DNA of 64,000 bases from an uncultured Thermoplasmata archaeon (GCA_964353355.1 CAYGVT010000017.1:24567-88566); one strand, 5' to 3'. Counted from the first letter of the stretch, positions 1 to 64,000 are shown. Numbers and translations: made by a program. The notes: generated from the letters alone by a model not told the origin.

Positions 1-447
1 CTGCAGCTCATCATCGCGCTGCTCATCGTGTCGATCGCGATGGGGATCATCTTCGAAGGGCTGCGGGCGTACTCCAAGGCGCAGTCCGAGACAGCGGCCT
101 CGTCCCTCGCGCAGGACATCGAATCCGCGGCCAGGCAGGCCGCGAAGGGCGGCAACCTGACCACCCTGCTCGTGAGGGTGAACCTGGACTCCTCGCGGGT
201 GGACCGTCTGACCTACTTCCGCATAGGGGTCGGCGACAGAAAGGACGGGATCGCCTACAAGGTGGCCAACGACGATGTCGTCCAGAGGTTCGTCGGACGC
301 CCTGTCCTCAGGCTCGTCGACGGCCAGTACGCGGATGGCCCGCTCGAGCTGGGCCAAGGGCGCTCCATCCTCTACGTGAGGCACGTGCTGGACCCCCGGC
401 TCGACCCCCCCGACTTCATAGCCGTCTGGTCCGTCCCGACGGGATGA
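1..447 (+). CDS. hypothetical membrane-anchored protein, 5'-truncated at window edge (N-terminal hydrophobic helix then soluble domain; pilin-like topology)
   Basis: Open frame from nt 1 (LQLIIALLIVSIAMGIIFEG...) to stop at 445-447; G/C-rich third codon positions; convergent with minus-strand gene ending at 450. Confidence 0.4.
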   Translation: MQLIIALLIVSIAMGIIFEGLRAYSKAQSETAASSLAQDIESAARQAAKGGNLTTLLVRVNLDSSRVDRLTYFRIGVGDRKDGIAYKVANDDVVQRFVGRPVLRLVDGQYADGPLELGQGRSILYVRHVLDPRLDPPDFIAVWSVPTG

Positions 448-449
448 CC

Positions 450-1100
450 TCAGCCTGGCCAGCATGCGAGGGAGACCATGAGCCGGAGCCCGGTCCCGGG
501 GGCGTCGCCCGCGAGCGATGCCGGCACATCGTACGTGTAGGAGGACGTGTAGACCTCGCCCTTCGGGAAGGTCCCCTCCCACGTGGGACCACCGACGCCC
601 TCGGACGTGATGAGCATGAACATGCCCATCCCCTCGGAAGGGCCCACCGCGCCCCCCGGGGGCGTCGTGTCGGTGGCCGCCATCGAGTACCCGTGCTCAG
701 GGAGGACCAAGGCGTCGAGGGAGGCCTTAAGCACGGTCCCCAGCCCCGCGTCCGCGGCGGCGGGGGCCCCCTGCCTCCGGAACGCCAGCTCCAGGCCCAG
801 GAGCTCCACCACCTTCTGGTCCCTGACCTGCACGACTTGCTGCGATGGGTCCGTGACCGTGGCATTGGGTACGGTGGACTGCAGCCAGCGCGTCAGGCCC
901 AAGGAGGTGTACCGCAGCCCGTACTCGTCGTTCTGGACGGTCGACCTGGTGCCGGTCGACAGCGTCAGCACCCATGTGCCCAGTATCGCGAGCGTGACCA
1001 CGAGGACCAGGAAGATGGTGTCGATGAGGCTGGACATCGCCCCCCTGTCCGCCATCCTGACGAGCCTGGACCGCCGCATCGGCTCAGACCTCCCAGACAC
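450..1100 (-). CDS. hypothetical protein with single N-terminal TM helix (archaeal pilin-like / class III signal-peptide-like)
   Basis: 216-aa ORF; basic N-terminus followed by hydrophobic stretch SSLIDTIFLVLVVTLAILGTWVL; third codon positions almost all G/C; overlapping plus-strand ORF 583-1773 is low-complexity antisense. Confidence 0.45.
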   Translation of the reverse strand: MSGRSEPMRRSRLVRMADRGAMSSLIDTIFLVLVVTLAILGTWVLTLSTGTRSTVQNDEYGLRYTSLGLTRWLQSTVPNATVTDPSQQVVQVRDQKVVELLGLELAFRRQGAPAAADAGLGTVLKASLDALVLPEHGYSMAATDTTPPGGAVGPSEGMGMFMLITSEGVGGPTWEGTFPKGEVYTSSYTYDVPASLAGDAPGTGLRLMVSLACWPG

Positions 1101-1644
1101 GCACGGTCAGCCTGGCGGCATGGACCTCGTCTATGTCGACGAAGATGTCGACCAACCAGACGAGCGACTGCACCTCGTAGCCGATGTCCCCCGTCCCCAT
1201 GCTGAAGGTGAGGCCATCGTGGCTCGGGTAATCGGTCAGGTCCTGGATGTAAAGCTCCCACCCGAACTCGCCCTCGGTGTGAAGGCTCCGGTTGAAATCG
1301 GCGAAGAGCCCCTCGCCGTCGGTCCCCCCATCCGAACCCCCCTGCTCATAGGAGCCCCTCAGCGCGGCAAGCTTGGCACCGCTGTACAGGCCCTGCTCGC
1401 GGTACATGTCCTCGAGGAGCAGAGGGTGGTTGAGGACGGTGGTCGAGATGGACAGGCAGTCCTCGTACAGGTCCAGCCTCCTGTCGTAGTCTGCCTTGGT
1501 CTCGTACACCCCCGTGAGCGAGACCACGAAGAGGATCACGACCGTCACGACGACTGTGAATGCCAACAGCTCTCCCACTGGGCCCTCGAGCCCCGCATCG
1601 TCGCGCCTAAGACGATGGGCTGGCGCATAGGTACGGATGGCCAT
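1084..1644 (-). CDS. hypothetical protein with N-terminal TM helix (pilin-like), paralogous topology to 450-1100
   Basis: ORF 1084-1743. Internal Met at 1644 (MAIRTYAPAHRLRRDD... then LLAFTVVVTVVILFVVSLTG) is preceded on the minus strand by a TATA-like GGTAATAT element (plus-strand 1671-1678) about 30 nt upstream, so I take the start as 1644. Confidence 0.4.
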   Translation of the reverse strand: MAIRTYAPAHRLRRDDAGLEGPVGELLAFTVVVTVVILFVVSLTGVYETKADYDRRLDLYEDCLSISTTVLNHPLLLEDMYREQGLYSGAKLAALRGSYEQGGSDGGTDGEGLFADFNRSLHTEGEFGWELYIQDLTDYPSHDGLTFSMGTGDIGYEVQSLVWLVDIFVDIDEVHAARLTVRVWEV

Positions 1645-1762
1645 CCAGTGCCTCCAAGGCACTATCCAACATATTACCTTTTTGCTGGCAAGGCCCGGGC
1701 TGGCATCGCCATCCGGCTGGCCGACCTCCAGGGCCGAACACAAAGGATATTAAGCCATAGGG

Positions 1763-1777
1763 CCCTTATATAAAGGG
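1763..1777 (+). promoter_or_regulatory. archaeal TATA box (CCCTTATATAAAGGG, near-palindromic) for the 1813-12465 operon
   Basis: AT-rich TATA-like element about 40 nt upstream of ATG 1813 in an otherwise 68% GC context; similar TTTAWA motifs precede several other genes in the window. Confidence 0.5.
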
Positions 1778-1812
1778 CCTGGCGCTGCATGGCGGGGAGG
1801 GAGTGACTGACG

Positions 1813-3315
1813 ATGGAAGTGAAGGTGCACTACTTCAAACCGACGGGGGATGTCGAGACTATCGACAAGATGGAGGTGGACAGCAAAGAGACCATCCGTG
1901 ACGTCAAGGAGAAGCTCATGATGTACTACGGATTGAGCGACGACCTTGCCGACCCCTACTGTCTGGGGACCCACATGACCCCTTCGCCCCCAGATGAGAC
2001 GATTGTCGGGGACCTCAAGATCAAGTCCGGCGCCATCATGTTCCTGCGCAAGGCCTCCGTGCCCCCGCCACCGCCGCCCGCATCGGCCAAGGGCATGCTC
2101 CTCACGCTGAAGGAGGGTACCTCACGCAAGGTCCTCCTGAGCCGGGACGACGCCGTGCAGCTCGCCGTGGACCACGGGGACCTTGTGCGCCTCTCCGACC
2201 CCGTGAGCGGCATCTCGGTCGTGGGCAAGGTGGAGGTCTCGGACGGACTGACGATAGGGTCCTGCGAGATCGATCAGACCCTCGTCGACTCGATCGGCTC
2301 CTCCGAGGAGATGGAGGTGAGCGTCCAGAAGTTCGACTCGGGCAAGCTGCGCACGGTGTCCGGCATAACGTTCGGCATCAAGCCGATCGGGGGCATGTCG
2401 GACACGGACGCGGTCCTCCTCGTGAGGGAGAAGGAGGAGGCCCTGCTCAGCTTCATGGACAAGTCAATCATCGTGAAGGGCCAGAAGTTCAGGTGGGACG
2501 CGGGGGGGGTGCTGGTCTACATCCTGAACACCCAGCCGCCCCTGGGCCACGACGAGGTCGCGGTGGTATCGAACGAGATCCTCGGCGAGTACAAGTACCA
2601 GGCCTGGGGCGTGGAGCCGAACTTCGACGGCGTCCTGCTCATCGACCTCTCCTTCTCCATGAACACCGAGGACATGCCTGTCCGGAACATGGACCAGGCG
2701 ATCAAGTACCTGGGCTCAGGCTTCGAGGACAACGACACAAAGGCGTTCCTCGGCGGCTTCAAGGACGGGGGGCAGTGCCGCAGGCTCGAGGGCGCCATAC
2801 TCTCGGCCATCATGTACCTGGCGGGCAAGATCGGCCGCGGCAAGGGCGAGCGCGTGGCATTCGTGCTGTTCAGCACCGAGGCCAACTTGATAGACTTCTC
2901 GGGCTCCCCGTTCTACGACGCGACGATGAACAGGGACCTTTCGGGCATCGCCCGCAAGCTCATCACCACCACCAACACGATGGAGATGCTCGGTACCAAC
3001 ATGACCAGCGCCCTCGAGGCGGCCCTCTGGGTGTCAGAGCGCATGGGCCAGAACAAGATGAAGATGATAGTGATCCTCACGGACGGCTACCCGGACGACG
3101 AGGCGAAGGTCCGTGAGTACGTGGAGAAGGTCATCGCGCCCAAGCCGGACATCGTGGTCTTCGGGGCGGGCATCGGCCAAGAGGTCAACCAGGAGTTCAT
3201 GCACGCCATCACCACCTCCACCGGTGGCGAGTTCCTGCAGGTGAAGAGCCTGGACGAGCTCACCGAGTGGTACAGCAACCTCGCCCGGAAGCTCGAGTTC
3301 AAGGGAAGGAGGTAA
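1813..3315 (+). CDS. ubiquitin-like (beta-grasp) domain plus small beta-barrel domain plus von Willebrand factor A (vWA) domain protein
   Basis: 500 aa. N-terminal ~80 aa (MEVKVHYFKPTGDVETIDKMEVDSKETIRDVKEKL...IKSGAIMFLRKA) has a ubiquitin-like beta-beta-alpha pattern followed by a PPPPPP linker. Middle LTLKEGTSRKVLLSRDDAVQLAVDHGDLVRL resembles AbrB/Cdc48-N-type barrels. C-terminal vWA with MIDAS DLSFSMNTED, then MKMIVILTDGYPDD and VVFGAGIG. Confidence 0.8.
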   Translation: MEVKVHYFKPTGDVETIDKMEVDSKETIRDVKEKLMMYYGLSDDLADPYCLGTHMTPSPPDETIVGDLKIKSGAIMFLRKASVPPPPPPASAKGMLLTLKEGTSRKVLLSRDDAVQLAVDHGDLVRLSDPVSGISVVGKVEVSDGLTIGSCEIDQTLVDSIGSSEEMEVSVQKFDSGKLRTVSGITFGIKPIGGMSDTDAVLLVREKEEALLSFMDKSIIVKGQKFRWDAGGVLVYILNTQPPLGHDEVAVVSNEILGEYKYQAWGVEPNFDGVLLIDLSFSMNTEDMPVRNMDQAIKYLGSGFEDNDTKAFLGGFKDGGQCRRLEGAILSAIMYLAGKIGRGKGERVAFVLFSTEANLIDFSGSPFYDATMNRDLSGIARKLITTTNTMEMLGTNMTSALEAALWVSERMGQNKMKMIVILTDGYPDDEAKVREYVEKVIAPKPDIVVFGAGIGQEVNQEFMHAITTSTGGEFLQVKSLDELTEWYSNLARKLEFKGRR

Positions 3316-3319
3316 GGGG

Positions 3320-6300
3320 TTGGCATGGCGGCCCACCCCCGAGCCTGACGAAGAGAGGATGGCCCGCGAGGAGGTCCTGAGGCTCCAGACGGAGCTCAAC
3401 CGGCTGTACCTAGCCGGCCATCCAATCGCTCACTTCGAACGCAGGCTCGATGACCTGAAGGGGGAGATGCGGGGGGACAGGTTCGAGGAGTCCCTCCGAC
3501 GGGCCAGGGAGCTTCTATCGGAGCTGGATGGGTACAAGCGGGCGGTCCTCGCCTCGAGCGCCCTGCTTCTGGAGGTCCGGTCGCTGACGGCCAAGGCCAA
3601 CCTGATCGGCATCGATACCGTGCTGGCGAAGGTCGACGTGGACCGGGCGGAGGCGATGCTCCAGAAGGGAGAGCTGGAGGGTGCCATGGCCCTGGCACGG
3701 CCTCATCTGGTACGGCTCAGGCAGACCGTCTGGGAGTACGAGGTCGCGCGCGATGCGGTGCTGCTCGCCCAGCAGACCATCTCGAGGCTATGGGCGTCCG
3801 GCACCGACGTCTCGGAGCACGAGCGCACCCTCGGGAAGGCCCGCGCGGAGATGAGGAGGAGGGACTACGCCCGCGCGCTCGAGCTGGCCCATGAGGCGAG
3901 CCCGGACAGGTCTGCCGCGGAGACCGAGCGGCAGACCGCGTCGAGGCTCGCGGCAAGCCTACGCGACCTCTTGGGCGTCGCCCAGGGCAAGGGCATCGAC
4001 ACGGCCACGGCCGAGGGGGCCCTGCAGGAAGCGGAATCCCAGCTGGGGCGGGGGATGATGGGCGTCGCCATGAGGCATGCCCAAAGGGGAATAGACGAGC
4101 TGGACCCGCGCATCATGGCCTACGACCATGTGGAGGAGCTGGGCAAGAAGGCGCTCGAGGTGTACTCGACCATCGCCGCGACGGTCGGGCATGGGTCCGG
4201 CGTCGAGGCCGAGCTTGGGAGGCTCAAGCCGCTCCTCGCAGAGGGACGTGCAGAGGAGGCACGGTCACTGGCCACCGAGCTCATCGAGCGGCTCACTGCC
4301 CAGAGGGACGTCGTCGCCTCGTTCTGCGCGCTGCGCGCCCCGACCGTCAGGTACCTTGCCGAGCTCCGCGGGAGCGGGGGCGCGGACGTGGACCGGGCGG
4401 ACGAGCTCATGCGGGATGGTGAAAGGCTCTACGCCTCGTGGGACTTCAACGGCGCGTTGGAACGCCTCAAGTCGGCGAACGACGCACTGCTGGGCGCCCT
4501 CGCGACGCCCCGGGGCATGGACCGCCTGGAGCGGGCCATCGCGCGGGCCCTCGGTGAGGCCTCGAGCGAGAGCCTGCGAACCGAGCTCGCAGGCAGGCTG
4601 GAGGAGGGCCGCCTCGTCAGGGAGCGGTCCGGGCCCAAGGAGGCCTACAGGGCGCTCGAGGAGGTCCGCTCCACCCTGAGGGCGTCCGCGACCGGCGCGA
4701 GGGGCCATGCGGGCACGTCCCTGGAGGAGGGCGAATGGACCGCCGGGGGCCTGCTCGACGAGGGGGGCCAGGGCGCCCTGGGCGGCATCGGCCATGCGTC
4801 CGCGGCAGAGGAGCGGTACGAGCACGAGGCGATGCTCGAGCACGAGCAGGCGATATTGGGCGAGATAGCCAGAATGTCGGCCGACCTCCAGCAGATCGGC
4901 GCGGACCCCGGCATGCTCAAGGAGATCGGCACGGACGTCCGTGACCTCCTGCGGGCCGGCGATGCCATCGGCACCGACCTGCTGTTGATGCATGCCAGGC
5001 GGCTCGCGGCGCCCAACCGCTTCGCCTTCTCGCACGGCGTGGAGATGGAGATGGGACTGGTCTACCGCGACGGGTCCTGGGTGACGGGCGAGCGGGTCAC
5101 CCGGGTCATCTCGGACCTCGTCGAGGAGGGCGTCAAGCTGCTCCGCAGGACCATCGACGAGGGCAAGGTCCCCTCCTACGTGAGCAAGCGGATCGTCGAT
5201 GTCCGGCTGGCCCAGCCGAGCCACCCCAAGAGGGGGAAGGTGGTGGAGGTCGACTACATGGTCGGCGGGCAGCTCGTGACGATAGACGTGCTGGGGAGGG
5301 ACGCGCATGGGTCCGGCACGACGTACATACTGGAGCTCGTGTCCCCGCCGTGCGTGTACGTGGAGGAGCTCCTGTGGTGGCTCCACACGCTCCAGCGCAT
5401 CTCATGCGCCATCTTGGGCGTGAGGCACCCTGACGTCCTCCCCATCTCCGTGGGACTGAACCCTGCCCAGCCCTATTCCGAGTGCATCTCGTTCGGGGAC
5501 CATCACCACATCAAGCTCCCCGACGAGGCGTCGCGCAGGGCCGCCTTCAACATGCTGCGCGCCCATGTGCCGCACCTCATCGCCCTCACCGTGAACTCCC
5601 CGATATACAAAGGCGACGTCCCCGCCATCAGGTGGGACGGTTCGCATCCCATCCAGCTCGGCTCGAGGACGGACCCCCTGTCACTGAGGCTCAGGGAGAA
5701 CATAGGGCAGCTGGGCCCGATCGGGGGCGCCTACATCCCATACCTGCGGGAGGGCGATGGCCAGGACCACTTCACGAGTGCCGTGAGGAAGGCATCGGCG
5801 GCCGACGCCCGGCTCGTGGACATCTACCCCTTCACCCGGTTCGGGACCATCGAGATCAGGTTCTTCGACGCCCAGCTCTCGGTCGTCGACAGGGTCGCCC
5901 TCGCGGTCATCATCCAGTCGCTGTGCGCCTGGGCGGTGCGTCAGATGCGTGAGGGGGGGGAGGGCCCCGAGGTCGACCCCCAGGTCCTGCTCGAGAACAG
6001 GGACAGGGCCATCCAGAAGGGGATGCTGCTGGGGTTCAAGAAGGACAAGACGCTCGCGACGGCGCACCCTGGCTTCGCGAGGCTCTACCAGTCGGAGGGG
6101 GAGGGCGGTGCAAGGAGCGTCCAACGCATACACGACGCGGTCAAGAGGATGTTGGAGAACATCCGCCCCGAGATGGAATCCATCGTCCCCCCCGGTGGCC
6201 TGGGCGGCAGCCTCGACACATACTTGGTCATGGTCCATGGCGGGGACAAGCGCGTGATCCCGCCGCCCATCACGCCCAGCCAATTCCTGGTGTACAAAAC

Positions 6301-7072
6301 GATGATGATGAACAACGACGTCCCCGCGCTGGTGAGGTACATCAGCTCGATCGTCCAGAAGTGCGGGAGGAACTCCAGGTACAACCCCATCGTGGAGGCG
6401 CTGGGGGCGCCAGACCTCTGGTCCTCGGAGGTGCGGCCATCCCAGGCCCCTGGCCAGGGAGGGTTGGGGGTCATGGGAGCCGGCGGACCGGGCGGTACGG
6501 ATGGCGGGGGGGCCGTCCCGACGACGACCGGCGCCTCGCCATCCGGGCCCGACGCGGCATGGTCGCCCAAGGCAGGGGCGGATGGCGACGCCCAACTGCC
6601 CCCGAAGGCACGAGGGACCGCCATCCATCTGGCAGGAGCCCCGTCGCCCGCCGGGCCACCTGCGGGGGCCACGACGGAGACCCCTCCCGAGGTCCAGATG
6701 GCAGGCGCACCCCTCCCTCCCCATGCTGGCCTCTCGACGGATGCACCGGGTCGCAGGGATGGTGGAACGGAACACGGGGGCGGGATGGCAGGGCAGCCCG
6801 TCATGGTCGGCGGAGCCATCGTGGCCCAGGTGGAGGACATACCGGTCCCCACCGACGCGCGCGCGGGGAGCGCGGAACACCCCCTGAGCTGCGGCTCGTG
6901 TCATCACGAGGTCGAGCCAGGCTTCCTCTTCTGCCCTCGCTGCGGGTCGCAACTGACCCCATCGTGCCCCTCATGCGGGAACGCGGCGACGCAATCGGGG
7001 CTCTTCTGCCAGCACTGCGGCCATCCCTTGGGACAGGGGACCACCGTCCAGGCCAGGGGTGAGCAGCGTTGA
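3320..7072 (+). CDS. large multidomain protein: N-terminal alpha-helical/coiled-coil region (~550 aa), GCS2/YbdK-type carboxylate-amine ligase domain, Gly/Pro/Ala-rich linker, C-terminal double zinc ribbon
   Basis: 1250 aa. Residues ~560-950 match YbdK/GCS2 motifs: FSHGVEMEMGLV (vs YbdK LGIELEMQVV), GDHHHIKLPD (vs HVHVGC), HLIALTVNSPIY (vs HFIALSAASPYM), FTRFGTIEIRFFDAQ (vs HFGTVEVRVMDT). C-terminus CGSCHH...FCPRCG...CPSCGN...FCQHCG is a DZR-type zinc ribbon. 4-nt gap to upstream gene. Confidence 0.85.
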   Translation: MAWRPTPEPDEERMAREEVLRLQTELNRLYLAGHPIAHFERRLDDLKGEMRGDRFEESLRRARELLSELDGYKRAVLASSALLLEVRSLTAKANLIGIDTVLAKVDVDRAEAMLQKGELEGAMALARPHLVRLRQTVWEYEVARDAVLLAQQTISRLWASGTDVSEHERTLGKARAEMRRRDYARALELAHEASPDRSAAETERQTASRLAASLRDLLGVAQGKGIDTATAEGALQEAESQLGRGMMGVAMRHAQRGIDELDPRIMAYDHVEELGKKALEVYSTIAATVGHGSGVEAELGRLKPLLAEGRAEEARSLATELIERLTAQRDVVASFCALRAPTVRYLAELRGSGGADVDRADELMRDGERLYASWDFNGALERLKSANDALLGALATPRGMDRLERAIARALGEASSESLRTELAGRLEEGRLVRERSGPKEAYRALEEVRSTLRASATGARGHAGTSLEEGEWTAGGLLDEGGQGALGGIGHASAAEERYEHEAMLEHEQAILGEIARMSADLQQIGADPGMLKEIGTDVRDLLRAGDAIGTDLLLMHARRLAAPNRFAFSHGVEMEMGLVYRDGSWVTGERVTRVISDLVEEGVKLLRRTIDEGKVPSYVSKRIVDVRLAQPSHPKRGKVVEVDYMVGGQLVTIDVLGRDAHGSGTTYILELVSPPCVYVEELLWWLHTLQRISCAILGVRHPDVLPISVGLNPAQPYSECISFGDHHHIKLPDEASRRAAFNMLRAHVPHLIALTVNSPIYKGDVPAIRWDGSHPIQLGSRTDPLSLRLRENIGQLGPIGGAYIPYLREGDGQDHFTSAVRKASAADARLVDIYPFTRFGTIEIRFFDAQLSVVDRVALAVIIQSLCAWAVRQMREGGEGPEVDPQVLLENRDRAIQKGMLLGFKKDKTLATAHPGFARLYQSEGEGGARSVQRIHDAVKRMLENIRPEMESIVPPGGLGGSLDTYLVMVHGGDKRVIPPPITPSQFLVYKTMMMNNDVPALVRYISSIVQKCGRNSRYNPIVEALGAPDLWSSEVRPSQAPGQGGLGVMGAGGPGGTDGGGAVPTTTGASPSGPDAAWSPKAGADGDAQLPPKARGTAIHLAGAPSPAGPPAGATTETPPEVQMAGAPLPPHAGLSTDAPGRRDGGTEHGGGMAGQPVMVGGAIVAQVEDIPVPTDARAGSAEHPLSCGSCHHEVEPGFLFCPRCGSQLTPSCPSCGNAATQSGLFCQHCGHPLGQGTTVQARGEQR

Positions 7073-9579
7073 CGGGCCCGATCATCGATGCCAGGGCGCT
7101 CCTGGGCCTGCTGCGTGCGACCAGCCCCTCAGGCTGCGCGCTCTGCGGTGGAAGTGCACGTGTAGTGTGCACAAGGTGCCGGTCGCGCGTCTGCCCTGAG
7201 TGCGATGCCGGGGCCGATGGCACGGGACGGAAGAAAGGCCGGAGGGGAGGGCGCGGGCCGGCCGTGTGCCTGGCCTGCGCGCTGGAAGGAGGTGACGCCC
7301 CCAACGCCGCCAGGGTCGTGGAGGCACGGCTGTCCGACCTGAACTTGATGGTGAAGGACCTCAAGTCGGGGGGGGGGACGGTCGGGCCGGGCGCGCTGAT
7401 CAGGCCCGCGCATGCCACGCTGCTCCAGCTCGCCTGCCTTGAATCGGTGCTGGGCAGGGAGGGGCTCGAGGCATCCTCCACAGTCCTGAGGCGAGGCCGG
7501 CCGTTCCTCTTGAGGAACCTGGGCCATGCCCTGTCCATCACGGCGGAGGCCGGCCGGCCGACACAATCCAGGGTCGGCGAGCAGCTCGACGCGTACTATG
7601 GCTCGGTAGTTGCCCTGCTGAGAGGTCCGCCCAGGCCCGCTGGGGAGGCCCCTTCCGTCGATGGCGCCGATGGGGACGGGCTATCGTGGGCGCTCGCCAT
7701 CGAGGTGGGGCTGGACAGATTGCGGAGGTACTTCAGCTTCCATCACCTGGACGAGCCAGGGACGACCGTCGATGCCCTCCTCGGACGGGTCTCCAGGAGC
7801 CTGGATGATACGCTCGCCACATCGTCGCCATCGCCTGCCTCGGTCCAGATCGCCGCCATCAGGAAGGTCCTGTTGGAGGTGGATGGGTTTGACGACTACG
7901 ACTCCACGGCGCTGCGGCGATATCTGGACCCCTCCATGGCGGAGACGATCGACGTCCCGGAGATGTCGGCGTTCGTCCGGAGGCTCCTCATCGCCGAGCT
8001 CCTGCTCGCCCTCGCCATCGCCAGGACCGAGGCCGCACCGACCATCCCGGGGAGCGTGAGGGACGACCTGGACACGGACATCGAGAGGCTCGGGACGACG
8101 ATAGGGCGCCTGCTCAGGGCGGCGGACGAGAGGGGGGGTCGGCCCAGCGCGCTGCCCGGCCTCCTCGAACGCGCGCAGTCGGCCACGTTGTCGGCCATGC
8201 GAGCGGCCGTGAGAGCGCGGAGGGCGGCAAGGGCCGGGTCCTATGCTAAGTCGCTCGTGGCGGCGATGCGGGCGATCGTCTGCCTGGAGGGCGTCAGCCT
8301 GCTGCACGAGGCCGCGTTCGGCATGGGCCCCAGGGAGGCCGACATCTGGGACGTGCTCGATGCCTGGACGACCGAGCTCCTCGAGAGCAGCGCCGCCACG
8401 GCCATCGCGGCGCAGGGGGCGCAGGGCGGGCCATGGGACGCAGCGCAGGTCCGTCGCGTCCTTAACGCGACCGATGCCCTGGAGACGAGGTTCGTGGGCA
8501 TGCTCGAGGGTCTGGGCGCCTCATCGAAGGCCGACACCGGGTACATCAGGCCCGCCCACGATCATCTGTGGGGACTGGTCAGATCGATGGTCCTGGCACG
8601 CCTCGCCCCCTCCCCCGACCCCACCGCCCTCATGGGTGTCGTGGGCGGATCCACGGACGACCTCCGCGACCTGCTGGCCCTGAGAAAGGCTCATGGCAGG
8701 CCCCCATCGACCAGGCAGGACGCCTGGTTCGAGGCCAGCCTGGATTCCCTGCGGGCGATGGCCTCCCCGGCCCCCTCCGTCGTGGCCCCCCAGACCCCGG
8801 TGGTCGAGACGGCCGCGGTCCAGGAGGTCGCCGTGGCGGTCCGTCCCGTGCGGCCACCGCCATCCCCGCTCGAGGAGCTGGGCCTCGAGCGCATACTCGG
8901 GGCGTTCGGCGACGCCCCCAGGCTCGTTCGGTGCGGGGGCCTGGGCGCGGGGGGGCTCGTGGCGGTCCTTCTTCCCGGGACGGTGGAGGCGCTCGAGGGG
9001 CTCGAGGGCCGTCTCGGGGGCCGTCTCGGGGGCTCGATATCGATATCTGAAGACCACCTCTCGGCAAGGCTCGTGGCGGTCCCCAGGACGGACGACGTCT
9101 GGGAGGCCAGGGAGCTTGCGCGGGAGGCGTCGCTGCTCCAGATTCTGGCACAGGGCACCCCGGCGGGCGGCCCGGTCACGCTCATCGCCTTCGCATCGCT
9201 CCCTGCGCCTGGAGGGCCGATGGCGATACTCTCGGACACCTGGATCGTCTCGGAGGAGCGCACGGTGAGGCAGTGGGGCCGCCGGGAGGCCCCCGCCTCC
9301 TCCACCGTCTCCGGGCCCATGGACGGCCTGCATGCGGCGCTCTCGAGGGCCGGAGGAGTGACGGTCATCCGGGACGATGGCGGGGCCTACCTGCAGGGAT
9401 GGCTATGGGGCCTCCTGCGCGAGCTGCGGCTCAGGGAGGGCGCGTTGGAGGGAGCGCCCGACGTCCGCGCCGTGCAGCTCGCGGGGAATGCGGCCTTCTA
9501 TCGCTGGCTGTCCGAGGATGGGGCGCGCGATGGCTCCTTTGGAACGACGCTCGATGCCCTCTCACAGGGGGCGGGGTGA
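7069..9579 (+). CDS. hypothetical protein with N-terminal 8-Cys zinc-binding module (4x CxxC) and long Ala/Leu/Arg-rich helical region
   Basis: 836 aa. Starts TTG in a TTGA overlap with the stop of the preceding gene. CALCGGSARVVCTRCRSRVCPECD...VCLAC gives four CxxC pairs (binuclear treble-clef/RING- or B-box-like spacing). No other recognisable motif. Confidence 0.7.
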   Translation: MTGPIIDARALLGLLRATSPSGCALCGGSARVVCTRCRSRVCPECDAGADGTGRKKGRRGGRGPAVCLACALEGGDAPNAARVVEARLSDLNLMVKDLKSGGGTVGPGALIRPAHATLLQLACLESVLGREGLEASSTVLRRGRPFLLRNLGHALSITAEAGRPTQSRVGEQLDAYYGSVVALLRGPPRPAGEAPSVDGADGDGLSWALAIEVGLDRLRRYFSFHHLDEPGTTVDALLGRVSRSLDDTLATSSPSPASVQIAAIRKVLLEVDGFDDYDSTALRRYLDPSMAETIDVPEMSAFVRRLLIAELLLALAIARTEAAPTIPGSVRDDLDTDIERLGTTIGRLLRAADERGGRPSALPGLLERAQSATLSAMRAAVRARRAARAGSYAKSLVAAMRAIVCLEGVSLLHEAAFGMGPREADIWDVLDAWTTELLESSAATAIAAQGAQGGPWDAAQVRRVLNATDALETRFVGMLEGLGASSKADTGYIRPAHDHLWGLVRSMVLARLAPSPDPTALMGVVGGSTDDLRDLLALRKAHGRPPSTRQDAWFEASLDSLRAMASPAPSVVAPQTPVVETAAVQEVAVAVRPVRPPPSPLEELGLERILGAFGDAPRLVRCGGLGAGGLVAVLLPGTVEALEGLEGRLGGRLGGSISISEDHLSARLVAVPRTDDVWEARELAREASLLQILAQGTPAGGPVTLIAFASLPAPGGPMAILSDTWIVSEERTVRQWGRREAPASSTVSGPMDGLHAALSRAGGVTVIRDDGGAYLQGWLWGLLRELRLREGALEGAPDVRAVQLAGNAAFYRWLSEDGARDGSFGTTLDALSQGAG

Positions 9580-9582
9580 CCG

Positions 9583-11157
9583 ATGCTCCGGTTGACAGAC
9601 GACTCTGGCAGGTCGCACGGCTTCCTCGTGGCGGACGTCCACCACCACGTCGGCAGCGAGGGCCAGACGAGGAACCTCAACCCCAAGGAGCCGAACGGCT
9701 CGTACGACTTCTTCAGGGGGGTCCAGTACGGGTCCGAGTCCAAGCCAGGTCTGGCGACCATCCTCAGGGATTCCGACGCCTTCAAGTACCACATCACGGG
9801 GGGGGAGGCGTTCCCCCCTCATCCCATGCTGAGGTGCCTCTCCCTCGCCGACGAGCGGATGGGGAGGGCCTTCGAAGGGAGCTGGGCCATCGACCTGTCC
9901 GTGGCGTTCCCGATGCACGACGACTTCCGCTCCAACGACGTCGTCGAGTACAGGGCCTCCAACAGGCGGCTTGCCAAGGTCGTCGGTGTCCTGCCGAACA
10001 GCCTGAGGTTCATCCCGTGGGGAAGGGTCAACCCGGACGACGGGGCGGTGGCGTGCGAGGAGCTGCACAGGGCCGCCTCAGAGGACGGCATCAGGGGCCT
10101 CAAGCTCCATCCCAAGAGCGAGGGGTTCGACCTCGAGGGGGCGGGGTTCAGGCTGGTCCTGCGCGCGGCGGCGAGGCATGCCCTCCCCGTCATCCTGCAC
10201 ACCGACTGGAAGAGCGACCGCCGCCGCATCGTCGAGGCCGTCGACGACACCATCGTCGCGCTCGCGTCGGAGGGCGACGTGGGGGCGATAGCCGACCTGC
10301 GGGTCATCCTGGGGCACTTCGGGTGGGCCGTGGACCCGGAGATGATAGGCTTCATAGCGCACCCCTGTGTCTACGGTGAGGTCTCCGGGCTGCGCGGCAG
10401 GGGAGCGACGGAGTTCTTCAGGATCGCGAGGGACCACTTCCCCGACCACAGGTGGGACGCCTCGGCCCTCCTTTCGAGGGTCCCAGACCCGTCCAGCGTG
10501 TCCAGGGCGCTCCGCCCGGGGATAGTGGGGGACTGGTCGAGGAAGGTGATGTACGGGTCGGACAACCCCTTCCTCAACCAGAACAACTCCATCGACACCA
10601 TCGGCGCCATCTTGGGCAGGGAGCTCGACCTCACGGCCCTCGAGGTGGCGAACATCCTGGGCCTGAACGCGCTCGCGCTCTTCGCCAACGGCGCCGACGG
10701 GATGGACGGTGGCGGCCGTCCAGCGCCACCGGCGATGACCGTCCCTGGCCAAGTCCCGTTCTCAGGCACCCTGGAGGATGGCGCCCTCTTCCTGGCGGTC
10801 ATGCTGAAGGGCCTGCCCCAGAACATGAGAAGGGTGCGCTTCGTCCCGCTGCTGGCCGCCGAGCCACAGCCCCGGCTGCTGCCCGAGCTGGGGGTGCTGC
10901 ACGTGTCGGGGCGCGAGGAGAGCGGGACCTCGTTGCTCTCGGTCCAGCTGGGGGCCACGGGTCGGATGGGGTTCATGGCAATCGATTGTCCCGCATTCCC
11001 GCCCGCTGCCCTCGGGGACCCCCTGTCCCAGCTCGTCGCCGATGGCCTCGTCGCCGCGGCATCGAGGCAGCCAGGTTGCCAGGCGGCCACGATGGCGGAG
11101 GCGCTCGTGCTGTCACGGTTGGGCACCCGTGGCGGGGAAGAAGCCCAGGAGGATTGA
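9583..11157 (+). CDS. amidohydrolase-2 family (TIM-barrel metal-dependent hydrolase)
   Basis: 524 aa. FLVADVHHHVGSE near N-terminus, GLKLHPKSEG, PVILHTDW, ILGHFGW and MYGSDNPF are spaced as in PF04909-type metal-dependent hydrolases. 4-nt gap from upstream gene. Confidence 0.75.
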   Translation: MLRLTDDSGRSHGFLVADVHHHVGSEGQTRNLNPKEPNGSYDFFRGVQYGSESKPGLATILRDSDAFKYHITGGEAFPPHPMLRCLSLADERMGRAFEGSWAIDLSVAFPMHDDFRSNDVVEYRASNRRLAKVVGVLPNSLRFIPWGRVNPDDGAVACEELHRAASEDGIRGLKLHPKSEGFDLEGAGFRLVLRAAARHALPVILHTDWKSDRRRIVEAVDDTIVALASEGDVGAIADLRVILGHFGWAVDPEMIGFIAHPCVYGEVSGLRGRGATEFFRIARDHFPDHRWDASALLSRVPDPSSVSRALRPGIVGDWSRKVMYGSDNPFLNQNNSIDTIGAILGRELDLTALEVANILGLNALALFANGADGMDGGGRPAPPAMTVPGQVPFSGTLEDGALFLAVMLKGLPQNMRRVRFVPLLAAEPQPRLLPELGVLHVSGREESGTSLLSVQLGATGRMGFMAIDCPAFPPAALGDPLSQLVADGLVAAASRQPGCQAATMAEALVLSRLGTRGGEEAQED

Positions 11158-11160
11158 ACG

Positions 11161-12465
11161 ATGGACCGGACCGCTCTCACCCTCAAGTTCGCTGCAATCG
11201 ATGAATCGAAGATAGCCCTCTCCCCGGCTGACGCTGCGACGCTCGGTGTGGACGTCGGGGACATAGTGAGGGCCATGGACGAGAACTCCATGGAGCTCGG
11301 CGGCGCCAAGGTCGAGGTCAGGGGCGACGTCGAGACGGGCTCGTTCCTGGCCAGCGAGCAGTTCGCCGAGTCGCTCGCCATGGACGAGGGCTATCCGTAC
11401 ACCCTCGAGCGTTACGATGGCGAGATGGACGTGTCGCTCGAGACGGTGATCCTGGACATCACCGAGATGGGCGCCAGGACAGACATGGGGAGGAGCGTCA
11501 CGAGGGGGCATAGCGCGTTCGAGGGCTTCCTCCGTGGCAAGGTCATCAATCGCGGGCTGAAGCTGAGATGGTCCGAGATGGGTGTGAACATCGAGGTCCG
11601 GCAGACGGTCCCGCCCCTGCGGGACAACCAGTACGTCATAGTTGGGGACATCGCCAAGATGGAGCTCTACGCCGTCGGTGTCCCGTTCAACGGCATCCTC
11701 CTCGTGGACGTCAGCAAATCCATGAACGAGACGGACATGGTCGTGGATGACCGCGTCCTGCCCATGCTCAGCAGCCTCCACTACCTGGCGGACAATGCTA
11801 TGCCGGCCATGCACGACTACATCGCCCGCATCGAGAAGAGCGATCGGATACGGAGGATCGACTCGGCGGCCCTGTCGGCGATGCTGTACCTCTCCGAGAA
11901 GGTGGCGAGGGGCCAGGGGGAGAAGACCGCGATCATAACGTACTCGGACCGCGCAGAGCCGCTCTCGTACAGCCTCAGGGAGGGCGATGCCGTGATAGAG
12001 GTCCCATGGTACGACCTCTCCAAGGGCAGCGTGGGGGAGGATGAGAGGCGGGAGGCCGCCGTCGTCATCGGTGATGCGCTGCTGATGCGCATCGAGCGGG
12101 CCGAATCGAAGAACACCAACATGGAGGCGGCGCTCCTGCAGGCCAAGAGCGTGATAGAGATGATGAAGGCCAAGGAGGCCGGGTCCGCTCAGGGCCCTCC
12201 CAAGCCCATCATGGTCGTCTTCCTCACCGACGGCGAGTACAACGTCGGTCGCTCACCTGTGCGGGTGGTCCAGGAGGCCTTCAAGGCCCTCGAGGGGGTC
12301 GTGGTCCACACCGTGGGGATCGGGGGCAGCGTCGACGAGGCGCTCCTGAAGAGGGTCGCCGAGCTCGGGGGGGGGGAGTACTGCAAGGCCCAGAACCTCG
12401 TGGAGCTCGTCGACTTCTACAGCAGGAACGCGAAGCGGTTCGGGACCAGCGCCTTGCTGAGATGA
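11161..12465 (+). CDS. vWA domain protein (paralog of the C-terminal two-thirds of 1813-3315)
   Basis: 434 aa. N-terminal LTLKFAAIDESKIALSPADAATLGVDVGDIVRA matches the barrel module of the first gene. vWA with MIDAS DVSKSMNETD, IMVVFLTDGEYN and VHTVGIGG. 4-nt gap from upstream gene. Confidence 0.8.
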   Translation: MDRTALTLKFAAIDESKIALSPADAATLGVDVGDIVRAMDENSMELGGAKVEVRGDVETGSFLASEQFAESLAMDEGYPYTLERYDGEMDVSLETVILDITEMGARTDMGRSVTRGHSAFEGFLRGKVINRGLKLRWSEMGVNIEVRQTVPPLRDNQYVIVGDIAKMELYAVGVPFNGILLVDVSKSMNETDMVVDDRVLPMLSSLHYLADNAMPAMHDYIARIEKSDRIRRIDSAALSAMLYLSEKVARGQGEKTAIITYSDRAEPLSYSLREGDAVIEVPWYDLSKGSVGEDERREAAVVIGDALLMRIERAESKNTNMEAALLQAKSVIEMMKAKEAGSAQGPPKPIMVVFLTDGEYNVGRSPVRVVQEAFKALEGVVVHTVGIGGSVDEALLKRVAELGGGEYCKAQNLVELVDFYSRNAKRFGTSALLR

Positions 12466-12520
12466 GGGACCCCGGCCCCTACGTTGAGAGGCCTGCGGGG
12501 GCGCGATGACCTGTGAAAGG

Positions 12521-13015
12521 TCACGGCCCTCGCACAGGGATCTGCTTGGTCACGTCGCCACCCATGGTCGATTGGCCCCCCGAGGCCTTGATGGTTATGA
12601 AGGCCCCTTCGCTGCCAGGGAGGTCGAACGTGAGGTCGTCAATCACCGCCTTGCCGTATTTATCGGTCGATGCTGGTATCATTGTGAATCCAGGGCCAGT
12701 GATCTCGACCTTGGCACCATCCACGCCGCTGTTCTTGGTGTCGAGGACCTTCAGTTCCAACTTGATCTTGGCGGGGCTGGTGCTGCACTGATAGAGCGTC
12801 CCGCTCTTCCACTCGGCGTTTTCAATAACCGTGATGGTGACCTCTATCTTGTCTATCTGGTCCTTGCTGATGTTAGAAATAAGGTACGCGATCGTCGCTA
12901 TGACCAGGATGGCCACGATAATGGCTATCAGGAGCGTGATGGCCTCCATGCCCCCGTCCTGGGGCCTGAACCGATGCAAGCGATAACTCCCTCTCCTCAA
13001 CTCGTTCCCCTCCAT
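12521..13015 (-). CDS. small secreted/membrane-anchored beta-rich protein with pilin-like N-terminal TM helix; low-GC gene
   Basis: ORF 164 aa (alternative start Met23 at 12949: MEAITLLIAIIVAILVIATIAYLI). TATA-like GGTATATATAG at 13043-13053 upstream on the minus strand. Local GC about 55% versus 68% surroundings. Confidence 0.6.
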   Translation of the reverse strand: MEGNELRRGSYRLHRFRPQDGGMEAITLLIAIIVAILVIATIAYLISNISKDQIDKIEVTITVIENAEWKSGTLYQCSTSPAKIKLELKVLDTKNSGVDGAKVEITGPGFTMIPASTDKYGKAVIDDLTFDLPGSEGAFITIKASGGQSTMGGDVTKQIPVRGP

Positions 13016-13470
13016 CGAGTGGTCGTGTAATGTTGAAGCAGGGTATATATAGTTTGCCAGGCGATAGAATTTGGCCAGGGTCGAATGGGAGGGCCTCCCT
13101 CATCGAGGGGCCGTCCCTGCGTCCCTGCGTCGAGGATGCGAGCGGGTCGGTCGCACCGGAGGTCGGGGGTCGCCATCGAAAGATGGTGCACATCGAGCAA
13201 GAAGGTCGGTCGAGGTGCTGACCATAGGGGCCGGGTGGAGGGCCGTCACCGATTGCCATGGGGATGGTCATCGGGGGGCGGGTCGCATCCGGGGGCGCGA
13301 AGCACTGACGGGAGACCGAGTCGGCCCCCCCATACCCTTGTCGATGGGAGCAAGAACCTGGGGACCGATCGACTGCACCGCCCCTCTCGCTTGGATTGGC
13401 ATCTGGGGAGGGAACGAAGGATTATATAGTGACCCTTCCTATATTCCAAGGCGGAGGAAAGGTGGATCCC

Positions 13471-14664
13471 ATGTTCTGTGGGGGATGTGGTGCCCAGCTC
13501 GTCGAAACCGCGATGTTCTGCCCGTCTTGCGGTCGCAAGGTCGAACTACAGCCCGTCCAAGGTGGTGCGGCCCCGCCCACGGGCGGCCAGGGCGCGGGAG
13601 CCTCCGGGACCCAGCTCCTCTGGACCCCGCCCCCTCAGCCCCAGCAGGCCGCGCCCCGACCGCCGCCACCACCGCCTCCCGCGGCTCCATGGGGTCAGCC
13701 CATGCCCCCCGTCCAGGCCACGCCGCAGAGCTATGTCCCTGTGAGCCCGGTGCAAGGTCAGGCACCGGCACCCGCATGGGCGCCGGCCTATACCCCGCCC
13801 CCGTACCTCCCGGCGCCGCCCGCCGGGGCCGCAACCACAGCGGCCGGAGGGCCCTCCGGGCTGACATCCAAGGTGAGGGGCCATGCCCGTGGCCTTCCCG
13901 CGTTGGTCAGGGCCTCCACCGCGAACAAGGTCCTGGCGGTGGCGATGGCGATGGGCATCATCGGCGCCCTCCTCCTTCTATTCGGCCCTCTGGGCTCGTA
14001 CAGCTCCAGCACCACCACCAGCTCATCCAACAGACACTACAACGGGTACACGGACACGTACTACTACACCACCGACTACAGCACCTCTTGGAGCGACACG
14101 ACACTCACCATCGCCTCTGCACAGTTCGGTCTGTCTGGCCTCCTTTCAATCATCGCACTGCTGGCCGGTGTCTTCCTGGTGTACAGGTCGATGCTGACCG
14201 ACGACCCCGTTAGCAAGTGGAAGTACCTGCGTCGCGGCTTCCTCCTCCCCATCGTGGCCATAGTGGTCATGTTCGTGACGGGAGCGGCGTTCGCGAGCTG
14301 GGCCGACTCCCAGGAATACGATGAGATCGGTATCGAGGCGGGGCTCGGATGGGGTGTGATATTCAGCATCCTTCAGATGGTACTTGTGCTCGGAGCCTCG
14401 ACCCGTATCCCGAGACCCGCGGATGTGCGTCCGCTCCTCCACCCCGCGATCATGGCCCCCGTGGAGAGGGCCACATCCATGGTGCGCCAGGGGTCGAGGT
14501 CGGCCTTGAACCAGTCCAAGCCCGAGCTGATGGCCCCCCAGGGGATGCAGATGCAGTCAGGCGGTCCGGTCAGCAGCGGTCCAATGGGCGCTCCATACTA
14601 CCCTCCGATTGGCACGGCCCCTCCACCGTACGGGTACCCACCGCAAGGGGGTCCACAGAGGTAG
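13471..14664 (+). CDS. zinc-ribbon domain membrane protein (N-terminal DZR zinc ribbon, Pro-rich linker, multiple TM helices)
   Basis: Start at MFCGGCGAQLVETAMFCPSCGRKV, preceded by GGAGG and a TATA-like ATTATATAG at 13421-13430. Long PPPPPPP linker, then hydrophobic helices (VLAVAMAMGIIGALLLLFG, LSGLLSIIALLAGVFLVY, LLPIVAIVVMFVTGAAFA). Confidence 0.65.
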   Translation: MFCGGCGAQLVETAMFCPSCGRKVELQPVQGGAAPPTGGQGAGASGTQLLWTPPPQPQQAAPRPPPPPPPAAPWGQPMPPVQATPQSYVPVSPVQGQAPAPAWAPAYTPPPYLPAPPAGAATTAAGGPSGLTSKVRGHARGLPALVRASTANKVLAVAMAMGIIGALLLLFGPLGSYSSSTTTSSSNRHYNGYTDTYYYTTDYSTSWSDTTLTIASAQFGLSGLLSIIALLAGVFLVYRSMLTDDPVSKWKYLRRGFLLPIVAIVVMFVTGAAFASWADSQEYDEIGIEAGLGWGVIFSILQMVLVLGASTRIPRPADVRPLLHPAIMAPVERATSMVRQGSRSALNQSKPELMAPQGMQMQSGGPVSSGPMGAPYYPPIGTAPPPYGYPPQGGPQR

Positions 14665-14895
14665 CACGGGATCCGATCGATGCCTGGCGACTCAAGAAAT
14701 AAAGTGGCCCGCCCAAGTCCCGGAGTTGTCTCCCATGTTCTCCACCATAAATGGGAGCGTCGTCTTGTACCCTCTCGAGTCGCAAAGGGGACCGTTGTAG
14801 GAGGCTGACCGGTCAAGTGACGATGGCCGTGCGCCCGAAACCTATTAGTGGACATCCTCCCATCCCCCGGTGCCAGCACTCGGATGGCGATTGAC

Positions 14896-16149
14896 ATGAG
14901 GAAGTGGGCCCTCCCGTCGGCAGTCATCATCCTCTTGGCCATGCCCATGCTCCTGACATGTGCGGCCGATGCCTCACCGGACCCCCTGAACCTCCCCCCG
15001 GAGGTCCTCGGCCGTGCCCCCCTGGACGCCACGCCCGGTGTGGAGTACTACTGGGACATTGACGCCCAGGACCCCGACGGCGACAGGCCCGCGTTCACCC
15101 TCCTCGAGGGGCCCGTGGGCGCGACCCTGAACGGCACCACGGGGGAGCTCAGATGGACGCCGCCCCAGGGGACCGAGCCCATCTCCATCCAGATAGCGTT
15201 CAGCGTGGAGGTCTCGGACGCCACCGACGCCATCTACGTCAACTTCACGGTCCGGTTGCGGTACCCCTCGGACGAACCCCCTGCGATCATCGGGAACCTC
15301 ACGAGGCTCAATGCCAAGGGTGACACCGAAATCGACCTGGGACAATACATGTCCGACCCGGACGACCCCATCACGAACCTCACCTGGCGCATCGAGCAGC
15401 AAGACCAGTCGGGCTTCTCGGCCAAGGTGGTCGGGCGCAAGTTGCTGGTCGCCCTCGAATCCAGCGAGAAGGGCACGGGTTCGTTGACGTTGGTCCTCGA
15501 GGACCCATCGGGCCTCTCCGACCGCAGAGAGGTCGAGGTCGAGTACGACGGGACGATGGACGTCGTGTACGGCGTCATGTGCTGGGTCATCATCATCGTC
15601 ATCGTCGCGCTCATCGTCGCGATGGTCACGCTCAGGCACCGCTCTCGGTCGATGGCGGCAGCGCCTGCGCCCGGTCAGGGAGACAAGACGGTCGGTGGCA
15701 GATGGGTCCCCACGGGCCCTCCGTGCGTGGTCGAGGACGTCCTCGTCGTGTACAGGGACGGACGGCTGATCGGGAGGTACGGCACGGCAGGGCACATGAC
15801 CCAGGACGCCGACCTGATGTCCGGGATGCTCATCGCCGTCCAGGGCCTGGTCCAGGACGGGTTGCACGACGGTGGCGAGCTGGAGAGCATCAAGTACGGC
15901 GACAACATCCTCCTGGTCTCGAGCGGGTCGTTCGTCAACCTCGTGGCCGTCGTCTCCGGGACCCCGGACGACGCCCTCATCGAGGAGATGCGGACGATGG
16001 TCCAACGCATCGAGGAGAGGTACACCGATTCCATCGCCAACTGGACGGGGGACCTCTCGACCTTCTCCGACATGGGCGAGGTGGTGGAGCCCCTGCTCTC
16101 GCGCAATCCTGCAGGCGGGAGCGAGGCCATGGGCGCCGATGCGCACTGA
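14896..16149 (+). CDS. receptor-like single-pass membrane protein: signal peptide, extracellular cadherin-like/He_PIG Ig-like domains, TM helix, cytoplasmic roadblock/LC7-like domain
   Basis: Start MRKWALPSAVIILLAMPMLL (ORF begins at 14848). GVEYYWDIDAQDPDGD...GELRWTPP has He_PIG/dystroglycan-type pattern. TM CWVIIIVIVALIVAMV. Cytoplasmic VVEDVLVVYRDGRLIGRYG...DADLMSGMLIAVQGLVQDGLHDGGELESIKYGDNILLVSSG fits Robl/LC7. Confidence 0.75.
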   Translation: MRKWALPSAVIILLAMPMLLTCAADASPDPLNLPPEVLGRAPLDATPGVEYYWDIDAQDPDGDRPAFTLLEGPVGATLNGTTGELRWTPPQGTEPISIQIAFSVEVSDATDAIYVNFTVRLRYPSDEPPAIIGNLTRLNAKGDTEIDLGQYMSDPDDPITNLTWRIEQQDQSGFSAKVVGRKLLVALESSEKGTGSLTLVLEDPSGLSDRREVEVEYDGTMDVVYGVMCWVIIIVIVALIVAMVTLRHRSRSMAAAPAPGQGDKTVGGRWVPTGPPCVVEDVLVVYRDGRLIGRYGTAGHMTQDADLMSGMLIAVQGLVQDGLHDGGELESIKYGDNILLVSSGSFVNLVAVVSGTPDDALIEEMRTMVQRIEERYTDSIANWTGDLSTFSDMGEVVEPLLSRNPAGGSEAMGADAH

Positions 16150-16404
16150 CCACGGCCCGACGCGTGGCAGGGCCAATCGCGGGACGTGCAGAACGGCCCT
16201 CGTCTCTCAGGCCCTATCCACTGGGGACAATCGCCCAGTGCGCCAGTGTGCCACCGGCCGGTCGTGGCGACGGCACCCCTCGTATGTGGTGGCTCAGGGG
16301 TCTGCGGCATCGATGGTCAGTTCGGAAGGGCCGTCCGGGACCGGCCATCGTAAGGTATTTCAACGTACCTCGCCCAGTATGCCCCCCTTGGAGGGAGGTC
16401 GGGC

Positions 16405-17175
16405 ATGGCATTCTGTTCGTTCTGTGGCACCACGCTCCATCCTGGGGTCGCATTCTGCTATGCATGCGGGGAGAAGGTCCTGCCTCCCCCCCAGGCCGCC
16501 CCCGGGGCACCGCCTCCCCCGCCTGCGCCTGCCGCAGTCCCCCAGCAGCAGACAGTCCCGACGCCCTCCCCGGCTGTCGCTCCTGTTCCCGCACATGGTC
16601 CGCCGTCCCCTCCGAAGGCCCCCCAGGTGCAAAAAGAGGCCCCCTCGGTCGAGCAGGCGCCGCCCCAGGTCGCGGTGGCCAAGGGCACCTGCCCCCGATG
16701 CGGGAAGGAGCTGCGACCAGGGATGGCATTCTGCGTGAGCTGTGGGGCCAAGGTCGACGCCCAACACCCCGCGCCCCCGACCTCCCAGTCCCCGCCCTCG
16801 GCGCCGAAGCCCCCGAAGGCGGAGGAGGCCATGGCGGCTCCCAAGGCGCCCGCTCCTGCGGGTGCGTCCTGCGCAAAGTGCGGCAAGCCGCTCGAACCGC
16901 AGGCGAGGTTCTGCCCGTCCTGTGGCACGGCCGTTGAGGCCAAGCCGGCGACGGCCGCCCCCACGTCACCGGTCCCGACGCCCGCACCGACCCCACAGCC
17001 CGTCCAGCTCCCGGCCCCGACACCGGTCGTGGCAACGGCGCCCGCTTCACAGGCGCCGACCGCACGGATATGCGCGGGATGCGGGAAGCCGCTCCACCCC
17101 CAGGCGGTCTTCTGCATAAGGTGCGGTAGGAAGTCGGAGGTGCCCCCCGTCACCTCGGTGACTGGTTCATCGTGA
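16405..17175 (+). CDS. zinc-ribbon repeat protein (four DZR-type zinc ribbons separated by Pro/Ala-rich linkers)
   Basis: 256 aa. Four copies of CxxCG-x(8-12)-FCxxCG: FCSFCGTTLHPGVAFCYACG, CPRCGKELRPGMAFCVSCG, CAKCGKPLEPQARFCPSCG, CAGCGKPLHPQAVFCIRCG. GGAGG 8 nt upstream of ATG. Confidence 0.7.
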   Translation: MAFCSFCGTTLHPGVAFCYACGEKVLPPPQAAPGAPPPPPAPAAVPQQQTVPTPSPAVAPVPAHGPPSPPKAPQVQKEAPSVEQAPPQVAVAKGTCPRCGKELRPGMAFCVSCGAKVDAQHPAPPTSQSPPSAPKPPKAEEAMAAPKAPAPAGASCAKCGKPLEPQARFCPSCGTAVEAKPATAAPTSPVPTPAPTPQPVQLPAPTPVVATAPASQAPTARICAGCGKPLHPQAVFCIRCGRKSEVPPVTSVTGSS

Positions 17176-17654
17176 AGGAGACGACGGACAAGACCGCGAG
17201 GTCGGTGGACAACTACATGGCCGACGGCGTGGTCTCGCTCGGCATCCGCCCCTTGCGGGACCAGCCGAACGAGTGCCGCAAGGTCGCGCGCATCTCAAAG
17301 CCCAGGGGCACGAAGCGCTCCAACAACATCATGCAGGTCGACAAGGACCGCGAGGGGCTGAGCCTGCTGCCGCTCGAGCAGGAGATCTGCGGGCTCAGTC
17401 CGTGAGGCGGCGGGATGTCCAATCCCATAATGAGTGCAGGGTCTACCTGACGGAATGTCCCTCTGTCTCCAATCGGGCCATTGGGACATATGCACGTCTT
17501 TGTCAGGATGCCCCAAATCCTCAGGCAAATCAATTGACATCGGAAAGCGGTGACCTTGGTGCAGGGAGTGTCTCATTCCACTGGCCATTTCACCAAGTGT
17601 GGGGTTCCCTGAAAACCGTAAAAGACCGTCAAGGCATTCCCCTTATTATATGAC

Positions 17655-17990
17655 CGGAAGGCTTTTTAATACCCTGGGGCCATAGATTCCCGGTAAGGGA
17701 GGGAAGCCCGGGTGAGGAAGTCACTAGTGGTGGGGGTCCTAGCGGTCCTGCTCGCATTGCCAACCTTCGTAGGCCTACCGCATGAGGCCCCCGCGGACGG
17801 TCAGCCTTGGGACGAGGCTCAGGTCGGACCGCGCATCACCGCACCGAATCTGGCCGAGGTCTCCGAGATATTCCGTGGCCTCCAGGGTTTCTTCACCGAG
17901 AACCTCGGCCTGGTCGACAATCCCGAGGTCAGATTCTACGCGCAGGGGGACGCTCTGTCGGTTGGGTTCACGCTCGATGGCCTCATCCTA
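17655..17990 (+). repeat. duplicated promoter plus 5'-CDS module (copy A), ~80-85% nucleotide identity to 26605-26940
   Basis: Aligned by eye: ...TTTTTAATACCCTGGGG...GGTAAGGGAGGGAAGCCCGGGTGAGGAAG...GGTCCTAGCGGTCCTGCTCGC...TTCTACGCGCAGGGGGA... shared with the region upstream of and within gene 26660. Confidence 0.7.
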
Positions 17991-20900
17991 TTGCTGTCAG
18001 ATGACCGCACTTCGGATGGCACCTCGACCGGTGAGGGCCCCTCCGAGACCTACGTTCTCAAGCTGTCGTTCGAGGATGACCGGTCGGTGGAGCCCGTGGG
18101 CTTCCATGCGGTGCCGCACTTGACGAACTCATTCGTCGGCAACGACGCATCGAAGTGGGTGCGCGGGGCCAGGAGTTTCGAGGAGGTGAGGTACGAGGGC
18201 CTGTACGAGGGCATCGACCTCAGGTTCCACTTCAAGGATGGACGCCTGAAATACGACTTCATCCTAGCCTCGTGGGCGGACCCCGGCTCGGTGCGGATGA
18301 GATACGATGGTGCCACCGGGCTCCGTGCGGACCCGGAGACCGGCGACATGTTGGTCTCGACGCCCATGTGCACGCTCAGGGACGAGCGGCCCGTCATCCT
18401 CTGGGAGGCGGCGGGTATGGCAAGGAGCTGCCCTGGCGATTTTGCGCTCGGCGGGAATGGCTCTTGGGGTTTCGCCCTGCCCGAGGGGGTTCCGCGTGGC
18501 GTCCCGATGACCATTGACCCTGGACTGGCATGGTCTACGTTCCTCGGGGGTTCCGGGAGGGATACCCTCTACAGCGTGGCTGTGGATAAAGATGGGTCAG
18601 TATATGCCGTCGGACAGACCGACTCGATCAACTACCCGACCACTTCGGGAGCCTACGACCGCACGCAGAACCAATATAAAGGGCTCGTGACGAAACTGGA
18701 CCCATCGGGCTCAACGATACTGTTCTCCACCTTTTTCGGGGGGACGAACAGCACTGTCCCGGGTGGTAGCACTGTGACCCAGTCCGCTGGAATGACACCC
18801 GATGGGAACCTTGCCCTGGCGAGCATCACATATTGCGATGATTGCCCGACAACGCCGGATGCCATCTACGCGACACATAGGGGTAGAGCAGACATTTACT
18901 TCCTCGTCCTCAATCCACAGGGGAGCGACTTGGTCTATGCCTCATACCTTGGAGGAAGCGATCGGGACGTCGCGCATGACCTCGTCATCGACGATGAAGG
19001 CGCCGTCGTCATCGTGGGCGAGACCAGCTCTCCCGATTGGACGGTCCCGCCCAATACGTACTGCAGCACCTACAATGGCGTCAATGACGTGTTTGTCCTG
19101 AAGTTGAGCCCCACGTACCATGAGATACGAGCGATGACCTACCTCGGTGGGACATCTAACGATATGTCCTACCAGACCGACGTCGATTCCGACCAGAACA
19201 TCGTGGTTACGGGCGGGACATTCTCGACCGACTTTCCAACAACACCGGGTGCCTATTGCACGACCCATGCAGGATACCTCGACAGCTTTCTCACGAAGTT
19301 CGACCCGAATTGCACAAGATTGATCTTCTCCACAATGTACGGGGGGACTGGCCAGGACGATGGCTGCCGTCTCCGTGTGTGCGGTGATGGCAGGATCTGG
19401 GTCGGGGCCGAGACGACCTCCCCGGACTACCCCGTCACTCCTGATGCCCAATACGATAGCTTCTCGGGAGATGTCGATCCTGGCATCTCGGTCTTTGATG
19501 CTACCGGGTCGCGCTTGCTTTATAGCACCTACTTCCCGGGGACGAGATACGAATCGGTCTACGGCTCGGCTATCGATGAGAAGACGAATCAAATCTATTT
19601 CTACACCCGCAGCAGCTCAACCGTGCTGCCAACGACCAAGGGATGCTATTGCCCCGTGTACTCCGGAGGTTCCAATGATTTGCTGGTCGTCGGTTTCAAC
19701 CTCACAACTTACAAGTTCGATTACTGCACGTACATAGGTGGGTCGGGGGTGGATAATGTCGATCTCTCATGGGGCGACACCATGATGGTCGATGATGAGG
19801 GCTATCTCTACCTCGCAGGAACGACTGCCTCCACCGATTTCCCGACGACCGGGCAGGCGGCGACCCGTGCATACGCCGGAGGTACATTCGATGGTTTCGT
19901 CCTCAAGCTCGACCCGAGGCCAATCCAAGACCCGCCGGAAAAACCGACCGGTCTGGTATCGAGGCCTGGCAACAATCAAGTTGAGGTCATGTGGGATAGT
20001 CCGACAGCAGAAAACTACAAGGTTCACAAGTACCAGGTCTTCAGGTCGCCCAGGGACAGGCTGGGGCCAGATGCCATCAAGTGGTTGGTCACAAAGGGAA
20101 CATCATACAAAGACATGACGGTACAGAACGGGAAGACATATTATTACTGGGTCTCGGCCTTCAATAGTGTGGGGGAAGGCGCCCTCGCCGGACCGGTGGA
20201 TGGTCGGCCCATGGGGTCGCCCAGCGCGCCGCAGAACCTCGTCGCGCAGAGCGGAAACGGACGCGTCACGCTCACCTGGACGCCCCCGGCCACCATGAGT
20301 GGCGGGCAACTGCTAGGTTATGTCGTGCTGAAGGGTGGCAACAGCCATGAGCTCGTGCAACATGCCTTGATCGGCGCAGATGATAGGTGGGAGGACACGG
20401 AGGTCGAACTGGGCAAGACCTATTTCTATTCCCTGAAGGCTTTCAATGAGATATTCTCTGGTGAGCAGAGCTCGATTGTCGGTATCAAGGCAAGGGATAG
20501 GGCCTCGGCACCATTGAAGGTTAGTCTGGTGCCCATCGACAGGGGCGCTCTCATCTCATGGCAACCCCCCTTCAGCAATGGGGGCGCCACGATCCTTGGT
20601 TATCACATCCTCAGGGGACCATCCGAGGAATCCATGGAGATTGTCGGGATCACGTCACCATCCGAGCGGTCCCTCCCCAACTATGGTCTGACCAACGGAG
20701 TGGAATACAACTACAGTGTGGCAGCTTTCACCGAGGTGGGCATGGGCTACCCTAGCGAGCCTCTCACGGTCAAGCCAACCGGCACGCCCTCAGAACCACG
20801 CAACTTCATCGCGATGAGAGGCGACGGGTCCGTACGCCTGATATGGGATTCCCCCGCGAACGATGGCGGATGGCCAGTGACGGGTTATAAGGTGTACGCG

Positions 20901-22115
20901 GGGAAGGAAATCCTCGTGGAAATCGAATCGAACCTGAATGCGACGTATTACCTTCACACAGGATTGACGAATGGCGATCCATGGTATTACTCCATTAGCG
21001 CAATGAATAGATTGGGGGCGGGCCCAAAGAGTAACATCTCGTTCGCTGTCCCTCTCGGACAATCGGAAGCTCCCGCTTCATTCATCGTGGAACCGATGAG
21101 GGGTATGGTAAGGCTCTCATGGTATACCCCCCTCGACACAGGAGGGGCACCCCTCTTCGAGTACCGCATCTATCGTGCGATGACGGATTCCCCTTTCGAG
21201 TATCTGAAGGGATTGGCCACCACGGCCCTCAATTATTGGGATTACGAGATCGTCAACGGAAGGACGTACAAGTACTATATCGTCGCGGTGACGGAGATGG
21301 GCGAAGGGCGTTCGACATCCATCGAATCGGCCATCCCATATGGGTCTCCAGGCAGACCATCAGGTCTATTTCTGGAGGCCGGCGACCGCAGAGTGACACT
21401 CCATTGGACCGCTCCGGAGAACGATGGAGGAAGAGCAGTCGAGGGATACAGCATTTTTCGCGGCCTCTCCCCCCAGTCTATGGTGGAACTTCTCAAGGTC
21501 ACGCCACAGGAGACCTACACGGACATGAGCACGGAGCTCACGAACGGAGTCGATTATTACTACAGCATCAGAGCGCTGAATGAGGCGGGCGAAGGACCCG
21601 AATCGGACGTCATGACCGCACGTCCTGCGGGGGTCCCTGGCGTGGTCTCGGATTTCGCTGTCACATCAGAAACGGGAACGATCATACTCACATGGAAACC
21701 GCCGGCCATAGGGGGAGGTCGCTCCGTCATCGGCTACGTGATATACAGGGGCAGGACCATATCGGGGATGGTTGCCTACAGGACCCTCGGTACGGCCCTG
21801 AGCTTCTTGGACCTAGACGTGGAACTGGGCGAAAGCTACTTCTATTCCGTTTCCGCCGTCAATACCGAGGGCGAGGGTGACATTGCCACGCCGAGGCTCA
21901 TCGAGGTACCCCCGAGGATGTCCGGTGGTTGGACCGGAGAATCGGCCCTCTACTGGGTTCTTGTCATTGTGGTGCTCAGTGTCATGACCTTGATGGTCAT
22001 CGTCGTCCTCGTGCGTAACAGGTTCACCCGCCCACCATCACGTCATGGTTCTTCTAAAGAGAAATCGGCCAATCGGACTGGTGGCAAAGCAGATGGTAGG
22101 GGTGGTGGTCGATGA
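17712..22115 (+). CDS. giant secreted surface protein: signal peptide, conserved N-terminal domain, SBBP beta-propeller repeats, ~8 fibronectin type III domains, C-terminal TM anchor
   Basis: 1467 aa, GTG start after GGTAAGGGAGGG. N-terminal domain FTENLGLVDNPEVRFYAQGDALSVGFT. Repeats like DTLYSVAVDKDGSVYAVGQTDSINYPTTSGAYD (SBBP). Repeated FN3 units with LTWTPP/GY motifs. C-terminal TM WVLVIVVLSVMTLMVIVVLV. Confidence 0.85.
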   Translation: MRKSLVVGVLAVLLALPTFVGLPHEAPADGQPWDEAQVGPRITAPNLAEVSEIFRGLQGFFTENLGLVDNPEVRFYAQGDALSVGFTLDGLILLLSDDRTSDGTSTGEGPSETYVLKLSFEDDRSVEPVGFHAVPHLTNSFVGNDASKWVRGARSFEEVRYEGLYEGIDLRFHFKDGRLKYDFILASWADPGSVRMRYDGATGLRADPETGDMLVSTPMCTLRDERPVILWEAAGMARSCPGDFALGGNGSWGFALPEGVPRGVPMTIDPGLAWSTFLGGSGRDTLYSVAVDKDGSVYAVGQTDSINYPTTSGAYDRTQNQYKGLVTKLDPSGSTILFSTFFGGTNSTVPGGSTVTQSAGMTPDGNLALASITYCDDCPTTPDAIYATHRGRADIYFLVLNPQGSDLVYASYLGGSDRDVAHDLVIDDEGAVVIVGETSSPDWTVPPNTYCSTYNGVNDVFVLKLSPTYHEIRAMTYLGGTSNDMSYQTDVDSDQNIVVTGGTFSTDFPTTPGAYCTTHAGYLDSFLTKFDPNCTRLIFSTMYGGTGQDDGCRLRVCGDGRIWVGAETTSPDYPVTPDAQYDSFSGDVDPGISVFDATGSRLLYSTYFPGTRYESVYGSAIDEKTNQIYFYTRSSSTVLPTTKGCYCPVYSGGSNDLLVVGFNLTTYKFDYCTYIGGSGVDNVDLSWGDTMMVDDEGYLYLAGTTASTDFPTTGQAATRAYAGGTFDGFVLKLDPRPIQDPPEKPTGLVSRPGNNQVEVMWDSPTAENYKVHKYQVFRSPRDRLGPDAIKWLVTKGTSYKDMTVQNGKTYYYWVSAFNSVGEGALAGPVDGRPMGSPSAPQNLVAQSGNGRVTLTWTPPATMSGGQLLGYVVLKGGNSHELVQHALIGADDRWEDTEVELGKTYFYSLKAFNEIFSGEQSSIVGIKARDRASAPLKVSLVPIDRGALISWQPPFSNGGATILGYHILRGPSEESMEIVGITSPSERSLPNYGLTNGVEYNYSVAAFTEVGMGYPSEPLTVKPTGTPSEPRNFIAMRGDGSVRLIWDSPANDGGWPVTGYKVYAGKEILVEIESNLNATYYLHTGLTNGDPWYYSISAMNRLGAGPKSNISFAVPLGQSEAPASFIVEPMRGMVRLSWYTPLDTGGAPLFEYRIYRAMTDSPFEYLKGLATTALNYWDYEIVNGRTYKYYIVAVTEMGEGRSTSIESAIPYGSPGRPSGLFLEAGDRRVTLHWTAPENDGGRAVEGYSIFRGLSPQSMVELLKVTPQETYTDMSTELTNGVDYYYSIRALNEAGEGPESDVMTARPAGVPGVVSDFAVTSETGTIILTWKPPAIGGGRSVIGYVIYRGRTISGMVAYRTLGTALSFLDLDVELGESYFYSVSAVNTEGEGDIATPRLIEVPPRMSGGWTGESALYWVLVIVVLSVMTLMVIVVLVRNRFTRPPSRHGSSKEKSANRTGGKADGRGGGR

Positions 22116-25100
22116 TACCGGCGCGTTTGACGGCTCCCCTCATGGCCGTCCTTGTCATCTTGCCCGTCCCATCCGTGCTCCTCCCGGACTTGGGGGAGGA
22201 CCCGGTGGATCTCGGAACTGTCTCGCCACCCCTTTCTATGGACGGCGGGTCATCAAAGGCGTTGGAAGGTTTCCGCAACCTCGATGGGCACTTCATAGAA
22301 AACAAAGGCCAGTTGGACAATGCGGATGTCAGGTACTACGCGTTGGGGGACCCGCTCTCCGTGGGCCTCACGCCTACAGGTTTGATCCTCACGCTGTGCG
22401 GTTCGCCGGACGGGGGCACGACCACAGCGAGTGCCATTCATCCCGAAATGGTCGTGTTCAAGCTCAACTTCTTGGGAACCGCCCCAGTCGAACCCTCCCC
22501 CTGCGCGGTTGCGACGCATCCCACAAACTACTTTATCGGGAACGATGCCTCGAGATGGGTCCAGGGCGCGAGGAGCTATTCAGAGGTTCGCTATAGCGAT
22601 ATCTATCAGGATGTGGATCTCAGGCTCTACTTCAATGAAGGTATGCTGAAGTACGAGTTCCTCGTCGGGACGGATGGTGACCCAAGTTCCATAAGGCTCG
22701 GTTACGAGGGAGTGGACGATGTGAGGGTAGAGGCGCTTACGGGCGACATGCTCGTGCGCACCGCCATCGGCACCATCAGGGATTCAAGGCCCATCATCAC
22801 GTCCACGAGGGGTGAGAGGGAGACACGCATCGATGCCAGCTTCGAGCGCCCCGAAAAGGGGGTCTTCGGCTTCAATGTTCCTCATGATGTCCTCGGTCAA
22901 AGGCCTTTCATCATAGACCCCGGTCTCCGGTTCAGCACATATCTGGGAAGTGCAAAGCGCGATGAGGTGTTCTTCTCCACTGCAATCGATTCCGATGGCA
23001 ACATCATGGTCGGGGGTTACACCGGTTCTAACGATTTTCCCACAACACCAGGTGCGTACAATCGCACATGGAACGCGTACAAGGCCTTCATTGCCAAGTT
23101 CGACCCGACACTCTCGGCCATGTTGTTCTCAACCTTCTACGGGGGAGATGAATCCAATTCATTGTCCGCGACATTCGACTATAGCATTGACGTCCTCAAA
23201 GATGACAGGATCCTCGTGGTAGGGCATACGACCGCGAGCAACTTCCCTGTCACGGATGATGCATTCGAGGAGCACTACCAGGGATTGTCAGATGGATACA
23301 TTGTGGTTTTGAGTGGGGATGGGGGGTCGCTCCTCTATTCCTCTTACTTCGGTGCGGAACAGGACGACGGGGGGTTCTCGACCGCGCTCCTGCAGGATGG
23401 CTCGCTCCTGATCATGGGAGCCACCGCATCATCCGGACTGCCCACCACCCCTGGCGTATTCCAGACGACGAAGTCCAAAGGCACCGATATCTTCCTGGCC
23501 AAGTTCGACAGCTCCCTGAAGCGGCTGGTCTTCTGTACCTACATCGGGGGCTCGGCCGAAGATATGTGCATCTCCGGTGGAACGGTGGGCTGTGACCTAT
23601 ATGGTGACATATACCTGGTCGGTTATACATCCTCAGGTGACTTCCCGACCACCAGCAATGCCTACAGGAGGATACCCCAGGGAAACCTCCCTGACATGTT
23701 CTTCATGAAGCTCACTTATAACGCGAGCCGTCTCCTCTACGGTACTTATCTAGGTGGTGATGGCGAGGATTATCCCGTTTGGCTCCATGTGACACAGATC
23801 GGACAGGCCTACGTCCTTGGTTACACGAATTCCAAGGACTTCCCCGTGACCGTCGATGCCGCCGACACAACACTCGATGGGGCTTGGGACGGCTTTATCC
23901 TGGCGCTTGACCAGTATGGCTATCCCAGATACTGTACACTGTTCGGAGGAGATGGCGATGATTGTATCTATCGTGGGGTTTTTAATCCAGAGAGGGATCT
24001 CATCATATTCGCCGGCGAGACCTCATCAACCGACCTTCCCTGGACGACCGGCTGCTATTGCCCCGTGCTTGCTGGCGGGCATAACAACATCTTCGTTGGG
24101 GGGTTCTCCAGGATATCCTATTCCCTCAGGTATTGTACCTACATGGGTTCCCCGGGTACCAATTCACAAGATTCTTCGACGATACGGCGCCTCTCCCTCA
24201 AACGGGAAGGCGAACTGGTCATGGCGGGGCTCACAAAGTCGACGGACTTCCCCACCACCCGAAGTGCATTCATGAGGGTCGGTTGCGGTCTGAACTGGGA
24301 TGGGTACCTCTTTGTCCTGGACCCGACCCCAGTCCCGCCACCTGTGGCTCCCACAGGATTCAGCGCCCTTGCTGGCGATGCCCATGTGAGACTAGAATGG
24401 GACAGGCACATCAATGAGAGCTATGTCACACTGGGGTACGCGCTCTTCCGCGGGCTCACTCCAGACCAGCTGGACCTCTTGGCCAATACCACCGCAAACA
24501 CCACGTACGAGGATACCAACGTCACCAATGGCAAGCGGTACTATTACGAGGTTAGGGCCATAAACAGCATGGGTGCGGGTGAAGCTGCCGGTCCCTTGGA
24601 GGCAAGGCCCATGGGCATGCTCTCCGAGCCCCAAAACTTGACGGCGAGCACTGGCGAAGGGACCGTCGTCCTTACCTGGGACCCTCCGAGCTCAACTGGC
24701 GGCGTGGAGGTCCTCGGCTACCACATCCACAGAGGTTCATCGGACACCAACCTGATACCACAGGATTCTGTCATCTCGCAGATGAATTTCACGGACACCA
24801 GCGTGCTCCCTGGGACCTATTACTGGTACGCAGTCGTGGCCTACAACGAGCGGGGCAATGGCACCGTGAGCACTCCGTTACAAGTGAAGGCGCTGGGCAG
24901 GGCATCCGCGCCCACGATGCTCAAGGTCAACGCGGGGAACGGATGGGTTGACATCACCTGGGGTCCTCCGGAATCGACGGGAGGAGCACCCATCCTCGGC
25001 TACATGGTCTTCAGGGGACCCTCGCCCGAGGAGATGGCACCTTTGTGCAGCACAAGCCCGCAGGGATTGGGCCACAATGATACGACCGTCGAGGGCGGAG

Positions 25101-26539
25101 TAGTCTACTACTACTGCGTCGTCGCCATGACCGAGCCGGGCGAGGGCCGTCCTACCGAGGTTCTCAGCGCGCGACCCACGGGCGTTCCTGGGCCACCGCA
25201 GGGTCTCGCGCTAAGGGCGGGCGACAAGCAGGTCCGCCTCACATGGACGGGTCCGCTGACCGACCGCGGCATGCCGGTCACGGGTTACAGGGTCTATCTC
25301 GGTGCCGACCCCGACTCGCTCAAGCGCGTGGAGAGCCTCGGCGATGTGCGGGAGTACACACGCAGGGAGCTCGAGAACGGGATCATGTACTACTTCGCGG
25401 TCTCGGCGGTCAACCTCAACGGCGAGGGCCCCAGGTGCGCTGCCATTCCCGCTATACCCCTGGGCGTTCCGGATGCGCCCGTCAACCTGACGGCATCGGT
25501 TGCGGTCGACCAAGTCAGGCTCCGCTGGAACCCACCGCTGGACACCGGGGCCGCTCCATTCCTCGATTATGTCGTCCTGCGGGGGGCCTCAAAGGATGCG
25601 CTCATGCCATTGTTGGCATCCCCCCTAAGGGATGCACGCGAGTATTTGGACACGGACGTGGAACTAGGCGCCACGTACTTCTACAGCGTGCTGGCCATCA
25701 ACCCGTACGGTGCGGAGGGCCCGCGGACGGACTGCGAGGAGGTGCTGGTCGCGGTGCCTCCAGGTGCGATAACCGGCTTGACGGTCGACGCTGGGGATGG
25801 ATGGGTGAACCTGACATGGGCTCCTCCCACCACCACAGGGGGTCTTCCCGTCACTGGCTACATCGTCCTCAAGCGGACCGTGGACGGGGACCTGGCGGAG
25901 GTCGCGTACCCAGGGGAGACCTATCTCAAGGATGTCTACGTGGACAACGGCATCACGTACTTCTACGCGGTACGTGCCATGAACAGGGCCGGGTCAGGGC
26001 CGTACGAGGTCGTGGTGAACGCCACCCCGTGGGGAAGCCCTCCTGCGCCAGAGGGGCTCACCGTCCATCTTCGGGACGGTAAGGCCGTCGTACGGTGGGA
26101 GCCTCCATCGGGACCCTGCGCCCCAATCACAGGGTACGTCCTGATGAGGGGGAACTCCCTCACCATGATGAAAATCGTCGCCGAGTTGGGCTTGGAGACC
26201 GAGTACATTGATTCAAGCATCGAGCCCGGTAAGGTCTATTATTACACAGTGAGGGCGAGAGCCGCGGTTGGTGACGGGACCGAGGCAAAACCTGCGAGAA
26301 TACAAGTACCCGAGGACCTGGGTCTGCTCAAGGTGGCGACAATAGCCATCGGTGTACTTTTCATGGTGCTTGTGATGTTCCTCATCGCGGGATGGCAACG
26401 TGCCAGGACGGTCAGGGCCGACGAGGAACACGAGGGTGAGCATCGAGGGGAACATACGGTGGACGACCAAGGCCCTCCGGAGGATTCATCGGACGCTGAC
26501 CCGGTCGGTGAGGGCACAGACAAGGGTGTGGGGCCTTAG
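22112..26539 (+). CDS. giant secreted surface protein, paralog of 17712-22115 (N-terminal domain, SBBP repeats, ~9 FN3 domains, C-terminal TM anchor plus acidic tail)
   Basis: 1475 aa. ATGA overlap with the stop of the upstream gene. FIENKGQLDNADVRYYALGDPLSVGLT N-terminal domain matches the paralogs. TM IAIGVLFMVLVMFLIAGW followed by acidic tail. Confidence 0.85.
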   Translation: MIPARLTAPLMAVLVILPVPSVLLPDLGEDPVDLGTVSPPLSMDGGSSKALEGFRNLDGHFIENKGQLDNADVRYYALGDPLSVGLTPTGLILTLCGSPDGGTTTASAIHPEMVVFKLNFLGTAPVEPSPCAVATHPTNYFIGNDASRWVQGARSYSEVRYSDIYQDVDLRLYFNEGMLKYEFLVGTDGDPSSIRLGYEGVDDVRVEALTGDMLVRTAIGTIRDSRPIITSTRGERETRIDASFERPEKGVFGFNVPHDVLGQRPFIIDPGLRFSTYLGSAKRDEVFFSTAIDSDGNIMVGGYTGSNDFPTTPGAYNRTWNAYKAFIAKFDPTLSAMLFSTFYGGDESNSLSATFDYSIDVLKDDRILVVGHTTASNFPVTDDAFEEHYQGLSDGYIVVLSGDGGSLLYSSYFGAEQDDGGFSTALLQDGSLLIMGATASSGLPTTPGVFQTTKSKGTDIFLAKFDSSLKRLVFCTYIGGSAEDMCISGGTVGCDLYGDIYLVGYTSSGDFPTTSNAYRRIPQGNLPDMFFMKLTYNASRLLYGTYLGGDGEDYPVWLHVTQIGQAYVLGYTNSKDFPVTVDAADTTLDGAWDGFILALDQYGYPRYCTLFGGDGDDCIYRGVFNPERDLIIFAGETSSTDLPWTTGCYCPVLAGGHNNIFVGGFSRISYSLRYCTYMGSPGTNSQDSSTIRRLSLKREGELVMAGLTKSTDFPTTRSAFMRVGCGLNWDGYLFVLDPTPVPPPVAPTGFSALAGDAHVRLEWDRHINESYVTLGYALFRGLTPDQLDLLANTTANTTYEDTNVTNGKRYYYEVRAINSMGAGEAAGPLEARPMGMLSEPQNLTASTGEGTVVLTWDPPSSTGGVEVLGYHIHRGSSDTNLIPQDSVISQMNFTDTSVLPGTYYWYAVVAYNERGNGTVSTPLQVKALGRASAPTMLKVNAGNGWVDITWGPPESTGGAPILGYMVFRGPSPEEMAPLCSTSPQGLGHNDTTVEGGVVYYYCVVAMTEPGEGRPTEVLSARPTGVPGPPQGLALRAGDKQVRLTWTGPLTDRGMPVTGYRVYLGADPDSLKRVESLGDVREYTRRELENGIMYYFAVSAVNLNGEGPRCAAIPAIPLGVPDAPVNLTASVAVDQVRLRWNPPLDTGAAPFLDYVVLRGASKDALMPLLASPLRDAREYLDTDVELGATYFYSVLAINPYGAEGPRTDCEEVLVAVPPGAITGLTVDAGDGWVNLTWAPPTTTGGLPVTGYIVLKRTVDGDLAEVAYPGETYLKDVYVDNGITYFYAVRAMNRAGSGPYEVVVNATPWGSPPAPEGLTVHLRDGKAVVRWEPPSGPCAPITGYVLMRGNSLTMMKIVAELGLETEYIDSSIEPGKVYYYTVRARAAVGDGTEAKPARIQVPEDLGLLKVATIAIGVLFMVLVMFLIAGWQRARTVRADEEHEGEHRGEHTVDDQGPPEDSSDADPVGEGTDKGVGP

Positions 26540-26604
26540 ATTCGGACGGGGATGTCCTTTATGAATCGTTTAAGACAGCAAAGGTATCCGTTTGTTAAAT
26601 AACC

Positions 26605-26940
26605 GCAAGGTTTTTTTATTCCCCAGGGTCTTGGTTGCTAGGTAAGGGAGGGAAGCCAGGTGAGGAAGACAGTGATGGTGGGGGTTCTAGCGGTCCTGCT
26701 CGCTTTGCCAACTCTCGTGAGCCTGCCGCAAGGTGCCCCTGCAGACGGGCAGTCCTCGGACGGGGCCCGGGTCGTCCCACGCACCACCGCACCAGACCTG
26801 GCCGAGGTGTCCGGGATGTTCCATGGCCTCCCGGGTTTCCTCACCGAGAACCTCGGCCCGGTCGACAACCCCGAGGTCAGGTTCTACGCGCAGGGGGATT
26901 CTCTCTCCGTAGGCCTCCCACGCGACGGGCTCATCATCAC
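26605..26940 (+). repeat. duplicated promoter plus 5'-CDS module (copy B), counterpart of 17655-17990
   Basis: GGTTTTTTTATTCCCCAGGG...GGTAAGGGAGGGAAGCCAGGTGAGGAAG...GGTTCTAGCGGTCCTGCTCGC...TTCTACGCGCAGGGGGA. Confidence 0.7.
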
Positions 26941-29900
26941 CCTCCTCCTCCTGGCATCGAATGGGGCGTCGCCCCCGGACGGGAAGGGCGATGTCCGCGA
27001 AGTCACCGGCGCACCCGCTGGGGGCACCGTACCTGCGGCCTGGTGGGGTGCGGGAACGGATAGCTGCATAGGACCCATGTGGGACCAGAACGGGCTCACG
27101 TTCATGGACGGCACGGGCACCTCGGCCACCACTGGCGATCCCTTCGCCTTCAACCTGACGGTGGAGGGCGGCGATGGGGTGCGGAACGTCCGTGTTGTTC
27201 ACTGGTTCGGTAATCGCACCGCAGAGGCTCGCAACGAATCGATGACAGCGGTCGACATCGACGCGGGTGGTAATGGCACCTATGGCCACGACGGCCTCGT
27301 CGTCCCCTCGGACTCGCTGGCGCCCATCGGCTACTCGTTCGCGGCCATGGCACCGAACGGCACATGGGCCTCCACGCCCCCCAGGTCCATCGAGGTGATC
27401 GACAACGACCTACCCATGTTCGGACAGGACCTCTCGGACGCCGAGATGCTCACGGGCAGGAATGTGCGGCTGGCAACCGAGGTCCAGGACAACATCGGCG
27501 TGGACGAGGTCTGGGTGATGTACAACACAACCCAGCCGCCAGTGTTCCCCTATCCGACGATGGTCGAGGAGAGCCCAGGGGTGTGGAGCTACGACGATAT
27601 CGCCCTCCCCATCGACTCGCTCGCGACATTCCACTACAAGTTCATCGCGATAGACACGAGCGGTGGGGTCCAGCACTCGGCGGAAAAGTCCAAGGTCCCG
27701 ATTGATGTGGTCGCTCCCTCCATCGTTGCCGACCGCACGGGCGAGTGCGTGAAGGGCATAGCCACCAACATCACGGTGGAGGCCGAGGACAACATCGCCG
27801 TCGCATCCGCACACGTCACATACTGGCTCGGCGGGACGATGGTCGGGGACAACCTGACGATGGTTTCCAGGGGGTTGGGCATCTTCAGCATCGGGGTCGA
27901 GGTCCCGCGCCATCCGACGGGGCAGCTCACCTACATCGTCAACGTCACCGACGGCCGGTCATGGGCCACTGGGCCGATGTGGAACAGGACGCCCGTGAAC
28001 AAGCCCCCGGAGGTGCAGGGGCTCCTTGAATGGCGGGTCACCGAGGGCATCTATGACGCCTTCGACCTCTCCACGCGCATCGTCGACCCGAACGACCCCC
28101 TCTCCGCCATCACGGTCACATGCTCCGCGCCCAACATCGACGTGGACGGTCTCGTCCTCCATGCCCGTTACGACGTGCCCATCCCGGACCATCTGTTCGA
28201 CATCAACGTGTCGGACGGGGAGGACGTGACCCGCGCCCAAGTGTGGGTACACATCCTGAAGATGAACGACCCGCCAGTGTTCACCAGCATACCCCCGACG
28301 GGCGGCCAGGTCAACGTGACGTACTCCTACCAGGTCGCATACACCGACGAGGAGCGCGAGGACACCCACACCTTCTCGCTCGCCGCAAGGCCCGATGGCA
28401 TGACGGTGGACGCGAACGGCCTCGTCACCTGGCGGCCCACGCGGACCCAGCACGATTACCAGGAAGTCAGCCTTACGATATCGGACAGCGAGGCGATGGT
28501 CCACCAGAGATGGACAATATTCGTGACCCCCGAGCCCAAGCCCAAGAACCAGGCCCCTGTGTTCAAGGGCTCGCCCCCGAGGGCGGCGCAGGTGGGAACG
28601 GAGTACAGCTGGGACGCCGAGGCGACCGACGCCGATACGGAGGACACGCTCTACTTCCACCTCCTCACGGGCCCGGCCAACTGCTCCTTCGACAACCGTA
28701 CAGGCATGCTCAGATGGACACCTTCGTTCCCCGGGAATAATGTCTCGGTCGACGTGCCCTTCGAGCTCGAGGTCACCGATGGGTACGACCATGTGAGGCT
28801 GCCCTTCGTGGTGAGGGTCAGGAGCCTACAGGACGCACCGCCATCGATCATCGGCACGATGGACGACGTGACCATCACGGGCCCGTGGAGGACGGGGCTC
28901 TCGGAGCACATGAGCGACCCGGACGATTCCGTTGCGAACCTCACGTGGCGCATCGAGGTCAGCGACCCGGAGCTGCTGTCCGCGACAGTGGAGCTCGGGA
29001 AGCTCGTTCTGCGGCCAATGGTAGGTCGCCAGGGGAAGGCGGAGATCGTGCTCTACCTCGAGGACCCTTCGGGTCTCTATGACACCGTGACGTTCGATGT
29101 GCGGGTGGTGGAGGACGGGCCTGCCATCCCGGCGTGGCTTCTCGTGGTCCTCGCCGTCGTGCTCCTATTCATCCTAGCTGGCGGATTGAGCATGAGGCGC
29201 TCCGCCAGGAGGGAGGCCGCGCTCAGGGCGGCCGAGCGCGGCGAGGTCATCGCCGAGGTCGAGGAGGCACCAGCGGCGCGCGCGAAGGGCTCGGCCAAGC
29301 CCTCCTACATCGTAGAGGAGGTCCTCGTCGTCTACCGCGACGGGCGCCTCATCGTGGATTGCGCGCGCGAGGAGTGCCGCACGAAGGACGCCGACCTGAT
29401 GTCGGGCATGCTCATCACCATCCAGGGCATCATCCAAGACGGGCTAGAGCGCGGCGGGGAGCTCGAGAGCATCAAGTACGGCGACAACACCATTGTCATG
29501 GCCTGCGGCGACCACATCAACGTCGCGACCGTCATCTACGGCGAGCCGGACGGCGAGCTGAGGGACAGGGTCGAGAGGATGCTCGCGAGGGTGGAGGGCT
29601 CCTTCGCGGGCGTCATCGAGGAGTGGACGGGCGACCTCGCGGTCTTCAAGGGGATCGACGGGATGGTCGCGCCCATCCTCAAGCCGACGGCCGGGCTCAC
29701 GCGCGCGGACATCCAGAAGACGGGGGCCTACGTCGACGTCACGCTCCTTAGCGCGGTGGACTTCCACCGCGGCTACGTGCGGCTCAAGGTCGCGACGCTC
29801 AACGCGACCAAGGACGTAATCCTGGACGCGGCCGTGGAGGTGCGGTACGACCCGGACATGCTAAGGCTCGAGCGCATCGACCCGTCCACCATCAAGCTCA

Positions 29901-30577
29901 GGGGCGACCGCGCGACGCTAGGCAACGTCAAGCCCGGCGAGAAGAAGACGGTCGCGTTCCTGTTCGACCCGCAGATATGCCAGGAGACGCACATCGACGG
30001 CACGCTCACCTACTACGACACCAAGGGCGAGCTGCAGCGCCTCGAGATGAAGCGCCGCCAGGCCGACGTCGTCTGCCCGATATTCTTCACGAAGGAGCAC
30101 GCCAACACCGCGATGCTGAGGCGGCTCATCAAGGAGAAGCTGGACCAGTCCGACGTGCGCCTGTTCACCTACACCAAGGACCTCTCGCCCGAGGTCGCGC
30201 TGGTCCTCGGCAAGTCCGTCGCGGGCGGGGACAACGTGCAGCTCGTGCGCGAGTTCGTGGTCGAGGGCCCGCCCTTCGAGGCCGAGGTGTGGTACTACGG
30301 CGAGACCAAGGCGAAGGGCTACCAGATGGTCATGCGCCTGTCGGTCCTCGACGAGAAGAAGGCCATCGAGTTCTTCGCGGCCTCGACGGCGATGGAGCCC
30401 GTGACGGGCCTGCTCGCGGAGTTCCGACGGGACCTCGAGCAAATGCTCGAGGAGAAGTACGCGGGGACGGTCAAGGTGCAGACGGTCCGCGACGAGGTGC
30501 TCAAGCGCGAGCTCGAGCTGCGGCAGCTGTTCCTGTTCACGTTCGGGGAGAGGGAGGACCAGGGTCAGGCCGGCTAG
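26660..30577 (+). CDS. large receptor-like surface protein: signal peptide, N-terminal domain shared with the two SBBP/FN3 giants, cadherin-like/He_PIG domains, TM helix, cytoplasmic roadblock/LC7-like domain and ~250-aa C-terminal domain
   Basis: 1305 aa, GTG start. N-terminus MRKTVMVGVLAVLLALPTLVSLP...FLTENLGPVDNPEVRFYAQGDSLSVG. TM WLLVVLAVVLLFILAGGL. Cytoplasmic SYIVEEVLVVYRDGRLIVDC...DADLMSGMLITIQGIIQDGLERGGELESIKYGDNTIVMACG matches 14896-16149. Confidence 0.85.
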   Translation: MRKTVMVGVLAVLLALPTLVSLPQGAPADGQSSDGARVVPRTTAPDLAEVSGMFHGLPGFLTENLGPVDNPEVRFYAQGDSLSVGLPRDGLIITLLLLASNGASPPDGKGDVREVTGAPAGGTVPAAWWGAGTDSCIGPMWDQNGLTFMDGTGTSATTGDPFAFNLTVEGGDGVRNVRVVHWFGNRTAEARNESMTAVDIDAGGNGTYGHDGLVVPSDSLAPIGYSFAAMAPNGTWASTPPRSIEVIDNDLPMFGQDLSDAEMLTGRNVRLATEVQDNIGVDEVWVMYNTTQPPVFPYPTMVEESPGVWSYDDIALPIDSLATFHYKFIAIDTSGGVQHSAEKSKVPIDVVAPSIVADRTGECVKGIATNITVEAEDNIAVASAHVTYWLGGTMVGDNLTMVSRGLGIFSIGVEVPRHPTGQLTYIVNVTDGRSWATGPMWNRTPVNKPPEVQGLLEWRVTEGIYDAFDLSTRIVDPNDPLSAITVTCSAPNIDVDGLVLHARYDVPIPDHLFDINVSDGEDVTRAQVWVHILKMNDPPVFTSIPPTGGQVNVTYSYQVAYTDEEREDTHTFSLAARPDGMTVDANGLVTWRPTRTQHDYQEVSLTISDSEAMVHQRWTIFVTPEPKPKNQAPVFKGSPPRAAQVGTEYSWDAEATDADTEDTLYFHLLTGPANCSFDNRTGMLRWTPSFPGNNVSVDVPFELEVTDGYDHVRLPFVVRVRSLQDAPPSIIGTMDDVTITGPWRTGLSEHMSDPDDSVANLTWRIEVSDPELLSATVELGKLVLRPMVGRQGKAEIVLYLEDPSGLYDTVTFDVRVVEDGPAIPAWLLVVLAVVLLFILAGGLSMRRSARREAALRAAERGEVIAEVEEAPAARAKGSAKPSYIVEEVLVVYRDGRLIVDCAREECRTKDADLMSGMLITIQGIIQDGLERGGELESIKYGDNTIVMACGDHINVATVIYGEPDGELRDRVERMLARVEGSFAGVIEEWTGDLAVFKGIDGMVAPILKPTAGLTRADIQKTGAYVDVTLLSAVDFHRGYVRLKVATLNATKDVILDAAVEVRYDPDMLRLERIDPSTIKLRGDRATLGNVKPGEKKTVAFLFDPQICQETHIDGTLTYYDTKGELQRLEMKRRQADVVCPIFFTKEHANTAMLRRLIKEKLDQSDVRLFTYTKDLSPEVALVLGKSVAGGDNVQLVREFVVEGPPFEAEVWYYGETKAKGYQMVMRLSVLDEKKAIEFFAASTAMEPVTGLLAEFRRDLEQMLEEKYAGTVKVQTVRDEVLKRELELRQLFLFTFGEREDQGQAG

Positions 30578-30732
30578 GGCCAAGGGACGGGCGAAGGGGC
30601 GGAACGAGGTGTCGAGCTCGCGCCGGCTCTAGCAGGAGAACCGCACCAACGCGCCGTGTGACGCCCACGACCAGACGCAATCGTAGCCTTTAAGAACCCC
30701 CCGACCATGCCTTCTCCCGGCGGTGCGTCGCG

Positions 30733-31668
30733 ATGATAGTCACCGAGGGGTTGACGAAGCGCTTCGGCAAGCTCGTCGCCGTCGACGGGCTCGGCATCCA
30801 CGTCCGCGAGGGCGATATCTACGGCTTCCTCGGCCCCAACGGCGCAGGCAAGACGACGACCATCCGCATGCTCGCGACGCTGCTCCGGCCCACGGCCGGC
30901 ACCGCGCGCGTGATGGGGCACGACATCGTCGACGACCCCAACGCCGTCCGGAGGCTCATCGGCTTCATGCCAGAGCGGCCGGGCTTCTACGAGGAGATGC
31001 GCGCGCGGGACCTCCTGCGGTTCTACGGCCGGTTCTACCGCATCCCCCGCGCGCGGCTCGACGCGCGCATCGAGGAGCTCAGCCATCTCGTCGGGCTCGA
31101 GCGGTTCACCGACGCGAGGGTCAAGGGCTACTCGCACGGCATGCGCAAGCGGCTCGCCATCGCGGCCGCGATGCTGCACGAGCCCCGCATCCTCGTCCTC
31201 GACGAGCCCTCGACCGGCCTGGACCCCAAGGGCGTGATGGAGTTCCGCGAGATGCTGCGCGCGCTCCAGGCGCAGGGCTACACCATCTTCCTCTCCTCGC
31301 ACGTGCTGCCCGAGGTCCAGCAGCTGTGCAACCGCGTGGGCATCCTGAGGAGGGGCAAGCTCGTCGCGGAGGACTCCATCGACGCGCTCACCGCGCGCCT
31401 CAAGGCCCGCACCAAGTCCCGCCTGACCGTGCGCGCGTCCGGGGTGACGGACGCGTTGCTCGCATCGTTGCGGGCGGTGCCCGGGGTCGTCTCGGCCGAC
31501 CGCGCCGAGTGGGGCGTGATGGTGCTCGCCGAGCCCTCGGCCGACGTGCCCGCTGACGTGAACGGGGCCCTTGTCAGGGGCGGCGCACGGGTGAGCACCC
31601 TCTTCGCGCAGGAGCCCACGCTCGAGGACGTCTTCCTTGATGTGACCGGAGGTGAGGGCGGTGTCTGA
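30733..31668 (+). CDS. ABC transporter ATP-binding protein (ABC-2/CcmA-like)
   Basis: Walker [10 protein letters not shown], signature [15 protein letters not shown], Walker [14 protein letters not shown]-loop SSHVL. TATA-like CCTTTAAGAA at 30687-30696. Confidence 0.9.
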
Positions 31669-33151
31669 TGCGATGGGGCCATCGGCTGCCTCGCGTGAGG
31701 TCCCTCACACCGCATCACCATCATCGAACGGGTTCATGCTCCACCTCAAGGAGGACCTGTGGGGCGCCTCCGTCATCGCGTGGAGGGAGCTTTGGTCGAA
31801 CCTGAGGTCCGTGAGGACGCTCGTCATGGTGCTCCTGCTAGCGCTCATCTTCCTGGGCGCGTCGTCCGGCTTCTCTAGCCTCTCGCAGGACGAGGGCGGG
31901 ATCGGGGCCGAGGAGTCCTACTCCTACTTAGTCATCGCGATGGACCCGGACGCGCACCTCGACGACCTGGTCGTCCACGTGTACCGAACCCCCACGTTCG
32001 CGCCCGTCGCGGGCCGGAACGTGAGCCTCGCCTACGAGAGCGAGCTCGACCCCAGGTTGACGGACACGACCGACGGGCAGGGCGTCGCCGTGCTGCGGAA
32101 CCTGACGACCGCCGTCCACATCCTGCGCGTGGAGCTGCGGCAGGAGGGCGGCGGTCCCCGCGGCGCCGGGGGGCCGCAGAGCTCCCAGGTCTTCGTCGGG
32201 GGGCAGGACTGGTACCACCCCCTGCTCTACATCGACGTGGGCTCGACCGACCTGGACTCAGACAACTGGGACGACGACATGGTGGCCTGGGTCGTGGACT
32301 CGAACGCCACCCCCGTCGCGGGCGCGGATGTCACGTTGAACGAGGTCATCTCGGCCACCACGGACGCGAGCGGCGTGGCACGGTTCGAGGACGTGAAGGA
32401 GGGAGAGTACAGCGTCAACGCGACGGCGAACGGCCTCCAAGGGCACAGCACCATCGGCCACGAGCCCACGGAGCAGAGGAGCGGCGTGTTCTTCTTCGCG
32501 CTCGAGGGCCCGGACCAGGTGCTCAACCTCGTGGCCCAGATCGCAATCGGGATGCTGGGGCCCATCTACGTCATCGCGATGTGCTTCGACACCATCTCGC
32601 GCGAGAAGCTCTCGGGCTCCATCGACTACCTCGTCTCGAGGCCGATGGGCCGGCGCGCGGTCGTCGCGGGCAAGTGGGCGGGCGTGGTCGCGGCCATCAT
32701 GATGCCCATCATGCTCGTGTCGATGGCGGGCGTGTGGATAATCGCGAGGTCCTCGGACAGGTCGCCGTCGGGCGACGTGGTGGTCGGGTTCCTGGTGTAC
32801 ACGTTCCTGCTCGTCGGCGTGTTCGCGCTCCTGCAGATGCTGTTCTCGACGCTCGCCAAGACCACGGGCACGGCCGTGCTGAGCGGCGTGGGCCTGTGGA
32901 TATTCTTCTTCATGCTCTTCAGCATCATCATCGTGCTCCTGGACGCGTACACCGACCTGAGCAGCGCGGCGCTCCGGAACGCGAGCTACCTGAACCCCGT
33001 GGACCTCTATGCGCTCTCCATGCAGGGTGCCGTCGCGGGGGAGCTCTCGGGCGGCATGCCCACGTGGGCGCCGCCGGTGGCCCTGGTGGTGTGGATGCTC
33101 GTGATGGCGGCGGTGACGACGGAGGTCTTCAGGCGGAGGGCCACCGAGTGA
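31652..33151 (+). CDS. ABC-2 type transporter permease with large extracytoplasmic insert (CarbopepD_reg-like beta-sandwich repeats)
   Basis: Overlaps ATPase stop. N-terminal TM LVMVLLLALIFLGASSG. Insert with TDGQGVAVLRNL and TDASGVARFEDVKEGEYSV motifs. Five C-terminal TM helices. Exact start ambiguous (31652 or a downstream Met). Confidence 0.75.
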   Translation: MRAVSDAMGPSAASREVPHTASPSSNGFMLHLKEDLWGASVIAWRELWSNLRSVRTLVMVLLLALIFLGASSGFSSLSQDEGGIGAEESYSYLVIAMDPDAHLDDLVVHVYRTPTFAPVAGRNVSLAYESELDPRLTDTTDGQGVAVLRNLTTAVHILRVELRQEGGGPRGAGGPQSSQVFVGGQDWYHPLLYIDVGSTDLDSDNWDDDMVAWVVDSNATPVAGADVTLNEVISATTDASGVARFEDVKEGEYSVNATANGLQGHSTIGHEPTEQRSGVFFFALEGPDQVLNLVAQIAIGMLGPIYVIAMCFDTISREKLSGSIDYLVSRPMGRRAVVAGKWAGVVAAIMMPIMLVSMAGVWIIARSSDRSPSGDVVVGFLVYTFLLVGVFALLQMLFSTLAKTTGTAVLSGVGLWIFFFMLFSIIIVLLDAYTDLSSAALRNASYLNPVDLYALSMQGAVAGELSGGMPTWAPPVALVVWMLVMAAVTTEVFRRRATE

Positions 33152-33242
33152 TGCCAGCGCACGCCAGGGGACACCATCCAGCGCATTATCGGGGAAAGCC
33201 TTTATAGAACCCAGGTCATAGTCACCGGGGCCAGGCCAGACC

Positions 33243-36200
33243 ATGGAATCCCCACCCCGGCCGCAAAGGTTCGCGACCGCGCTCGCGGTCCTAGCCATGC
33301 TCGCCCTCCCGAGCATGGCCACCATGCTGGCGGGCACCGACGGGGCCGGCATCGCGTCCGCCTGGGGGCCCCCCGAGGACCCCGTCTACTCCCACCTCCT
33401 GGTCGTGGCCCCGCGCGACTGGCACGACGCCATCGAGCCCCTCATGACGTGGCGCGAGCGCACCTCCAACGCGGAGCCGCACTTCCTGGCGCTGGAGGAC
33501 GCCTACGCGAACGGCACCGGCCTGGACGGCCCGGCGCGCATCAGAGACGCCATCGCAAGGGCGGTCGCGGCCAACGGGCCCCTCAAGGCCCTCCTCCTCG
33601 TGGGCGACGGCGGCGTCGTCCCCGTGCGCCGCGTGTTCGTGGACATCACAGGGTCCGGCGATGCGTCCGACCCCCTCAACCTCAGGTGGACCGACGACTA
33701 CTACGTCGTGGGCGGCGAGCGGACGTGGGACAGGGACGGCGACGGGAACTACGGCGAGGACGGCGAGGTGCTCGAGGAGGTCGCGCAGGCCTACACCTTC
33801 GGCACGCCCCCCGTGGGCCGCATCCCCGCCACGAGCTCGGTGCAGGTGTCCCAGTTCGTCACCAAGTTGCTCGCATACGAGCGCTCCCCGCCCGAGGGCG
33901 ACTGGTACCGCCGGGCGCTGCTGGTCAGCGGCCTCATGGACGTCCCGAACGTGCTGGACAACCCGTACACGCCCGACGTCGACGGCGGGTACGACCCCGC
34001 CTCCGACAACGCCTACGAGTCGCACGAGCTGCTCAGGGCGGCGCTGGGCGGCGGATGGAACGTGACTTGGCTCTACGACTACCCCTACCGCGAGGGCGGG
34101 CGGTGGAACCTCTCCTTGGACACCCTCGACCACGGGCGCCTCGTCGAGGCGTTCGACCGGGGCAACGCGCTCGTCTCCATGAACGCGCACGGCTACACGG
34201 ACGCGACCGGCATCTCGCACTACAACGGCACGGGCGTCACCAACTACTGGTGGGACTGGAGCACCGCCTACGACTGGCGCGACGCTGACCGGGCCGCCAA
34301 CGGCGCCATGCTGCCGTGGGCGTTCATCGCCGCGTGCTACGTGGGCGACGTGTCGCTGCCCGGCGACAGGACCCTCGGGAGGCTCGTGCTCAACCCCGAT
34401 GGCGGTGCCGTGGGCATGGTCGCCGGCAACGGCGAGAACTACAAGGGCGAGTTCGAGTACAACGGCTCGTACGGCAACTGGTGGATCGAGCGCGCGTACT
34501 GGTCGTTCTACCTCGGGGAGTGGGGCGTGAGCGGCCCCGGGGCCGCGCTCGTGGCGACGAAGTCGTCCTACCTCGACATGGTCACGGACGGTGGCGCGCC
34601 TCGCACGCCGCTGCTCGACGCCTACACCGCCGCCGACTACCTCAGCTACAACCTTCTCGGCGACCCGCTCACGAACGTGTGGAGGGACGCGCCCGGTCGC
34701 ATGCGCGTGGAGGCCGTCGAGGACGACGGCCGGCTCTGGGCGGAGTACGGCATCGACGCCGTGAGGCTCCGCATCATCGACGACGCGGGCGCGCCCGTGC
34801 CCTACGCCCTGGTCGATGCGAGGTGGGCAGGTGGCTCTGCACGAGCGAACGGGGGCACCGATGGCTGGTACGGCCTCGATGTCCCCATCGACGCGGGCGA
34901 GCTCGACATCGTCGTGTGGCGGTACGGTCTCGTGCCCGTCGAGCTCAGGGTGCCAAGGCCCGTGACGGCACTCGACATGGAGGTCTCCGAGGTCCGGTGG
35001 TGGACCCCGGACGGCGAGCTGTACGGCCCCCCCGGCTCCAGCGAGACCGTCGACATCACCGCGATCATCGAGTCCCACGGCCGTTACGAGTACAACCAGA
35101 CCCGCGTGCGGTTCCAGGCGAGCTACGAGGGCGGGCCGTCCATCACGCTCGCCCCCGACGCGTGGGTCGGCATCGAGGGCTTCGGCCAGGCCGCCGCGCA
35201 CAAGACGTGGCTGCCCCCACACGCGCCCGGTGGATGGCGCCTGCGGGTCCAGGTCGACCCCGGGGGCATGCCCGATGCCAACGGGTCCAACAACGCAGTG
35301 GAGATGGACCTGTCCGTCAAGGGCCCGCCGCAGTGGGCGGGTATCCCAAGGAACGTCACCATCGACTGCCGCGGCACCCCGGGCGGCACGCTTGCCCTCG
35401 CGCCCTACCTGAAGGACCCGGACACGCCCCTGGACGGGCTGCGCGTGGAGGCGACCGTCATCGGGCTGGCCGCCTTGAAGGTGCGGCTCGACGTGGGCCC
35501 TGGCCTGTCGCTCAATCTCAACCCACTGCCAGGTGCACCTGGCTCATTCGAAATGCGCCTGGAGGTCACGGACGGGACCTACAACGCGTCAACAATCTTG
35601 CACGTCCGGCTCCTGAGGGACACACCATCGGTGAGGCTCGTCTCCCCGGGTCCCGTCGAGGTGCACGTCGGCGCGACCGCGAGCGGCGCGGTGCGCATCG
35701 AGCCCGTCGACGGGGGCGACGCCTCGGGCGTCTCGCTCATCGCCGAGGGGGGGCCCCAGGGCCTCCTACTGGACCCGTTCACGGGCGCGTTCACGTTCAC
35801 GCCCGCCGTCGCGGGCGAGAACATCATGACGGTACGGGCGGTCTACGACCCGGGCGACGGCAACGCGACGGTCGCCATCGCGAGCACGACCCTGGTCCTA
35901 CGCGCCACGAGCGCGACGGACCTGCCGCCAGGGCCCGTCGGCTGGACCCGGGTGCGGGCGGCCGCGGGCTCGACGGCCACGGTGCGGTTGCAGGCTGTCG
36001 ACCCCGAGGACGGCGTGGTGACCTTCGCGCTCGCGGCCCCTGGCGGTCCGCTGCGCCCGACCGTCTCCGCGGATGGCCTCGTCACGCTTGACCTGGCCGA
36101 CGCTGACACTGGTGACTACACGTTGGAGCTCGTGCTGTCCGACGGCAACAGGAGCGTGACCGTGCCCCTCGAGGTGGAGGTCACCCCGGCCCCCGGTGGG

Positions 36201-36317
36201 GCCGGCGGCACGGGCTACGGGCCCTACCTGGTGCTGGGCGCGGTGGCCTTCCTGGTGGCCGCGGTCGTGTGGCGCGCGCGTACGCTGCGGCGCGGGCGCG
36301 CCCCATCCAAACCGTAA
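33243..36317 (+). CDS. secreted peptidase C25 (gingipain-like cysteine peptidase) with C-terminal Ig-like domains and TM anchor
   Basis: Signal peptide ALAVLAMLALPSMA. C25 motifs HLLVVAPRDW, LLLVGDGGVVPV, PPVGRIPATSSVQVSQFVTKLLAYE, catalytic His context SMNAHGYTD and Cys context FIAACYVGD. C-terminal TM LVLGAVAFLVAAVVW plus basic tail. TATA-like CCTTTATAGAACCC at 33199-33212. Confidence 0.8.
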   Translation: MESPPRPQRFATALAVLAMLALPSMATMLAGTDGAGIASAWGPPEDPVYSHLLVVAPRDWHDAIEPLMTWRERTSNAEPHFLALEDAYANGTGLDGPARIRDAIARAVAANGPLKALLLVGDGGVVPVRRVFVDITGSGDASDPLNLRWTDDYYVVGGERTWDRDGDGNYGEDGEVLEEVAQAYTFGTPPVGRIPATSSVQVSQFVTKLLAYERSPPEGDWYRRALLVSGLMDVPNVLDNPYTPDVDGGYDPASDNAYESHELLRAALGGGWNVTWLYDYPYREGGRWNLSLDTLDHGRLVEAFDRGNALVSMNAHGYTDATGISHYNGTGVTNYWWDWSTAYDWRDADRAANGAMLPWAFIAACYVGDVSLPGDRTLGRLVLNPDGGAVGMVAGNGENYKGEFEYNGSYGNWWIERAYWSFYLGEWGVSGPGAALVATKSSYLDMVTDGGAPRTPLLDAYTAADYLSYNLLGDPLTNVWRDAPGRMRVEAVEDDGRLWAEYGIDAVRLRIIDDAGAPVPYALVDARWAGGSARANGGTDGWYGLDVPIDAGELDIVVWRYGLVPVELRVPRPVTALDMEVSEVRWWTPDGELYGPPGSSETVDITAIIESHGRYEYNQTRVRFQASYEGGPSITLAPDAWVGIEGFGQAAAHKTWLPPHAPGGWRLRVQVDPGGMPDANGSNNAVEMDLSVKGPPQWAGIPRNVTIDCRGTPGGTLALAPYLKDPDTPLDGLRVEATVIGLAALKVRLDVGPGLSLNLNPLPGAPGSFEMRLEVTDGTYNASTILHVRLLRDTPSVRLVSPGPVEVHVGATASGAVRIEPVDGGDASGVSLIAEGGPQGLLLDPFTGAFTFTPAVAGENIMTVRAVYDPGDGNATVAIASTTLVLRATSATDLPPGPVGWTRVRAAAGSTATVRLQAVDPEDGVVTFALAAPGGPLRPTVSADGLVTLDLADADTGDYTLELVLSDGNRSVTVPLEVEVTPAPGGAGGTGYGPYLVLGAVAFLVAAVVWRARTLRRGRAPSKP

Positions 36318-36325
36318 AATCGGCC

Positions 36326-37300
36326 ATGCGCGGTATCCCCGCCGTGCCACGGGACAGGGAGAGCGTGCTCGACCCACGCAACCTCGCGATGGTGATGGCC
36401 ACCGTCATCATCTGGGCGTGCACGTTCCCGCTCATCACGCTCGCCCTCCGGGACCTGCCGCCCCTCACGCTCGCCGCCTTCCGGTTCGCGCTCGCATGCC
36501 CGATGTTCCTGGCGGTGCTCGCGTGGACCCAGGGCGGGTTCGGCGCTCTGCGCAGGCTCACGCGCAGGCAGTGGGGGCTCATCACCCTGTGGGCCCTCCT
36601 GTCCACGACGATTTCGAACATCACGCAGAACATCGGCATGCAGTGGACGTCCGCCTCCGTTAGCTCGGTGCTGCAGTCCTCGGGCCCCGTCCTGGGCATG
36701 TTCCTCGCCATCCTGTTCCTGGGCGAGCGCTACACGCACTTCAAGCTCCTGGGCGGCGTGCTCGCGACCGTGGGCACCGTCGGCATCGCGCTCGACATCG
36801 AGGGCGGGTTCCATGGCTCCACGGTCGTGGGCAACGTGCTGGTCCTGGGCTCGGAGCTGAGCTACATCCTCGCGGGGGTCGTGGGCAAGTACCTGCTGCG
36901 CGAGGTGGACCCCGTCACGCTCATGGCGGCGGCCTTCCCCATCGCGACCGCGCCCCTGGTGGCGGGCGCGCTGCTCGAATCGCCGGCCGCGGCCGTGGCC
37001 GCGGCCTCGGCGGGGACTTGGGGAATAGTGCTCTTCATGGCGACCATGCCCACGACGGTGGCGATGCTGCTGTGGTACGTCGTCCTCGACCGCGTGGAGT
37101 ACTCGCGCATCATCTACTTCATCTACCTCATCCCGGTCGTCGCCATCGTGGCCTCCTGGGCGCTGCTCGGGGAGGTCCTCACGCCGCTGCAGGCCCTCTT
37201 CACCGCGCTGGTCATCTCGGGGGTCCTCTCGGCGCAGAGGCGGGGGAAGGAACGGGTGGCGGTCGTCGGCACGGCCGGGGCACCTGCGCGCCCGGGATAG
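36326..37300 (+). CDS. EamA/DMT family transporter
   Basis: ~10 TM helices and two EamA-like halves (IIWACTFPLITLAL..., LVLGSELSYILAGVVGKYLL). ATG at 36326 is the first after upstream stop at 36315-36317. Confidence 0.8.
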   Translation: MRGIPAVPRDRESVLDPRNLAMVMATVIIWACTFPLITLALRDLPPLTLAAFRFALACPMFLAVLAWTQGGFGALRRLTRRQWGLITLWALLSTTISNITQNIGMQWTSASVSSVLQSSGPVLGMFLAILFLGERYTHFKLLGGVLATVGTVGIALDIEGGFHGSTVVGNVLVLGSELSYILAGVVGKYLLREVDPVTLMAAAFPIATAPLVAGALLESPAAAVAAASAGTWGIVLFMATMPTTVAMLLWYVVLDRVEYSRIIYFIYLIPVVAIVASWALLGEVLTPLQALFTALVISGVLSAQRRGKERVAVVGTAGAPARPG

Positions 37301-37348
37301 CCCGGGCCGATGGGGCGGGGACGGCCCGGGGTGGGGGCGCCGGGCGCA

Positions 37349-38656
37349 TCAGTCCCGTATCTCGATGGTGGCGAGCAGGAACGCCGCGAGCGCGATGAAG
37401 CCCCCCGTCACGGCGAGCACCGCCCACCAGCCGTAGGAGACGGCGACCACGCCGCCGATGGCGCCCCCGACGACGATGCCGACGCCCACGACGGCGTTGT
37501 AGGCGCCGATGACCTCGCCGTGGATGGATTCGGGCGCGAGGCGCGTGACGGTGGTCGTGCCCGCGACGGCGATGATGGCGTACATCGCCCCCGCGAGGCC
37601 GTTGAGGCACGCCGCGAGGACGAACGCGAGCCTGTCGCGGCCGACGTCGGCCGCGAGCAGCGCCAGCCCGAACGCCATGAAGATGAGGATTCGCAGCACC
37701 CAGGCGCCCAGCTGAGCGCGCTGGTTGCCGATGCGCTCGACCTCGCGGCCCGCCCAGGTGTAGAGCGCCGCGGCCATGACGGAGGACGCGAGGTAGACCA
37801 CGAAGATGCCAGAATCGCTCAGGCCCATGCCCTCGGAAAGCATCACGGGGAACGGCGTGTAGAACACGAGGAACCCCGCGAACACCAGGAACGAGGCGAC
37901 GAGGTAGAGGTCGAGAGTCCCGCTCCAGCTCGGGCCCGACCTGCGGGCGTGGCGGATCTGGCCAGGCCTCGAGTAGAACTGCGACGGGAGGAACCGCGGG
38001 CGCTCGAGGTAGGTCGAGTGCATGTGCAGCACCTCCTTCTGGAACCACCTGTGGTCGAACCTGAAGCTGGGCTCGTGCAGCCAGCGCGCCGACATCGCCA
38101 ACGACACCGCGAAGAGGCCGGCGCACACGCCCATGAGGATGCGCATGGCCATGTCGAGGCCGATGTCGAGGCTGGGCACGAATGCGAAGTAGACCGCGCC
38201 CAGCACGGTGCCGGCCACCCAGCCGACGCCGTTGACCTTGGTGAAGTAGCCGATGGCGCGCGTGCGCTGGGCCTTGGGGGTGCCCTCGAGGATGAGGATG
38301 GTAGAGGTCGGGACCGTAGCGGCTATGAAGAACCCCGCTGCGAGGTTCGCGGCCACGAACGTGGAGAACGTGGGCGCGGCGGCCATGGCCGCGTAGCAGA
38401 CCACCTCGCCCGCCTTTCCCCAGAGCAGCGGCGCGCGGGCCCTCTTCGTGCGGTCGACGTATGCCCCCCACAGGACGTAGGCCGGCACGGTCGAGATGGT
38501 GGCGGCGATGGCCGTGATGGTGACCTCGGCGACGCCCCCGCCGAGCACCTTGATGACGAACAGCGGCACGAGGGCGGAGCTCGCCCCCATCGCCATCTTG
38601 CTTATGAAGAACGCCCAGTACCACTTGGTGGCATGGGCGTGCGACGTGTTCGTCAT
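37349..38656 (-). CDS. MFS transporter
   Basis: 12 predicted TM helices. MFS motif [19 protein letters not shown] take the start as [17 protein letters not shown] (ORF extends to 38728). Confidence 0.8.
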
Positions 38657-38728
38657 CCCGAGCGCATCCCGCGCCCCGGAACGTTTTTCGCTCGTTAATC
38701 CTTTGCCTCGCGCTCGCAGGGCGCCCAC

Positions 38729-39412
38729 TCACCCCTCTGGCACGATGCGCCCCTCGCGCAGCCGCACCGCGCGGTCGGCGATGCGCCTCGCCCTGGCGTC
38801 GTGCGTGACGATGAGGAGAGTCGCACCCCGCTCGCGGTTGGCCTCGGCGAGGGTGGCGAGCACCTCCGCGGCCGTGGCCTCGTCGAGGTTCCCCGTGGGC
38901 TCGTCGGCGACCACGAGCTCCGGCCCCTTGACGAGCGCGCGCGCGATGGCGACGCGCTGCTGCTCGCCGCCCGAGAGCTGGTGCGGGAACCTCCCCTCCT
39001 TGCCCGCGAGCCCGACGCGCGCGAGCGCGGCGTTCGCCGCGGTGCCGGGGTCGGTGCGCCCCAGCAGCTCCAGCGCGACGCCCACGTTCTCGAGCGCGGT
39101 GAGCGTCGGCAGGAGGTTGAAGAACTGGAAGACGTAGCCCACGTGCTCGCGCCTGTAGCCGGTGAGCGCGGCGTCGTCGAGCGCGCCCAGGTCGCGGCCG
39201 CCCACCGTGACCTTGCCCGTGTCCGGCCGGTCGATGCCGGCGGCGAGGTTGAGCAGCGTCGTCTTGCCCGAGCCCGATGGCCCGAGGACGGCGAGCACCT
39301 CGCCCCTCCCCACATCGAGGTCGACGCCCCTGAGCACAGGCACGACGACCTCCCCCGCGAGGTAGGACTTGCCCACGTTCCCGAACACCACCGCGGCCAC
39401 GGCATGGGTCAT
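38729..39412 (-). CDS. ABC transporter ATP-binding protein (LolD/MacB/FtsE-like)
   Basis: Walker [11 protein letters not shown]-loop, signature [15 protein letters not shown], Walker [13 protein letters not shown]. No FtsX-type permease adjacent. Confidence 0.85.
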
Positions 39413-39448
39413 GCGCGCCGCGCCATTTCAAGCTTCCCCAGTCATACC

Positions 39449-39489
39449 GGGGGCGGGGGGGGAGTGGGTGGGTGGGTGGGTGGGTGGGT
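39449..39489 (+). repeat. G-tract / (GGGT)n microsatellite (GGGGGCGGGGGGGGAGTGGGTGGGTGGGTGGGTGGGTGGGTC)
   Basis: Directly visible simple repeat between convergently oriented same-strand genes (MFS2 stop / ABC start on minus strand). Potential G-quadruplex on plus strand, (CCCA)n in the minus-strand transcript. Confidence 0.9.
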
Positions 39490-40808
39490 CACCTGAACCT
39501 CAGGTGCAGTAGGATGGCCACCGACACGACCGTTAGGACGCCTGTGGTGAACGCGACCGCGTAGTAGCCCGCGGCGGCCGCGATGGCGCCTCCCAGGAAG
39601 CCGCCCAAAATCATGCCCACGCCGATGATGGCGTTGTAGGCCCCGACCGCCTCGCCGCGGATGTACTCGGGAGCCAGGTCCGTGGCCGTGGTCGTGCCCG
39701 CGACGCTCACGACGGAGTAGAACACGCCCGTCGACGCGTTGAGCGCGAGCACGGCCGCGAACGCGAGCGTCGCGTGGCCCCACGCCATGAGCACGAGCGC
39801 CACCGCGAAGGCGGGGAAGATGACGGCGCGCGCGCCCCACGCGATGAGCTGCGCCTCGCGGTTGCCGAGCCGGTCCACCTCGCGGCCCGCCCAGGCGTAC
39901 ATCGCGGCGGCGGTGAGCGAGCCCACGAGGTAGACGACGAAGATGCTGGCGCTGTCGAGCCCGATCTCGTGCGAGAGCATCACCGGGAACGGCACGTAGA
40001 AGACCTGGATGCCCGCGAAGAGGATGAACGAGGACACGAGGTACAAGTCGAGCTCCCGCCCCCAGCCGGGGAAGAGCCGCCGGGCCTTGCGGATGATGCG
40101 GGGGTTGAACACGTAGAGCATCACGGAGGGCACGTGGCGCGCCCGCTCGAACATCCACGAGCGCATGGCGATGGCGTCATGGAAGAACCACCTGCGCTCG
40201 AGGCGGGCCTCGGGCTCCTCGATCCACGACTGCGAGAGCGCCCACGAGGCCGCGCTCATGGCCGCGCACAGGAGGAGCGACACGCGCATGGCTAATCCGA
40301 TGGGCATGAACATCGGCGCGAGGGCGAAGAAGGCCGTGCCGAGGGCCATGCCGGTCATCCAGCCGAGCCCCGAGACCTTGGTGAAGAGGCCAATGGCCTC
40401 GCCCCACCGCTCCTTGGGCGTGTGCTCCATGATGAGCATCGTGGACGAGGGGACCGTCGCGGCGAGGAAGAAGCCGTAGATGAGCTGGGCCACCACGAAC
40501 GCGAACAGGTCCGGCGCGAGCGCCATGATGCCGAGCGCCAGCGTCGTGAGTGCCATGCCCATGACGATGGGCTGCTTGCGCGTGCGCTGCTTGTCGGTGT
40601 ACTCGCCCCAGAGCATGAACCCGGGGACGGTCGCGACCGACGCGGCCACGGTCGCGAGCGTGACGGCCCCCACGCCTAGGCCGAAGACCTCCAGGACGAA
40701 GAGCGGTATCATGGGCGAGCTCATGCCGCCGGCGATCTTGCTGGGAAGGAACGCATAGTACCAGCGCTCTCCGCCGCCGCGGCGCACGATCTCCTGAGCG
40801 ATGCCCAT
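39489..40808 (-). CDS. MFS transporter (paralog of 37349-38656)
   Basis: WYYAFLPSKIAGGMSSPMIPLFVLEVFG..., motif GEYTDKQRTRKQPIVMG. Parallel sequence to the first MFS throughout. Confidence 0.8.
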   Translation of the reverse strand: MGIAQEIVRRGGGERWYYAFLPSKIAGGMSSPMIPLFVLEVFGLGVGAVTLATVAASVATVPGFMLWGEYTDKQRTRKQPIVMGMALTTLALGIMALAPDLFAFVVAQLIYGFFLAATVPSSTMLIMEHTPKERWGEAIGLFTKVSGLGWMTGMALGTAFFALAPMFMPIGLAMRVSLLLCAAMSAASWALSQSWIEEPEARLERRWFFHDAIAMRSWMFERARHVPSVMLYVFNPRIIRKARRLFPGWGRELDLYLVSSFILFAGIQVFYVPFPVMLSHEIGLDSASIFVVYLVGSLTAAAMYAWAGREVDRLGNREAQLIAWGARAVIFPAFAVALVLMAWGHATLAFAAVLALNASTGVFYSVVSVAGTTTATDLAPEYIRGEAVGAYNAIIGVGMILGGFLGGAIAAAAGYYAVAFTTGVLTVVSVAILLHLRFR

Positions 40809-40926
40809 GTCGAGTCGGCCGGAAGGCGCATGGGCGATTTAAGGGATTGCATTGGCCCGCGCATGGTCGGGCACTGCGTCTACCGTCGCAGCGCGCCCGG
40901 ACGCCGACCGCTTGCGCGCGGTGCGC

Positions 40927-41220
40927 CTAGGCGCCCTTGGTGCCCGCGGGCAGGAGCTGGGTGGCGCGCAGGGCATCGACGTCGGGCGCCTTGCCGCCGC
41001 GCAGCAGCAGCATCACGCTCTCCACGTCGCGCGGGTCCTTGAGGAAGGGCTTGACGCTCCTCACAAGGTACTCGCAGTCCCTCCGCGAGAGGCAATCGGG
41101 CCTCTTGTCAAACCCCGCAAGGAGGATGTCGACGATGGCCTCCCCCTTGTAGAAGCTCCTCCCAAGGGCTCCATGTAGGTAGTCGATTACAGCTTGGGGC
41201 TCCATGCAGAGGGACAACAT
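40927..41220 (-). CDS. hypothetical small protein
   Basis: 97-aa ORF, GC3-rich, transcribed divergently from the trmI promoter region. No recognisable motif. Confidence 0.45.
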   Translation of the reverse strand: MLSLCMEPQAVIDYLHGALGRSFYKGEAIVDILLAGFDKRPDCLSRRDCEYLVRSVKPFLKDPRDVESVMLLLRGGKAPDVDALRATQLLPAGTKGA

Positions 41221-41275
41221 ATTCCCATATATATTACCATATTTACGAGATTATTGCGGTTAATTATCACAGCCT
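41221..41275. promoter_or_regulatory. AT-rich bidirectional promoter region (CCATATATATTACC / TTAATTAT TATA-like elements)
   Basis: 55-nt AT-rich island in a 68% GC genome between divergent genes 40927-41220 (-) and 41282-42145 (+). Confidence 0.5.
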
Positions 41276-41281
41276 GGGAAG

Positions 41282-42145
41282 ATGGCAAGGCCAGGGGTCA
41301 TCTCAGCGGATGTCGGGCCACCCCTGCGAAGGCCTCCCTCCCAGGCAAGCGCTTATAATATCCCCCCGCCCTACACGAGGCCCGTGAACCTCCAGAGGGA
41401 CGAGGTGGTGGCGCTCATCGACCCCAAGGGCCGGCGTCACCTGGTCCGGCTGACGGGGGGCCCCGAGGCAGTCCAGAGGCTAGGGGTGGTTGACACCGCC
41501 CAGCTGGAGGGCATGGGCGAGGGGGCCACGTTCAAGGTTGGGTCGGTAGCGCTGACGGTCGTGCGCCCCACGCACCTGGACCTCGTGAGCGCGATGGAGC
41601 GCAGGTCGCAGATCGTGCTACCGCGCGACGCGGCCCTCATCGCGCTTTATGCGGACGTGAAGTGCGGGGACCTCGTGGTCGAGGCCGGCGCGGGCTCGGG
41701 GGCCCTGAGCCTCTACCTGCTCCGGCTGCTCAGGCCCGAGGGGAGGCTCGTGAGCTACGAGCTGCGCGAGGACCACGCGGCCATCGCGCGCGCCAACGTG
41801 GAGCGCGCGGGCCTCTCGCGGTGGCACACGCTGCGCCTGGCGGACGTGTGCGCGGGCATCGAGGAGCGCGAGGTGGACGCGGTCGTGCTGGACATGGGCG
41901 AGCCCTGGAACGCCGTGCCTGCGGCCACGGCCGCGCTGCGGCCGGGCGGCCGCATCGTCTCCTACTCGCCCACCATCGGCCAGGTCGAGCGCACCCACGC
42001 CGCGATGCGGGCTGCGCGCATGTCCGAGGTGCGCACGCTCGAGACGCTCGAGCGCGAGCTCGTCGTGGGGCCCCAGGGAACGCGCCCCTCCTTCGAGATG
42101 CTGGGCCACACGGGCTACCTCACCTCGGCGCGCAAGCTCGCGTGA
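41282..42145 (+). CDS. trmI: tRNA (adenine57/58-N1)-methyltransferase TrmI (Gcd14 family)
   Basis: SAM-binding VVEAGAGSGALSLYLL, GRLVSYELREDHAAIARANV, VDAVVLDMGEPWNAVPAATAALRPGGRIVSYSPTIGQV. N-terminal ~30 aa may be shorter in reality. Confidence 0.8.
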   Translation: MARPGVISADVGPPLRRPPSQASAYNIPPPYTRPVNLQRDEVVALIDPKGRRHLVRLTGGPEAVQRLGVVDTAQLEGMGEGATFKVGSVALTVVRPTHLDLVSAMERRSQIVLPRDAALIALYADVKCGDLVVEAGAGSGALSLYLLRLLRPEGRLVSYELREDHAAIARANVERAGLSRWHTLRLADVCAGIEEREVDAVVLDMGEPWNAVPAATAALRPGGRIVSYSPTIGQVERTHAAMRAARMSEVRTLETLERELVVGPQGTRPSFEMLGHTGYLTSARKLA

Positions 42146-42199
42146 TGTGACTTGAGGCCCCTGATGGACCTCCACGGTGGGACCGTGGCGCCTCAGACC

Positions 42200-43312
42200 T
42201 CAGTGCCGCGCGTTGGGGCGCCATAGGTTGCCCTTGCGGGCGGTCACGCGGTCGCGGATGTTGCGGAAGGCGACCGAGCCCACGACGGCCATCACGACGC
42301 CCGCCACGATGCTCGCCCAGGCGATGGCGTCGTTCTGGTCGAAGGCGGGGCCCTCGGAGAGCAGCGAGCCGATGACGTAGGTCGAGCCCCAGATGATGAG
42401 GCCCAGCGCGAGCGTGGCCAGGCTCTGGGAGACGATGGACCACTGGATGCGGCGGCGCAGCAGGAACGCGTCGAGGAATCCGAACAGCGTGTTGATGAGC
42501 GCTGCCACGACCGCGAACCACACGAACCACCCGAGGAACACCAGCGCGCCCTCCCAGGGCTTGACCCAGCCCTCGGCGCTCGCGGTGTGGTCGAACGAGT
42601 AGACCGCGCCCACGAGCACGACCACGAACGCGACCATCTTTCCGAAGAACGATATCTGCGAGGTGACGATGGACACCTTGGTGCGAGAGTACCAGTCGGA
42701 CGCCAGCTCGCCCGCGTTCACGAAATAGAGGAACAGGTAGATGCCGAACGCGAGTCCGATGGCGTACTTGGCCCACTGGCCGTAGTCCGTGAAGGCAAAG
42801 AGCGTGTAGACGATCAAGATGAGCGAGATGGGCACGAAGATGCGTCGGCCGAGGTCCTCCTCCTCGAACGCGCGACGGAGCACGTAGTAGGTCGACTCGG
42901 CCGTCTCGGACTGCTTGACGATGACGCGCTGCACGTGGTCGACAGGGATGCGGGACTGGATGATGGGCAGGACCTGTTCGTCCTCGGCCCCGTCGGACAC
43001 CACGACCGCGCTCTTGGGGTGGTGGTCCTTGAGGAACGCCTCCACGCTCTTGCCCAGGGCCAGGTCCGACCTGTAGCCCACGTAGGTGTCGCCGAGGAGC
43101 GTGACGATCTCCACGTCGCGGCCGGCCGCCTTGAGCTCGTCGTACATCTTCAAGGCGGCGAAGAGCGCGTTCATGTCGCTCTCCTCGGGGTCCTTGAGGC
43201 CCATGGCCACCGCGGCCTTGAGGTTCTCGCGGCGGCCCACGATGGGGCCGACTACCCCGAGCTTCTCACCGAAATCGTTGTCCCTGTCGATGCAGAAGAT
43301 GACGGTTTCCAC
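42200..43312 (-). CDS. DUF373 family archaeal membrane protein
   Basis: METVIFCIDRDNDFG N-terminus typical of DUF373. Soluble N-domain then 6-7 TM helices. TATA-like CCTAAAATAGG (minus) at 43343-43353. Confidence 0.8.
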   Translation of the reverse strand: METVIFCIDRDNDFGEKLGVVGPIVGRRENLKAAVAMGLKDPEESDMNALFAALKMYDELKAAGRDVEIVTLLGDTYVGYRSDLALGKSVEAFLKDHHPKSAVVVSDGAEDEQVLPIIQSRIPVDHVQRVIVKQSETAESTYYVLRRAFEEEDLGRRIFVPISLILIVYTLFAFTDYGQWAKYAIGLAFGIYLFLYFVNAGELASDWYSRTKVSIVTSQISFFGKMVAFVVVLVGAVYSFDHTASAEGWVKPWEGALVFLGWFVWFAVVAALINTLFGFLDAFLLRRRIQWSIVSQSLATLALGLIIWGSTYVIGSLLSEGPAFDQNDAIAWASIVAGVVMAVVGSVAFRNIRDRVTARKGNLWRPNARH

Positions 43313-43359
43313 TCGTGACCCTGTGTGCGTGATGCGCCCCTCCCCTATTTTAGGATTCC

Positions 43360-43660
43360 TCCATGTACCGCGCGGAGGAGACCCGGACTCCGGCGTACGC
43401 CGAAATGGACGGGGTCTCCCAGGGCGACGGGCGAGGGGGCTGCGGGAGCGGCCGGGGCGCGACCGTGCGTCGCGACCGGCGTGCGACCGTGAGCGCGGCC
43501 GCGGTGTCCCTGGCGCGCGGTCATGCCCTCGGGCAGTACTCGCGGAGCAAGGACAACCTTAAATACGAGAAGGCTCTTACGCTCTTTCCCGTGACCCAGG
43601 GGTCCCCATCTGGACCCATGGAAAGTCCCATGGTGGACGCCGGGTCGCCGGACGCTCCGG
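43360..43660. ncRNA. candidate structured non-coding RNA in a 357-nt GC-rich spacer (SRP/7S RNA or RNase P RNA are the obvious candidates; unresolved)
   Basis: No GC3-consistent ORF. Spacer is far longer than other intergenic regions here. Contains GGAAAGUCC (RNase P P4-like) at 43612-43620 and GGAGCAAGGA (SRP helix-8-like) at 43537-43546, plus many complementary GC-rich segments. Strand and identity not established. Confidence 0.3.
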
Positions 43661-43669
43661 AGGCGTTCC

Positions 43670-44125
43670 ATGACAACGGTATACGACGTGCCGCCGAGGA
43701 AGCTGATAGACCTGACGGCGACCAAGCTCAAGGAGATGAAGGAGATCGCGCCCCCGCCGTGGGTCGACCAGGTCAAGACGGGCCTGCATCGGGAGACGCA
43801 ACCAATCCAGCCCGACTGGTGGCACACCCGCGCGGCGGCCGTGCTCCGGAAGGTCTACGTGAAGGGCCCCATCGGGACCGAGCGGCTCTCGGCCGAGTTC
43901 GGCGGCTCGCAGGACAGATTGGTGAAGCCCAACGTGGCCACGAAGGGCTCCAGGGCCATCGTCCGCGAGGCGCTCCAGCAGCTGGAGGCGGCCGGCCTCG
44001 TGCAGGCCGACAAGAACCGCGGTCGAGTGATCACGCCGAAAGGCCAGAAGATGCTCGACGGCCTCGCCCGCGAGGTCATGAAGGAGCTCGCCAGCAAGGA
44101 GCCCGAGCTCGGGAAGTACTACTGA
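43670..44125 (+). CDS. rps19e: 30S ribosomal protein S19e
   Basis: [24 protein letters not shown]...[19 protein letters not shown]...[13 protein letters not shown] matches the S19e family. Confidence 0.9.
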
Positions 44126-44187
44126 GCGCGGATGCGCGAGGATGCACGGGAAGAGGACCGGTTGGAGGGCGCGCGGGAGGTGAGGGC

Positions 44188-44526
44188 ATGGGCGGCGACC
44201 AGGACATGGAGCTGGACGAGATACGCAGGCGCAAGCTCCTGGAGCTGCAGAAGCAGCAGGACTACCAGTCCCAGGCCCAGCAGCGCGCCGAGGTCATGGA
44301 GGCCCAGCGCCAGAACATCATGCGCGGCATCCTCACGCCGGAGGCCCGAGAGCGGCTCGGGCGCGTGAAGATGGCCTACCCGGACGTGGCCGGGCAGGTC
44401 GAGGACCAGCTCATCATGCTCGCGCAGAGCGGCCGGCTCAACAGGGTGATAGACGATGAGACGCTCCGGGACCTCCTGGCGCGCCTCGTCCCGCAGAAGC
44501 GGGACATCAAGATCCAGAGGAAGTGA
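44188..44526 (+). CDS. DNA-binding protein, PDCD5/TFAR19-like (COG2118)
   Basis: 112 aa. [12 protein letters not shown]...[47 protein letters not shown]. Conserved position between S19e and L39e. The long upstream ORF extension 43363-44187 is spurious. Confidence 0.8.
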
Positions 44527-44530
44527 ACCG

Positions 44531-44686
44531 ATGGCAAGGCACAAGCCCCTCGCCAAGAAGATCAGGCTCGGCAAGGCGACGAAGAGCAACCGCCGCGTGC
44601 CCGCATGGATAATGATGAGGACCAACCGCCAGTTCCAGCGCCACCCCAAGAGGCACCAGTGGCGCAGGAGCAAGCTGCAGCGATGA
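44531..44686 (+). CDS. rpl39e: 50S ribosomal protein L39e
   Basis: [51 protein letters not shown] (51 aa) is typical of L39e. Confidence 0.85.
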
Positions 44687-44723
44687 GCCCCGAGGGGCCC
44701 ATCGCATCAAAGGAGGTTTCAAC

Positions 44724-45002
44724 TTGGCTGAGGAATCACGCATATACGTAATACCCCTCGGGCGCGTCCACGGCGTGCCGCACACCAAGCGCTCGCCGTA
44801 CGCCATGAAGATCATCAGGCACTTCGTGGAGCGCCACATGAAGGTCGAGCCGGACGAGGAGATCGTCATCTCGCCCCTCGTCAACGAGGCCATCTGGGCC
44901 CGTGGCATCCAGAAGCCCCCACCCCGCATCCGGGTGAAGGTCTCGCGCCACGAGACCAAGGAGGGCAACCTCGTCGACGTGCAGCTCCCCGATGAGGAGT
45001 GA
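44724..45002 (+). CDS. rpl31e: 50S ribosomal protein L31e
   Basis: YVIPLGRV...RSPYAMKIIRHFVERHMK...IRVKVSR matches L31e. Confidence 0.9.
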   Translation: MAEESRIYVIPLGRVHGVPHTKRSPYAMKIIRHFVERHMKVEPDEEIVISPLVNEAIWARGIQKPPPRIRVKVSRHETKEGNLVDVQLPDEE

Positions 45003-45020
45003 GCGGGGCGAGGCGATAGC

Positions 45021-45683
45021 TTGGGAGTCAGGCAGCTCGATATCGGCGGCAATCCCTACGTCGGCGTGAGGTGCGCCGCCTCGGAGACCCTCTGCCTGGC
45101 CCCCATGGACGCGACGGAGGCCGAGCTGCGCGCCATCGGCGAGGCGCTCGGCATCGAGGTCGTGCGCACGACCGTGGGCGGCACCAACCTCGTGGGCACC
45201 ATGGTCGCGCTCAACTCGCGGGGCGCGGTCGTCGGCGACATCGCCAACGAGGGCGAGCTGGCCCCCCTGCGCGCGCGCAGGAGGGTCCTCGTGCTCGAGG
45301 GCCGCCTCAACTGCGCGGGCAACCTCATCCTCACCAACGACGAGCACGCGCTCCTGCACCCGCGCATCGGCAAGGACCTGGGCGAGCGCATCGCCGAGGC
45401 GCTCGGTGTGACGGTCGAGCGCGGCGACATCGCGGGCATGGGCGTCGTCGGCTCGGTCGCGACCGCCACGAACCGGGGCGTGCTCGTGCACCCCAAGGTC
45501 ACGAAGGAGGAGCTCGAGCTCCTCCGCTCGTTCTTCGCGCTGCCGGTCGACATCGGCACGCTCAACTACGGCTCGCCGATGATCGGCGCGTGCGCGGTCG
45601 CCAACTCGAAGGGCTCGGTCACCGGCACCCCATCGACCGGCATAGAGCTGGGCCGGCTCGAGGACGCGCTGGGCCTCTTCTGA
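45021..45683 (+). CDS. eif6: translation initiation factor 6 (aIF6/eIF6)
   Basis: Pentameric repeat pattern: NPYVGVRCAASETLCLAP, GTNLVGTMVALNSRGAVVGD, NLILTNDEHALLHP, GMGVVGSVATATNRGVLVHP, SPMIGACAVANSKGSVTG. Confidence 0.9.
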   Translation: MGVRQLDIGGNPYVGVRCAASETLCLAPMDATEAELRAIGEALGIEVVRTTVGGTNLVGTMVALNSRGAVVGDIANEGELAPLRARRRVLVLEGRLNCAGNLILTNDEHALLHPRIGKDLGERIAEALGVTVERGDIAGMGVVGSVATATNRGVLVHPKVTKEELELLRSFFALPVDIGTLNYGSPMIGACAVANSKGSVTGTPSTGIELGRLEDALGLF

Positions 45684-45730
45684 GCGCACGGGGGCGACCC
45701 CCGCACCTCACGCCATCGGAGGGCGACCGA

Positions 45731-45741
45731 AGGCTTTTTCC
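45731..45741 (+). terminator. oligo-T tract (AGGCTTTTTCC) downstream of eif6
   Basis: Archaeal terminators are oligo-T. Lies 48 nt after the eif6 stop. Confidence 0.3.
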
Positions 45742-45763
45742 ACGCGGGCGCCCTCAACGGGCC

Positions 45764-46633
45764 GTGCAGCTCCTCGTGCTGGGCTCGGGACAGGACTGCG
45801 GCGTGCCGCACATCGGCTGCCGCTGCCGCAACTGCGAGGGCGCGAGGCGCGACCCTGCCCTGGCCCGCACGGGGCCGAGCGCCGCGCTCGTCGACGGGGC
45901 GGGGGGCATCGCATGGCTCATAGACGCCTCCCCCGACCTGCCGAGGCAGCTTTTGGCGCTGCAGGACGCCCTCGGAGCCCGCGTTGACGGGGCCGGCAGC
46001 AGCAGCCCCCGCTTCCCCGTGAAGGGCGTGCTGCTCACGCACGCCCACGTCGGGCACTACTGGGGGCTCGGGTACCTGGGCAGGGAGGGACTCATGGTGC
46101 GCGAGCTGCCGGTGTACGGCACCTCGCGGATGGTGGGGTTCCTGACGGCGAACAGGCCCTTCCGTGACCTTGTCGAGTGGGGCGTGCTCCGCCCCATCGT
46201 GGTCGCGCCGTCCGCGCCCGTGGAGCTCGCGCCCGGCCTCGTCGCGGTGCCTGAGCCGGTCCCCCACCGCGACGACCTCACCGACACGGTCGCCTGGGCC
46301 GTCGAGGGGCCGCGCGCGCGGGCGCTCTACATGCCCGACATCGACGAGCTCGACGGCCGGGCAGAGGGGCTCGTCGGGGCCGCGGACATCGCCCTCGTCG
46401 ACGGGACCTTCTACAGGGACGGCGAGCTCCCGCCCGACGGCCGGAAGGTGCCCCACCCGCCAGTGGAGGCGTCCCTCGGGCGCCTGGAGCGCGCGCGCAT
46501 CGGGGGCACGCGCGTCATCTACACGCACATCAACCACACGAATCCCCTGTGCGACCCCAGCTCGCCCGAGTCCGCGGAGGTGCGGCGGCGGGGCATGGGC
46601 GTGGCCCGGGACGGGATGGCGCTTCGGCTGTGA
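45764..46633 (+). CDS. PqqB-like metallo-beta-lactamase-fold protein
   Basis: GTG start. LLVLGSGQDCGVPHIGCRCRNC resembles the PqqB N-terminus (LGSAAGGGFPQWNCxCxNC), plus THAHVGHYWGL and TRVIYTHINHTNP. The upstream part of the 520-aa ORF overlaps eif6 in another frame and is rejected. Confidence 0.7.
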   Translation: MQLLVLGSGQDCGVPHIGCRCRNCEGARRDPALARTGPSAALVDGAGGIAWLIDASPDLPRQLLALQDALGARVDGAGSSSPRFPVKGVLLTHAHVGHYWGLGYLGREGLMVRELPVYGTSRMVGFLTANRPFRDLVEWGVLRPIVVAPSAPVELAPGLVAVPEPVPHRDDLTDTVAWAVEGPRARALYMPDIDELDGRAEGLVGAADIALVDGTFYRDGELPPDGRKVPHPPVEASLGRLERARIGGTRVIYTHINHTNPLCDPSSPESAEVRRRGMGVARDGMALRL

Positions 46634-46654
46634 GCGGGCCTTGCGGTCGCCGCA

Positions 46655-47356
46655 TCAGTGGGCGAAGACCCAGACGAGCAGATCATCCTCGAGGTCCGAC
46701 GCGGTGAACTCCACCTCGGACCCGACGCGCACGATGCAGTTCGGGTCCTCGATGACGCTCAGGAACGGCTGCAGGTTGTTGATGGAGAGCGAGAGCCCGC
46801 CGACGCGGTAGTGCATCGGCACCGCGACCTTGGGATGGACCGCCTTCACGACCCGCCAGGCCGCAGGCGCGTCGATGGTGAAGATTCCACCGATGGGGAC
46901 GAACAGCACGTCCACGGGGCCGATGTCGCGCAGCACGTCCTCGCCGAGCTCGTGCCCGAGGTCGCCCAGGTGGCAGAACCGCACGCCGCCGAGCTCGAAC
47001 ACGAACGCGGTGTTCCGGCCGCGGCTCTCGCCCCTGATGGCGTCGTGGAACGTGGGGACGGCCCTCGCGGAGAAGCGGCCGTCGGGCGTCCTGCCCGACT
47101 CGCGGAGCACGACGGTCGAGCCGGGCTTCTCGACGACGCGCGAGGCCGCGTGGTCGAAGTGGTCGTGCGACACGAGCACGACGTCCGCCCGCACCTTGGG
47201 CGCCGGGATGCCGAGGCTCTTGCCGTCGTGCGGGTCCGTGACGACGACGAGGTCATCGGTGGTCACCTCGAAGCACGAGTGGCCGTGCCATCTCAGGTGC
47301 AACGTATCCAACGTCTCCCTCCCAGGGGGAACCGAGGGATGGGCATGCCCGTTCAA
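46655..47356 (-). CDS. MBL-fold metal-dependent hydrolase (COG2220-like)
   Basis: LHLRWHGHSCFEV, DVVLVSHDHFDHA, FCHLGDLGH. Confidence 0.75.
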   Translation of the reverse strand: MNGHAHPSVPPGRETLDTLHLRWHGHSCFEVTTDDLVVVTDPHDGKSLGIPAPKVRADVVLVSHDHFDHAASRVVEKPGSTVVLRESGRTPDGRFSARAVPTFHDAIRGESRGRNTAFVFELGGVRFCHLGDLGHELGEDVLRDIGPVDVLFVPIGGIFTIDAPAAWRVVKAVHPKVAVPMHYRVGGLSLSINNLQPFLSVIEDPNCIVRVGSEVEFTASDLEDDLLVWVFAH

Positions 47357-47602
47357 AAGGATTTTGATTGAGCGATTGCGACGGGAGGGCGCGCCGACGA
47401 GCGCGGCGCGAGGTCGACGCGGTCCCCGTGGCGCGCCCCGGCGCGCGACGGCGCCGCGGCGCGACCCGGAATCGCCTCGACGGGAAACGGGGGTTTTATC
47501 GAGATATCGGCCGCGCGCGATTTAAGTTCGGGACGATAATGAAATGTATGGCCCAGAAAACGAATTTTTCTCACGTTCTCGTACGCAGGCCCGCGTGGGG
47601 AC

Positions 47603-47615
47603 ATTTTTAAATATC
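47603..47615 (+). promoter_or_regulatory. archaeal TATA box (CATTTTTAAATAT) for pdaD; likely leaderless transcript
   Basis: About 25 nt upstream of ATG 47637 in an AT-rich patch. Confidence 0.55.
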
Positions 47616-47636
47616 GAGAACTATTATTCTCCCTCC

Positions 47637-48119
47637 ATGGAGCAGTTCGTAGTTCCGAAAAATTTCTTCGTCACCGCGGGCGTCGCGCAGGACGGAGCTT
47701 CCGAGCTCAACGCCTTCGACATCGCCCTCAAGGACGCGGGCATCACCCAGTGCAACCTAGTCAATGTCTCATCCATCCTGCCAGCGGAATGCGCGGAGAT
47801 CCCTCCGCTCACCATCCCTGCCGGCGCCATCACCTACTGCGTGATGGCGAAGATGGCCGGCACCTCGGGCGAGCACATCGGGTGCGGCATCGGCTGGGCC
47901 TGGGGCACGACCCCGGAGGGCGGCAAGTACGGCATCGTCGCCGAGCACCACGGCTACTGCGACGAGGAGTACACGGTGAAGAAGCTGCTCATCAAGATGA
48001 AGCGGATGGCAGAGGTCCGGAAGCTCACGCTCACCGAGACCAAGACCTGCATCCGCTCGCTCGAGGTCAAGGAGAGCAAGTACGGGTGCGTCGTTACCGC
48101 GCTGGTCTACACGAACTGA
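47637..48119 (+). CDS. pdaD: pyruvoyl-dependent arginine decarboxylase
   Basis: VPKNFFVTAGVAQDGASELNAFDIALKDAGITQCNLVNVSSILP is the PdaD signature, including the serinolysis-site context VSSILP. Confidence 0.85.
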   Translation: MEQFVVPKNFFVTAGVAQDGASELNAFDIALKDAGITQCNLVNVSSILPAECAEIPPLTIPAGAITYCVMAKMAGTSGEHIGCGIGWAWGTTPEGGKYGIVAEHHGYCDEEYTVKKLLIKMKRMAEVRKLTLTETKTCIRSLEVKESKYGCVVTALVYTN

Positions 48120-48163
48120 CCCATCGCCCCTGACCCCGGGCCCCTGAGCGCATCGCCAACGAG

Positions 48164-50152
48164 CTAGCCCGGGCCATCCCCGCGCGGCGGAGGCCCGAAG
48201 AACCGCGTCGCGTCAAGCGCGACGTCCTGCGACGGCAGGAGCTCGGGCACGATGTCGCGGAACTGGGCCGCGCGCGAGTCGAGCACGACCCCCACGCCAC
48301 GGTCGGTCGGGGTGCGTATGAGCCGGCCGAGCGACTGCATGAGCTTCCGGGTGGTCGGGGCCTTCACGGCGTACTCCCAGCCCTTGCCGAACCTCACCTC
48401 GTAGTAGTGGCGCATCGCCTTCTGGCGAGCGGTGGGCTTGGGGTAGGGGATGCCCACGACGACCGCGAGCTCGAGCGCCTCCCCCGGGAAGTCGAGCCCC
48501 TCCGACACGCGCCCGCCCACGACCGCGAGGAGGCAGCTGCCCTCGCCCTTGGGCGTGCGGAAGTCGTCGAGCATGCCCTCGAGGTCGGCCGTGGGCATGC
48601 CGCGCTCCTCGTCGTAGATGCGATGGCCCAGCCTGCCCGCGACACCGTCGCGGATGAACCGAGTCTTGAGGGCGAAGCTCGGGAAGAACACGACCGTGTT
48701 CCTCCCCACCGCGTTCGCGACCGCGACCGTGCGGTCCTCTATGCGGCCCACGAGGCCGGGGTCGCGCTGCACGTCCTCGAACCGCGTCGTGAGGTCCTGG
48801 GCGAACATGAGCGCGCGGTTGCCGGGGGGGAACGGCGAGGGCAGCGCGAGCTGGCGCGTCGCCTCCGGCAGCCCGATCGACGACACGTACTCGTCGAGCG
48901 GGCGCAGCGTGCCCGACATGTGCACGCTCGCGGCCACCTCGTGCAGCACTGAGCACGCGCGCGCGGGGTCCATGCAGTATCCCTCGAGCCAAGCCTCGCG
49001 CGGCTCGCCCTGCCTCTGGGGCGGCGGGCTCGCGACGAGCTTGACGTACTCCTCCGCGTCGAGCTCCATGAAGGCCGCGACGAAGTCGCCGGCGTGGAGC
49101 AGGTAGCTGCGGCCGAGGCGGCCGAGCTTGCGCCTCTGCTCCTTGACTATCTCCCCGAGTGTCACGCAGTTGCGCGCCGCGAGCTGGACCTTCGTGGAGG
49201 TGAGGTGGAACCGGCCCATGAGCTCGGAGGAGAACGCGTCGGGCGGGATGAGCCCGTCCTCGTCCACGACGTACTCGTCCGAGAGGTCCTGCAGGATGGT
49301 CTCGAGCCCCTTGAGCAGCTCGTCGAGCGGGAGGCCGTCGACGACCTCGGGGTCCTTGAGCTCCACGGCGCACTCCTTGCGCGCCCGCTTGAGCGTCTCC
49401 ACCGTGAGCGCCAGCGACGCGAGCTCGCGCGCGTAGTCGGGCAGGTTGTGCGCCTCGTCGACGATGACGACGAGGTCGCGCTCGTGGCATCCCATCCAGT
49501 CGAGCAGCATCCGGCGCGCGAAGGGGCTGAACAGGTAGATGTAGGGCGCCGTGACGACCTTGGCCTCCTTGAGCAGCTCCTTGGCCACCTCGTGCGCGCA
49601 GATGCCGCGCTCGCGGCAGTGGGCGATGAGCTCGGGCGCGGTGGGGAGCGCCTCGTGGGCCCACGCGACCGTGCGGGGCAGCTCCCACTCGAGCAGCCGC
49701 GCGTAGTGGGGGCAGGCGAGGGGGTCCTCCGCGCCCGCGTCGCGCGTGCGCGCCTTGCGGTCGGCGCACAGGCGCGAGAGCTCCTCCGAGGTGGCCGAGG
49801 CCAAGTCGGGGTCGCCCATCGCGAGGAAGCACATGTTGGCGCGGCCCTGGATGCCCGCGCCGAAGGTGCCGGGGCGGCGCCGCGCGAGCTGCCGCAGCTC
49901 GAGCATCACCTGCCGCTGCTGCGCGTTGGTGCGCGTGAGGTAGAGCACGCGCAGAGCGTCGTCGCCGAGGGTGGCCGCGAGCGCGCCCGCGAGCGCGCAG
50001 ACGGTCTTGCCGGTACCCGTGGGCGACTCGACCACCAGGTGGCCCCGTTCGACGGCCGCGTCGCGGACGGCGTCGGCAAGCTCGAGCTGGTGGGGCCTGG
50101 GCTCGTAGGGGAAGAGCTCCCCCGCCGCCAAGGGGGGCGTCGGCTCGCTCAC
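48164..50152 (-). CDS. Rad3/XPD-family ATP-dependent DNA helicase (FeS-cluster helicase)
   Basis: Walker A SPTGTGKT, DEAH box VIVDEAHNL, Cys cluster (NMCF...RLCAD...LACPHY...IAHC) for the 4Fe-4S domain, C-terminal helicase motifs (VVFFPSF, GRLIRTPTDRGVGVVLD). Confidence 0.85.
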   Translation of the reverse strand: MSEPTPPLAAGELFPYEPRPHQLELADAVRDAAVERGHLVVESPTGTGKTVCALAGALAATLGDDALRVLYLTRTNAQQRQVMLELRQLARRRPGTFGAGIQGRANMCFLAMGDPDLASATSEELSRLCADRKARTRDAGAEDPLACPHYARLLEWELPRTVAWAHEALPTAPELIAHCRERGICAHEVAKELLKEAKVVTAPYIYLFSPFARRMLLDWMGCHERDLVVIVDEAHNLPDYARELASLALTVETLKRARKECAVELKDPEVVDGLPLDELLKGLETILQDLSDEYVVDEDGLIPPDAFSSELMGRFHLTSTKVQLAARNCVTLGEIVKEQRRKLGRLGRSYLLHAGDFVAAFMELDAEEYVKLVASPPPQRQGEPREAWLEGYCMDPARACSVLHEVAASVHMSGTLRPLDEYVSSIGLPEATRQLALPSPFPPGNRALMFAQDLTTRFEDVQRDPGLVGRIEDRTVAVANAVGRNTVVFFPSFALKTRFIRDGVAGRLGHRIYDEERGMPTADLEGMLDDFRTPKGEGSCLLAVVGGRVSEGLDFPGEALELAVVVGIPYPKPTARQKAMRHYYEVRFGKGWEYAVKAPTTRKLMQSLGRLIRTPTDRGVGVVLDSRAAQFRDIVPELLPSQDVALDATRFFGPPPRGDGPG

Positions 50153-50234
50153 GTGGGGGCGGAGCGCGCGCCCCCCCCAATAGGGTTCGCCCTGGGGGTG
50201 AGCGAAAGTGGGAACGCGGGCCGCGCACGGCGGC

Positions 50235-50720
50235 TCAGCGGTTGGACCAGAGGTCCTCGGGGATCTCGTCGTAGACCGACGAGAGCTCCTCGTCGGTGCA
50301 GCGCTCGAGCTCGCACTCCTTGACGAGCTCGTCGATGCGGTCCTTGCGGAACAGCCAGTAGTGGATGCGCCACTCGCGGCCGTCGTAGAGGGTGGTCTCC
50401 TCGCGCTCGGTGACGAGCAGCCCGAGGTCCTCGAGCATGTAGAACGCGTCGCGGTCCTCCGGCTCGAGGATGTTGTCGATGATGGTGTCGTTGTAGCCGA
50501 AGAAGTTCATCACGTGGGTGGCCATCTGCTTGGCCGCCTCCGGCTTCAGGTCCTGCCGGTCGATGGACTTCATGATTGCCTTCGATAGCTGGTCAATCGT
50601 GAGGACGTTCGCGTCCTCCGGCTTGACAGCGATTCCAACCATGCGCACATACTCCAGTAGGGGCTCGGGCCCCTGTCGGTACGGAATAGAGAAGGGAAGC
50701 CCTATATAAACATGTCGCAT
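50235..50720 (-). CDS. hypothetical acidic protein
   Basis: 161-aa ORF, GC3-rich, no recognisable motif. Confidence 0.5.
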   Translation of the reverse strand: MRHVYIGLPFSIPYRQGPEPLLEYVRMVGIAVKPEDANVLTIDQLSKAIMKSIDRQDLKPEAAKQMATHVMNFFGYNDTIIDNILEPEDRDAFYMLEDLGLLVTEREETTLYDGREWRIHYWLFRKDRIDELVKECELERCTDEELSSVYDEIPEDLWSNR

Positions 50721-50948
50721 GACCCTTTCGTCGAGGCTAAACCCCGCGCGCGACCCTGGTCTCCCTTCTGGCAGACGGCGAACGCCGACGCGCCACCGAG
50801 CCAGGCTCCGGGGGCACCCCTACACGGCATGTCATGGTGCGGCACGACCTCCGGTACCCGTGGCCGCGACCACCCACATGCGCCCGCGCGCGCGGGCGCG
50901 CGCGCGGGGAAGGTTCATATACCGCCCTTTCCCTCGGGGGCGCGGGGG

Positions 50949-52310
50949 GTAACTGCCGCGTACATCGGCTTGGACGACACGGACTCGCTCAAGGGCGGGT
51001 GCACGACCCACGCGGCCTTCCAGCTGGCCCTCGAGCTCCGCCGCAGGCTCGGGCTCGCCCTCATCGAGCACCCCCGACTCGTGCGCCTCAACCCGACCAA
51101 TCCCTGGAAGACGCGCGGCAACGCCGCGCTCGCGCTGCGAGTCGGGCGCCCCATGGGGGTGCCCAAGTCAATCGGCGCGTGGCGCGGCTCGCGCATCGAG
51201 ATGTACCCCAAGGGCGAGGACGTGCCCCCGAGCGAGGAGGCGCTCGACCTGGCCTGGTCCGTCGTCGGTGCGCTCACATGGCCCGAGGGCGACCGCACCA
51301 ACCCAGGCATCGTCGTCATGGACCGGCCGGGCCCTGAGGCTTGGTACCGCGAGGCGCTCCACACGCTTCTGGAGGTGGCGCCCGTCGAGGCGCGCCTGAG
51401 GGAGGCTCGCGCGCTCGTGCGCGGCGCCGGGAGCCGGCGTGGCATCATCGGCGCATCGGCGGCCATCGCGTGGCCGTGCGAGCCGCACACCTGGGAGCTG
51501 CTCGCCTACCGCCCCAAGTCGAGGTGGGGCACCTCGCGCGAGGTCGACCCCGCGTCGGTGCTGGAGATGCAGCGCGCCTTCCCGAGCACCTTCGACAGCT
51601 ACGACGAGGAGAACGGGGAACCGACGATGGTCCCGTCGAGCCCCTGCCCGATCCTCTTCGGCATCCGCGGCATCGAGCCCCGGGACCTGCCGCGCGCGAT
51701 GACCAAGGTCCGGTCCGAGCCGGCCGAGGGCTGGGCCGTGTTCCGCACCAACCAGGGCACGGACGACCACATTGTCCCCAAGCCCCTGGGCGAGGCGCGC
51801 GCGCACGAGAGCGTGGCCGTCGTGGGCGTGGTCGCGGTCCAGCCCCGCACCATCAGGGGCGGGCATGTGCTGCTCGCGCTCGAGGACGGCGATGCGCGGC
51901 TCGACGTCGCGGCCTACGAGCCCACGAAGCGGTTCCGCGCCACCGTGCGCGCGCTGCGCCCCGGCGACCGCGTGGTCGCGTGCGGCAGCGTGCGCGACTC
52001 GCCCCCGACCGTCAACCTGGAGATGCTCCGTGTGCTGTCGATGGGCTCGGCCTCCGAGCACGTGAAGGTCGGCAACCCCAAGTGCCCCGAGTGCGGCAAG
52101 GCGATGAAGTCCGCGGGCAAGGGCGCGGGCTTCAGGTGCGCGCGGTGCGGCACGAAGGCGTCCGCGAGGGCGGGGATGTACGAGGACAGGCCGCGCGCCT
52201 TGGCACCGGGCTGGTACGAGGTCCCCACGGACGCGCGGCGGCACCTGGCACGTCCCCTCAGGCTTGGCGTGCGGCCCGAGCTGGACGAGTGGGCGCTCAG
52301 GCAGGCGTGA
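50949..52310 (+). CDS. tiaS: tRNA(Ile2) 2-agmatinylcytidine synthetase TiaS
   Basis: YIGLDDTDSLKGGCTTHAAF matches the TiaS N-terminus (IGIDDTDS..GMCTTY). C-terminal zinc ribbon CPECGKAMKSAGKGAGFRCARCG. Start codon unresolved: no ATG/GTG near 50949 (in-frame TTG at 50970, ATG at 50829 inside a GC-rich spacer). Confidence 0.75.
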   Translation, partial: VTAAYIGLDDTDSLKGGCTTHAAFQLALELRRRLGLALIEHPRLVRLNPTNPWKTRGNAALALRVGRPMGVPKSIGAWRGSRIEMYPKGEDVPPSEEALDLAWSVVGALTWPEGDRTNPGIVVMDRPGPEAWYREALHTLLEVAPVEARLREARALVRGAGSRRGIIGASAAIAWPCEPHTWELLAYRPKSRWGTSREVDPASVLEMQRAFPSTFDSYDEENGEPTMVPSSPCPILFGIRGIEPRDLPRAMTKVRSEPAEGWAVFRTNQGTDDHIVPKPLGEARAHESVAVVGVVAVQPRTIRGGHVLLALEDGDARLDVAAYEPTKRFRATVRALRPGDRVVACGSVRDSPPTVNLEMLRVLSMGSASEHVKVGNPKCPECGKAMKSAGKGAGFRCARCGTKASARAGMYEDRPRALAPGWYEVPTDARRHLARPLRLGVRPELDEWALRQA

Positions 52311-52346
52311 AATCCGCGGCCGGGCGGGGCGGCCGGGGGCCGCGCC

Positions 52347-53210
52347 CTACGCCACGTTGAGGCCCAGGGCGAGCAGGAGCAGCGCGGCGCCGACGACGAT
52401 GTTGAGGGCCGCGAAGGAGGTCTGGCCGGCCGGGGGCCCGTCCCCGATGGCCCTGATGATGGCGCGCTCCACGTCGCTGTCGAACCGCTGCACTCCCGCC
52501 CTGCGGAACCTAACGACCGCGAAGCGGAGCGGCCTGTAGTACACGACCTGGACGATGCCCTCGATGCCAGGCACGCTGAACATGGACACACGGCGGGCGC
52601 CGTCGCCGCCCGCATCGAACGTGAAGGACAGCTTCCGGGCGCTAAGGGTCTCCCTGATGGCGTCGAGCAGGCCGTAGCGCTCCACGTTGACCACCTGCAG
52701 GTCACCGAGCAGGAATTCCCACGAGATGACGAACGCGAGCCAGACGCTGATCCCCAGGGCTATGATCGGTCCGGGCAGCCCGCCCACACCTCCCTGGAAG
52801 AGGTCGGGGCCGAGGAGGAGCACTAGGAACACAATCGAGAATGGGATGAGGTAGTATGTCGAGCGCAACGCGACGGGCCTCGGGCTGAACACGATGGCGC
52901 CGAGGACCACGAAGGTAAGGCCCGCGACGAGCAACGACCCCACGGCCGCGTCCAAGAGCGTTCGCCCCCTGGCGAGCCGTATATAGTGTACGTCCAGTGG
53001 TAAAAACCTTTCGATGGATTCCCGGTCTGGCCGGGTCGTGCGGGGCGTGCAGGGCCGTGCGAGAGGGTTATTAACCGGTGCCCCATTCACCCCCCCGGGT
53101 GCGTCAAATGAAGGCCCTCGTGGTGTACTACTCCCGAACGGGCAGGACAAAGCGCGTGGCCGAGGAGCTCTCCCGGAAGCTCGGCTGCGACATCGAGGCC
53201 ATCGTCCCAA
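52347..53210 (-). CDS. hypothetical integral membrane protein (true start probably internal; N-terminal ~80 aa Arg/Pro-rich and unlikely translated)
   Basis: C-terminal two-thirds contain 4-5 hydrophobic helices (LLVAGLTFVVLGAIVF, LIPFSIVFLVLLLG, IIALGISVWLAFVISW, LNIVVGAALLLLALGL). Confidence 0.45.
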   Translation of the reverse strand: MGRWPRCRSRASGRAPRPRALSCPFGSSTPRGPSFDAPGGVNGAPVNNPLARPCTPRTTRPDRESIERFLPLDVHYIRLARGRTLLDAAVGSLLVAGLTFVVLGAIVFSPRPVALRSTYYLIPFSIVFLVLLLGPDLFQGGVGGLPGPIIALGISVWLAFVISWEFLLGDLQVVNVERYGLLDAIRETLSARKLSFTFDAGGDGARRVSMFSVPGIEGIVQVVYYRPLRFAVVRFRRAGVQRFDSDVERAIIRAIGDGPPAGQTSFAALNIVVGAALLLLALGLNVA

Positions 53211-53587
53211 AGGACAGCTACCGGTACGTCACGGGATGGCTCAAGGCGGGCCGGAACGCCATGAAGGGGAGCACGGTCGAGCTCGAGCCCGTCAGGAGCG
53301 ACCTGGACAGCTACGATGTGGTCGTCGTCGGGACGCCTATCTGGGGAAGCACCATGTCCGTTCCCGTCAGGTCCTTCATCGCGAAGGAGGGCCGCGGCAT
53401 GAGGAGGGCCGCTTTCTTCATCACCTCCGGGGGCGAGAAGCGGGACGCGGCCTTCAAGGCCATGGAGGATGCGTACGGCCGGCCGCCGCTGGCCAGGCTC
53501 GGCCTCCGGTCGCGCGAGGTGGGAAAGGGCGAATCCACGGCTAGGGTCGACGCGTTCGTCGAGGAGATCAGGAAGGCCGTGGCATAG
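53108..53587 (+). CDS. flavodoxin-family protein
   Basis: MKALVVYYSRTGRTKRVAEEL and YDVVVVGTPIWGSTMS (FMN-binding loops). Confidence 0.8.
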   Translation: MKALVVYYSRTGRTKRVAEELSRKLGCDIEAIVPKDSYRYVTGWLKAGRNAMKGSTVELEPVRSDLDSYDVVVVGTPIWGSTMSVPVRSFIAKEGRGMRRAAFFITSGGEKRDAAFKAMEDAYGRPPLARLGLRSREVGKGESTARVDAFVEEIRKAVA

Positions 53588-53638
53588 CACGCCTGGCGAC
53601 GCAAACCCTTTTTGCGAGCGGCCACTGTAGGGGAGAGG

Positions 53639-54592
53639 ATGGAGTCCCCCGACGTCCTGCAGGCAGCGGGCCGAGGCGGCTCGTTGCGCGATTGGCTCGC
53701 CGAGCTCCGGGCCCCGTTCCTATCGGCCTCGGTCGTGCCCGTCGCGGTGGGCGCCGCGGTCGCGTGGTGGCAGCTCCGCTCCCTGGACTGGGCGCTGCTG
53801 GCCCTGACGCTTCTCGGGGTTGCGCTCCTGCACCTCGGCGCCAACGTCACCAACGACTACTGGGACTTCCTGAGGGGCACGGACGTCATCAACCGCTCCC
53901 GCACGCCGTTCTCGGGCGGCTCGGGCCTGCTCACCGAGGGGCGGTTGCGCCCGCGCGCTGTGCTGAGGGCGGGCCTCGCCCTCCTCTGTGCCGGGGCGGC
54001 CGTCGGGCTCTACCTCGCGTCGACCGCTGGCGGGCTGTGGTGGGCCGTGGTGCTCATGGGCGCCGTGGGCGTGGGCGGGGGATACTTCTACACCGCGCCG
54101 CCGCTCTCGCTCTCGGCGCGCGGCGTGGGCGAGCTGGTCATAGGGGCGGCGTTCGGCGTGCTCGCCGTCACGGGCACCTACCTCGTGCAGGCGCACGCCG
54201 TCACGACGGCCGCGCTCGCGGCCTCGGTGCCCGTCTCGCTGTGGGTGGTGGCCGTCATCTGGGCCAACCAGGTGCCCGACGCGGAGGCGGACGGCCGCAC
54301 GGGCAAGCGCACGCTCGTCGTCAGGCTGGGGGCGCCCAGGTCCATAGCGGTGCTCGCGGTCCTGCTCGGGCTCGCCCCGGGCGTGGTCGCGGCCGCGGCC
54401 CTCGCGGGCGTCCTCCCCGGCATGGTCCTGCTCGCGCTGCCCGTCGCCCTCCCGACCGCGGCCGCGGTGGCGGTGGCGGCCCGCAGTCGCGGCGTCGTGC
54501 CCGGCTACGTGGGCGCGCAGGCCTGGACGGTCCTCACGCACATCGTGGGCGGCGCGCTGCTCGTCGCGGGGCTGGTGCTGGCGGGCGCGTAG
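53639..54592 (+). CDS. UbiA-family prenyltransferase, MenA-like (1,4-dihydroxy-2-naphthoate polyprenyltransferase-like)
   Basis: NDYWDFLRGTD matches the MenA-type NDxxDxxxGxD motif. 8-9 TM helices. GGGAGAGG 5 nt upstream of ATG 53639 (alternative TTG at 53612). Confidence 0.75.
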   Translation: MESPDVLQAAGRGGSLRDWLAELRAPFLSASVVPVAVGAAVAWWQLRSLDWALLALTLLGVALLHLGANVTNDYWDFLRGTDVINRSRTPFSGGSGLLTEGRLRPRAVLRAGLALLCAGAAVGLYLASTAGGLWWAVVLMGAVGVGGGYFYTAPPLSLSARGVGELVIGAAFGVLAVTGTYLVQAHAVTTAALAASVPVSLWVVAVIWANQVPDAEADGRTGKRTLVVRLGAPRSIAVLAVLLGLAPGVVAAAALAGVLPGMVLLALPVALPTAAAVAVAARSRGVVPGYVGAQAWTVLTHIVGGALLVAGLVLAGA

Positions 54593-54704
54593 GGATGGCC
54601 GCCGTAAGCGGGCCCCAGTGCCCTGGTCCCGTCGCTGGCCCCCGCCCCATCATCCCCGACCATCCCCCAAACCTCAAATACGGCGAGGCCCCCTTGCCGC
54701 GAGC

Positions 54705-55688
54705 ATGCGGACCCGTGCGCCCCTGGCGGTCATCCTTGCCCTCGCGCTGGCGATGCCCATGGCGGGCTGCCTCGTCGAGGAGGAGCAGCCCGACCGAGAC
54801 GGGCCGCCGCCCGTGCACGAGGGCACGACCGAGGGGCTGCGGCTGCCCGACGTGGCCTTCACCAACCACACCGGCCAGGCGAGGACCCTCAGGGCCATCG
54901 AGGCCGACATCACCATCCTGCACGTGGACTCGCCGTACAACTGGAGCTTCATGCCGCAGTACACCCAGCTCAAGTGGGTGCGTCGCGCGCTCCCCGGCAC
55001 GACCGTCGCAGCGGTCACGCTCTCGGTCGACTCGCGCTCGACGGTCGCGTCGATGGCAGCGATGCGCGCCGAGGCGGGCGCGGACTGGGACCTCGGCGTG
55101 CCCCAGGGGGACCTGAACTACACGCTCTCGCTGCGGCTGTTCCCGACGGTGTTCGTCCTGGACCGCGACAGAGTCGTGCTCGAGAGGTCCGATGAGCCGC
55201 TCGGCGAGGGGCGAATCCTCAAGACCATCCGCGCCAGGCTGGGGCTGCCACCCCCCGCCACAGAGGGCCCCGTGGTCGGCGGGCGCGCGCCCGACCTGGT
55301 CTTCAGGGACATCGACGGGCAGGAGGGTTCGGTGTCGGGCCTTCGCGGGAGGGTCGTGCTCATCGACGTGTGGCAGATCCAGTGCCCTTGGTGCATCGAG
55401 CAGTTCGTGGTCCTCCGGGACCTCCAGGCCAACTACTCGGCGCGGGGGCTTGCCATCCTCTCCCCGGACGTGGTCTACTGGGAGACGGACGAGGAGGTCC
55501 GCACCGTGGCCGCGGCCAACAACGCGACTTGGACCCTCCTGGTGGACGGCGACAACGTCCAGTCGCGCTTCCAGGTGCTCCGGGTGCCCACCCTCTTCCT
55601 CGTCGACCGCGAGGGCGTCGTCAGGTGGACCCACGAGGGCTACGCGCCCCTCTCGACCCTTGCCCAAGAGGTCGAAAAGTTGATATAG
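54705..55688 (+). CDS. thioredoxin-like (TlpA/redoxin) lipoprotein with two thioredoxin-fold domains
   Basis: Signal peptide plus lipobox LALAMPMAGC. Second domain has CPWC active site (VLIDVWQIQCPWCIEQ). First domain redoxin-like without CxxC. Confidence 0.75.
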   Translation: MRTRAPLAVILALALAMPMAGCLVEEEQPDRDGPPPVHEGTTEGLRLPDVAFTNHTGQARTLRAIEADITILHVDSPYNWSFMPQYTQLKWVRRALPGTTVAAVTLSVDSRSTVASMAAMRAEAGADWDLGVPQGDLNYTLSLRLFPTVFVLDRDRVVLERSDEPLGEGRILKTIRARLGLPPPATEGPVVGGRAPDLVFRDIDGQEGSVSGLRGRVVLIDVWQIQCPWCIEQFVVLRDLQANYSARGLAILSPDVVYWETDEEVRTVAAANNATWTLLVDGDNVQSRFQVLRVPTLFLVDREGVVRWTHEGYAPLSTLAQEVEKLI

Positions 55689-55715
55689 GGCAGGGCGCAT
55701 CACGCCGGACGCAAA

Positions 55716-55848
55716 GGAGTGGTATGACGGTCATAGCTGCGGGGTTCACCCGGTCCCATTCCGAACCCGGTAGTTAAGCCCGCATACGTTCCTGCCTGTA
55801 CTGAGGTGCTCGCGCCCTCGGGAACACAGGAAAGCTGTCAACCACTCC
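55716..55848 (+). rRNA. rrf: 5S ribosomal RNA
   Basis: GGUCCCAUUCCGAACCCGGUAGUUAAGCCCGC core matches the universal 5S loop B/helix III consensus. Termini GGAGUGGU...ACCACUCC form helix I. No 16S/23S within +/-8 kb. Confidence 0.7.
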
Positions 55849-55948
55849 GCGCACCTCTTCTCCCTGGACGACCCCTCCAGCGCCGGCCATCATGGCCATG
55901 CGTGGGGACGGTGGACACCCCGACGGCACGGGACGGCCTTGGTGCGCC

Positions 55949-56437
55949 TCACGCGTCCGGGGCATCCTCCGGGCAGGCGCGCGCCGCGCGCAGCACTTCC
56001 AAGGTGGCGCGCACGGAGAGCAGGAACTCGCGCGCGGTGTCGACGTCGAGCACCGGCACCCAGCAGATGCGCGCGTCGCCCTCGGGCGCAGCCGCCTGGA
56101 TGCGCTGCGACATCGCGGCCGACACGTCCCTGTGGCCAAGGAGGGGCTTGAGGTTCCGATCCTGGACGATCAGCGCGCCCAGCACGCCCTTCTCGCTCGG
56201 CACGAGGAAGGCCACGTCCGCATCGCCGCAAGAGTAGAGCCAGGACCATCGCCAGCCCCTGTCGGACCAGGCGACCGCCTCGCGCACGCGCGGCATGGTG
56301 CGCAACCCGTCCTGCAGCGCGGCCCATACCTGGCGATGGGGGACCGGCAGCCGCCTTCGTGGCGAGTCGGGGGCGGGCTCCTCATCCTCGGCGGTGTACG
56401 GGTTCGCCGCCAAGTAGTCGTCCGGCATCTCTGGCAT
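55949..56437 (-). CDS. hypothetical protein
   Basis: 162-aa ORF with GC3 bias, acidic N-terminus, no recognisable motif. Confidence 0.45.
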   Translation of the reverse strand: MPEMPDDYLAANPYTAEDEEPAPDSPRRRLPVPHRQVWAALQDGLRTMPRVREAVAWSDRGWRWSWLYSCGDADVAFLVPSEKGVLGALIVQDRNLKPLLGHRDVSAAMSQRIQAAAPEGDARICWVPVLDVDTAREFLLSVRATLEVLRAARACPEDAPDA

Positions 56438-56458
56438 CCGACGTCCTCCGGCCGGGGC

Positions 56459-56698
56459 TCAGTGGCCCCAGCTCAGGCGGTCGAGCTTCCGGTCCTCCCT
56501 CGTGGCCTTCTTGTACTCCTTGTAGTGCTCCTTGCACAGCCGGACCCTGCGGGGGTCCTTGCCCTTGAACTCGAGGCTGGGCACCGCGCCGTGGACCGCC
56601 TCGGCGCTGATGCTGCGCTTGACCGGCAGATTGCACCCTCTGACGGAGCACTTCTCCGGGTCGTCCGCCTCGGCCTTCTTACGGAAAAGCTCGACCAT
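56459..56698 (-). CDS. small basic Cys-containing hypothetical protein
   Basis: 79 aa. CSVRGCN...CKEH. TATA-like CCTATTTATC on the minus strand ~30 nt upstream. Confidence 0.5.
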   Translation of the reverse strand: MVELFRKKAEADDPEKCSVRGCNLPVKRSISAEAVHGAVPSLEFKGKDPRRVRLCKEHYKEYKKATREDRKLDRLSWGH

Positions 56699-56825
56699 AA
56701 GGTTCCCTGGGCGGTTCGTATCGTGAGGGGTCGATAAATAGGTTTTCCCGCCTCAGGGACTTGGCAGGCCTGAAAGGGATGCCTGCCCGTCACTGGTACA
56801 TGGTGGGAGCTGCCTGGGATGCCCG

Positions 56826-58160
56826 TCAGAGGCCGCCCCGCAAGAACGCGAGGTCGGTGCCCAGCGAGGCCGCGTGGACGACGAGGACCGCCACGACTGC
56901 GTAGGTGAGCAGCCGGTGGAGCCGCCGGTTGGGCAGCCCCAGCACCTTGCCGTCCAGGAGCGCGGGCCTGGCACCCGTGACCGTCAGCAGCGCGATGGAC
57001 GCGAGCAGGGCCGAGCCCGTCGCGATGCCCCCGAGGGTCTCACCGTAGGGACCGAGCCACAGCATCGTCCAGTGAGTGACGAGGACGGGGACCGTGAGGT
57101 AGGATGAGGTGCAGTGGAGGCGCCCCCGCCTGGGCAGCCCCCTGACATGGCCGCTCGCGAGGATGGAGGTCACAAGCAGGGCGGCGGAGACGAACCCCAG
57201 GTAGCGCCCGCTCGCGAGCGCGTCCTCCCAGCCAGACGCGCTGCCGCCGTCCCTCCGCGCGCCGTAGACGAGCTCGTCGCCGACCACGATGGGCACCCTC
57301 TCGTCGAACTCGAACGCCTCGGCCTCCTCTTCACCGCTAGAGTGGGTGTGCTCGCAGGTGCCCGACACCAGGACCGCGACGCCGTTGGGCCCCCTCTGCG
57401 AGGCCAGCATCGTGAACTCCATGGCGACCGAGCCGCCCTGCTCCAGGTCGGGCCCCACGAGCATGGCCGTTCCCGCGCCGTAGGCCACATCGAGCGACAG
57501 CGTGAAGGTCGCGCGCCGCACCCCCCGGGTGTGGTCCACGACGACCTGGTAGTCGCCGATGCCGCCCGTGGCGATGGCCCCGGCGTCGAGCTCGAGGGTC
57601 TTGTCCGTCCCCGCGCCCGGGGCCGACCAGGTGCCTCCGTCCGGGCCGGTGACGGTCAGGCCGAGCTCGTCCACGAGACCGCCGCTCCCGTCGAGGACGA
57701 ACCGCGCCTCCTGGGCCCCGGCCTGGACGGCCAGCGTGAACGTGGCGGAGCCGCGGAGGCCGAGCGTGCCCTGCTCCTCGCGCTGCTGGACCTGGGGGCC
57801 GCTGGTCTCGACCGACATCCCGGCGGGGTCGTCGACCGTGAGCACCGCGGTGGGCGCGACGACGGTGTGCGTCCCCGGGTTCGTGACGGTGACCCGCAGG
57901 GCGAACTCCTCGTCGACGGGGGCCTCAGTGGGAGCCTCCACGGAGTAGGTGAAGGGGACGAAGCCCTCGTGGCACTCGACGCACTGGACGCGTGCCGGGG
58001 GGTCGTCGGGGGGCGAGGCGGATAGGACCGTGAGGCCGAGGAGCGCGACGGCGAGCAGGACGGCGAGGAGGGCGATGGACCCGCGGGGGGCACGGCCTGG
58101 CAATGCCCTGCGGTCGACCATGGATGCCTCGTTTCCAGTCTGGTGCATTCCAGGGGCCAT
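56826..58160 (-). CDS. membrane protein with N-terminal signal anchor, CxxCH heme-binding motif, extracellular beta-rich domain and C-terminal His-containing 4-TM bundle
   Basis: ...LLAVLLAVALLGLTVLSASPPDDPPARVQCVECHEG. C-terminal helices with conserved His (LASGHVRGL, VLVTHWTMLW, LVVHAASL). Confidence 0.65.
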   Translation of the reverse strand: MAPGMHQTGNEASMVDRRALPGRAPRGSIALLAVLLAVALLGLTVLSASPPDDPPARVQCVECHEGFVPFTYSVEAPTEAPVDEEFALRVTVTNPGTHTVVAPTAVLTVDDPAGMSVETSGPQVQQREEQGTLGLRGSATFTLAVQAGAQEARFVLDGSGGLVDELGLTVTGPDGGTWSAPGAGTDKTLELDAGAIATGGIGDYQVVVDHTRGVRRATFTLSLDVAYGAGTAMLVGPDLEQGGSVAMEFTMLASQRGPNGVAVLVSGTCEHTHSSGEEEAEAFEFDERVPIVVGDELVYGARRDGGSASGWEDALASGRYLGFVSAALLVTSILASGHVRGLPRRGRLHCTSSYLTVPVLVTHWTMLWLGPYGETLGGIATGSALLASIALLTVTGARPALLDGKVLGLPNRRLHRLLTYAVVAVLVVHAASLGTDLAFLRGGL

Positions 58161-58232
58161 TCCCCCGAGGCATAAAAACGTTTTGCGCGAATCGGGGGGC
58201 GCGTCACCTTGGATGATGGCGCTATGTCGGGC

Positions 58233-59054
58233 CTACTTCGCACCCAGGCTCGTGGGGTGCAGCGTCTCGTAGATCTCCGTCCCGCTCGTGATGAGCGCGT
58301 CGACGAGCGGGATGGCCTTCTCCTTCTGCTTGCGCTGGAAGTGCGTCTCGACGCGGCCGAGCTTCTTGCGCAGGTCGTTCGCGACGGGCGCGAACTTGCC
58401 CACCTCCGGCAGCGCGCCCACGATGAGCTCGGCGAGCAGCTTGCGCTCGTCGATGCGGTCGTGGTTGCGGTACCGCAGGTTGTTGTAGAACGTCCAGAGC
58501 TCGTCGCTATCCACCGGGCGGCGCTTGTCCGCCATCGCCGCCAGGTCGCGCCCCGCGCCGTTGGCCGTGGCCATCGCGCGGTCCCAGTTGAATCGGGTGA
58601 CGGGGAACGAGTCGAGCGGGCGCCACCGGAGCTTCTCGAACAGCAGGTACAGGGGCTTGAGGGCCTCGACGAGCCCGTTGCCCGACCCGCCTGCCACCGC
58701 GATGGCCAGCGCGGGCATGCCGGCGGTCCTCCCCTTGCCCAGCTCGACCCTCAGCTTGCGGGCCAGGACCGCGCGCGTGCACGAGGTGATGTCCGACCAG
58801 TAGACCGGCGAGCCGATGACGACGGCGTCGGACGCGTCGAGCATCTCCGCGACCTTCGGGAAGTCGTCCGCGGGCCCACCGTCGTCGCCGGGGGCCGCCA
58901 TCCTGGTGCAGTCCTGGCAGCCCCCGAGGTCGAAGTCCGCGAGCTGGACCAGCTCGACCTCGGCGCCCTGCTCCTCCGCCCCCAGCAGCGCCTCCCTCAC
59001 GATGGCGGCCGTACGTCCATCACGGTGAGGGCTCCCCACGAACCCGCGGATCAT
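58233..59054 (-). CDS. NADPH-dependent FMN reductase-like / iron-sulfur flavoprotein family
   Basis: MIRGFVGSPHRDGRTAAIVREALLGAEEQGAEVELVQLADF...DAVVIGSPVYWSDITS. The upstream 130-aa extension of ORF 58233-59444 is low complexity and rejected. Confidence 0.7.
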   Translation of the reverse strand: MIRGFVGSPHRDGRTAAIVREALLGAEEQGAEVELVQLADFDLGGCQDCTRMAAPGDDGGPADDFPKVAEMLDASDAVVIGSPVYWSDITSCTRAVLARKLRVELGKGRTAGMPALAIAVAGGSGNGLVEALKPLYLLFEKLRWRPLDSFPVTRFNWDRAMATANGAGRDLAAMADKRRPVDSDELWTFYNNLRYRNHDRIDERKLLAELIVGALPEVGKFAPVANDLRKKLGRVETHFQRKQKEKAIPLVDALITSGTEIYETLHPTSLGAK

Positions 59055-59196
59055 GGTCGATGCGATGGGGCTCGGGCGTATATAAGCTACCCGCATCCAC
59101 CCAAGCTGCATCCGGAGGCTCCCTGGCCACATTCGCCCACCCCTGGGGAGCAACCTTGATATATGGCACCCCACTACCTCAAGCAGGCGGACGGCA

Positions 59197-61299
<2,103 letters not shown>

Positions 61300-61300
61300 C

Positions 61301-64000
<2,700 letters not shown>

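Follow-up and report, generated by a model that had tools for sequence, protein, structure and literature searches.

The locus described here, from an uncultured, high-GC Thermoplasmata-type archaeon, consists of type I surface-protein genes in a tandem array, and it lies in a window of 64 kb (the whole stretch of DNA that was analysed). ORF reading recovers the three long genes of the original prediction, named A, B and C in this report, which together account for 12,750 nt or 19.9% of the window, in agreement with the estimate of about 20%. The ATGA overlap between A and B is likewise seen, and B is therefore probably co-transcribed with A. The genes discussed below are:

14848–16149, + strand: gene D, 433 aa (BLASTP, nucleotide matches, Pfam)
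17712–22115, + strand: gene A, 1467 aa (ORF, Pfam, TM scan)
22112–26539, + strand: gene B, 1475 aa (ORF, Pfam; overlaps A by ATGA)
26660–30577, + strand: gene C, 1305 aa, read from its GTG start

Public gene calls begin C at M53 or M6, and the probable start of D is the ATG at 14884. GC3 is 0.70 in gene A vs about 0.9 in neighbouring genes. Among the genes scanned, a set that takes in every gene adjoining the array, none for an ESCRT component, a recombinase or a small GTPase was seen.

Gene A encodes a signal peptide, a DUF7948 domain (aa 61–270), an SBBP beta-propeller region (about aa 274–740), seven FN3 units (about aa 745–1400), a transmembrane (TM) segment (aa 1409–1438) and a short basic tail. 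The same architecture is found in gene B, with 37% amino acid identity over 1448 aa and again seven FN3 units legible in the sequence. Both proteins match DUF7948 (PF25778), SBBP (PF06739) and fn3 (PF00041) above the gathering cut-offs of 27, 20.5 and 25 bits, with scores of 133.7, 34.0 and 150.6 for A and 145.7, 33.5 and 166.1 for B, and a hydropathy scan places a single C-terminal TM segment in each. The predicted common design of A and B is thus borne out, and they belong with the DUF7948/SBBP/FN3 surface proteins, sharing the signal peptide and the TM anchor at the C terminus that are usual there; tandem arrays of such genes occur on related metagenome contigs as well (L084 and L085). A and B have no cytoplasmic tail, whereas about 25 of their listed relatives of about 1,800–1,950 aa carry one, five of them Pfam-confirmed. 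BLASTN detects no nucleotide-level match between A and B in the window, and no close orthologue of A is present in databases. Judged from their sequences, A and B are real but ancient paralogues along their length.

The 5' segment shared by genes A and C

Genes A and C begin with two copies of one DNA segment, referred to below as the cassette, whose parts are:

17600–17711, + strand: upstream region of gene A, non-coding part of copy 1 (alignment with 26550–26659)
17643–17651: distal AT box of A, TTATTATAT
17663–17671: proximal TATA-like box of A, TTTTTAATA, at -49 to -41 from the start
17697–17703: Shine-Dalgarno-like GGGAGGG of A
17712–17996, + strand: codons 1–95 of gene A, coding part of copy 1 (signal peptide, linker and first ~35 DUF7948 residues)
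26550–26659, + strand: B–C intergenic region, non-coding part of copy 2
26591–26602: distal AT box of C, TTTGTTAAATAA
26611–26620: proximal box of C, TTTTTTTATT, at -49 to -40
26646–26652: GGGAGGG of C
26660–26944, + strand: codons 1–95 of gene C, coding part of copy 2 (A-type signal peptide and truncated beginning of DUF7948)

BLASTN aligns 17643–17987 with 26592–26935 at 80.0% identity over 345 nt (E 2.9e-68), and weaker similarity reaches back to about 17600/26550, giving a duplicated segment of about 350–390 bp. The similarity of about 80–85% first estimated by eye between 17655–17990 and 26605–26940 therefore stands; it neither falls below 60% nor is confined to the signal peptide, past which it runs for 65 codons in addition to the non-coding DNA. 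Significant similarity that includes non-coding DNA and ends at defined breakpoints supports a segmental duplication of putative promoter and 5' coding sequence. In its non-coding part the segment contains two AT-rich boxes and a Shine-Dalgarno region that does not differ between the copies; it then takes in codons 1–95, beginning with the GTG, and ends abruptly there. Nucleotide identity is 81.5% over codons 1–92 and 72% over the 70 nt upstream (the upstream repeat as such aligns at 74% over 74 nt), and amino acid identity over codons 1–95 is 73%, dropping sharply at codon 95 to 20% in codons 93–105. The common start context that had been noted before the GTG is also found: the window contains the 15-mer GGTAAGGGAGGGAAG at two sites only, both just 5' of a GTG start, against 0.09 occurrences expected by chance. 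There are only two copies of the cassette in the 64 kb. The AT boxes of eight other genes in the window lie at -37 to -50, a range that includes the proximal box of both copies, and the AT boxes of the copied segment are regarded as a putative promoter. The T run in the putative promoter box counts seven residues in C vs five in A.

Differences between the coding parts of the two copies are distributed 11/11/29 over the three codon positions, with dS 0.53, dN 0.15 and dN/dS 0.29. This third-position bias and the dN/dS value show coding constraint in both copies 5' of the annotated M53 start. Along C, GC3 passes the junction without a step. The duplication had been described as recent; with dS of about 0.5 and a nucleotide divergence of 20% it appears not to be, and A and B are themselves ancient.

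The body and cytoplasmic tail of gene C

C was predicted to carry the same N-terminal domain as A and B. Besides the signal peptide, it contains only some 35 DUF7948 positions out of 214, and none of the domains DUF7948, SBBP and fn3 is detected in it by Pfam. Its match to A is confined to residues 1–95, beyond which it resembles neither A nor B. Without a complete DUF7948 domain, a propeller or FN3 units, C falls outside the DUF7948/SBBP/FN3 surface proteins, and of the three presumed paralogues only A and B remain. The remainder of the protein is divided as follows:

26945–27094, + strand: linker, C residues 96–145, joining the cassette to the body that resembles P0002
27095–29104, + strand: ectodomain, with three 'TTGD'-type Ig-like repeats, a cadherin-like/Big_9 domain and two He_PIG domains
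29105–29200, + strand: TM segment, aa 816–847 (hydropathy scan)
29303–29689, + strand: tail domain d1, aa 882–~1010 (AF2 model, Foldseek; paralogous copy in D)
29738–30460, + strand: tail domains d2 (beta-sandwich, aa 1027–1135) and d3 (TBP-like platform, aa 1150–1267) (AF2, Foldseek)

In line with the predicted cadherin-like domains, TM helix and cytoplasmic region, C continues into Ig-like domains (He_PIG/Big_9), one TM segment and a large cytoplasmic region of about 458 aa, and its description as receptor-like is supported. From residue 136 onwards (136–1305) it is colinear with P0002, a protein of 1198 aa from a related archaeon, with 44% identity over 1182 aa (38% between the ectodomains). 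P0002 has an ordinary signal peptide of its own and no piece of DUF7948, and its gene directly follows one that encodes an FN3 array; the alignment begins at C136, opposite the end of the P0002 signal peptide. By sequence, then, C is not a third paralogue, and its body is of a different receptor type, that of P0002. The linker (residues 96–145) matches neither A, B nor other DUF7948/SBBP heads in any frame, and no remnant of a propeller or DUF7948 domain is found 3' of the junction in any frame. In three other proteins (P0003, P0007 and P0008), DUF7948 and SBBP are joined to C-like 'TTGD' Ig repeats and He_PIG, with 31–35% identity over about half of C. When metagenomes were scanned with the N-terminus common to A and C, no second chimera came up, only full-length genes of the A/B type. 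Gene D is a small paralogue of C residues 626–1007 (39% over 387 aa, E 4e-74, BLASTP; nucleotide matches between 15716–15907 and 29299–29489), with He_PIG, Ig-like, TM and d1 and without d2–d3; the proteins P0096/P0103 are further evidence for it.

The tail of C (424 aa) has no Pfam family, and sequence profiles give no match for it in the PDB, weak matches to titin and Mediator-17 being outside the tail or insignificant. AF2 models of the tail reach a pLDDT of 85 and 91. Domain d1, whose pLDDT is uneven (54–62 in residues 21–60), is predicted to have the order beta-beta-alpha-beta-beta-beta-alpha, and Foldseek matches it to the longin domains of sigma-adaptins (9ddt_B, TMt 0.66; 4p6z_S, 0.57) as well as to mu-adaptins, Mon1-Ccz1 and Fuzzy-Inturned; topology and structural matches in the model both indicate a longin-like fold. 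A Roadblock/LC7 (MglB-type) domain is similar to d1 in size and alpha/beta fold, but the strand/helix order of d1 is the longin one. The Robl_LC7 domain (PF03259), which had been among the families proposed for checking, is not detected in C even at E<=5 and the gathering score is not reached; faint matches, with E 0.0035 at best, occur in 9 of 40 relatives.

The model of d2–d3 (m7131e97e7f8a; pLDDT 91.3, pTM 0.84) consists of ten strands followed by a beta-alpha-beta4-alpha d3. When it is compared with the PDB by Foldseek, the first 17 places are taken by gamma-COP, the appendages of alpha- and beta2-adaptin and BBS7 (E 1.7e-9 to 3.6e-5), led by the adaptor and COPI appendages ('ears') 9qpq_H, 3hs8_A, 1w80_A, 1e42_A and 1pzd (E 1.7e-9 to 2e-7), with alignments of 243–271 columns that span both subdomains. 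The modelled order, a beta-sandwich and then a TBP-like platform, would be that of an appendage. Global TM, however, is 0.28–0.38 (rmsd ~16 A, identity 9–13%) and does not exceed 0.5, a low value that could reflect a hinge of another angle between the two subdomains. Sequence-profile homology is also lacking, and Alpha_adaptinC2, COP-gamma_platf and B2-adapt-app_C are absent from the weak Pfam hits of C and its relatives; the likeness is one of fold, and homology is not established. In archaea, 'adaptin appendage-like' proteins composed of IG and TBP domains have been described, including Asgard proteins in which a longin domain accompanies the appendage region and one from Methanobacteriales whose appendage region is connected to another domain by a transmembrane linker (Makarova et al., 2024; PMC11188069). 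Their genes neighbour ESCRT genes in Methanobacteriales, Halobacteriales and Asgard, and according to the same authors Thermoplasmata have lost such ESCRT-0 analogues (Makarova et al., 2024). Compared by description, these proteins have the same two-subdomain order as d2–d3; unlike them, d2–d3 forms the cytoplasmic tail of giant Thermoplasmata surface proteins, with no ESCRT gene among the genes scanned.

Searches yielded 59 relatives of the tail and then, by phmmer, 507 cluster representatives. The tail is always C-terminal (at least 500 protein clusters), and in full it was found in no genomes other than Thermoplasmata-type archaeal MAGs, for the most part following ectodomains of the A/B type. 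Its partners comprise DUF7948-SBBP-FN3, beta-helix/PKD, GH32-like and Ig/He_PIG ectodomains, and in P0042 the TM and juxtamembrane sequence is conserved with the tail while the adjacent outside sequence differs. Domain shuffling is thus strongly supported as a general property of the tail-bearing family; as a swap of C-terminal architecture that produced C, in the form first proposed, it is not supported.

Origin of gene C

In the original prediction, an adhesin gene was duplicated and its C-terminal architecture was then swapped, a history at odds with a body that is colinear with P0002 and unlike A and B past codon 95. Since nothing in C beyond this codon resembles A or B and P0002 is headless with its own signal peptide, a receptor gene would have gained an A-type cassette, the reverse of the first reading. 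We regard C as probably a chimera, in which a receptor gene of the P0002 type that already existed received the 5' cassette of about 350–390 bp as an in-frame fusion at its start; an event inside the array, either an illegitimate recombination or a deletion, is the likely mechanism. The cassette would have supplied the non-coding elements (AT-rich putative promoter boxes and Shine-Dalgarno region), the GTG, the signal peptide and ~35 residues from the beginning of DUF7948, and the receptor the Ig-like/He_PIG domains, TM segment and cytoplasmic tail. Transfer from the A-type gene to C is the simplest reading on grounds of domain integrity, DUF7948 being complete in A and absent from C by Pfam.

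The main competing explanation, which we consider unlikely, is an internal deletion: an ancestor of C with a full A-like DUF7948-SBBP head, such as the architecture of P0003, P0007 and P0008, would have lost DUF7948 positions ~36–214 and the propeller, leaving a 95-codon stub whose end within DUF7948 is what a deletion would produce. P0002, the nearest relative over the full length, nevertheless has neither head nor stub, no remnant follows the junction, and an A-like head must first be copied beside C, which adds a step; the start of the P0002 alignment opposite the end of its signal peptide is a weak hint that the old leader lies 3' of the junction. Less probable still is that the cassette was native to the C lineage, as the relic of a DUF7948-FN3-tail gene of the frequent ~1,900-aa type, and converted the 5' end of A, or that gene conversion keeps both alike through shared regulation. 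The other full-length members of the C tail clade are DUF7948-SBBP-FN3 proteins (66% identity to P0105 vs 60% to P0002), and the tails of C and P0002 are sisters in only 1 of 100 bootstraps, but the tail tree is star-like and not resolved. Third-position differences are fewer in codons 54–82 (4/29) than elsewhere in the cassette (28/66; Fisher p=0.009, the block being chosen post hoc); this block however coincides with the most conserved DUF7948 motif (ENLG.VDNPEVRFYAQGD), similar in the family members read, the longest identical run of 18 nt is not unusual (permutation p=0.74), and dS of 0.53 speaks against ongoing homogenisation.

Two further possibilities carry very little weight. Mycoplasma variable surface lipoprotein families of the vsp/vlp kind share a conserved 5' promoter/leader cassette across many paralogous surface genes, switched by inversion or slippage, and Thermoplasmata are commonly wall-less, like mycoplasmas. 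As in those families, A and C have a common non-coding 5' region and signal peptide with differing bodies, and the T run differs in length. A phase-variable family is nonetheless largely refuted here, and we hold it to be very improbable: the two copies in 64 kb are 20% diverged, neither is flanked by inverted repeats (the pairs found are of low complementarity, at chance level), no recombinase was seen among the genes scanned, and the sequence 26540–26700, with its T run, does not vary between four Logan contigs that each come from a different run. The contig is metagenome-assembled and signal peptides do converge, so that an assembly artefact, or a chance or convergent similarity limited to the signal peptide, was also weighed; it is refuted and scarcely credible. 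The region is reproduced, at 0–2 mismatches to the window, by five Logan contigs that stem from four sequencing runs and cover the copy of A (L003, ERR3804373) and that of C (L001, ERR3804374; L088, ERR3804373; L086, ERR4334728; L087, ERR4334727); by contig coordinates, 13.5-kb contigs span both copies, which at 80% identity would not collapse in assembly. Convergence is opposed by similarity over ~70–110 nt of non-coding DNA and 65 codons past the signal peptide (E 3e-68).

If C arose as a chimera, it would be transcribed and exported via A-type signals and may share regulatory input with the A–B operon, its DUF7948 stub probably being too short for a functional domain. The protein would act as a receptor or adhesin whose variable ectodomain binds something outside the cell. 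Because tail-bearing genes have no conserved neighbour or partner gene, the function of the tail is read from its modelled fold, which suggests a cytoplasmic protein-interaction module coupling the surface protein to intracellular partners. TM segment and tail together would form a portable cassette, joined to many ectodomains across Thermoplasmata. In our judgement this tail, a large unannotated family predicted to fold like eukaryotic trafficking adaptors, is the more interesting part of the locus.

Architecture and assembly of the surface-protein array

Genes A, B and C form an array of three long ORFs that jointly take up 19.9% of the window, in agreement with the original prediction (about 20%), which also described the ORFs themselves and the ATGA overlap of A and B correctly.

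17712-22115, plus strand: gene A, ORF of 1467 aa
22112-26539, plus strand: gene B, ORF of 1475 aa
26660-30577, plus strand: gene C, ORF of 1305 aa

Both A and B contain DUF7948, SBBP beta-propeller and fn3 matches above the curated Pfam cut-offs, with seven FN3 units readable in each sequence, an N-terminal hydrophobic leader and a single transmembrane (TM) segment about 30-45 residues before the C terminus. Since they share only 37% identity over 1448 aa and give no nucleotide-level match to each other in a BLASTN self-comparison, A and B are, judged by their sequences, old paralogues. The common N-terminal domain attributed to all three genes is confirmed by Pfam for A and B, whereas the similarity of C to A is confined to residues 1-95 (73% aa identity) and Pfam detects no DUF7948, SBBP or fn3 in C, where He_PIG, Big_9 and a weak Big_7 are the only families. 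DUF7948 starts at residue 61 of A, so that the piece retained in C (about 35 of 214 positions) is a stub and not a domain. This stub is followed by Ig-like repeats, He_PIG domains, a TM helix (aa 816-847) and about 458 cytoplasmic residues. The GC3 of A and B is 0.70-0.72 vs about 0.88-0.97 in nearly all other genes, and positions 17400-24800 form a GC trough of 54-60% within a contig of 65-71% GC; this atypical composition could reflect foreign origin or relaxed codon bias.

The segment shared by A and C, comprising the putative promoter, GTG start and codons 1-95, is referred to here as the cassette. As a check against assembly artefacts, its duplication was reproduced in five Logan contigs from four runs, which match the window with 0-2 mismatches.

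17363-25270: L003 (ERR3804373), covering the cassette copy of A
25254-36227: L001 (ERR3804374), covering the cassette copy of C
25457-30852: L088 (ERR3804373), covering the cassette copy of C
23675-30860: L086 (ERR4334728), covering the cassette copy of C
23675-30851: L087 (ERR4334727), covering the cassette copy of C

Positions 26540-26700 are identical across the last four, and contig-coordinate arithmetic places both cassette copies within each of two 13.5-kb contigs. Contig edges recur: L003 (ERR3804373) and, by the same arithmetic, both 13.5-kb contigs start at 17363, and the right-hand ends of three contigs, each from a different run, fall at 30851-30860, which suggests recurrent assembly breaks at the edges of the array, from coverage change or strain variation.

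A smaller relative of C lies upstream of the array.

14848-16149, plus strand: gene D, 433 aa, probable start ATG 14884

Gene D corresponds, as a paralogue with 39% aa identity, to residues 626-1007 of C, and at the nucleotide level it has matches to 28908-29489 in gene C; it consists of He_PIG, Ig-like and TM segments and ends after d1, the first domain of the cytoplasmic tail discussed below. On either side of it, just upstream of the array, are proline-rich proteins with one (13396-14664) and three to four (16405-17175) zinc-ribbon motifs. Further upstream, five tightly packed plus-strand genes (1813-12465) encode a VWA protein of 500 aa, a 1250-aa protein with a terminal double zinc ribbon, an 836-aa protein without Pfam match, an Amidohydro_2-like protein of 524 aa and a second VWA protein of 434 aa. 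Downstream of C, 30733-36317 encodes an ABC ATPase, an ABC-2 permease into which a CarboxypepD_reg/Ig-like ectodomain is inserted, and a Peptidase_C25-like protein of 1024 aa; an Ig-type region is common to gene C and the Thermoplasmatota C25 peptidases P0022, P0025, P0028, P0032 and P0034. No Rfam family matches at the array locus, the sole Rfam match in the window being a 5S rRNA at 55723-55843 (RF00001, 75.4 bits), beside which no 16S or 23S rRNA occurs within the window.

The duplicated 5' cassette

BLASTN comparison of positions 17000-31000 with the whole window gave one strong internal match, between 17643-17987 and 26592-26935 (80.0% over 345 nt, E 2.9e-68), and in a MAFFT alignment a weaker resemblance extends upstream as far as about 17600/26550, which in the second copy is close to where gene B stops (26539). 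Identity of A and C is 72% across the 70 nt preceding the GTG starts and 81.5% over codons 1-92, and drops to 20% over codons 93-105. The 15-mer GGTAAGGGAGGGAAG occurs exactly twice in the 64 kb, each time ahead of one of these GTG starts. The coordinates and the 80-85% identity estimated by eye were therefore accurate.

Each copy carries two AT-rich boxes in surroundings that are otherwise 65-70% GC, and the proximal box lies at -49 to -40 relative to the start codon in both.

17663-17671, plus strand: proximal AT box, gene A copy, TTTTTAATA
26611-26620, plus strand: proximal AT box, gene C copy, TTTTTTTATT

Eight further genes in the window have their sole AT box at -37 to -50, among them those starting at 1813, 30733, 33243 and 59197 and the minus-strand genes 12521-13015 and 42200-43312. 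An AT box followed by a short leader and a GGAGG-type ribosome-binding site fits the archaeal TATA-box arrangement, and promoter function is predicted on this basis; should this prediction be correct, gene C and the A-B operon would receive the same transcriptional input and be co-regulated. An invertible promoter is unlikely, because no inverted repeats above chance level flank the cassettes.

Within 26660-26818, public entries place the start of gene C at M53 (P0001, 1253 aa) or M6 (P0101, 1300 aa), and for this reason an exact look-up of gene C read from GTG returned no public entry. Gene C has an ectodomain of about 700 residues bearing most of its 17 N-glycosylation sequons, and the M53 calls would cut off the signal peptide of this ectodomain, which makes the GTG start the sensible one. 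Conservation with A and the bias of cassette differences towards third codon positions (11/11/29) support GTG 26660 as the start. Over codons 2-95, dS is 0.53, dN 0.15 and dN/dS 0.29 (Nei-Gojobori), a pattern indicating that the frame from GTG 26660, including the part upstream of M53, is under purifying selection. With a dS of this size the duplication is not recent, contrary to the original proposal. One block differs less than the rest.

17871-17957 / 26819-26905, plus strand: codons 54-82, low-difference block by third-position count

Third-position differences number 4/29 in this block vs 28/66 elsewhere (Fisher p=0.009 for a block picked post hoc), a hint of nucleotide-level constraint or of an older conversion patch; there is no unusually long identical run between the copies (p=0.74), and hence no sign of a recent conversion tract.

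Origin of gene C

The best full-length relative of C in the databases is P0002 (1198 aa, JGI sample 3300041074; 44% over 1182 aa), in which a plain signal peptide leads straight into the first Ig-like repeat. The alignment begins at C residue 136, facing the end of the P0002 signal peptide. C residues 96-145 match neither A, nor B, nor other DUF7948 heads in any frame, and scanning metagenomes with the aligned N-termini of A and C returned only two loci, both complete A/B-type genes. Residues 1-95 of C had no match in the GTDB genomes, which shows that the present genome is not among the species representatives there. Given the P0002 colinearity, the plain leader, the unmatched residues and the lack of another chimera in the metagenome scan, gene C is probably a receptor gene of P0002 type to which an A-type 5' cassette was added. 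The original prediction was largely right in what it observed and only partly right in its interpretation; the body of C is read as P0002-type and not as that of a duplicated adhesin with an altered C terminus.

Illegitimate recombination inside the tandem array would have joined A-type expression and export signals to C. The contig of P0002 has an FN3-array gene (34-35% identity to A and B) about 100 nt upstream of it; as P0002 is the one relative with a readable contig and shares this adjacency with C, the pairing of FN3-array and C-type genes probably predates the cassette. The alternative that a whole A-like head was first copied ahead of C and then mostly deleted appears unlikely. DUF7948 plus SBBP ahead of C-type Ig repeats does occur, in P0003, P0007 and P0008; a frameshifted DUF7948/SBBP remnant was sought beyond the junction in C and not found. 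Under the preferred reading, capture of the cassette by a receptor gene, domain integrity alone suggests transfer from an A-type gene to C, and the database search gave no A orthologue above 39-50% identity that could polarise it. GC3 was considered as a pointer to this direction and dropped, since it shows no step at the junction (0.79 in C codons 96-245 vs 0.80 in the cassette).

As an event, the 5' duplication is of a common type, though well documented here. The sequences directly show the duplicated cassette with its breakpoints, the coding constraint on it, the chimeric make-up of C and the modularity of the family. Cassette sharing illustrates, in a clear case that can be dated, how surface-protein genes of archaea are remodelled: promoter, ribosome-binding site and export signal travel as one unit onto a different coding body, and the event has left its trace in a domain stub of no use.

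The cytoplasmic tail and its family

The tail of gene C (residues 882-1305) has no Pfam family and no relevant PDB relative by sequence profile. An AF2 model from 40 sequences (pLDDT 85) contains three domains, namely d1 (beta-beta-alpha-beta-beta-beta-alpha), d2 (a beta-sandwich) and d3 (beta-alpha-beta4-alpha, TBP-like topology); d2-d3 modelled separately reached pLDDT 91.3 and pTM 0.84. In Foldseek searches of the PDB, the first 17 matches of d2-d3 were appendages of gamma-COP, alpha-adaptin and beta2-adaptin, some within full-length gamma- or beta-COP chains, plus BBS7, with E from 1.7e-9 to 3.6e-5 and 243-277 aligned columns spanning both subdomains. The d1 domain matched sigma-adaptin longin domains (TMt 0.57-0.66), mu-adaptins, Mon1-Ccz1 and Fuzzy-Inturned. 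Pfam matches in the tail family are faint (Cohesin in 13/40 members, Robl_LC7 in 9/40), so the Robl_LC7 proposed for gene C survives as a weak echo in relatives and not as family membership.

Relatives of the tail number 59 in a set of 5.8 billion proteins (31-84% identity), all those with named sources being Thermoplasmata or Thermoplasmatota. With d2-d3, phmmer against 1.84 billion cluster representatives (50% clustering) detected 507 proteins at E<=1e-3, of which 230 reached E<=1e-30; the match is C-terminal in all but a few of the 150 best matches listed, among which carriers reach 4911 aa. Where the tail is closest to that of C (50-66% identity), the most frequent arrangement is DUF7948, SBBP, FN3 array, TM and tail in proteins of about 1,780-1,950 aa (P0105-P0133; metagenome contig L084 50-5770), which unite the ectodomain type of A and B with the tail type of C; elsewhere in the family the ectodomains are beta-helix/PKD, GH32-like or Ig/He_PIG. 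In a neighbour-joining tree of 55 tails with outgroup and 100 bootstraps, the clade with C split from the outgroup in 100/100 and was star-like within; C paired with P0042 in 100/100, and C and P0002 were sisters in only 1/100. P0042 and C share TM and juxtamembrane sequence and differ just outside the membrane. This sharing, together with the variety of ectodomains, argues that the TM-plus-tail unit behaves as a portable cassette and that ectodomain exchange is a habit of the family.

The d1 domain alone also ends other giant Thermoplasmata proteins. A related domain (24-35% identity, motif D.D.VSGMLTAIQDF) lies within the N-terminal cytoplasmic half of bacterial membrane proteins of about 490-600 aa in Nostoc, Woeseiaceae, Thiothrix, Terriglobia and Thermodesulfobacteriota (L059 9497-11290; L024 9551-11296; L037 9569-11047; L016; L073).

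Archaeal IG+TBP 'adaptin appendage-like' regions have already been described from Methanobacteriales, Halobacteriales and Asgard, where they lie near ESCRT genes; some of the Asgard proteins have a longin domain as well, and in one protein there is a TM linker. Thermoplasmata were stated to have lost such components (Makarova et al. 2024, PMC11188069). The genes scanned in the window, among them every gene around the array, include no ESCRT or GTPase gene, and no non-giant neighbour is conserved across nine tail-bearing loci. Literature searches on DUF7948 and on Roadblock in Thermoplasmatota yielded nothing useful.

The case for an adaptor-like tail comes so far from predicted folds, whose global match scores are weak. 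By analogy with longin/Roadblock proteins, d1 would serve dimerisation or regulation of the GTPase type, and d2-d3, by analogy with appendages, would act as a peptide-motif hub. Gene C would then encode a type I receptor or adhesin whose tail, as a protein-interaction platform, would connect the engaged ectodomain to cytoplasmic partners. Thermoplasmata are commonly wall-less, and a bolder, unlikely reading makes the TM-plus-tail a built-in cargo-receptor/adaptor unit whose cytoplasmic end would be homologous, beyond mere resemblance, to the longin and appendage domains of eukaryotic AP/COPI adaptors. At places where the giant ectodomain has bound, it would recruit intracellular machinery such as a small GTPase, ESCRT-III/Vps4 or the cytoskeleton. 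If true, a lineage outside Asgard from which adaptor-like blocks were reported lost would have them in hundreds of its genes, joined to surface receptors.

It is this tail family that deserves specialist attention: a conserved cytoplasmic stretch of about 420 aa without family annotation, present in at least 500 protein clusters, joined to many different ectodomains and found in full form only in Thermoplasmata-type archaeal MAGs. Should the resemblance stem from common descent or from acting in the same way, these proteins would become candidate mediators of outside-in coupling in archaea that lack a wall, and would extend the range of adaptor-like domains past Asgard, Methanobacteriales and Halobacteriales.
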